From contig JAHEJY010000018.1 of assembly GCA_024638625.1 (NCBI GenBank), forward strand, positions 6,398 to 30,397: DNA of 24,000 nucleotides. The letters are read 5' to 3'. Source of the DNA: Actinomycetes bacterium. GTDB taxonomy: Bacteria > Actinomycetota > Acidimicrobiia > Spongiisociales > SHLN01. The notes beneath the pieces were generated by a model. That model was not told where the DNA came from and ran no database searches. It saw nothing but the letters and a program-made list of their open reading frames with translations. A program made the translations under genes and the position numbers. Positions 1-24,000 of this stretch are shown here, in pieces (within the stretch, counting starts at the first letter, position 1; every line of letters starts with the position of its first letter).

Positions 1-3000
1 CAGCCAGAGTCTTTGGCAAATCCAGACCCATCTCATGGAAGCCGGCGTCAAGGGCGATTTCATCCTCGCCAATGCACACGGGGTTCGATTCAATCGCGCG
101 TCTTCATATTGGCTCGATGTCGAGGCTTTCGAGACAGGCCTTCGAGCCATCAAAGACAACACGGCTGACGTGGGAGACCTGGCCGCTACCGCCGATTTGT
201 ACCGGGGAGATTTGCTCAGCGGATTTTACGACGAGTGGTTTTTGCTCGACCAGGCGAGGCTTCGAGACGAGTACCTCGACCTCCTCGGCTCGATCTCCAC
301 CGCCCACAAGAGCCGCGGTCGCTTCGACGACGCCTTGATCTTCGCCCGCCGGCTGGCATTGAACGACCCGCTCCGCGAAGAAGCACATCGCGAGGTCATG
401 CGACTCTGCTATCTGGCAGGAAGACCCAACGACGCACTGCTGCAGTATGAAATCTGCTACGCCACGTTGCAAGACGAACTGGGGACCGAACCGACGGCGG
501 AGACCACTGCACTATTCGAATCGATTGCCGCCGAACGTGAAGCAGGTTCCGTCCCCTTTAGGCCGGCCGCTTCGTCCCCCTTGCTCGACAACGACATGCA
601 GATTCCGCTCGTTGGCCGACGGGACGAGCGCGCCGTTGGCCTATCGATCATCGAAGGTGCATTGACGTCACAAGGCGGGATGCTGCTCGTCGAGGGCGCC
701 GCCGGCGTCGGAAAGAGCAGATTCCTGGATGCGTTGATCGACGATGCGAACTGGCGGGGTATCGGGGTCCTGAGAGGCGACGCCGGACTGACTCGCGAGA
801 GCTACGCACCGATTTCGGCAGCGCTCGAGCAATCGCTCACGCGCCTGCGGGTCGACCAGCTAGGAGCCCAGATCGAACCGGTCTGGTTGCGCAAGGTCGC
901 CAACCTCACGCCGCAGATCAACGAGTGGATTCCTGATTTGCCGCCTTCGGCGGCGCTGCGCCCATCGGAGGAATCCCATCGAATGCTCGAGGCCATCGCC
1001 CATGTTTTCGTGGGATTGTCGAATATCTCCCCTTTGTTGCTCGTTCTCGACGATTTCGACGCGGCCGACGATGACACTGTGCGTGCCATACGACACCTGA
1101 GCAACATTGTTGACGGGAGTCGTCTCGTTATCGCATTGTCTTACCACAAGGACGTCGCGGCTGAACGGGACATCATCTGGGACTGCTTGCGAGAGATCGA
1201 CCGGCTTCCCAACACACGCCGGGTGGACCTGAAGCCGCTATCCGAACCCGAAACGGTCGAGCTGATCAGGTTGAGCACGGCATCCGACATGGACCCCGGC
1301 CGATCGGCACTCCTGCACGCCGAAACCGGCGGCAATCCGCTCTTTCTGCTCGAAACGCTAAGAGCGCAGCACGAGCACCAGGTTGCGGCAGCAACCGCCG
1401 GAACTACCGTGCTCACGGACCGATTCCCACTCCCTGACAGCGTTCAGGACGCGATCGGCGCTCGGATAGCGGCGTTGAGTGCTTCCCAGATCGAGCTATT
1501 GCGGTGGCTTGCGGTGGCCGGTATCGAGGCCGAGGCCGAAGTGCTCCTGGCAGCGAATCCACGACCCCGGCCAGAGTTCTTCTTCGATCTGGACGCTCTC
1601 GTCCAGCGCGGCATCATCGCCAACCGTGAAGGTCGTTATCGATTCGTGCATCAACAGGTCCAGCGGGTCGTCGACCTCGGTCTCGACGACCGGGTCGCAT
1701 TCCACAGAGCTATCGCCAATTCGCTCGAGGCGTTACACCCGGAGTGGCCCGAGTCCATCGCTCACCACTATGCCGCTGCCGGTAATGGAAGATCGGCGGC
1801 GATGTACGCCGAGCAGGCCGCCGCCCGGGCCATCAACGTAAAGGCCTATGCGAATGCCGCTCAGTTTTACGCCATGGCATTGGAGAGCGCGGATGACGGG
1901 AGCCTCGACAATGCAACCCGGTTCCGGCTTCTTTCGGGGCTCGAGCAATCTTTGGACGTTCTCGGGGATAGGGCCGGACAGGCCGAGGCGCTAAAGGCGA
2001 TGTCCGACACCGGATCAGGGACGAATTCAGAGCGATCGGAAACGCTACGCCGGATCGCCTGGCTCCAAGCCCATACCGATCGATTCGAAGAGGCAATCGT
2101 GACTGCGGGCCAGGCACTCCAGATCGACCTCGAACGCGGCGACGAAGCTTCGATGGCACATGACTTTCGGGCACTAGGCATGATCAGCCTGTGGTCCGGC
2201 AATGCCAGTCAGGCAATCTCGCATCTCGAACAAGCCACCAGCCTCGCTCGCGGTGAGCAACTGGCGGAAGCCACCGAGGCTCTCGCCAGGGCTTTGACGG
2301 CAGCGCAGCGCTATGACGAGGCCTCCCGTCAGGCTGAAACCGCCCTCAGGCTCTTCGTCGCTGCTGATAATCGGCGCGGGCAGGCCGAAGCGCTCGGATC
2401 ACTCGGCGTCATCACCATGGAACGGGGCGAAGCCGAAGCCGCTCTCGACTTCTATCAGCGGGCGATCCACGTCTGCCGGGCTATCGGCTATCAACACGGT
2501 GAGGGAGTCAACCTGGTCAATCACGCGAACGCGCTCTGGTATACCGGCCGCGCAGCTGAGGCGCTGGATCAGTTCGAAGAGGCGATTGCCGTGTTCCGAG
2601 CCCTCTCGAATCGTCGCGGCGAAGCGGTGGCGCGTGCGAACGCGGCGGCGCTCCATCACACCATTGGCGACAATAAGACTGCCCAGGCCTACAGCGAACA
2701 GTCCTTCAGCTACTTTGCCGAGGTCCAGAACGATGTCGGATTGGCCCAGGTGTTGTGCAACCTCGCCGATATCGCCCGAACGCAAGGGCGTTTCGACGAG
2801 AGCCGCACCCACTTGACGACCGCGCTGGCCGGAACCCGGGCCTCTGAGAATCACTGGCTCGAAATCCAAGCATTGCATGCCCTCGCATTGGTGGAACTCG
2901 AGTCAGGCAACCATGGTCACGCCATCGGCGTTGCCGACGAGGCACTCGGCGTGTCGCGCACATATGGCTTCGGAGATTTCGCTCCGAACCTACTGTCCAT

Positions 3001-3598
3001 TCGGGGGATGGCGCAGCTTGCCCAAGGAGATCTGAATTCGGCCCTGGCTTCGACGTCGGAGGCCATCAAGCTCCTTCATCCGGGTAGCAATCGCGCGTAT
3101 CTCATCCCGCATCGGCACGCGGTCGTACTCGAAGCTTGTGGTCGCAGCGACGAAGCGGCCCTATTCGCGGCAGAGGCAGCTTCCATGCTCGATCAGGCCC
3201 TCGCCGGCCTTCCGGAAGACAAGCTCGAGGCAGTCAGGTCGGTTCCTGAGCACAGCAAGATCCAGACCGGCACAGCCAAGACGGTCGAGGCGCGAATGGT
3301 TCGCGAGGGCGTACCAACCGGACGCCACCTCACCGACGACGACTACGTTCCCGTTCGGCTGACGATTCATCAGCCATCGGACCTGCAGATAGCGGACCCG
3401 GCGACCCGCCGCGGCCAGCAGATCATCCGATTGGTTTCAGAAGCTAGAGAACAGGGTGCCGTGCCTACGGTGGATGATCTTGCGTCCCACCTCTCCACGA
3501 GCGTTCGAACGGTGCGGAGGACCATCGCCGGCCTGCGAACCGCCGGAACCGAGATCACCACCAGAGGGTCGAAACGCTCCCCCGGTAGAAAGAACTAG
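1..3598 (+). CDS. SARP/AfsR-like STAND transcriptional regulator: BTAD + P-loop NTPase + TPR array + extra C-terminal HTH; 5' end probably outside the window
   Basis: ORF track gives 35..3598, but the frame stays open back to nt 2 (SQSLWQIQTHL before Met35). The first residues look like the end of an OmpR-type winged helix. BTAD signature: DLYRGDLL..DEWF..REEAHREVMRLCYLAGRPNDALLQYE. Walker A is GAAGVGKS and Walker B is LLLVLDDFD. A long Ala/Leu-rich TPR-like repeat region spans aa ~600-1050. C-terminal HTH: PTVDDLASHLSTSVRTVRRTIAGLRTAG. Confidence 0.85.
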   Translation, partial: SQSLWQIQTHLMEAGVKGDFILANAHGVRFNRASSYWLDVEAFETGLRAIKDNTADVGDLAATADLYRGDLLSGFYDEWFLLDQARLRDEYLDLLGSISTAHKSRGRFDDALIFARRLALNDPLREEAHREVMRLCYLAGRPNDALLQYEICYATLQDELGTEPTAETTALFESIAAEREAGSVPFRPAASSPLLDNDMQIPLVGRRDERAVGLSIIEGALTSQGGMLLVEGAAGVGKSRFLDALIDDANWRGIGVLRGDAGLTRESYAPISAALEQSLTRLRVDQLGAQIEPVWLRKVANLTPQINEWIPDLPPSAALRPSEESHRMLEAIAHVFVGLSNISPLLLVLDDFDAADDDTVRAIRHLSNIVDGSRLVIALSYHKDVAAERDIIWDCLREIDRLPNTRRVDLKPLSEPETVELIRLSTASDMDPGRSALLHAETGGNPLFLLETLRAQHEHQVAAATAGTTVLTDRFPLPDSVQDAIGARIAALSASQIELLRWLAVAGIEAEAEVLLAANPRPRPEFFFDLDALVQRGIIANREGRYRFVHQQVQRVVDLGLDDRVAFHRAIANSLEALHPEWPESIAHHYAAAGNGRSAAMYAEQAAARAINVKAYANAAQFYAMALESADDGSLDNATRFRLLSGLEQSLDVLGDRAGQAEALKAMSDTGSGTNSERSETLRRIAWLQAHTDRFEEAIVTAGQALQIDLERGDEASMAHDFRALGMISLWSGNASQAISHLEQATSLARGEQLAEATEALARALTAAQRYDEASRQAETALRLFVAADNRRGQAEALGSLGVITMERGEAEAALDFYQRAIHVCRAIGYQHGEGVNLVNHANALWYTGRAAEALDQFEEAIAVFRALSNRRGEAVARANAAALHHTIGDNKTAQAYSEQSFSYFAEVQNDVGLAQVLCNLADIARTQGRFDESRTHLTTALAGTRASENHWLEIQALHALALVELESGNHGHAIGVADEALGVSRTYGFGDFAPNLLSIRGMAQLAQGDLNSALASTSEAIKLLHPGSNRAYLIPHRHAVVLEACGRSDEAALFAAEAASMLDQALAGLPEDKLEAVRSVPEHSKIQTGTAKTVEARMVREGVPTGRHLTDDDYVPVRLTIHQPSDLQIADPATRRGQQIIRLVSEAREQGAVPTVDDLASHLSTSVRTVRRTIAGLRTAGTEITTRGSKRSPGRKN

Positions 3599-3780
3599 CT
3601 CCCGGGCGCCGCATCGCACCCGGGGCGCCACCGAATTCTGGGGCCTCTTTCCTCCCTTAGCTCTATTTCCTATATATTCCAGGAAGAATGACCACTATCT
3701 GTGGTAATTAGTCCTTTAGGAAAACACTGTCCCGTCGAAGTATCCCCAACAAACCCTAAGAATATTAGGAGGAGAGGGAT

Positions 3781-3873
3781 ATGCGCCGAATTGTTACGTT
3801 GGCATTCACTGCCGCCACCATGTTGGTTCTTTTCGCGCAGCCTGCGTTCGCAGCTGTGCTCAATATGCTGTAA
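3781..3873 (+). CDS. candidate 30-aa small ORF, signal-peptide-like or single-TM microprotein (MRRIVTLAFTAATMLVLFAQPAFAAVLNML)
   Basis: Below the ORF-track size cutoff. ATG 3781 is preceded by consensus SD AGGAGG at 3767-3772 (8-nt spacer), at the end of a ~41% GC island. The peptide has an RR n-region, a hydrophobic core and an AFA/A cleavage-like motif. TAA 3871-3873 directly abuts the stop of the convergent transporter gene. No homology evidence is available. Confidence 0.4.
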   Translation: MRRIVTLAFTAATMLVLFAQPAFAAVLNML

Positions 3874-4701
3874 TCAGACCGATATGAAGGCGGTTGCCAG
3901 CGCGGCAATTCCGAGTCCGATCCAATGACGCGGAAGTATGACCTCCTTCAAGAACACGGCCGCGAGAATCACAGCGGGTATCGCATACAACGCAGCAAGG
4001 ATCGCGGCAACGCTCAGCGATCCGAGGCGTGTGGCGTAGAGATACGATGTATTGGCCACCACCGAACACATCGAACCGCCTGCGGTCAACCAAAGCGCAG
4101 CCCCCTGCAAACGCAGCGGGCTGCGCTTTGCTATCACGACGCCGGTTCCAACGAGCGAGGCTCCGATGAAGACGCCCACAATCGGCCACAGCCCGGAGCC
4201 TTCAGATACGAAGCCGAGGATCGCAAACTGAATACCAAACCCGGTTCCACTTCCGACGCCATACCAGACCCCGCGAAGATCGAGCTGCTTCCCATCAGAG
4301 GCGACCAACCAGATGGCCGCACCTGCCAACACCGCACCGACGAACGCCAGCGGTGACAAGTCCTCTCCTCTCAGGCCGGCAACTGTCACGGGAATCAGCG
4401 CCGAAACGAGCCCGCTCGCAGGGACAATCGAAGATGCCGGAGCTTTGGTGAAACCGAGGAACAGCACCGTGCCACCTCCTACCGCTCCCGCACCTGCCAC
4501 CAATCCGATGGCGACCGAGCTGACCGAGAAAGCCGGCGTGCCCGAAGTGGCCAGCGCCAGGACAAGCATGCCGGGCAAGGCCATGAAACTGTACCACCAT
4601 GCAACGGTGAACGCGGAGGTCGTTCGGGCCGCCTGCCCGCCAAATACCGATGCACCACCCCAGGCGATCGAAGCTGTAGCAGCCAACGCGAGAGCGACCA
4701 T
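3874..4701 (-). CDS. EamA/DMT-superfamily integral membrane transporter
   Basis: 275 aa, almost entirely hydrophobic with about 10 predicted TM segments. Gly/Ala-rich helices in two similar halves are typical of drug/metabolite transporter (EamA) proteins. ATG at 4701-4699. Confidence 0.72.
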   Translation of the reverse strand: MVALALAATASIAWGGASVFGGQAARTTSAFTVAWWYSFMALPGMLVLALATSGTPAFSVSSVAIGLVAGAGAVGGGTVLFLGFTKAPASSIVPASGLVSALIPVTVAGLRGEDLSPLAFVGAVLAGAAIWLVASDGKQLDLRGVWYGVGSGTGFGIQFAILGFVSEGSGLWPIVGVFIGASLVGTGVVIAKRSPLRLQGAALWLTAGGSMCSVVANTSYLYATRLGSLSVAAILAALYAIPAVILAAVFLKEVILPRHWIGLGIAALATAFISV

Positions 4702-4772
4702 CGGCGAACCCTAACCGGTGCCCGCGGTGCGCCCCTCGTACACTCAGGCCGTCGGCGAAGCAGGGAACCGAT

Positions 4773-5309
4773 ATGGCGCACGACACTGTTGTCAACCACC
4801 GGCATGAGCATGCGAAGGTGGTCCTGACCGGCTTTATGGGCACCGGCAAGACCACGGTCGGTCGGCTGGTCGCGACTCTCATGGATTATGAGTTTGTGGA
4901 CACCGATGAGGTCATCGAATCTCGCCACGGCTCTATTGCTGAGATTTTCGAGCTTCAAGGTCAAGCACGGTTCAGAGAGCTCGAGTCGGGTTTGGCACAA
5001 GAACTGTCCACTTCCACTCGAACCGTGATCGCGACCGGCGGACGGATGATGCTCGACCCTCGAAACGCCGCACTCTTGGCTTCGGACGCTCGCGTATTTT
5101 GTCTGGTGGCGACGCCGACGGAGATTCTCGCACGTGTGGCCGATGGCAAACGACCGCTCCTTGCAGGCGACGATCCGGCCAGCCGCATCGAAGAGCTCCT
5201 CGCGGAGCGTCACGCCGGCTACAGCGAGTTCGAGGCGATCGAAACATCCGGCCGGAGCCCTATCGAGATTGCAGCCGAAATCGTGAGGCTGATCGAAGAT
5301 CGTGGCTAA
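4773..5309 (+). CDS. aroK: shikimate kinase
   Basis: Walker A GFMGTGKTTVGR is followed by FVDTD, then ..FRELE.. and ..IATGGR.., which is the canonical AroK layout. Size is 178 aa. Confidence 0.9.
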   Translation: MAHDTVVNHRHEHAKVVLTGFMGTGKTTVGRLVATLMDYEFVDTDEVIESRHGSIAEIFELQGQARFRELESGLAQELSTSTRTVIATGGRMMLDPRNAALLASDARVFCLVATPTEILARVADGKRPLLAGDDPASRIEELLAERHAGYSEFEAIETSGRSPIEIAAEIVRLIEDRG

Positions 5310-7945
5310 TCCATCGCTGTGATCGCGTTGGGATTCCGACGTAGTCCAAGTCGTTTGAAGAAGTCCACAATCAGAAACGGGACAATCTGCAGGACGAGGA
5401 TCACAATCCAGTCGACCACGTCGATGGGGACTGTCGCAAAGAGCGTGTTGCCGATCGGCAAGTAGACAACCCCCAGTTGCAGAAGGAGAGAGAGTGTGAT
5501 GGCCACCAGGAGCAATCGGTTGTCAAAGAACCCTCTCTTCCAGACTGATGTTCCCTGCGCTCGTACGTTGAAGACGTGCAGCATCTGCACTCCCACCAGG
5601 GCACTGAAGCCAATGGTCCGCACGTGCTCCCATTCCACGTCGCGGAGGAAATGTCCGTAGGCATAGGCCGAGAGCGCCCCAGCTGCGAGAATCGCCCCTT
5701 GCCACAGAATCCGAACCTGGTGGGCAGGTCCCAAAATGTCGCGGCGCCGGTCCGGGTCGCGATCCATGAGGCCTGCCACTGGAGGGTCCATGCCAAGGGC
5801 AATAGCGGGCAAACCATCCGTGACCAGGTTGATCCACAGAATCTGAACGGCCAGCAGCGGTTCGCCCAGGCCGCCAAAGACAAGGAACCCGAACACCATG
5901 ACCAGCACCTCACTGACGTTGGCTGACAGCAAGAAGTAGACGACCTTCTTGAGATTCGAGAAGATGCCTCGCCCCTCTTCGATCGCCGCGACGATCGATG
6001 CGAAATTGTCGTCGGCAAGCACCATCGATGACGCCTCCTTCGAGACAGCTGTACCGCTCCCCATCGCCACGCCGATGTCGGCTGCCTTCAACGCCGGTGC
6101 GTCGTTGACGCCGTCGCCGGTCATCGCCACGATTCCTCCATGGTGCTGCCACGCTCGCACCAGTTTCACCTTGTCAACCGGATCGACCCGCGCAAACACG
6201 CCATAGTCGTTGACCCGGGAAGCCAGTTCGTCCTCTTCGACCGATCGCAGCTCCGCTCCCCCCATGACCCCGCGGCGTTCGTTGGTCAGGCCGAGTTCCG
6301 CCGCAATGGCGCGGGCAGTCACTTCGTGGTCGCCGGTCACCATGACGACCTCCAATCCCGCCCGTTCCGCCGCCGTCACCGCGGCGGGGACCTCCGGTCG
6401 AATCTCATCACTCATACCAACGACTGCAACCAGGGTGAGATCGGATTCTGCAGCATCCAGGTTGACCGGCCTGTCGTCGAACATTCGATACGCAAACGCC
6501 AACGTCCTGAGACCGGCTCCTGCGAATTCAGCCGCTTCGGCTTTTGCCCGTCGGACGAGGTCGTCATCGATGGGTTGTTGTCCGGTCGAGGCCTCGACGT
6601 GCCCGGAAAGCTCGATAATGGTTTCGGGGGCTCCCTTGACCGCGAGGAGATAACCCTCCTTCGTGTGGTGAAGTGTGGCCATTCGCTTGCGGCGCGAATC
6701 GAAACCCAACTCGTCGACCCGGGGATAGTCGCTTCGGATCTCATTCACGTTGAGAACAATGGGATCGACGGATTTGAGAAGGGCCGTTTCCGTCGGATCA
6801 CCGATGAAGCCTCGCCCGGATGGTTGCCCATCGTTGCAGAGGGCCGCAATCAATCCATACAGGTGAATACGACGCTCCGAACCGTGAGCCTCCTCCAGGG
6901 CCAACGAAGCTCCCGCGAAGCCAATGCGCTGCACGCTCATCTCGTTGCGCGTCAAGGTTCCCGTCTTGTCGGTACAGATGACCGAGGCCGACCCGAGAGC
7001 CTCGACGGCGGTGAGTTTTCTGATAATGGCATTTCGGCCTGCCATTCGTTGCACGCCCCGTGCCAGGGTGATCGTGTTGACAGCCGGCAGCCCTTCCGGG
7101 ATAGCAGCCACCGCCAGGGCAACCGCCGTGAGAAACATCGACTCGACGCTGTTTCCCCGGGCAAGGCCGAGCACGAAGATCAAGACGGCAATGCCCAGCG
7201 CCAGCACGGCTATCGATCTTCCAACCCGATCCATTTCGAGCGATAGAGGGGTGCGCGGCTCCTCCTCAACGAGCAGGTCTGCGATCTTGCCCATCTCTGT
7301 GTCGCGGCCTGTGAAGACAACCGCTGCCCGGCCTCTCCCATTTGCAACCACCGTTCCCGCAAAGGCCAGCGCGAGCCGATCCGCTGTCCCACTCTCAATC
7401 GCTGTCGGTTCGATTTGCTTTGAAACCGGAAAACTCTCACCGGTAAGGGCCGCTTCATCTACTTCAAGCCGCACCAATTCGATCAAACGAACGTCGGCCG
7501 GAACCCGATCACCGGCTTCAAGACTGACGATGTCACCGGGCACCAAGTCGACGGCTGCCAATGTGACCATCTGACCGTCGCGAAACACACGCGCTTCCGG
7601 GGCGCTCATCTCCTTGAGTTCGCCTAGGGCCGATTCTGCTCTGACCTCCTGGGTATAACCGATGACGGCATTGAGAACCACGATGGCCAGGATCACCCCC
7701 GTATCAACCCATTCGTTCAAAATGAATCCCGAAATGATGCCGGCAGCCAGCAACACCCACACGAGAACGTCCTTGAACTGGCGTATCAGAATCGACAAAC
7801 GAGAGGGGCCCGAGGTGGCCGAAAGCTCATTCGGTCCGAATTTGGCAAGCCGTTCGGCGGCGACGACCGATGACAATCCCGCCGTTGGATCGACCTCGAG
7901 CCGTTGTAAAACCTCGCCCACCTCAATGGCATGCCAGTTGTTCAT
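5306..7945 (-). CDS. cation-transporting P-type ATPase, P2 (SERCA/CtpF-like, Ca2+-type)
   Basis: Motifs: DKTGTLT phosphorylation site, TGES-type actuator (LTGES), IPEGLPAV in TM4, MVTGD, TGDGVNDAPALK hinge, and an N-terminal Cation_ATPase_N-like segment (WHAIEVGEVLQRLEVDPTAGLS). I prefer the Met at 7945 (MNNWHAIEV) over the ORF-track start at 8023, because it forms an ATGA overlap with the hpt stop. Confidence 0.92.
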   Translation of the reverse strand: MNNWHAIEVGEVLQRLEVDPTAGLSSVVAAERLAKFGPNELSATSGPSRLSILIRQFKDVLVWVLLAAGIISGFILNEWVDTGVILAIVVLNAVIGYTQEVRAESALGELKEMSAPEARVFRDGQMVTLAAVDLVPGDIVSLEAGDRVPADVRLIELVRLEVDEAALTGESFPVSKQIEPTAIESGTADRLALAFAGTVVANGRGRAAVVFTGRDTEMGKIADLLVEEEPRTPLSLEMDRVGRSIAVLALGIAVLIFVLGLARGNSVESMFLTAVALAVAAIPEGLPAVNTITLARGVQRMAGRNAIIRKLTAVEALGSASVICTDKTGTLTRNEMSVQRIGFAGASLALEEAHGSERRIHLYGLIAALCNDGQPSGRGFIGDPTETALLKSVDPIVLNVNEIRSDYPRVDELGFDSRRKRMATLHHTKEGYLLAVKGAPETIIELSGHVEASTGQQPIDDDLVRRAKAEAAEFAGAGLRTLAFAYRMFDDRPVNLDAAESDLTLVAVVGMSDEIRPEVPAAVTAAERAGLEVVMVTGDHEVTARAIAAELGLTNERRGVMGGAELRSVEEDELASRVNDYGVFARVDPVDKVKLVRAWQHHGGIVAMTGDGVNDAPALKAADIGVAMGSGTAVSKEASSMVLADDNFASIVAAIEEGRGIFSNLKKVVYFLLSANVSEVLVMVFGFLVFGGLGEPLLAVQILWINLVTDGLPAIALGMDPPVAGLMDRDPDRRRDILGPAHQVRILWQGAILAAGALSAYAYGHFLRDVEWEHVRTIGFSALVGVQMLHVFNVRAQGTSVWKRGFFDNRLLLVAITLSLLLQLGVVYLPIGNTLFATVPIDVVDWIVILVLQIVPFLIVDFFKRLGLRRNPNAITAMD

Positions 7946-8490
7946 GGCTCCGGATGTACCACGCAGATGTCGGGGAGCGTTCGATAACGTTCCGCCCAGT
8001 CGAGCCCATAGCCGACTACCCATACGTCCGGGATATCAAAGCCGAGATAGTCGACCGGAACCTCGACCTCGGCCCGTTCTGGCTTGCGAACCAGGGCACA
8101 GGTCCGCAGCGACGCAGGCCCTCTGGCAGCAAGCAAGCGCTGAAGATACGCGATCGTGTGCCCCGTATCGACAATGTCTTCGACGAGCAGAACGTGGCTC
8201 CCATATACCCGATGTCTGATGTCCATGATGAGGCGCACATCACCCGGGTGCGCCGTGCTCTCGGCATCGCCGTAGCTGCTCACCGCTATGAATTCGATCC
8301 GGTGGGGCACAGTGAGCCGTCGAGACAGATCGGCTAGGAAGATGAAAGACCCTTTGAGGACTCCGATGAGAACCAGATCGTCCACTCCGGCGTATTGGAC
8401 ATCGATCTCTGCTGCCAATTCATCCACGCGGGCGGCGATACGAGCGGCTGAGATGAGAGGCTCCGGAGCGGGATTTGCGGGTCCGGTCAT
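7942..8490 (-). CDS. hpt: hypoxanthine(-guanine) phosphoribosyltransferase
   Basis: 182 aa. PRPP-binding motif VLLVEDIVDTGHT. VLKGSFIFLADL and EFIAVSSYG are typical of Hpt. ATGA overlaps occur at both ends (8487-8490 and 7942-7945). Confidence 0.92.
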   Translation of the reverse strand: MTGPANPAPEPLISAARIAARVDELAAEIDVQYAGVDDLVLIGVLKGSFIFLADLSRRLTVPHRIEFIAVSSYGDAESTAHPGDVRLIMDIRHRVYGSHVLLVEDIVDTGHTIAYLQRLLAARGPASLRTCALVRKPERAEVEVPVDYLGFDIPDVWVVGYGLDWAERYRTLPDICVVHPEP

Positions 8491-9752
8491 ATCAACAAAG
8501 CCGAACCGAGGAGCAAGCCGATGATCAGCGCCAGAGCCGGCAGCACCACTTTCTTGAGCGCCCGCGAGGCCACCGCCATCACGATTCCGCCCTTGACCAG
8601 CGTGTTGGTCGCTGCCGCCAATGCGATGGCAGCTCCTGCTGTGGCATCCTCGACCGGACCATCTCCTCGGGACAGCTCAGCCAACGACAGGGTTATCGCG
8701 TCAACGTCTGCTATACCAGATATCACGGCTGAAGCGTATACCCCGGCTTCACCCAGCCACTCCGAGGCAGCCTTGGCCACGACCAGAACGACCCCGTATA
8801 TCAGCCCGAATTCAATGGCGGGTCGGAGTCGGAAAGGGTTTGAGAAGGTTCCAGTTTCTTCACCCGCATCAGCCGTACCGCGTCGGAAGTACAGGAACAG
8901 CGCTACGGCCAGTCCGGAGACTGCGCCGACCGCCATCGGAAACCAGATCTCCGACAGCAGTTCGAAATTGACGGCCGCAACTTCGATGATGACCCTGACG
9001 AACATGATTGTCCAGGCAAGCAGCAACGCCAACGCCAGTGGTCGCTCGAGCCCTGAACTGTTCTGGCTGCGCTCGGACATTGATATGGTCACGGCCGTGG
9101 ACGACACCAGTCCGCCCAACAGTCCGGTGAGACCGGTTCCCCGCCGGGCGCCGACGGCTTGAATCAAGACGTACCCGATGAATGACAGTCCGGAGATGAA
9201 TACAACCATCAGACCCACATTGAATGGGCTGGTGGCGTTCCACGGTGAAGGACCATACGTCTCGGTCGGGAGCAGGGGAAGAATGAGCGCAGCCAGCACT
9301 GCGAATTTGACCGTGGCGTAAATGTCTTCGCTATCGATCCGGGATGCGATCATGCGCGTTTGCGGCTTGATGGCCAGCAGCGTCATCGTTGCTACCCCGG
9401 CGGCCGCCGCTACGACCAGGTCGCCTGCGAACGCCAGACCGCCTGTCAGAAACACCACAATCGCGGCCAGTTCCGTTGTCTGGCCGATTTCTCCCTCCTG
9501 AATACCGGCTTGATAGGCCAGCGCAACGAATCCCCCGGCTACCAGGAGGGCCGCGACAAATATCCACGGACTACCCAGGAGCTCGCTCCCATACGCCGCC
9601 AGCCCTCCGGCCAAGCCCAGCAAAGAAAACGTGCGTGAGCCCGCGAACATCTCCTCATCGCCTTCGCGCTTCGCATACTCACGCTGAAGTCCAACAAGGA
9701 GGCCGATCCCAAGACCGGCGCCCAATCGCCCAAAAACTTCAGTGAGTTCCAT
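8487..9752 (-). CDS. MgtC/SapB-family membrane protein with DUF4010-type C-terminal extension
   Basis: 421 aa polytopic membrane protein. The N-terminus LGIGLLVGLQREYAKR..FAGSRTFSLLGLAGG matches the MgtC-family start motif. The remainder is multi-TM, as in DUF4010 proteins. Confidence 0.78.
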   Translation of the reverse strand: MELTEVFGRLGAGLGIGLLVGLQREYAKREGDEEMFAGSRTFSLLGLAGGLAAYGSELLGSPWIFVAALLVAGGFVALAYQAGIQEGEIGQTTELAAIVVFLTGGLAFAGDLVVAAAAGVATMTLLAIKPQTRMIASRIDSEDIYATVKFAVLAALILPLLPTETYGPSPWNATSPFNVGLMVVFISGLSFIGYVLIQAVGARRGTGLTGLLGGLVSSTAVTISMSERSQNSSGLERPLALALLLAWTIMFVRVIIEVAAVNFELLSEIWFPMAVGAVSGLAVALFLYFRRGTADAGEETGTFSNPFRLRPAIEFGLIYGVVLVVAKAASEWLGEAGVYASAVISGIADVDAITLSLAELSRGDGPVEDATAGAAIALAAATNTLVKGGIVMAVASRALKKVVLPALALIIGLLLGSALLI

Positions 9753-10081
9753 TGCCGGGCCTCATTGGCTGTTCACACGGGGTCCGATACGGGGGTGGGT
9801 GTATTCCATCAGTTGGCATTGACGCTAACCCGGTCCGGTCGGGCGAACAGAGGCTTTCGCCATTGCGCCGCACGATCAAGGCGAACATCGACCGGGCTGC
9901 GACGTCGGCATCTGCTGCGATCGGCCGGCCGTCTCGGCCGCAGTCCTGGGCCGATCACGATCGGGAATCTAGCGATACGGACATGAGCCCACGGCGCAGC
10001 GCAGAAGATAGAACCCAAGAGATTGAACCATGTTTCAGAAGTCCCGGCATCGGGTAACACCGAATCAGGAGTGGTCGCATC

Positions 10082-10453
10082 GTGAGTAGAAGACCCGTCA
10101 ACATCGTCGGACGATTCCTTGTGGGGTTGGTCGCGGGTGCAGTGGGTTTTTACGGAGGGCTGTTCCTCGTCCTCTCGATCTGGGGCCTCGACGGGACTGC
10201 CTGGGCTCCTTCGGTGATGCTGGCCGGAGCTTCTCTCTTTGGTACTGCAGCCGTGATGATCGCCGCCGGATGTACATCAAAAAGCACGACAATCGGAAGT
10301 ATCGGTGCCTCGATCGGCGGAGCACTGATCGGCTTGGTCATAGACCAATTGGGCACTGGCTTCGAGCTATCGATTCTCAGCGCAGTTGCGATAATCGCGG
10401 GAGGCGTTGGCTTGACGCGATCACGGGACGAAGGCCAACGTAGCCGGCATTGA
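10082..10453 (+). CDS. hypothetical small Gly/Ala-rich membrane protein (about 4 TM)
   Basis: GTG start at 10082 with SD AGGAG at 10067-10071. 123 aa with hydrophobic Gly-zipper-like helices and a charged C-terminal tail. No recognisable family. Confidence 0.5.
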   Translation: MSRRPVNIVGRFLVGLVAGAVGFYGGLFLVLSIWGLDGTAWAPSVMLAGASLFGTAAVMIAAGCTSKSTTIGSIGASIGGALIGLVIDQLGTGFELSILSAVAIIAGGVGLTRSRDEGQRSRH

Positions 10454-10553
10454 GATCACCGTTCGTGCGCGGTGGACGGACGGACCCCGATCTTGCCTTG
10501 GACCAAGGTGACTGAGCAGTGGTCGGTCCTGACTTGTGGGATCATGGCTCTTC

Positions 10554-11714
10554 ATGAGTTCGCTCCTACAGCCCTTCACGGGCTACATACCGGCACCGGA
10601 ATTCGCCCATCGCGTCGTAGGGCCTCCCGTCTCGACGCTATCGCCTGACCAACGGGAGGAAGCACGGGCGGACCCGCTCAGTTTCAGACACGTGGCGGGC
10701 AAAGGGGCAGGAACAACCGTGAAGGAGGCTCGGGAATGGCTGCGAACGTGCAACCAGAACGGTGTTCTGAAGCAGGTGGGTCCTGCGGTCTTCATATATC
10801 GACTCACCAAGGGCAGCAACGCGGTCACAGGTGTGATCGCCGAGGTGTCGATCACTGCATACGACTCCGGCCTCATAAAGCGCCACGAAACCACCATCAG
10901 CAGGACCGAGCGAAAGATGGCGAAGTACATGCACACCACACGGGTGTACGGAAACCCGGTCGCCCTCGCGCATCGCCCTAGCCCGTCCATCTCAGCAACG
11001 ATCTTGGCCGGATCGTCGCGCCACGCCGACTACTCATTTACGACAACCGAAGGGTCAACGCACGAGCTATGGGTAATAGAAGGCTCCTCGGCGATCGAAC
11101 TCTGCAGCGAATTCCCGGGGGAGGTCTATATCACCGACGGGCATCACAGGCTCGCCGCCGCATCGAACATCGCTTCGCGAGAGCGCCGCATGAATCCATA
11201 CCTGCCCGCTGGTCTGTTTTCGTCGGATGAGCTCTACGTGAAATCGTTCGCTCGCTGCATTGTCGACCCGACCATAGATATCGGGGCCACAATCGATCGC
11301 CTGCGGAATGATCATGAGCTAGAGGCCGTGGACGACGATGATATTCGCCCGGGATCTCGACATGAGCTCGGCGTGAAAATCGGAACCGAGACTTTCCGAT
11401 TGCGGATACGGGCCTCTGTCATACCCGATGATGTGTACCACTCACTCGATGTCAAGCTCCTCCAGGATCTCATTCTCGAGCCAGTTTTTGGCATATCCAA
11501 CCCCCGCAACGACGGTCGCTTGCACTTCCTCGCCGACCAGACGGCCGACGGAATATCCGAAATCACGTGCGATGCATATTTTTTGCCGTTTCCTGCGTCG
11601 GTGGGCGATGTCATGGCGGTAGCCGATTCGGGCCGGGCGATGCCACCGAAGTCGACCCTCTTCACACCCAAACTCCCCAGTGGTCTCGTAATTCGCCAAT
11701 TAGACGATTACTAG
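10554..11714 (+). CDS. DUF1015 (COG4198) family protein
   Basis: The N-terminus MSSLLQPF..Y..P..V.GPPVSTLSPDQ fits the DUF1015 start pattern, and the family-typical ITDGHHRLAA motif is present. The ORF track starts at GTG 10536. I prefer ATG 10554 from the family N-terminus. Confidence 0.8.
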   Translation: MSSLLQPFTGYIPAPEFAHRVVGPPVSTLSPDQREEARADPLSFRHVAGKGAGTTVKEAREWLRTCNQNGVLKQVGPAVFIYRLTKGSNAVTGVIAEVSITAYDSGLIKRHETTISRTERKMAKYMHTTRVYGNPVALAHRPSPSISATILAGSSRHADYSFTTTEGSTHELWVIEGSSAIELCSEFPGEVYITDGHHRLAAASNIASRERRMNPYLPAGLFSSDELYVKSFARCIVDPTIDIGATIDRLRNDHELEAVDDDDIRPGSRHELGVKIGTETFRLRIRASVIPDDVYHSLDVKLLQDLILEPVFGISNPRNDGRLHFLADQTADGISEITCDAYFLPFPASVGDVMAVADSGRAMPPKSTLFTPKLPSGLVIRQLDDY

Positions 11715-12610
11715 GGAGCGCTCATCCGATCGACGAACGTGTCGGGATCGATTTGAAACGAAACCAGGAAGTCTTCTAGTTCTTCAGTGGGAGCCTTATC
11801 GAGGTCTTCGATGTAGATCGAAGTCGACGCATCAATCGTATACGTCCCGACTTCGATGAGGAGCCGATCGGCCAGAATGTCACCGCTTTCACTCACCGTC
11901 GCGATCACACGCACAGCCCTGTCTGCACCCGGGACGACCACTTCGCTGTACCAGTTCTCCGGATAGTCGTAGGCGAACTCCTCGAACTGCTGAAGCTGCT
12001 CCGCAAGCTTTTGCTCTATCAGATTCCCGTCAAACACGAAGGCCGAGTATGACGTATAGAAAGCGCCATCCAAGAATCCTTCAACCGGATCGCGCGGCGT
12101 TGTTCTCTCGCTGAATGTCCAGGTCCCGGTACGAGGTGTTCGGAACGTCACACCCGGGATCTGCAGATCGAGCCTGCCTCCGCCATTCGCGAGGAACTCC
12201 GCGGCGACATGGGCGCAACGATCGCTGTTCGGCAGCTCCACCATCACCCACCAATACCTGGTTCCGTCATAGGACAACGTTGCTGGATATGTGCCGAGCA
12301 CCGTGCCGACATCGACCTGGCCAAGCTCTTCGCTGTCCAACGACGGTGCGCCCCGCAGCCGAACCCAGTTCTCTACCCCGGATACGGTCGCATCGGCCAC
12401 AGGCTGGCCGGCCGGACAATCGACCCCCGCCAGAACAACCGTGGTCGTGGACGACGATGTAGTCGAGGACGTCGTTGTTGTAGAAGGGTCAACGGCGGTA
12501 GTCGAAGTCGAAGATTCGCCGGTAGCTTCGGTGGTATCGGATGCCGCCTCGCCGCAGGCCGAAATGACCAATGCAATCAACAGTGTCGTTGCCCATAGCC
12601 GTAGCCGCAT
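11711..12610 (-). CDS. secreted lipoprotein with Ser/Thr-rich linker, function unknown
   Basis: Signal peptide MRLRLWATTLLIALVISAC with lipobox I-S-A-C. This is followed by a TTEATGESSTSTT..TTTTSSTTSSSTTT linker and a globular domain of about 220 aa (a possible SH3b-like stretch WVRLRGAPSLDSEELGQVDVGTVL). Its stop overlaps the DUF1015 stop as CTAG. Confidence 0.7.
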   Translation of the reverse strand: MRLRLWATTLLIALVISACGEAASDTTEATGESSTSTTAVDPSTTTTSSTTSSSTTTVVLAGVDCPAGQPVADATVSGVENWVRLRGAPSLDSEELGQVDVGTVLGTYPATLSYDGTRYWWVMVELPNSDRCAHVAAEFLANGGGRLDLQIPGVTFRTPRTGTWTFSERTTPRDPVEGFLDGAFYTSYSAFVFDGNLIEQKLAEQLQQFEEFAYDYPENWYSEVVVPGADRAVRVIATVSESGDILADRLLIEVGTYTIDASTSIYIEDLDKAPTEELEDFLVSFQIDPDTFVDRMSAP

Positions 12611-12790
12611 GAAACAGTCCTTGTCTGACGACGCCGGAGGCGCCTGAAGCGTCGAAGAAGTATCGCAGCTCTGGAGTGGTTCTCGAAAGGAATTTCTTCA
12701 AAAGCGCAGGAGATATCTCGTGGCGTCGGGTGCACAAGAGATGCCGACATAGCGAGCCATTTCCGCCAAAATGCGTTAGCTTTTTCCACC

Positions 12791-14761
12791 ATGACAACCC
12801 TCCCAGACCCTGACGACCTCGTGTTCGACCTGGCCGACATGGATTCAACCGTGTCCCCCGGGGCCGACTTCTATCAGTTCGTGAACGGAGGATGGTTGGC
12901 TGCCAATCCTGTCCCGGACGATTATTCGCGGTGGGCGGCATTCGATGAGGTGCGAGTTGCCAATGAGGATTTGCTCCACGGGCTATTCCAGGCAGCTGCA
13001 GAAGGCCAGGGCGAGCCCGGGACACCAGCCCACTGGTGTGGAGAGTTCTACCGGGCGGGCATGGACACGACGCGGATCGAGGCCGAAGGCCTCGCTCCGG
13101 TCCAGCCGCTCCTGGACAGCCTGGAGTCCATCGCGAGCATCTCCGATCTGAGCCACGTAGCTTCGGATCTGATCCCGCTGGGCCTCGCTCTCCCGATTGG
13201 TGGCGGCGTAGTTCCTGACTTCGATGACAGTCGCCGACATCTCCTCTATCTCGGTTCAGGCGGAATGGGGCTCCCGGAGCGCGATTATTACTTCCGCGAC
13301 GATGAGCAGTCCGAGCGGCTCCGCGATCAGTACCGGACACATATCGAAGCAATGCTCGATCTCAGCGGCTATCCCGATCCCGGGGAGCGAGCTGTCCAGG
13401 TTGTGCGTTTCGAGTCGGCGCTCGCCGAGCAGGCCTATACCGCGGCCCAGCAACGGGACATGGATCTGGTGCTCAATCGCAGGGCCGTCTCCGAGCTCGA
13501 TGGCCTCATGCCGAATTTTGGACTCGTGGGCTTCATGGCCCGTTTCGGAGCAACCGGAATCAGCGCAGTAAACGTGGCCAATCCGAGCTTTTTTGCCGCC
13601 GCCGACGAACTCCTGACCGGTGCCGAGATCGAAACCATACGAGCCTGGTCACGCTGGCATCTTCTTTCGAGCGTTGCATCGTCTCTTCCACGTCCGTTCG
13701 AGGATGAGGCATTTCGCTTCTACGGTCAGATATTGGGGGGCCAAAAGGAACAGCGAGAGCGTTGGAAGCGTGTATTGAGATCGGCATCAGCCGACCTCGG
13801 CCAGCTGGTGGCGCAGCTCTATGTGGCCGAGGCCTTCAGTCCGGAGGCCAAAGCGAGAGCTCAAGAAATGGTCGCCCACATCATCGAGTCGATGCGCCGC
13901 GCAATCAGGGGACTCGACTGGATGTCAGAAGAGACGAAACGGGCGGCGGTCAGCAAGCTGGAAGGATTCGTGGCCAAACTCGGCTACCCCGATGAGTGGC
14001 GCGACTATTCCGCATTGGATCTCGGCGACGGACCTTATGTAAATGTCCGGCTCGCCGCGCGCAGATTCGAATTCGATCGGCGTCTAAATGAACTCCACGA
14101 GCCGGTCAACCCGGAAGAATGGGAAATGGGGGCCCACGAAGTCAACGCCTACTACCACCCACTGCGCAACGAGATCGTCTTTCCGGCCGGCATCCTCCAA
14201 CCACCATTCTTCCAGGCAGACGCGGACGATGCCGTGAACTATGGAGGCATCGGGGCCGTGATCGGACACGAAATTACCCACGGATTTGATGACATGGGCA
14301 GCCGCTTTGATGCAAACGGGAACTTCGCAAACTGGTGGACCGAACAAGATCGGGAAGAATTCGAGAGGCGGGCCCAGGTGCTCGTTGATCAGTTTTCCCG
14401 ATACGAACCGCTCGCCGGCCTCTTCGTCAATGGCGATTTGACCCTGGGTGAGAACATCGCCGACCTGGGTGGCGTAACGATCGCGTACGAGGCTCTCCAG
14501 GAGGCCCTCGATCGGAACAACCGCGATCTCGTCGGCGGGCTGACACCCGAACAGAGATTCTTCCTCGCCTACGCGCGGGTCTGGCGGACAAACTCTACCG
14601 ACGAGCATTTGCGGCTTTCGGTCCAAACAGACCCGCATTCCCCCGGCGAATACCGCTGCAACGGACCACTAGGCAATCTGGAAGCCTTCGCTCGAGCATT
14701 CAACCTCTCGAATGACGCCACGATCATCAGGCCCGAGGACGAACGAGCAAAGGTCTGGTAG
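12791..14761 (+). CDS. M13-family zinc metallopeptidase (neprilysin/PepO/Zmp1-like), no signal peptide
   Basis: 656 aa. HEXXH is VIGHEITHGFD, with downstream GENIADLGG and NAYY motifs. The N-terminus has DFYQFVNGGWL, typical of M13. No hydrophobic N-terminal segment. Confidence 0.92.
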   Translation: MTTLPDPDDLVFDLADMDSTVSPGADFYQFVNGGWLAANPVPDDYSRWAAFDEVRVANEDLLHGLFQAAAEGQGEPGTPAHWCGEFYRAGMDTTRIEAEGLAPVQPLLDSLESIASISDLSHVASDLIPLGLALPIGGGVVPDFDDSRRHLLYLGSGGMGLPERDYYFRDDEQSERLRDQYRTHIEAMLDLSGYPDPGERAVQVVRFESALAEQAYTAAQQRDMDLVLNRRAVSELDGLMPNFGLVGFMARFGATGISAVNVANPSFFAAADELLTGAEIETIRAWSRWHLLSSVASSLPRPFEDEAFRFYGQILGGQKEQRERWKRVLRSASADLGQLVAQLYVAEAFSPEAKARAQEMVAHIIESMRRAIRGLDWMSEETKRAAVSKLEGFVAKLGYPDEWRDYSALDLGDGPYVNVRLAARRFEFDRRLNELHEPVNPEEWEMGAHEVNAYYHPLRNEIVFPAGILQPPFFQADADDAVNYGGIGAVIGHEITHGFDDMGSRFDANGNFANWWTEQDREEFERRAQVLVDQFSRYEPLAGLFVNGDLTLGENIADLGGVTIAYEALQEALDRNNRDLVGGLTPEQRFFLAYARVWRTNSTDEHLRLSVQTDPHSPGEYRCNGPLGNLEAFARAFNLSNDATIIRPEDERAKVW

Positions 14762-14787
14762 CGATAAGCAAAGGTCTGGTAGCAATA
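14746..14787. repeat. 21-bp tandem duplication spanning the M13 peptidase stop codon
   Basis: AGCAAAGGTCTGGTAGCGATA (14746-14766) and AGCAAAGGTCTGGTAGCAATA (14767-14787), 20 of 21 identical. Each copy carries the last codons AKVW plus TAG. Confidence 0.9.
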
Positions 14788-14807
14788 ATCGTCATCCGCA
14801 GCCGGAT

Positions 14808-14836
14808 TTGATTCGAATACACCCGACCGGATAAAT
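14808..14836 (+). promoter_or_regulatory. sigma70-like promoter candidate for the heliorhodopsin unit
   Basis: TTGATT (14808-14813), a 17-nt spacer, then ATAAAT (14831-14836). The predicted start is about 14843-14845, giving a very short leader before ATG 14856. Confidence 0.35.
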
Positions 14837-14855
14837 CTGCGAAGATGGACAGAGC

Positions 14856-15596
14856 ATGAAGACTGACCGCCTGAGAATGTACAACCTCGTGATGGGAGGA
14901 CTTCACGCCGTTCAGGGCGTGCTCGTCGTGCTGTTGTCTAATGGCTTTTCCCTGCCGGTAACCGCCACACTTGCCGAGGGTCCTCCCGGTACCCCGCTTT
15001 CCGATCCGGCCACGCTGTTCGAAATTCCGGTTGGAGCCGGCGTCGCCCTATTTCTGTTTCTATCGGCGTTGTTTCATTGGATCATCATCTCGCCACCATT
15101 CTTTGACCGATACCTCGAAGGGCTGACCCGCCATCGGAATTATTTCCGGTGGGTCGAATATTCACTTTCCTCGTCGGTGATGATCATTCTCATCGCCACG
15201 CTGGTAGGCATCAGCGACATCGCAGCGCTCGTTGCCCTTTTCGGTGTGAACGCATCGATGATCTTCTTCGGAGCGGTGCAGGAAAAGTACGAGGAGCCGG
15301 GGGGATCACTGCTTCCATTCTGGCTCGGCACCATTGCCGGCATAACCCCCTGGATCGCCATCACGATCTACCTCTCTACCCCGCTCTCGGATTCCAATCC
15401 TCCGGGTTTCGTCTACGGCATATTCTTCTCCCTCTTCTTCTTCTTCAACACGTTCGCCATCAACCAGTGGCTGCAATACCGCCAGATCGGCAAATGGAGT
15501 GACTATCTCTACGGGGAACGGACCTACATCCTCTTGAGCCTGCTCGCCAAGTCGGCTCTGGCCTGGCAGGTGTTCGCCGGCACACTCGCGGCCTGA
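14856..15596 (+). CDS. heliorhodopsin (7-TM retinal protein, inverted topology family)
   Basis: 246 aa. Collinear by eye with heliorhodopsin 48C12 as I remember it. Matching motifs: PPGT, LFH, FRWVEYSLSSSVM (Glu101, nt 15156-15158), FGVNASMI, LPFW, PGFVYGI, FFFNTFA..QWLQY, and KWSDYLYGERTYILLSLLAKSALAWQVFAGTL (Lys232, nt 15549-15551, the putative Schiff-base lysine). Confidence 0.9.
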   Translation: MKTDRLRMYNLVMGGLHAVQGVLVVLLSNGFSLPVTATLAEGPPGTPLSDPATLFEIPVGAGVALFLFLSALFHWIIISPPFFDRYLEGLTRHRNYFRWVEYSLSSSVMIILIATLVGISDIAALVALFGVNASMIFFGAVQEKYEEPGGSLLPFWLGTIAGITPWIAITIYLSTPLSDSNPPGFVYGIFFSLFFFFNTFAINQWLQYRQIGKWSDYLYGERTYILLSLLAKSALAWQVFAGTLAA

Positions 15597-16060
15597 TGGT
15601 CGAGTCCGTGTGGGACTACCCCCGTCCACCGTTGGCCGAGCCAAGCGACCGGTTGATCGAGATTGATTTCGACGGTGAAACCATCGTGGCAACCCGGGAC
15701 TCAATTCGGATACTCGAAACGAGCCATCCGCCGGTGTATTACCTGCCCGTATCCGCCTTCGCTCCTGGCGTCCTCCGGCCCAGCGACCCTGGCACGTTCT
15801 GCGAGTTCAAAGGCAGTGCGTCGTACTTCGATGTCGTCGGCGACGGCCGAATCGAGGCGGCCGCGGCCTGGGGTTATCCACGACCGGCATCGGGCTACGA
15901 GTCACTTGCTGGTCGGGTTGCCCTCTACCCGGCACGCATGGACGCCTGTCGGGTGGATGGCGAGTCTGTCATGGCCCAGGAGGGCGATTTCTATGGCGGC
16001 TGGATCACATCTGACATCAGTGGACCTTTCAAAGGGGCCCCGGGCACGCTCGGATGGTGA
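15596..16060 (+). CDS. DUF427 domain protein (long ~155-aa form)
   Basis: DUF427 core pattern: ETSHPPVYYLP....L.PSD..T.CEFKGSASYFDV......AAWGYPRP...Y..LAGRVALYP. The C-terminal FYGGWIT..ISGPFKGAPGTLGW tail is seen in long-form members. Its ATG (15596-15598) overlaps the heliorhodopsin TGA (15594-15596). Confidence 0.85.
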   Translation: MVESVWDYPRPPLAEPSDRLIEIDFDGETIVATRDSIRILETSHPPVYYLPVSAFAPGVLRPSDPGTFCEFKGSASYFDVVGDGRIEAAAAWGYPRPASGYESLAGRVALYPARMDACRVDGESVMAQEGDFYGGWITSDISGPFKGAPGTLGW

Positions 16061-16081
16061 CCTCGGGTATCTGCGCCGGAC

Positions 16082-17839
16082 ATGGCCGCCGGGTACGATG
16101 TTTGGGGCTTCCCCACGAGTCGGAACGGGAGTGACATGGACGCAAGCATCGACCTGGCGTTAAACGAGCTCGCCCGGAAGAAGGACGACTGGGCTTCGCT
16201 GAGCATTGGTCGCAAGGTTCAATACCTGGAGTCGATGCGGACTGCAATCGACCGCACGGCCGCCGAATGGGTACGCCTGGCCCTCGATGGGAAACAGATT
16301 CCGACCGACTCCCCTATCGCCGGCGAAGAATGGATCTCGGGCCCCTATGCCGTTCTGATCGCCATCAACGCCGTCTCCAAAACCCTTCAAGCGTTGCAGT
16401 CCGGTTCGGATGTTCTGGCGGGCACCCGGACCCGGACGGCCAGCGACGGAACCGTGATCGTCAAAGTGTTTCCGGGCGATATCTTCGACCATCTTTTGTT
16501 GAGCGGCTACCGGGCTGAAGTGTGGATGGAGGAGGGCGTCACCCCCGCCAATCTGCGGGACCATGTGGCATCGTTCTATAAGCAGGAAAACCGAAAGGGA
16601 GCTGTCGGCTTGATTCTCGGCGCCGGCAACATCGCTTCCATTCCCCTCCTCGACTTGTTGACGAAGATGTTCACCGAAGGTCAGGTCGTGATCATCAAAA
16701 TGAACCCGGTCAACGATTATCTCGGTCCGATCTTTGAAGAGATCTGCGCCGAGCTCATCGCCGATGGCTATGTTCGCTTCGTATACGGGGGAGGTGACGT
16801 CGGCGATTATTTGACCAAACACGAGGCGATCGACGCTGTCCACGTCACCGGAAGCGCCGAGACCTACTACAAGATCGCATTCGGGGGTGGAGAAGAAGGG
16901 GCGGATCGTCGAGCGCGGAACGAGCCGGTACTGAACAAGCCCTTCACGAGCGAGCTCGGCGGGGTCGGCCCAACTTTCATCGTCCCCGGCCCATGGACAG
17001 CAGCCGATTTCACCTATCAGGCAGAACACCTGGCAACGCAGAAGTTCCACAACGCAGGGTTCAACTGTATCGCTTCCCAGGTCCTCGTTCTCCCGGCGAC
17101 ATGGGATGGGTCGGACCGACTCGTCGACGAGCTCCGCAGGACCATTCGAATGATCCCGGCCCGTGAGGCCTACTACCCGGGGGCTGATGAGCGTCAGGCG
17201 GCTGCCCTGGCGAAACACCCCCATGCCGAAGTCCTCGATTCGGGAACGATTCCGAGAATGCTGATCACCGACGTAGATCCGGACGGCAAAGACCAGTATG
17301 CGTTCACCACCGAATTCTTCGGGGGCGTCTACGCGACGACGAGACTTCCCGAAACCGAACCTGCGGCGTTTGTGCGGGCTGCCACAAAGTTCGCCAACGA
17401 AAAACTGGCAGGAACGCTCGGTGCTCAATTCATCATCCATCCCAAAACTCTCAAAGAAATCGGTTCTGTACTCGAGGAATCCATCGCAGATCTCAACTAT
17501 GGAAGCATCGGGATCAATAGCTGGACGGGAGCCGGCTATCTGCTTCCCGCTGCTACCTGGGGCGCCTATCCCGGCCACACAGCATCCGAGATCGGCAGCG
17601 GGACCGGGGTTGTGCACAACTCCTTCATGTTCGACGTGCCGGAAAAGACGGTTGTCTACGCTCCCTTTCACCCGTTTCCGCGTGCGGTCATCAATCGACA
17701 GTTTCATCTTTCACCGAAACCCCCCTGGTTTGTCACGCACTCCCGTGCCCACGTGGCCGGGGAACGTCTGACCCGCTTCGCCGCCCGGCCCGGTTGGCTT
17801 CACCTGCCCGGCATCTTTGCGGCTGCTCTCCGGAACTAG
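16082..17839 (+). CDS. aldehyde dehydrogenase superfamily protein
   Basis: ALDH landmarks: GAGNIASIP (cofactor-binding region), ELGGVGP (catalytic Glu region), FHNAGFNCIASQ (catalytic Cys region). An alternative start at ATG 16136 (MDASIDLALNEL) has GGGAG just upstream and may be the true start. Confidence 0.88.
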   Translation: MAAGYDVWGFPTSRNGSDMDASIDLALNELARKKDDWASLSIGRKVQYLESMRTAIDRTAAEWVRLALDGKQIPTDSPIAGEEWISGPYAVLIAINAVSKTLQALQSGSDVLAGTRTRTASDGTVIVKVFPGDIFDHLLLSGYRAEVWMEEGVTPANLRDHVASFYKQENRKGAVGLILGAGNIASIPLLDLLTKMFTEGQVVIIKMNPVNDYLGPIFEEICAELIADGYVRFVYGGGDVGDYLTKHEAIDAVHVTGSAETYYKIAFGGGEEGADRRARNEPVLNKPFTSELGGVGPTFIVPGPWTAADFTYQAEHLATQKFHNAGFNCIASQVLVLPATWDGSDRLVDELRRTIRMIPAREAYYPGADERQAAALAKHPHAEVLDSGTIPRMLITDVDPDGKDQYAFTTEFFGGVYATTRLPETEPAAFVRAATKFANEKLAGTLGAQFIIHPKTLKEIGSVLEESIADLNYGSIGINSWTGAGYLLPAATWGAYPGHTASEIGSGTGVVHNSFMFDVPEKTVVYAPFHPFPRAVINRQFHLSPKPPWFVTHSRAHVAGERLTRFAARPGWLHLPGIFAAALRN

Positions 17840-17862
17840 CCACATCACGACGGGCCCATGAT

Positions 17863-17910
17863 GTTTGACAATTGGTGCGTCTGACATTGGTGCGTTTGAC
17901 ATTGCTGCGA
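17863..17910. repeat. three tandem direct repeats GT(T/C)TGACA(A)TTG(G/C)TGCG
   Basis: Copies at 17863-17880, 17879-17895 and 17894-17910, with periods of 16 and 15 bp. The TGACA cores start at 17866, 17882 and 17897. The third copy supplies the -35 element of the promoter candidate. Confidence 0.75.
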
Positions 17911-17918
17911 TCGGGTAA
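17894..17918 (+). promoter_or_regulatory. sigmaB/sigmaF-type (general stress) promoter candidate for the SRPBCC gene
   Basis: GTTT (17894-17897), then 15 nt, then GGGTAA (17913-17918). This fits the GTTT-N15-17-GGGTA pattern of actinobacterial SigF/SigB and Bacillus SigB promoters. It lies 36 nt upstream of the ATG. Confidence 0.45.
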
Positions 17919-17953
17919 CCAACCGGTAGCCAACGTTAAGGAGAGATTCAGCC

Positions 17954-18418
17954 ATGTCGAGCGTTACAGAAACTATCGATATCGATGTCGATGTAAGAAC
18001 CGCGTATAACCAGTGGACCCAGTTCGAGACATTTCCCGAATTCATGGAGGGCGTCGAATACGTACGCCAGGTGGACGACATAACCAACGAATGGAAAGTT
18101 GACATCGGCGGAGTCGAGCGTGAATTCAAGACCGTCATTGCCGAGCAGGAGCCAGACATGCGCATCGCATGGACCACCGTCGAAGGTCCGCCGCACAAGG
18201 GAGTCGTGACCACCCATCGTCTTGATGACGGCAAATCCAGAGTGACGCTACAAATGGACTATGACCCGCAAGGTTTTGTTGAAACCCTCGGTGATACGTT
18301 CGGAATCGTGGCATCCCGGGTTCGCGGTGACCTCGAACGCTTCAAGGAATTTATCGAAGAGCGCGGTAGCGCCACCGGTGGTTGGCGAGGGACCGTCGAA
18401 CAGACAGCGACCGAGTAG
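17954..18418 (+). CDS. SRPBCC (cyclase/dehydrase, START-like) family protein
   Basis: 154 aa. I..DVDVRTAYNQWTQFE.FPEFMEGV....V.D....W is the typical start of actinobacterial Polyketide_cyc2/SRPBCC proteins. Strong SD AAGGAG at 17938-17943. Confidence 0.85.
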   Translation: MSSVTETIDIDVDVRTAYNQWTQFETFPEFMEGVEYVRQVDDITNEWKVDIGGVEREFKTVIAEQEPDMRIAWTTVEGPPHKGVVTTHRLDDGKSRVTLQMDYDPQGFVETLGDTFGIVASRVRGDLERFKEFIEERGSATGGWRGTVEQTATE

Positions 18419-18459
18419 GGCCTCCCAGCCAGTCGGCAGTCACCGACCAACCACGCACC

Positions 18460-18507
18460 AAAAAAACGACAAAGGCCATCCCATGAGAGCGGGGGTGGCT
18501 TTTGTCG
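18460..18507 (-). terminator. intrinsic terminator of treS (possibly also a barrier for the convergent SRPBCC gene)
   Basis: On the minus strand: CGACAAAAGCCACCCC-gctctcat-GGGATGGCCTTTGTCG (14 of 16 positions paired), followed immediately by TTTTTTT (18466-18460). It lies 62 nt after the treS stop. Confidence 0.68.
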
Positions 18508-18568
18508 CGCTCGGGGGCGCGGGTTTGTCGACCGCTACGTCCGTGACCGTATTGCACCTGGCGACTGC

Positions 18569-20206
18569 CTAGTCCGGGCGACGAATCAACCAGCGAAACT
18601 CCCTGGGGCCCAGGTCAATCGTGGCCGGAACCGGTTCGCCCGACACTGCGTCGATCACGTCGATGAACGTGCCGCTGTCATCGCCTTGTCCTGGTACGGC
18701 CATCATGGAAGCCGCTATCTCGACCTGAACCGTCCGATCCGCAACATTCGCCGCAACCAAAACGGACTGCGTCGCATCAGACCTGCTGAATTTCAGGATC
18801 GCCGGGTCATCGCTGGCATGTAGCTCGAAACCTCCTGTGCCGAATACCCCGAGTTTTCGCCTGATGTCCAGGAGCCGTCGGATCTGATTGAGCAGCGAGG
18901 TGTCGTCCTCCATCTCGTTGAGAACATTGATCGTGTCAGAATCAAACCCGGGCGTCGCCACGATCGGAAGGTAATACGATGCGGGATCTGCCGTCGAGAA
19001 ACCGGCCGTCGGCCCCGGTTCCCACTGCATCGGTGTCCTGACGCCATCCCGATCCCGTAGCAGGTATTCGTCGCCCATCCCCAGCTCGTCACCGTAGTAG
19101 AGGAAAGGCGATCCGGGCAGAGATAGCAGGAGGCCGTGGAGTAGCTCGATCAGGCGTCGATCGTTTTCGAGTAGCGGAGCGAGACGTCTTCTGATACCAA
19201 CGTTCTTCTTCATCCGGGGATCCGGCGCATACTCCCGATACATGAACTCACGATCTTCCTCCGTGACCATTTCCAGCGTCAACTCATCGTGATTACGCAA
19301 GAACAGGCCCCACTGGGTCGAGGGAGGGATGGGCGGCGTCGCCTTGATGGCCTCGATGATGTCGTTCGTATGCTGCCGCTTCAACGCCATGAAAAGCGGT
19401 GGCATGATCGGGAAGTGATACGCCATGTGGCATTCGTCTCCGTCGCCCAGATAGTCCACGACCTGAACCGGAGGCTGGTTCGCCTCGGCCAGCAGCATCC
19501 GCTCGTCGAATTCGGCATCAACGGCTGCCCGCAACTCCTTGAGGAACGCGTGCGTCTCGGGGAGGTTTTCGCAATTCGTGCCTTCCCTCTCGAAGAGGTA
19601 GGGAATGGCGTCGAGGCGCAGACCGTCGAACCCGAGCTCGAGCCAGAACCGCACGACATCGACGACGGCCGCACGCACCTGCGGGTTGTCGAAGTTGAGA
19701 TCTGGTTGCTCTGCATAGAAACGATGCCAGAAATAAGCGCCCGCGGTCTCGTCCCAGGTCCAGTTGGAGTCGAGCGAATCGACGAAGATCACCCTGGCGT
19801 CTGGGTATTTGTCTGGAGTATCGCTCCAGACGTACCAATCTCGTTTCGCCGAGCCTGGCTCCCTGCTCTCCAGGAACCATGGGTGTTGGTCGCTCGTATG
19901 GTTCATGACCATATCTGCGATGACCCTCATGCCGCGGGTATGGGCCTGATGAAGCAGTGCCCTGACGTCATCAAGCGTTCCGTACTCGGCCCGAACGCCG
20001 GTCAAATCGCTCACGTCGTATCCCCCGTCGACCATGGGGGAAGGAAAGAAAGGCAGGAGCCACAGGCAATCAACCCCGAGCCATTCCAAATAGTCGAGCT
20101 TCGCCGTTATACCGGCGATATCACCGATCCCGTCTCCATTCGAATCGAAGAAGGCATGAACCGGGATTTCGTAGAAGACCGCGGTTTCGTACCACACGCC
20201 GTGCAC
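18569..20206 (-). CDS. treS: trehalose synthase / maltose alpha-D-glucosyltransferase (GH13), no maltokinase domain
   Basis: WYETAVFYEI.VHAFFDSNGDGIGD..G...KLDYLEWLGVDCLWLLPFFPSP..DGGYDVSD, then VMNHTSDQHPWF, GFDGLRLDA and LRNHDELTLE. These match TreS rather than generic amylases. GTG start at 20206. Confidence 0.88.
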   Translation of the reverse strand: MHGVWYETAVFYEIPVHAFFDSNGDGIGDIAGITAKLDYLEWLGVDCLWLLPFFPSPMVDGGYDVSDLTGVRAEYGTLDDVRALLHQAHTRGMRVIADMVMNHTSDQHPWFLESREPGSAKRDWYVWSDTPDKYPDARVIFVDSLDSNWTWDETAGAYFWHRFYAEQPDLNFDNPQVRAAVVDVVRFWLELGFDGLRLDAIPYLFEREGTNCENLPETHAFLKELRAAVDAEFDERMLLAEANQPPVQVVDYLGDGDECHMAYHFPIMPPLFMALKRQHTNDIIEAIKATPPIPPSTQWGLFLRNHDELTLEMVTEEDREFMYREYAPDPRMKKNVGIRRRLAPLLENDRRLIELLHGLLLSLPGSPFLYYGDELGMGDEYLLRDRDGVRTPMQWEPGPTAGFSTADPASYYLPIVATPGFDSDTINVLNEMEDDTSLLNQIRRLLDIRRKLGVFGTGGFELHASDDPAILKFSRSDATQSVLVAANVADRTVQVEIAASMMAVPGQGDDSGTFIDVIDAVSGEPVPATIDLGPREFRWLIRRPD

Positions 20207-20302
20207 GCTAGCCCTTCTGCCGGCAGCATATCATCGGCGTTGATGGCGTCTTCGGTGAGAACGCGCCTGGCAAACTGACCACACAGCCAACCTGAGGATC
20301 AC

Positions 20303-21679
20303 ATGCCCTATCGAACGATCATCGAACCTTTTCGCATCCACACCGTCCAGGCAATCGACCTTCCCACGCTTCCCCAACGTACTGCTGCCATTCAGCGAGC
20401 CGGCTACAACCTTTTTGGGCTCCATGCCGACGAGGTGATCATCGACTTGCTCACCGATTCGGGTACCGGAGCTATGTCATCTCGCCAATGGGCCGGGATG
20501 ATGGTCGGAGATGAGTCCTACGCAGGCAGTCGCTCGTATTATCGGTTCCGAGATGTGATCAAGGACATCACCGGGTTTTCCGAGGTCATCCCGACCCACC
20601 AAGGCAGGGCAGCCGAGAAAATCCTGTTCACGACGATCGTGGACGAAGGCCAGGTCGTACCCAACAACACCCACTTCGATACCACACGCGCGAATGTCGA
20701 GTATCAAAACGCCGAAGCGCGAGACCTCATCACCCCGATAGGACGCGACCCCGCTGCCGAGCATCCCTTCAAAGGCAACATGGACGTTGAGGCACTCGTC
20801 GAGCTCATCGAACAGGTCGGTCCCGAGCGCGTGCCGATCGTGATGGTCACCGTCACCAATAATTCAGGCGGCGGACAGCCGGTCTCCATGGCGAACCTTC
20901 GTTCCGTGCGCGAAGTGTGCGATCGGTATCGCATCCCCTTCTTTCTCGACGCCTGTCGGTTCGCCGAGAATGCATGGTTCATAAAACAGAGGGAGGAGGG
21001 TTACGCAGACAAGACGCCGAAGGAAATCGCACAAGAGATGTTCGCGCTGGCCGACGGCGCCACGATGTCGGCCAAGAAAGATGGACTCTCGAACATCGGA
21101 GGTTTCCTCGCTATGAACGACGGTGTCCTGGCACAGGAATGCCGCAACCTGTTGATCCTCACCGAGGGGTTTCCCACGTACGGTGGGCTGGCGGGATACG
21201 ACCTCGAGGCGATTGCGCAAGGGCTAACCGAAGTGTTGCAGGAGGAATACCTGCAGTACCGGATTCGATCGACCGCCTATCTGGCAGACAAAGTCGGTGC
21301 GGCAGGCGTTCCGATCGTTCGGCCGCCGGGCGGTCATGCGGTCTATCTCGATGCCAAAGCGTTCCTGCCCCATATTCCCCCCGAGCACTATCCGGCTCAA
21401 TCGCTGGCGATCGAGCTCTATCTCGAAGGCGGTGTACGAGGAGTCGAGATCGGATCAGTCATGTTCGGCAGGCCGCAACCGGACGGGTCCGAGCTTCCAG
21501 CCCCGATGGAACTCGTGCGCCTGGCGGTGCCAAGGCGAACGTACACCCAATCCCATATCGACTATGTGGGCGAAGTCGTGATCGCAGTCGCTGATCGATC
21601 AGAGCAACTGGGCGGGTACCGCATCGTCGACCAGGCGCCGTGGCTGCGCCATTTCACGGCCACATTCGAGCCCCAATAA
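20303..21679 (+). CDS. tnaA: tryptophanase-family PLP beta-eliminating lyase (tryptophanase / tyrosine phenol-lyase)
   Basis: EPFRI....., IDLLTDSGTGAMS, GDESYAGSRSYY, PTHQGRAAE, GGQPVSMANL, ARFAENAWFIKQRE, the PLP-lysine motif MSAKKDGLSNIGGFL, and EGFPTYGGL. There are more TnaA-like than TPL-like positions, but substrate cannot be settled by eye. Confidence 0.88.
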   Translation: MPYRTIIEPFRIHTVQAIDLPTLPQRTAAIQRAGYNLFGLHADEVIIDLLTDSGTGAMSSRQWAGMMVGDESYAGSRSYYRFRDVIKDITGFSEVIPTHQGRAAEKILFTTIVDEGQVVPNNTHFDTTRANVEYQNAEARDLITPIGRDPAAEHPFKGNMDVEALVELIEQVGPERVPIVMVTVTNNSGGGQPVSMANLRSVREVCDRYRIPFFLDACRFAENAWFIKQREEGYADKTPKEIAQEMFALADGATMSAKKDGLSNIGGFLAMNDGVLAQECRNLLILTEGFPTYGGLAGYDLEAIAQGLTEVLQEEYLQYRIRSTAYLADKVGAAGVPIVRPPGGHAVYLDAKAFLPHIPPEHYPAQSLAIELYLEGGVRGVEIGSVMFGRPQPDGSELPAPMELVRLAVPRRTYTQSHIDYVGEVVIAVADRSEQLGGYRIVDQAPWLRHFTATFEPQ

Positions 21680-21711
21680 ACAAAGGACGCACGTTTCTCG
21701 AAGCAACGCGA

Positions 21712-21780
21712 GTTCCTGCAGACCCCCGGCGCTCCTGTCCCGAGCGTCATGCAGGAACGTTTTTCGCGTGTGGTTTTTCC
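21712..21780 (+). terminator. probable intrinsic terminator after the tryptophanase-family gene
   Basis: GTTCCTGCA (21712-21720) pairs with TGCAGGAAC (21750-21758). There is an inner CGCTC/GAGCG helix. Followed by GTTTTTCGCGTGTGGTTTTT. Confidence 0.5.
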
Positions 21781-21915
21781 CGCCGCGTAGCGTGACTAGA
21801 GTTGGTCACGGAGCGGGAGTTCCGGACACGCAGAGCATTGGCGGGGATCTGCAAACGGCCATTAACAGGGCCAGACCGGAAGATGCCTAAGGGCAGGGAC
21901 GAAAGAGGGAAAGCA

Positions 21916-22776
21916 GTGGGACGGGCGGCAGCGAACCAGGCGGCAGCGAACCAGGCGGCAGCGAACCAGGCGGCAGCGGCACGAAACACAGGGAAGTCCG
22001 CGACGGCAGGGCAATCAGCGAGATCCCGTGCAGCCGGAGACGATGAGGTGTCCTCGTCCACGGTCGAGTCCGCATCATGCGACTCAACCCATGCTGTCGA
22101 GCTGGCTGCTTATCGGACCGCACTGTCAGCAATGGCTTTGAAGCTCTCGCGCGCCGTGGATGACGAGCGAACGCGAATCGCGCGAGGTCTGCACGATGAC
22201 TTGGGCCAAACCCTCGTGGCCGCACAGCTACGTCTTGCGGAGCTGAAACGAGGCGGCACCGAACGCGAGATTCGTTCCATCATTCAGCATGTGAACGATC
22301 TCGTCGGTGAAGCTGTCTCCTCGTCGAGGTCACTTACGTTCGAACTGATGACACCGCTCATGCCCGAACTCGGAATCGAGAATGAGCTGAGACACATCAC
22401 CGCAAGGATCGCCAAGCGCCACGACTTCGGGTTCCGCTTCGAATGTGATGCGCTGCCTAAGCCAATGGGCCGAGAAGAAGCAGAGACATTGCTCCGTGCC
22501 GTTCGTGAACTGCTCATCAATGTGGGCAAACACGCCAGGGCCGACACGGCATCCGTGACCATCATCGGAAGGGGAGCAAAGGCGGAGGTCAGTGTTCGGG
22601 ACGACGGTATCGGGTTCGCTACCGAACAAGAGCGCGAGCCTCATGCCACTGGCTTCGGGTTGTTGATCATCCGGGAACGGCTCCGGGAAGTGGGCGGCGA
22701 CATGGTGATCGACTCCAGCCCGGGTGCGGGCACCGAGGTCGTACTGACCATCCCACTGTTACAGGAGCAAACATGA
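21916..22776 (+). CDS. soluble HisKA_3-type sensor histidine kinase lacking TM and recognisable input domain
   Basis: H-box ERTRIARGLHDDLGQTL. HATPase_c motifs: ELLINVGKHA, DDGIGF, GFGLLIIRERL. The N-terminal ~90 aa are low-complexity (AAANQ x3). The ORF track starts at TTG 21802. GTG 21916 has SD GAGGG at 21905-21909, and ATG 21883 is another option. Confidence 0.85.
   Translation: MGRAAANQAAANQAAANQAAAARNTGKSATAGQSARSRAAGDDEVSSSTVESASCDSTHAVELAAYRTALSAMALKLSRAVDDERTRIARGLHDDLGQTLVAAQLRLAELKRGGTEREIRSIIQHVNDLVGEAVSSSRSLTFELMTPLMPELGIENELRHITARIAKRHDFGFRFECDALPKPMGREEAETLLRAVRELLINVGKHARADTASVTIIGRGAKAEVSVRDDGIGFATEQEREPHATGFGLLIIRERLREVGGDMVIDSSPGAGTEVVLTIPLLQEQT
21925..21978. repeat. perfect 15-bp tandem repeat, 3.6 copies (GCGGCAGCGAACCAG), in frame as AAANQ
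   Basis: Identical units at 21925-21939, 21940-21954 and 21955-21969, plus a partial 9-nt copy at 21970-21978. Confidence 0.95.
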
Positions 22777-23432
22777 TGGGGACCGTTCGAGTTCTTGTGG
22801 TGGACGACCACTCCATTGTGCGCGAAGGACTTCGTTCGCTGTTGGAGAAAGAATCCGATATCACGGTGGTAGCTGAAGCACCGGACGGAACGTCAGCACT
22901 CAGCGCAGCGCTGGAGCACCAGCCCGACGTGGTCATGATGGACGTTTCCATGCCGGGCATGAACGGCATCGAGGCAACCAGGCGTGTCACCAGCCTGGTT
23001 CCCGACGCAAGGGTCGTGTGCTTGTCGCTTCACGCCGATCCTCACATAGTCTCGTCAATGCTCGAAGCCGGCGCCTCTGGTTATGTGGTCAAATCGGCCG
23101 ATCTCATCGAATTGGCCACGGCGGTGAGAACGGTGGCGGCAGCTCAGACCTATCTGAGCCCGGCAATCGCGGGCGGGATCGTGCGCGATCATTTGGCCCG
23201 GCGAGCCTCGTTGCCCTCCGAGCCCCGGCTGACCGATCGTGAACGCGAGGTGCTCCAGCTGATCGCCGAAGGCAACGGCACCGGCGAGATCGCCGGACGA
23301 TTGTTCATCAGTGCCAAGACAGTCAGCACCCATAGAGAAAACATCATGCGAAAACTCAACCTCCACAACGTTGTGGCTCTCACAAAATACGCAATCCGTC
23401 AGGGGATCTCGACCGCCGAGCCCGACTTGTAA
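22773..23432 (+). CDS. NarL/FixJ-family response regulator (REC + LuxR-type HTH)
   Basis: VRVLVVDDH...., the MDVSMPGMNG phospho-acceptor region, and the C-terminal LTDREREVLQLIAEGNGTGEIAGRLFISAKTVSTHRENIMRKL. ATGA overlap with the kinase stop (22773-22776). Confidence 0.93.
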   Translation: MMGTVRVLVVDDHSIVREGLRSLLEKESDITVVAEAPDGTSALSAALEHQPDVVMMDVSMPGMNGIEATRRVTSLVPDARVVCLSLHADPHIVSSMLEAGASGYVVKSADLIELATAVRTVAAAQTYLSPAIAGGIVRDHLARRASLPSEPRLTDREREVLQLIAEGNGTGEIAGRLFISAKTVSTHRENIMRKLNLHNVVALTKYAIRQGISTAEPDL

Positions 23433-23465
23433 CCGGACATCGCCGGTTGTCGTTTTGTTCTTTCT
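23431..23465 (+). terminator. weak intrinsic terminator after the NarL-type regulator
   Basis: AACCGG-acatcg-CCGGTT directly after the TAA, followed by the T-rich GTCGTTTTGTTCTTTC. The stem is only 6 bp. Confidence 0.4.
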
Positions 23466-23601
23466 GAGAATAAGAAATGGAGATGTTCCGCACGGCGCAC
23501 TTGGCTTCTAAGGTCATTGCCGATTCAAGCCTGAACCACATAGATGCATAGTTACCACACCTCCCCAACGTGTAGCTCTATTCATCGGTGGTTCAGCAAT
23601 C

Positions 23602-24000
23602 GTGATAACCATCCTCGTGGTCGAAGACCACCCGGCCTACGGGGCGGCCCTGACATCGTTCCTGAGCGCGGAAAAAGACCTGGTCGTCCTGGCCCTGGCC
23701 GGGAACGGTGAAACAGCCATCGCCCTTGCTGCAGAGTGGCAGCCGGCCGTCGTCTTGATCGATCTGGTACTTCCCGGAATGAGCGGACTTGATGCGACAC
23801 GACGGATTCTGTCCGTGGCGCCCGACTCGCACGTGCTGGTCCTATCACTGCAATCAGGACATCATCTCATGGTCGAGTCTCTGCGGGCAGGCGCCGCCGG
23901 CTTCGTCTCCAAAGATCGCGCGGCCGACAACATCGTCGAAGCTGTTCGCGCAGTTCAGCGCGGGCACCGCTTCTTTCCGACTCCCGTCGACCTGTCGTAG
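23602..24000 (+). CDS. stand-alone receiver (REC-only) response regulator, NarL-type receiver without output domain
   Basis: GTG start. ITILVVEDHP...., LIDLVLPGMSGLD, ...VLVLS...., AGAAGFVSKD. TAG stop at 23998-24000, so the 132-aa protein is complete and has no HTH. Confidence 0.82.
   Translation: MITILVVEDHPAYGAALTSFLSAEKDLVVLALAGNGETAIALAAEWQPAVVLIDLVLPGMSGLDATRRILSVAPDSHVLVLSLQSGHHLMVESLRAGAAGFVSKDRAADNIVEAVRAVQRGHRFFPTPVDLS

Follow-up and report, generated by a model that had tools for sequence, protein, structure and literature searches.

Functional leads to the physiological role of heliorhodopsins (HeRs) have so far come from operon neighbours only, and a HeR gene that is directly followed by a gene of the DUF427 family raises the question of whether the two proteins work together. 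For the DUF427 family, a crystal structure has been available since 2008 while a function is still lacking, and we found none in the literature that we searched. The pair, together with an aldehyde dehydrogenase (ALDH) gene, lies in the 24,000-nucleotide stretch of DNA that was analyzed as a whole (the window). An initial annotation of this window had proposed that these genes constitute a dedicated HeR partner module. The features on which the analysis rests are the following:

12791–14761, + strand: M13 (PepO-like) metallopeptidase gene (PF05649, PF01431), the upstream member of the synteny block shared with L001 and L084
14808–14836, + strand: promoter-like hexamers TTGATT-N17-ATAAAT (TTGATT at 14808–14813, ATAAAT at 14831–14836)
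14856–15596, + strand: HeR gene, 246 aa, 48C12-like (PF18761, NF038020, PDB 6SU3 and 9LJJ)
15594–15598, + strand: TGATG stop/start overlap (TGA of HeR, ATG of DUF427, common base 15596)
15596–16060, + strand: DUF427 (β-tent fold) gene, 154 aa (PF04248, AF2 model, 3DJM)
16136–17839, + strand: divergent ALDH-superfamily gene, 567 aa (PF00171, 8YEN alignment, 567-aa orthologues)
17894–17918, + strand: sigB/sigF-type promoter-like element GTTT-N15-GGGTAA, in front of the SRPBCC gene
17954–18418, + strand: SRPBCC (polyketide cyclase/START-like) gene (PF03364, PF10604), part of the synteny block

The presence of a HeR was confirmed by family models that passed above their curated cut-offs: PF18761 matches along its entire profile (positions 1–242 of 242; E = 1.2e-100; 336 bits, cut-off 26.7), NF038020 scores 331 bits (cut-off 100), and the structures of the 48C12 HeR (PDB 6SU3 and 9LJJ) are matched at 1e-89. 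The segments LSLLAKSALAWQ and RWVEYSLSS can be aligned with the 48C12-type structures position by position, and both the lysine of LAKS and the glutamate of WVEYS are present, aligned with the Schiff-base lysine in TM7 and the counterion glutamate in TM3 (K241 and E107 in 48C12 numbering). Judged by its sequence, the ORF at 14856–15596 is a full-length, canonical HeR. The naming of the second gene as DUF427 likewise proved correct: PF04248 matches its product with 93 bits (E = 9.5e-27; cut-off 22.1), and a phmmer search against the PDB retrieves 3DJM at 2.5e-11. An AF2 model of the protein (pLDDT 93.4) has 3DJM as its sole Foldseek match (E = 8e-10, probability 1.00), with a TM score of 0.86 on the target and an rmsd of 2.0 Å. 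The window protein is therefore like 3DJM in family and β-tent fold (PMC4287342) but belongs to a longer subfamily of about 155 aa with a conserved N-terminal motif, ESVWDYPRPP, and C-terminal GDFYGGWIT...GPFKG, an extension that 3DJM lacks, and it keeps all 36 residues that are invariant in this subfamily, among them C69, K72 and H44. The third protein is more divergent: PF00171 matches with 50 bits (cut-off 23) over residues 199–358 only, its ELGG and NAGFNC motifs align with ELGG and NAGQVC of 8YEN (the region of the catalytic Glu and Cys), and the NCBIfam models yielded no substrate subfamily, the best of them scoring 32 bits where 615 are required and none coming near its cut-off. Its ORF reaches up to an ATG at 16082 (16082–17839), at a distance of 21 nt from the stop of DUF427. 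A start at 16136, which is preceded by a GGGAG Shine-Dalgarno sequence and leaves a gap of 75 nt, is backed by homologues and by the gene called on an identical contig. The true start is most likely the latter, so that the same-strand spacing of 21–75 nt given by the initial annotation holds with its upper value favored.

Does this arrangement amount to one transcription unit? HeR, DUF427 and ALDH follow each other on the + strand with the 1-nt overlap and then the 75-nt gap, which fits one transcript, and a site scan found no terminator-like sites between them. The shared base of the HeR stop and the DUF427 start is found exactly where it had been described. Stop/start overlaps of 1 nt are very common at operon junctions, and taken alone the present one does not exceed chance; its conservation across three lineages, however, is real, as the CTGATG junction is kept in the window and in the diverged L081 and L084. 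The expectation that the overlap is conserved therefore stood for these three lineages but not for L143, which has a remnant TGATG and a DUF427 start 12 nt downstream. As the intergenic comparison revealed no Shine-Dalgarno sequence of its own for the DUF427 gene, its translation most likely proceeds by termination–reinitiation at CTGATG, and DUF427 synthesis would thus follow HeR synthesis. An Rfam search of the window matched none of the RNA families, and none of the three intergenic spacers showed a fold better than that of shuffled sequence (z-scores 0.5–1.0). From the gene arrangement we infer that HeR, DUF427 and ALDH are co-transcribed, and the unit may be regulated by light. A tight overlap that is kept at a DUF427 identity of 64–69% might just as well result from selection for a stoichiometric complex.

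The borders of this putative unit are not equally well defined. The initial annotation had assigned it a promoter of its own, and the hexamers TTGATT and ATAAAT are literally there; as a promoter, however, they are weak, since ATAAAT matches the TATAAT −10 consensus at three of six positions and a scan of 14600–18600 returned no sigma-70-like site (1.2 expected), and they are unconserved, being absent from L084 and partly kept in L001. The separate stress-type promoter of the next gene, in contrast, was substantiated: a GTTT/GGGTAA element with N15 or N16 spacing is also found upstream of the SRPBCC orthologue in L001 and L084. The GTTT-N15-GGGTAA element would mark the end of the HeR unit, and the SRPBCC gene is probably a separate transcription unit. 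The SRPBCC orthologues in L084 and L001 are 81–90% identical, and M13 orthologues (77–81% identical) occupy the same position in both. A retinoid-handling cluster of HeR, ALDH and SRPBCC was considered and rejected, as elsewhere neither the ALDH nor an SRPBCC of the window type is linked to HeR; a Pfam survey of the window detected no retinal or carotenoid biosynthesis genes.

A dedicated module should recur, and absence of the adjacency from other HeR-bearing lineages had been named as evidence against it. This is largely what we found: the pair is confined to one narrow clade. Four related Acidimicrobiia lineages have the order HeR-DUF427-ALDH, with HeRs that are 81–92% and DUF427 proteins that are 64–69% identical, while a fifth clade member, L001, has kept M13-HeR-ALDH-SRPBCC and has no DUF427. 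In the rooted HeR tree, L001 is nested inside the clade and L081 is basal (100% bootstrap), which implies that DUF427 was lost in L001. An HMM search found DUF427 near HeR in none of 80 species-representative HeR loci, and HeR lies near DUF427 in none of 46 other DUF427 lineages. Independent recruitments of DUF427 to HeR are ruled out, as the HeR-linked DUF427s form one small clade; a recent horizontal insertion is ruled out by the GC3 of the gene, which equals that of its neighbors and argues against recent import, and by the presence of DUF427 in the basal L081 already. The arrangement is explained if DUF427 moved to its place behind HeR once, in the ancestor of the clade, and was later lost in one lineage.

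Such a history might be entirely neutral, the adjacency being a historical accident that was inherited in a young clade and leaves the genes with only a transcript in common. HeR neighborhoods are indeed extremely variable (74 loci yielded 52 different families downstream, and 73 representative neighbors contained 110 Pfam families), DUF427 and ALDH orthologues occur in many unrelated contexts, and L001 dispenses with DUF427. Pure neutrality would, however, turn it into a coincidence that a family associated with photolyase and LitR genes (see below) landed behind a photoreceptor gene, and it leaves the retention of the overlap over considerable divergence unaccounted for; we consider it rather unlikely.

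This association emerged when we looked beyond HeR to the DUF427 subfamily. The subfamily of about 155 aa is also found in Alphaproteobacteria, Variovorax, Streptomyces and Picosynechococcus plasmids. Members from organisms without a HeR (diderms, cyanobacteria) have the same invariant residues, and the window protein is an ordinary member of a widespread subfamily and not a HeR-specific transducer. Elsewhere, DUF427 genes show 4-nt overlaps with preceding SRPBCC, DUF393, DUF4149 or ECF sigma genes; translational coupling to the gene in front, whatever it encodes, is usual in the subfamily. In 9 of the 46 non-HeR DUF427 lineages, a gene for a photolyase/cryptochrome or a B12-dependent LitR/CarH regulator is found within 1.5 kb, an enrichment with a Poisson P of at most 6e-6 against a background rate that is generous but assumed rather than measured. 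LitR/CarH regulators govern B12-dependent light regulons, in Streptomyces with the partner ECF sigma factor LitS (PMC11519972). Regulators of this type stand at the related DUF427 loci L144, L147, L155 and L156, DUF427 shares operons with photolyase in L159 and L097, and one Streptomyces plasmid has DUF427 coupled to the gene of an ECF sigma factor, with a photolyase gene adjoining; DNA glycosylase genes also recur next to DUF427. The HeR-linked DUF427s themselves cluster with the SRPBCC-linked proteins P0124 and P0126, their closest relatives, whose contexts consist of an SRPBCC-DUF427 pair next to a LitR-like gene, and some HeR loci (L008, L016, L017, L036, L046, L052) contain an SRPBCC of the type found at DUF427 loci, a LitR-like gene or a photolyase. 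This genomic link of the subfamily to photolyase and LitR neighbors is new here; the Streptomyces LitR/LitS paper names no DUF427 gene (PMC11519972), and the supplements of the M. kansasii light transcriptome do not mention DUF427. Because the subfamily is linked to photolyases and B12 photoregulators independently of HeR, a light-related role common to HeR and DUF427 is plausible. Close relatives of the window DUF427 adjoin LitR/CarH-type genes, whereas tblastn with four LitR-like queries and the Pfam survey detected no LitR-like gene in the window, and neither a photolyase nor a recognizable LitR/CarH operator was found near its HeR.

A stronger form of this relationship would be direct partnership, with DUF427 binding the cytoplasmic face of HeR, its activity or availability being modulated by light and the coupling setting a fixed ratio at the membrane. 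There is precedent: for the three HeR operon neighbors that others have examined by experiment (glutamine synthetase, photolyase, ABC transporter), binding has been reported (PMC9529153, PMC9769723, PMC11109279). Moreover, CTGATG is kept in three lineages despite a DUF427 divergence of 31–36%, and the light-response genes to which the family is linked include photolyase, a reported HeR partner (PMC9769723). However, the pair exists in one narrow clade only, in which L001 has lost DUF427 and kept HeR, L143 has its 12-nt gap in place of the overlap, and the HeR of L081 contains an in-frame stop while its DUF427 is intact. The cytoplasmic loops of HeR show the same pattern with or without DUF427, also in the HeRs of other lineages, and the window DUF427 has lost none of the generic invariant residues, while in diderms the protein works in the absence of HeR. 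We therefore regard a direct complex as improbable. Even more speculative is the proposal that DUF427 is an unrecognized light/UV-damage-response protein with invariant Trp, Tyr, Cys, His and Lys residues lining a β-tent pocket that might accommodate a small photoproduct or a damaged nucleotide. In this Acidimicrobiia clade, HeR would then have captured the protein as an effector that it binds directly and regulates by light, similar to the reported HeR–photolyase pair; we deem this doubtful.

For the ALDH, the supposed tie to HeR did not hold up, since orthologues of the same divergence are found elsewhere in unrelated gene contexts; it would be a neighbor by descent. It could still act jointly with DUF427, for instance in aldehyde activation and oxidation, with HeR merely upstream, given that each of the four lineages with DUF427 has the two genes side by side and that DUF427 falls into the same β-tent fold class as the enzyme GFA (Lupas et al. 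2015, PMC4287342). Against such a metabolic pairing stand the ALDH of L001, which has no DUF427, its orthologues elsewhere, which have neither neighbor, the absence of this ALDH from the vicinity of DUF427 in all 46 other lineages, and the Shine-Dalgarno sequence and 75-nt spacer of the ALDH gene itself, so that we assign it very little probability.

We thus favor, with moderate confidence, a single clade-restricted HeR-DUF427-ALDH unit that co-expresses a light/UV-response DUF427 protein with the photoreceptor. The three genes would form one transcription unit, present only in a small Acidimicrobiia clade, in which a light- or UV-damage-response protein is likely co-expressed with the retinal photoreceptor of the cell; the putative biochemical role of DUF427 would accordingly lie in the response to light or UV damage. 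The proposal of a dedicated HeR partner module survives in part: the conserved coupling and the link of the subfamily to photolyases and B12 photoregulators speak for it, the narrow clade and the loss in L001 against it.

Among known systems, AbHeR with glutamine synthetase (Cho et al. 2022, PMC9529153) resembles the window in that HeR adjoins the gene of a soluble cytoplasmic protein on the same strand in a proposed operon; there, however, the partner is a known enzyme for which binding and regulation were measured, whereas the window has a DUF protein as a candidate partner. TfHeR with photolyase (Shim et al. 2022, PMC9769723) likewise ties HeR to a protein of the light/UV-damage response, but the window has no photolyase, and the DUF427–photolyase link consists of genomic context only. 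Neighbor surveys of the same approach and kind of arrangement defined ten HeR neighbor groups (Cho et al. 2024, PMC11109279) or considered neighbors at less than 10 bp (Bulzu et al. 2021, PMC8612252). The MerR-family and SDR neighbors in L008 and L003 fit groups from these studies, whereas DUF427 and ALDH fall outside the ten groups (PMC11109279) and the neighbors discussed (PMC8612252). The claim that the HeR-DUF427 pair had not been described before agrees with the literature that we searched, in which we found no such pair.

The locus adds to HeR biology a neighbor that is absent from the published surveys, in a narrow clade only; because of this restriction it is one more candidate and not a general answer to the role of HeR. 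For the DUF427 family, a role in light or UV stress is a testable hypothesis, which would also give the HeR-DUF427 pair a rationale.

Five genes on the forward strand, between 12.8 and 18.4 kb of the window, make up the heliorhodopsin (HeR) locus:

12791-14761, forward strand, M13 peptidase gene
14856-15596, forward strand, HeR gene (PF18761, 1.2e-100; NF038020, 331 bits against a cut-off of 100)
15596-16060, forward strand, DUF427 gene
16082-17839, forward strand, divergent gene of the aldehyde dehydrogenase (ALDH) superfamily; open reading frame from 16082, conserved start at 16136
17954-18418, forward strand, SRPBCC gene

The HeR is canonical: it covers both family models entirely, matches 48C12-type crystal structures at 1e-89, and possesses the counterion glutamate and the Schiff-base lysine. 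No retinal or carotenoid biosynthesis genes were found in the 24-kb window. The TGATG overlap of the HeR stop and the DUF427 start, proposed in the initial annotation, sits exactly at 15594-15598, and the DUF427 ATG at 15596 has no Shine-Dalgarno-like sequence before it. GGGAG stands just before the ALDH ATG at 16136, which is the start both in 567-aa orthologues and in the gene as called on an identical contig. Between the HeR, DUF427 and ALDH genes no terminator-like hairpin was found, and the spacers of this region fold no better than shuffled sequence. At 14746-14788, a 21-bp tandem duplication (two copies, 95% match; GCAAAGGTCTGGTAGCGATAA / GCAAAGGTCTGGTAGCAATAA) spans the M13 peptidase stop codon, the final codons and stop recurring just 3' of the gene. 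Both ends of the window (35-3598 and 21802-24000) carry regulators without relation to the HeR-DUF427 finding: a 1187-aa BTAD-AAA-TPR-HTH protein at one, a HisKA_3 kinase, a response regulator of LuxR type and one more receiver gene at the other.

The hexamers put forward as promoter of the HeR unit do exist in the sequence, but they are weak and not conserved in orthologous spacers: the −10 hexamer matches at three of six positions, and a promoter scan returned no sites where 1.2 were expected. The separate stress-type promoter claimed for the next gene was recovered: GTTT-N15-GGGTAA lies at 17894-17918, upstream of the SRPBCC gene, and three lineages, namely the window and the related loci L001 (about 8620-8650) and L084 (about 9380-9410), keep GTTT-N15/16-GGGTAA(C/T) some 35 nt before the SRPBCC start. 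This element matches the actinobacterial sigB/sigF-type consensus of general-stress promoters and supports the SRPBCC gene as a putative unit of its own. The window's ALDH-SRPBCC spacer also contains, at 17864-17909, three 15-bp direct repeats, T(T/C)TGACA(A)TTG(G/C)TGCG, each with a TTGACA-like hexamer. Neither L001 nor L084 has these repeats in its orthologous spacer, and they could represent an operator array peculiar to the window or a product of slippage.

A scan for relatives of the window HeR, with each GTDB species represented by a single genome, yielded 80 loci, mostly from Acidimicrobiia and Nanopelagicales, with HeRs 58-89% identical; 72 of these extend at least 600 nt downstream of the HeR. 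Recurrence of DUF427 and ALDH near other HeRs was not borne out in this set: tblastn and then profile HMMs from the DUF427 and ALDH families detected DUF427 in none of the 80 loci, and the window-type ALDH occurs in L001 only, the closest relative in the scan (HeR 89%). L001 is arranged hyp-M13-HeR-ALDH-SRPBCC-amylase-lyase, in the order of the window but without DUF427, whose place is taken by a 141-nt spacer; homology to the window ends directly after the HeR stop. Exact-sequence look-up of DUF427 homologues retrieved three further HeR-DUF427-ALDH lineages.

Further lineages and their identity to the window
L081: HeR 81%, DUF427 69%; HeR-DUF427-ALDH on a 2.9-kb contig
L084-L091: HeR 90%, DUF427 64%; M13-HeR-DUF427-ALDH-HEAT-SRPBCC
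L143: HeR 92% (C-terminal 53 aa), DUF427 65%; 12-nt gap 5' of DUF427

Conservation of the overlap is partial: CTGATG is common to the window, L081 and L084, whereas L143 (150-200) retains TGATG as a remnant whose ATG now begins a six-codon ORF, with the DUF427 start 12 nt past the HeR stop; the overlap has thus been loosened through a small insertion. The L081 HeR (300-1037), split into two ORFs by the gene caller, is interrupted at codon 39 by an in-frame TAA (leucine in the window, TTA to TAA), which could stem from faulty assembly or mark a very young pseudogene; the DUF427 of L081 is intact. NJ analysis of HeR, with bootstrapping and outgroups, unites the window with L001, L084 and L081 at 100%; L081 takes the basal position, also at 100%. 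With L081 basal and L001 inside the clade, it follows that the clade ancestor possessed DUF427 and that L001 lost it. Within the clade, DUF427 evolves faster than any other gene of the block (64-69% identity versus 81-90% for HeR, 65-77% for ALDH and 77-81% for M13), with a GC3 of 0.70 equal to that of its neighbours.

The three cytoplasmic loops of HeR are alike in DUF427-linked HeRs, L001 and remoter HeRs, and none of the five positions unique to the L001 HeR falls in a loop; no sign of partner-specific adaptation was seen in the HeR. The structure model of DUF427 is confident (pLDDT 93.4), its sole structural match being 3DJM, a DUF427 structure of beta-tent fold whose function is not known (PMC4287342). 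An alignment of 50 subfamily members has 36 invariant positions, many polar or aromatic (including E3, W6, Y8, R10, R38, E41, H44, C69, E70, K72, Y77, W92, W136, K146 and W154), all 36 of which the window protein keeps; such invariance hints at a pocket or active site conserved in one form, whichever gene lies upstream (HeR, SRPBCC or other). Full-length members (45-57% identity) occur on plasmids of Streptomyces, several Alphaproteobacteria, Variovorax and Picosynechococcus; HeR is reported absent from diderms (PMC8612252), which are among the DUF427-bearing groups. A direct, light-modulated partnership of HeR and DUF427, for which the coupled junction had been taken to speak, seems improbable to us: evidence against a dedicated receptor-effector pair comes from how narrowly the arrangement is distributed, from the loss of DUF427 in L001, from the looser junction in L143, from HeR loops that do not change and from the generic way in which DUF427 is conserved.

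HeR neighbourhoods are very fluid: 74 loci show 52 different families downstream of HeR, and 73 representative neighbours account for 110 Pfam families, in agreement with published surveys (PMC8612252, PMC11109279), neither of which contains DUF427 or ALDH; no paper in the literature searched mentions heliorhodopsin together with DUF427. Some HeR loci without DUF427 have components matching groups that Cho et al. 2024 described (MerR, SDR and photolyase). The Actinomycetota loci L008 (1845-5405; HeR-SDR(NmrA)/DUF2867-SRPBCC-LitR-like on one strand), L016 (1243-5156; LitR-like and ECF sigma genes) and L017 (5461-6666; SRPBCC gene directly upstream of HeR) feature regulators of CarH/LitR architecture (HTH_17 + B12-binding_2 + B12-binding), an adjacent ECF sigma and the SRPBCC subfamily that pairs with DUF427. 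In the freshwater actinobacterial MAGs L036 (953-2335), L046 (6816-8183) and L052 (2788-3177), a convergent photolyase lies immediately 3' of HeR, which fits the published HeR-photolyase group. A protein of about 490-520 aa is repeatedly found beside HeR in Acidimicrobiia (L003, L004, L006, L008, probably L010); the L008 copy has NmrA/NAD_binding_10 and DUF2867 domains and is 55% identical to that of L003, with which the L004 and L006 copies cluster by BLAST. It is probably the published 'SDR family' neighbour group. Several of the freshwater MAGs with Nanopelagicales-type HeR loci (L020, L024, L036, L046, L052, L072, L079) are titled 'Bifidobacterium breve', which looks like a taxonomy labelling error.

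Outside HeR loci, DUF427 relatives (50-66% identical) were found at 49 loci by scanning metagenomes, with diverse immediate neighbours, Nei/Fpg and MPG glycosylases among them; HeR, ALDH, M13 or window-type SRPBCC lay near DUF427 in none of the 49. An NJ tree built from 157 DUF427 sequences places those linked to HeR in a clade of eight that includes the homologues P0124, P0126 and P0175. P0124 and P0126 are not HeR-linked: they belong to overlapping SRPBCC-DUF427 pairs, divergent from a regulator with HTH_17 and two B12-binding domains, the CarH/LitR architecture. SRPBCC-DUF427 pairs with 4-nt overlaps also occur in L092 and L093. The divergent LitR-like/SRPBCC-DUF427 intergenic regions of two related organisms (L147, 816-995; L144, 618-706) share AATCTAGC and the block CTTAGCGCTAAAA / CTTAGCACTAAAA, a candidate operator with a perfect 10-bp palindrome in L147 (TTAGCGCTAA) and one mismatch in L144 (TTAGCACTAA). 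ALDH orthologues as close as those of HeR loci (73-75%) occur in unrelated surroundings (DUF302-ALDH-hyp, or DUF3097/ALDH/VIT1), and remoter ones (53-58%) are spread over many phyla. Descent best accounts for the ALDH as a neighbour, and that DUF427 and ALDH form a metabolic pair is very unlikely.

Light or UV genes recur in annotated contexts of the DUF427 subfamily.

Gene contexts of DUF427
Streptomyces viridifaciens: cryptochrome/photolyase, ECF sigma overlapping DUF427 by 4 nt, then MerR + B12-binding regulator
Streptomyces sp. NBC_01558: MerR + B12 regulator 1.4 kb from DUF427
Microvirga: photolyase and DUF427 divergent
Polymorphobacter: operon DUF393-DUF427-photolyase
L097, L098, L100: photolyase-related (DPRP) gene 51-54 nt 5' of DUF427
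Roseomonas, Aureimonas, Sphingomonas: DUF393-DUF427 pairs
Paracoccus: DUF393-DUF4149-DUF427
PCC 7002: DUF427-egtB-egtD

The 71 non-HeR DUF427 loci, de-replicated at 85% identity, represent 46 lineages and cover 307 kb; a photolyase-family or B12-LitR gene lies within 1.5 kb in nine of the 46 (seven if two related pairs are merged). The Poisson probability of at least nine is 5e-11 to 6e-6 at a background of 1-4 such genes per Mb, and the size of the enrichment is approximate because this rate was assumed rather than measured in a control. Ergothioneine genes egtB-egtD follow DUF427 on Picosynechococcus PCC 7002 pAQ7 (L152, 3965-6817), and among several Alphaproteobacteria (L153, L159, L160, L162) an upstream gene of DUF393, a DCC thiol-disulfide oxidoreductase family, overlaps DUF427; these neighbours suggest a possible thiol/redox theme beside the light theme.

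The data fit one move of DUF427 to behind HeR, made in the forebear of this small Acidimicrobiia clade and starting from an SRPBCC-DUF427 pair associated with LitR; DUF427 would have remained a gene translated, as a rule, through coupling to the one in front of it. We lean, by a modest degree, towards co-expression of HeR and DUF427 within a light-response context. That the two are neutral neighbours is a reading to which we give little credence: a shared role in the light/UV response is more likely than pure accident, because the DUF427 family is independently associated with photolyase and B12 photoregulators. A HeR with an operon-encoded soluble neighbour is an arrangement already known, and DUF427 is a narrow case of such a neighbour without earlier listing; the company of DUF427 with light and UV genes, not described in the searchable literature, is the more useful lead of the two.

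Follow-up and report, generated by a model that had tools for sequence, protein, structure and literature searches.

Gene content of the locus

The window, that is, the entire 24-kb stretch of DNA analyzed here, encodes a heliorhodopsin located between genes for an M13 family metallopeptidase and a DUF427 protein. Pfam scans of all large open reading frames (ORFs) in the window, complemented with the analysis of the heliorhodopsin itself, yield the following map.

35-3598, + strand: BTAD/AAA/TPR regulator (Pfam)
3874-4701, - strand: EamA transporter (Pfam)
4773-5309, + strand: shikimate kinase (Pfam)
5306-8023, - strand: P-type ATPase (Pfam)
7942-8490, - strand: phosphoribosyltransferase (Pfam)
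8487-9752, - strand: MgtC/DUF4010 protein (Pfam)
10536-11714, + strand: DUF1015 protein (Pfam)
11711-12610, - strand: lipoprotein-like ORF
12791-14761, + strand: M13 (PepO-like) metallopeptidase, 94 bp before the heliorhodopsin (PF05649 and PF01431)
14856..15596, + strand: heliorhodopsin of the 48C12 type, subfamily 1 (ORF, PF18761, NF038020, 61% identity to 48C12)
15596-16060, + strand: DUF427 protein, 154 aa (PF04248, Pfam E 9.5e-27)
16082-17839, + strand: divergent protein of the aldehyde dehydrogenase (ALDH) superfamily, 585 aa, 21 bp after DUF427 (partial match to PF00171, 50 bits)
17954-18418, + strand: SRPBCC/polyketide-cyclase-like protein with a lipid-binding fold, 154 aa (PF03364, E 4.8e-21)
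18569-20206, - strand: alpha-amylase (Pfam)
20303-21679, + strand: beta-eliminating lyase (Pfam)
21802-23432, + strand: HisKA_3 histidine kinase and LuxR-type response regulator, 6.2 kb downstream of the heliorhodopsin (Pfam)
23602 onward, + strand: further receiver-domain gene (Pfam)

The ORF at 14856..15596 on the + strand extends without interruption from an ATG start to a TGA stop and encodes 246 amino acids; no in-frame start was found upstream of the ATG at 14856. This ORF had been delineated in a first-pass annotation, and both the reading frame and the motifs and residue numbers quoted there proved to be correct.

No transposase, integrase or phage domains were identified by Pfam in the 24-kb window, and no tRNAs or Rfam families are present in it; promoter-like and terminator-like sites occur at or below the shuffle expectation. 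The GC content is even across the window (0.56-0.62), the GC3 of the heliorhodopsin gene (0.725) falls within the range of its neighbors (0.63-0.73), and ten genes are syntenic between the window and L003, a contig of an Acidimicrobiia MAG (the L003 orthologs of the M13 peptidase and the SRPBCC protein are 81% and 90% identical, respectively). These observations bear out the earlier description of the gene as residing in a non-mobile setting, whereas the accompanying designation of its neighbors as housekeeping genes is loose for a set that includes the M13 peptidase, DUF427, the ALDH-like protein, the SRPBCC protein and alpha-amylase.

The Pfam scans of all large ORFs detected no CrtB, CrtI, CrtY, Blh or carotenoid oxygenase domains in the 24-kb window, and permissive Pfam scans of the three unannotated ORFs, of 298, 123 and 128 aa, also yielded no retinal genes, so that the earlier claim that genes for retinal or carotenoid synthesis are missing within 24 kb holds. 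The absence of local retinal genes is unremarkable because, among 381 heliorhodopsin-only genomes, Bulzu et al. (preprint) report the full de novo retinal pathway for just one. The 298-aa ORF resembles a secreted lipoprotein.

Family assignment and the chromophore site

A profile search started with the 246-aa protein identifies Pfam family PF18761 (Heliorhodopsin) with a score of 336.2 bits (E 1.2e-100; the curated cut-off is 26.7 bits), and the match covers the model from end to end (positions 1-242 of 242). The NCBIfam equivalog model NF038020, "heliorhodopsin HeR", is matched with 331.2 bits, the cut-off being 100 bits. Among solved structures, the best matches are those of 48C12 (6su3, 6uh3 and 9ljj, E ~8e-89). 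The protein is also similar to TaHeR from a Thermoplasmatales archaeon (6is6, E 8e-59) and to Cv06 from Chromera velia (9vfc, E 9e-43), which belong to the same fold family but are far more distant than 48C12 and represent other subfamilies and other domains of life. Thus, by every criterion that can be tested on the sequence, the product of 14856..15596 belongs to the heliorhodopsin family, and its first-pass identification as a bona fide heliorhodopsin, for which the search against the Pfam family had been proposed as a check, is upheld.

The closest structurally characterized relative, 48C12, is an actinobacterial heliorhodopsin from a Lake Kinneret fosmid, with a structure at 1.5 Å (PDB 6su3, 6su4 and 6uh3). 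In a global alignment with residues 11-253 of 48C12, the two proteins share 61% identity across 240 aligned positions. The window protein is six residues shorter at the N-terminus, and the only indels are deletions of one and two residues in its DE and EF loops. The two proteins further differ in host class (Acidimicrobiia in the case of the window) and in gene neighborhood. The residues predicted to form the chromophore site and the lateral fenestration map to the following positions on the + strand.

15549..15551, codon AAG: K232, predicted retinal Schiff-base lysine (48C12 K241; alignment to 6su3, codon check)
15156..15158, codon GAA: E101, predicted Schiff-base counterion (48C12 E107; alignment to 6su3, codon check)
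14904..14906, codon CAC: H17, Schiff-base cavity (48C12 H23; alignment to 6su3, codon check)
15075..15077, codon CAT: H74, Schiff-base cavity (48C12 H80; alignment to 6su3, codon check)
15318..15458: F155, T159, G162, F197, N198 and A201, lateral fenestration and proposed carotenoid site (preprint motif, alignment)

The alignment blocks around K232, E101, H17 and H74 are ungapped, and these four residues are invariant in an alignment of 19 homologs. The first-pass annotation had assigned the lysine and the glutamate to the Schiff-base and counterion positions, and the histidine pair to His23 and His80 of 48C12; it had also specified that displacement of the lysine or the glutamate in the alignment would refute the reading. 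All four residues fall exactly on their 48C12 counterparts.

The comparison was extended to 45 further positions that are named as structurally or functionally important in 48C12 by Kovalev et al. 2020 (PMC7049168). Of these, 44 are identical in the window protein, the sole exception being the conservative replacement of K218 by R209. The residues that stabilize the Schiff base are retained as S228, S70 and S105 (48C12 S237, S76 and S111, respectively), so that the protein has the single glutamate counterion, E101, with S228 in place of the second aspartate of type-1 rhodopsins, by which heliorhodopsins are defined (PMC7049168). The polar Schiff-base cavity is identical as well (N10, Y86, N95, R98, Y102 and E221, corresponding to N16, Y92, N101, R104, Y108 and E230 of 48C12). 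In 48C12 numbering, the identical positions further include the hydrophobic barrier (L12, L96 and L227), the Glu149 region (E149, Q216, Y226, W105 and Q213), the polar clusters Q26/S242/W246, Q247/S201 and S112/S113/N138/W173, the retinal pocket (F72, M115, M141, I142, F206, N207, I170 and F203), Y179 and D127 of the dimer, and the AB-loop residue P40. The basic residues of the cytoplasmic side, R91, K218, K222 and R231, correspond to R85, R209, K213 and R222. The N-terminus contains three basic residues and one acidic residue, which, like the retained basic residues of the cytoplasmic side, is a sequence proxy for the inverted membrane topology predicted for the protein. The identity at 44 of the 45 positions places the protein in subfamily 1 of Kovalev et al. 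2020, the 48C12 subfamily, to which it is assigned on these grounds.

This assignment bears on the question of transport. Some heliorhodopsins transport protons (PMC9448325), and the window protein might accordingly be envisaged as a light-driven or light-gated proton transporter similar to the viral V2HeR3. However, the transporting members are mostly viral proteins of subfamily 2 that have a different retinal pocket and extracellular half and lack the fenestration motif, whereas the window protein agrees with subfamily 1 at 44 of the 45 positions and retains F155, G162 and F197. Furthermore, its identity with 48C12, which has been described as non-transporting (PMC7049168), implies a fully hydrophobic extracellular half. 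A transport function thus appears extremely improbable.

Relatives, host and selective constraint

At E <= 1e-20, the heliorhodopsin has more than 7,700 matches among database proteins, and both NCBI and a Logan assembly already contain an identical protein (P0001). The named relatives are labelled "heliorhodopsin HeR [Acidimicrobiia bacterium]", and in genome collections Acidimicrobiia MAGs give the best matches, with other Actinomycetota and Chloroflexota coming next. Given that Acidimicrobiia MAGs account for both the closest relatives and the syntenic genome, the host is predicted to be a member of the Acidimicrobiia (Actinomycetota) and, accordingly, a monoderm. Heliorhodopsins of Acidimicrobiia have been described already (Bulzu et al., preprint). 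Those from Acidimicrobiia MAGs (clusters C2, C6 and C7 of Bulzu et al.) are 66-89% identical to the window protein, equal in length and share the host class, but their gene neighborhoods differ in nearly every genome, and only L003 has the flanking genes of the window.

The comparison with the L003 ortholog (89% amino-acid and 80% nucleotide identity) gives a dN/dS of ~0.04, an approximate value given that dS is near saturation. Across the 19 homologs, which are 65-75% identical, 97 alignment columns are invariant, including all key residues. In ENA scaffold L132 (scaffold_4939 of ERZ23497113), a relative discussed below, an in-frame TAA breaks the heliorhodopsin gene; together with the lack of retinal genes nearby, this could be taken as a sign that the window gene is a relic, decaying or no longer functional. 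Yet, in the window, the frame is intact, the family model is fully covered, the key residues are all present and dN/dS is low, so that the probability of decay is next to nil. All this shows that the gene encodes an intact, selectively constrained heliorhodopsin of subfamily 1 with a complete chromophore site.

The DUF427 junction

The ATG of the DUF427 gene overlaps the TGA of the heliorhodopsin gene by one base (TGATG). This overlap with the stop codon, which had been missed in the first-pass annotation, is the one mildly unusual feature of the locus. The DUF427 protein matches PDB entry 3djm with an E-value of 2.5e-11; DUF427 is a domain with the beta-tent fold (PMC4287342). The gene shows no compositional anomaly (GC3 0.703).

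The conservation of the junction was assessed by searching with tblastn for every protein of the window in 80 heliorhodopsin loci (61-89% identity), taken from species-representative genomes. The synteny of the window is shared only by L003 among the 80 loci and, in L003, the heliorhodopsin gene ends at position 6741 and the ALDH-like gene starts at 6814, leaving a 72-bp gap without DUF427. None of the remaining 79 loci contains DUF427 within 6 kb of the heliorhodopsin, and four extra contexts, in which the heliorhodopsins are 72-75% identical, also lack it and resemble neither one another nor the window. In the reciprocal comparison, none of 49 metagenomic loci that encode a DUF427 protein with 50-66% identity has a heliorhodopsin (39 of the 49 have at least 800 bp upstream). 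The single case of recurrence is L132, which repeats the arrangement, with the TGATG overlap followed by the ALDH-like gene; relative to the window, its heliorhodopsin is 81% identical, its DUF427 protein 69% and its ALDH-like protein 70%. The pairing was therefore found only in the window, in its Logan duplicate (L001) and in L132, and DUF427 was rejected as a conserved partner. Because L003, the other heliorhodopsin loci and the 49 DUF427 loci lack the pairing and only L132 repeats it, the heliorhodopsin-DUF427 association does not extend beyond a narrow sub-lineage, and L003, the closest syntenic relative, dispenses with it.

The hypothesis that the heliorhodopsin works with a translationally coupled DUF427 protein, with this small beta-tent protein as a binding partner or regulatory target of the light-activated form, has to be weighed against this distribution. 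The one-base overlap, its recurrence together with the downstream ALDH-like gene in the diverged L132, the normal composition of the DUF427 gene and the precedent of other heliorhodopsins that regulate proteins of their own operons are all compatible with such a role. However, DUF427 is missing in the genome with the closest synteny and in all the other heliorhodopsin loci and extra contexts, none of the 49 DUF427 loci carries a heliorhodopsin, and in L132 the heliorhodopsin has the in-frame stop while DUF427 is intact. Moreover, DUF427 is not among the neighbor classes of Cho et al. 2024, and no paper linking heliorhodopsin with DUF427 was found. We consider this partnership quite improbable. 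An apparent link in the literature between DUF427 and the regulation of glutamine synthetase, which would have echoed the binding of this enzyme by a heliorhodopsin, turned out to be a false lead, as it concerned DUF4278.

A more specific, evolutionary version of this scenario, in which the heliorhodopsin of a narrow Acidimicrobiia sub-lineage acquired a translationally coupled DUF427 as a light-regulated partner, is very improbable. Two diverged genomes keep TGATG, which is compatible with an acquired partner, but L003 and all the other loci examined lack the pairing, which does not favor it. If true, the partnership would provide the first functional handle both for DUF427 and for this heliorhodopsin clade.

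Other potential partners

Bacterial heliorhodopsins have been reported to regulate adjacently encoded proteins, namely glutamine synthetase, a photolyase and an ABC transporter (PMC9529153, PMC9769723, PMC11109279). The respective systems, AbHeR (glutamine synthetase), TfHeR (photolyase) and OcHeR (ABC transporter OmrDE), belong to the same family, presumably with a similar slow photocycle, and serve as the model for signalling by the window heliorhodopsin, but their partner genes are not adjacent to it. Cho et al. 2024 list ten recurrent classes of heliorhodopsin neighbors; according to the Pfam scans of the neighboring genes, none of the ten adjoins the window heliorhodopsin, the missing recurrent classes including NAD+ synthetase, MerR, TerC, SDR, alpha/beta hydrolase, DUF2177 and DUF2238. 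Many related heliorhodopsins are flanked by a fasciclin gene upstream and an HTH_17/B12-binding gene downstream. A tblastn search with the fasciclin and HTH/B12-binding proteins gave no match in the entire window (E <= 1e-3). Given the absence of both the classes of Cho et al. and the fasciclin and B12 genes, the partner-regulation step has no candidate backed by conservation at this locus.

The ALDH-like protein matches NCBIfam models far below their cut-offs and PDB entry 8yen with an E-value of 4e-9; its L003 ortholog is 72% identical, and the gene follows a heliorhodopsin in this sub-lineage only. Neither the ALDH-like nor the SRPBCC protein is supported as a retinal-related partner: outside the window, their conservation next to a heliorhodopsin is confined to L003 and L132, and the ALDH-like protein could not be placed in any characterized subfamily. 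Kinases have been reported within a 10-kb radius of heliorhodopsins (Bulzu et al., preprint). The HisKA_3/LuxR-type pair 6.2 kb downstream was rejected as a signalling partner, there being no conserved co-occurrence across heliorhodopsin loci.

Predicted spectral properties and mechanism

Retinal binding, the absorption maximum, the photocycle and the lack of transport are extrapolated here from 48C12 and accordingly are predictions for the window protein. The positions implicated in color tuning by Kim et al. (PMC7807009), A240, Q213 and the GPPG loop, are represented by A231, Q204 and G42-P43-P44-G45, respectively, and match the group that absorbs above 550 nm. Given these matches, the heliorhodopsin probably absorbs green light, with a maximum near 550 nm.

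The lateral fenestration motif, as defined in a recent preprint (10.1101/2025.11.27.691015), comprises F155, T159, G162, F197, N198 and A201 in the window protein, corresponding to F162, C166, G169, F206, N207 and A210 of 48C12, so that the only difference from 48C12 is T159 in place of C166. The same preprint finds the motif in 91% of heliorhodopsins and, for this reason, its presence carries little information. Nevertheless, retention of the opposing aromatics F155 and F197, of G162, of the small residues T159 and A201, and of N198, in a predicted monoderm host and without carotenoid synthesis genes nearby, would fit a light harvester with two chromophores, in which an exogenous xanthophyll would occupy the fenestration as a second antenna, as has been proposed for heliorhodopsins in general. 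This possibility is compatible with the main explanation but appears unlikely: apart from the ubiquity of the motif, it rests on the docking and sequence motifs of the preprint, and the fenestration of 48C12 is tighter owing to I170 and F203 (PMC7049168), both of which the window protein retains (I163 and F194).

Taken together, the alternatives are either weaker than the main explanation or compatible with it. The locus as a whole is very likely explained by a functional heliorhodopsin of the 48C12 subfamily from an uncultured member of the Acidimicrobiia that acts as a light sensor signalling via a partner. By analogy with 48C12 and its relatives, the protein would reside in the membrane with a cytoplasmic N-terminus and, as suggested by a pocket identical to that of 48C12, would bind all-trans-retinal as a Schiff base at K232, with E101 as the counterion. 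Green light would isomerize the retinal, and the Schiff-base proton would move to an internal cavity lined by histidines and water rather than across the membrane, after which the protein would run through a slow photocycle with a long-lived intermediate. By analogy with the three bacterial heliorhodopsins discussed above, this long-lived photoproduct most likely alters the activity of a partner protein via the cytoplasmic loops. As for the retinal itself, its most likely source is either carotenoid cleavage, with the genes residing elsewhere in the genome, or uptake from outside.

Biological implications

Heliorhodopsins were described in 2018 and are abundant in Actinomycetota, including Acidimicrobiia; several crystal structures are available, and the NCBI pipeline names these proteins automatically. 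The gene in the window is of an ordinary, already known kind, a typical 48C12-like heliorhodopsin, given that annotation pipelines recognize it, the exact protein has been deposited, and the host group, the residue pattern and the missing retinal genes have all been described. It adds one sequence of subfamily 1 whose pocket does not differ from that of 48C12 and has little importance beyond correct annotation. Because the neighborhood is not conserved, the locus leaves the question of the cellular function of heliorhodopsins no more testable than before. Modest leads on the partners or regulation of these proteins come from the overlap with DUF427 and from the fasciclin/heliorhodopsin/B12-regulator arrangement that recurs in related genomes.

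Genes around the heliorhodopsin in the window

The protein encoded downstream of the heliorhodopsin (16082-17839, + strand, 585 aa) belongs to the aldehyde dehydrogenase (ALDH) superfamily. The Pfam match is restricted to the central part of the model (50 bits), and the scores fall far under the cut-offs of all NCBIfam subfamilies; therefore, this protein represents an uncharacterized, long ALDH-like lineage. The gene is also found 3' of the heliorhodopsin in L003, the closest syntenic Acidimicrobiia contig, and in L132 (ENA ERZ23497113, scaffold_4939). In L132, the heliorhodopsin, which is 81% identical to that of the window, contains an in-frame TAA at about 414-416 (approximately codon 39), so that it is called as separate products of 38 and 195 aa; this heliorhodopsin gene is either a recent pseudogene or affected by an assembly error. 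The DUF427 gene that overlaps it is intact.

Upstream of the heliorhodopsin, the M13 peptidase gene (…AKVW*) ends within a 21-bp tandem duplication (14747-14788; GCAAAGGTCTGGTAGCGATAA followed by GCAAAGGTCTGGTAGCAATAA) that takes in its stop codon and the four codons before it; a second copy of this 3' end thus follows just downstream. An ORF of 299 aa (11711-12610, - strand) matches no Pfam family; given its signal peptide with a lipobox-like LVISAC motif and a Ser/Thr-rich linker, it is probably a secreted lipoprotein, and its 66% identical counterpart in L003 supports the view that this ORF is a genuine gene. Located 11 kb upstream of the heliorhodopsin (35-3598, + strand) is the gene for a large regulator of 1187 aa, with BTAD, AAA_16 ATPase, multiple TPR repeats and a C-terminal HTH/DUF1670-like region, which is the architecture of SARP/LuxR-like "large ATP-binding regulators".

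Neighborhoods of related heliorhodopsins

A gene that combines HTH_17 with two B12-binding domains, the architecture of CarH/LitR-like photoregulators, is present in 28 of 80 heliorhodopsin loci from species-representative genomes, mostly directly downstream of the heliorhodopsin. A fasciclin-domain gene lies directly upstream in 24 loci, and 23 have both genes, e.g. (fasciclin; heliorhodopsin; HTH_17/B12-binding regulator):

L026: 5462-5863; 6001-6732; 6806-7624
L020: 4879-5868; 6001-6732; 6806-7618
L009: 704-1696; 1845-2567; 4593-5456

The loci with these genes come mostly from MAGs of Chloroflexia, and some from Acidimicrobiia; neither gene is present in the window. The indexed literature makes no mention of heliorhodopsin together with fasciclin or with CarH, and the nearest entry among the neighbor classes of Cho et al. 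2024 is only "MerR family regulator".

A further context, that of P0011, is represented by L135 (425-5622) and L136, where a heliorhodopsin 75% identical to that of the window is flanked by MacB-type ABC transporter genes (ABC_tran, MacB_PCD/FtsX) and another ABC ATPase, similar to the published ABC transporter-linked heliorhodopsin group. This context shows that the heliorhodopsin neighborhood varies freely between close relatives.
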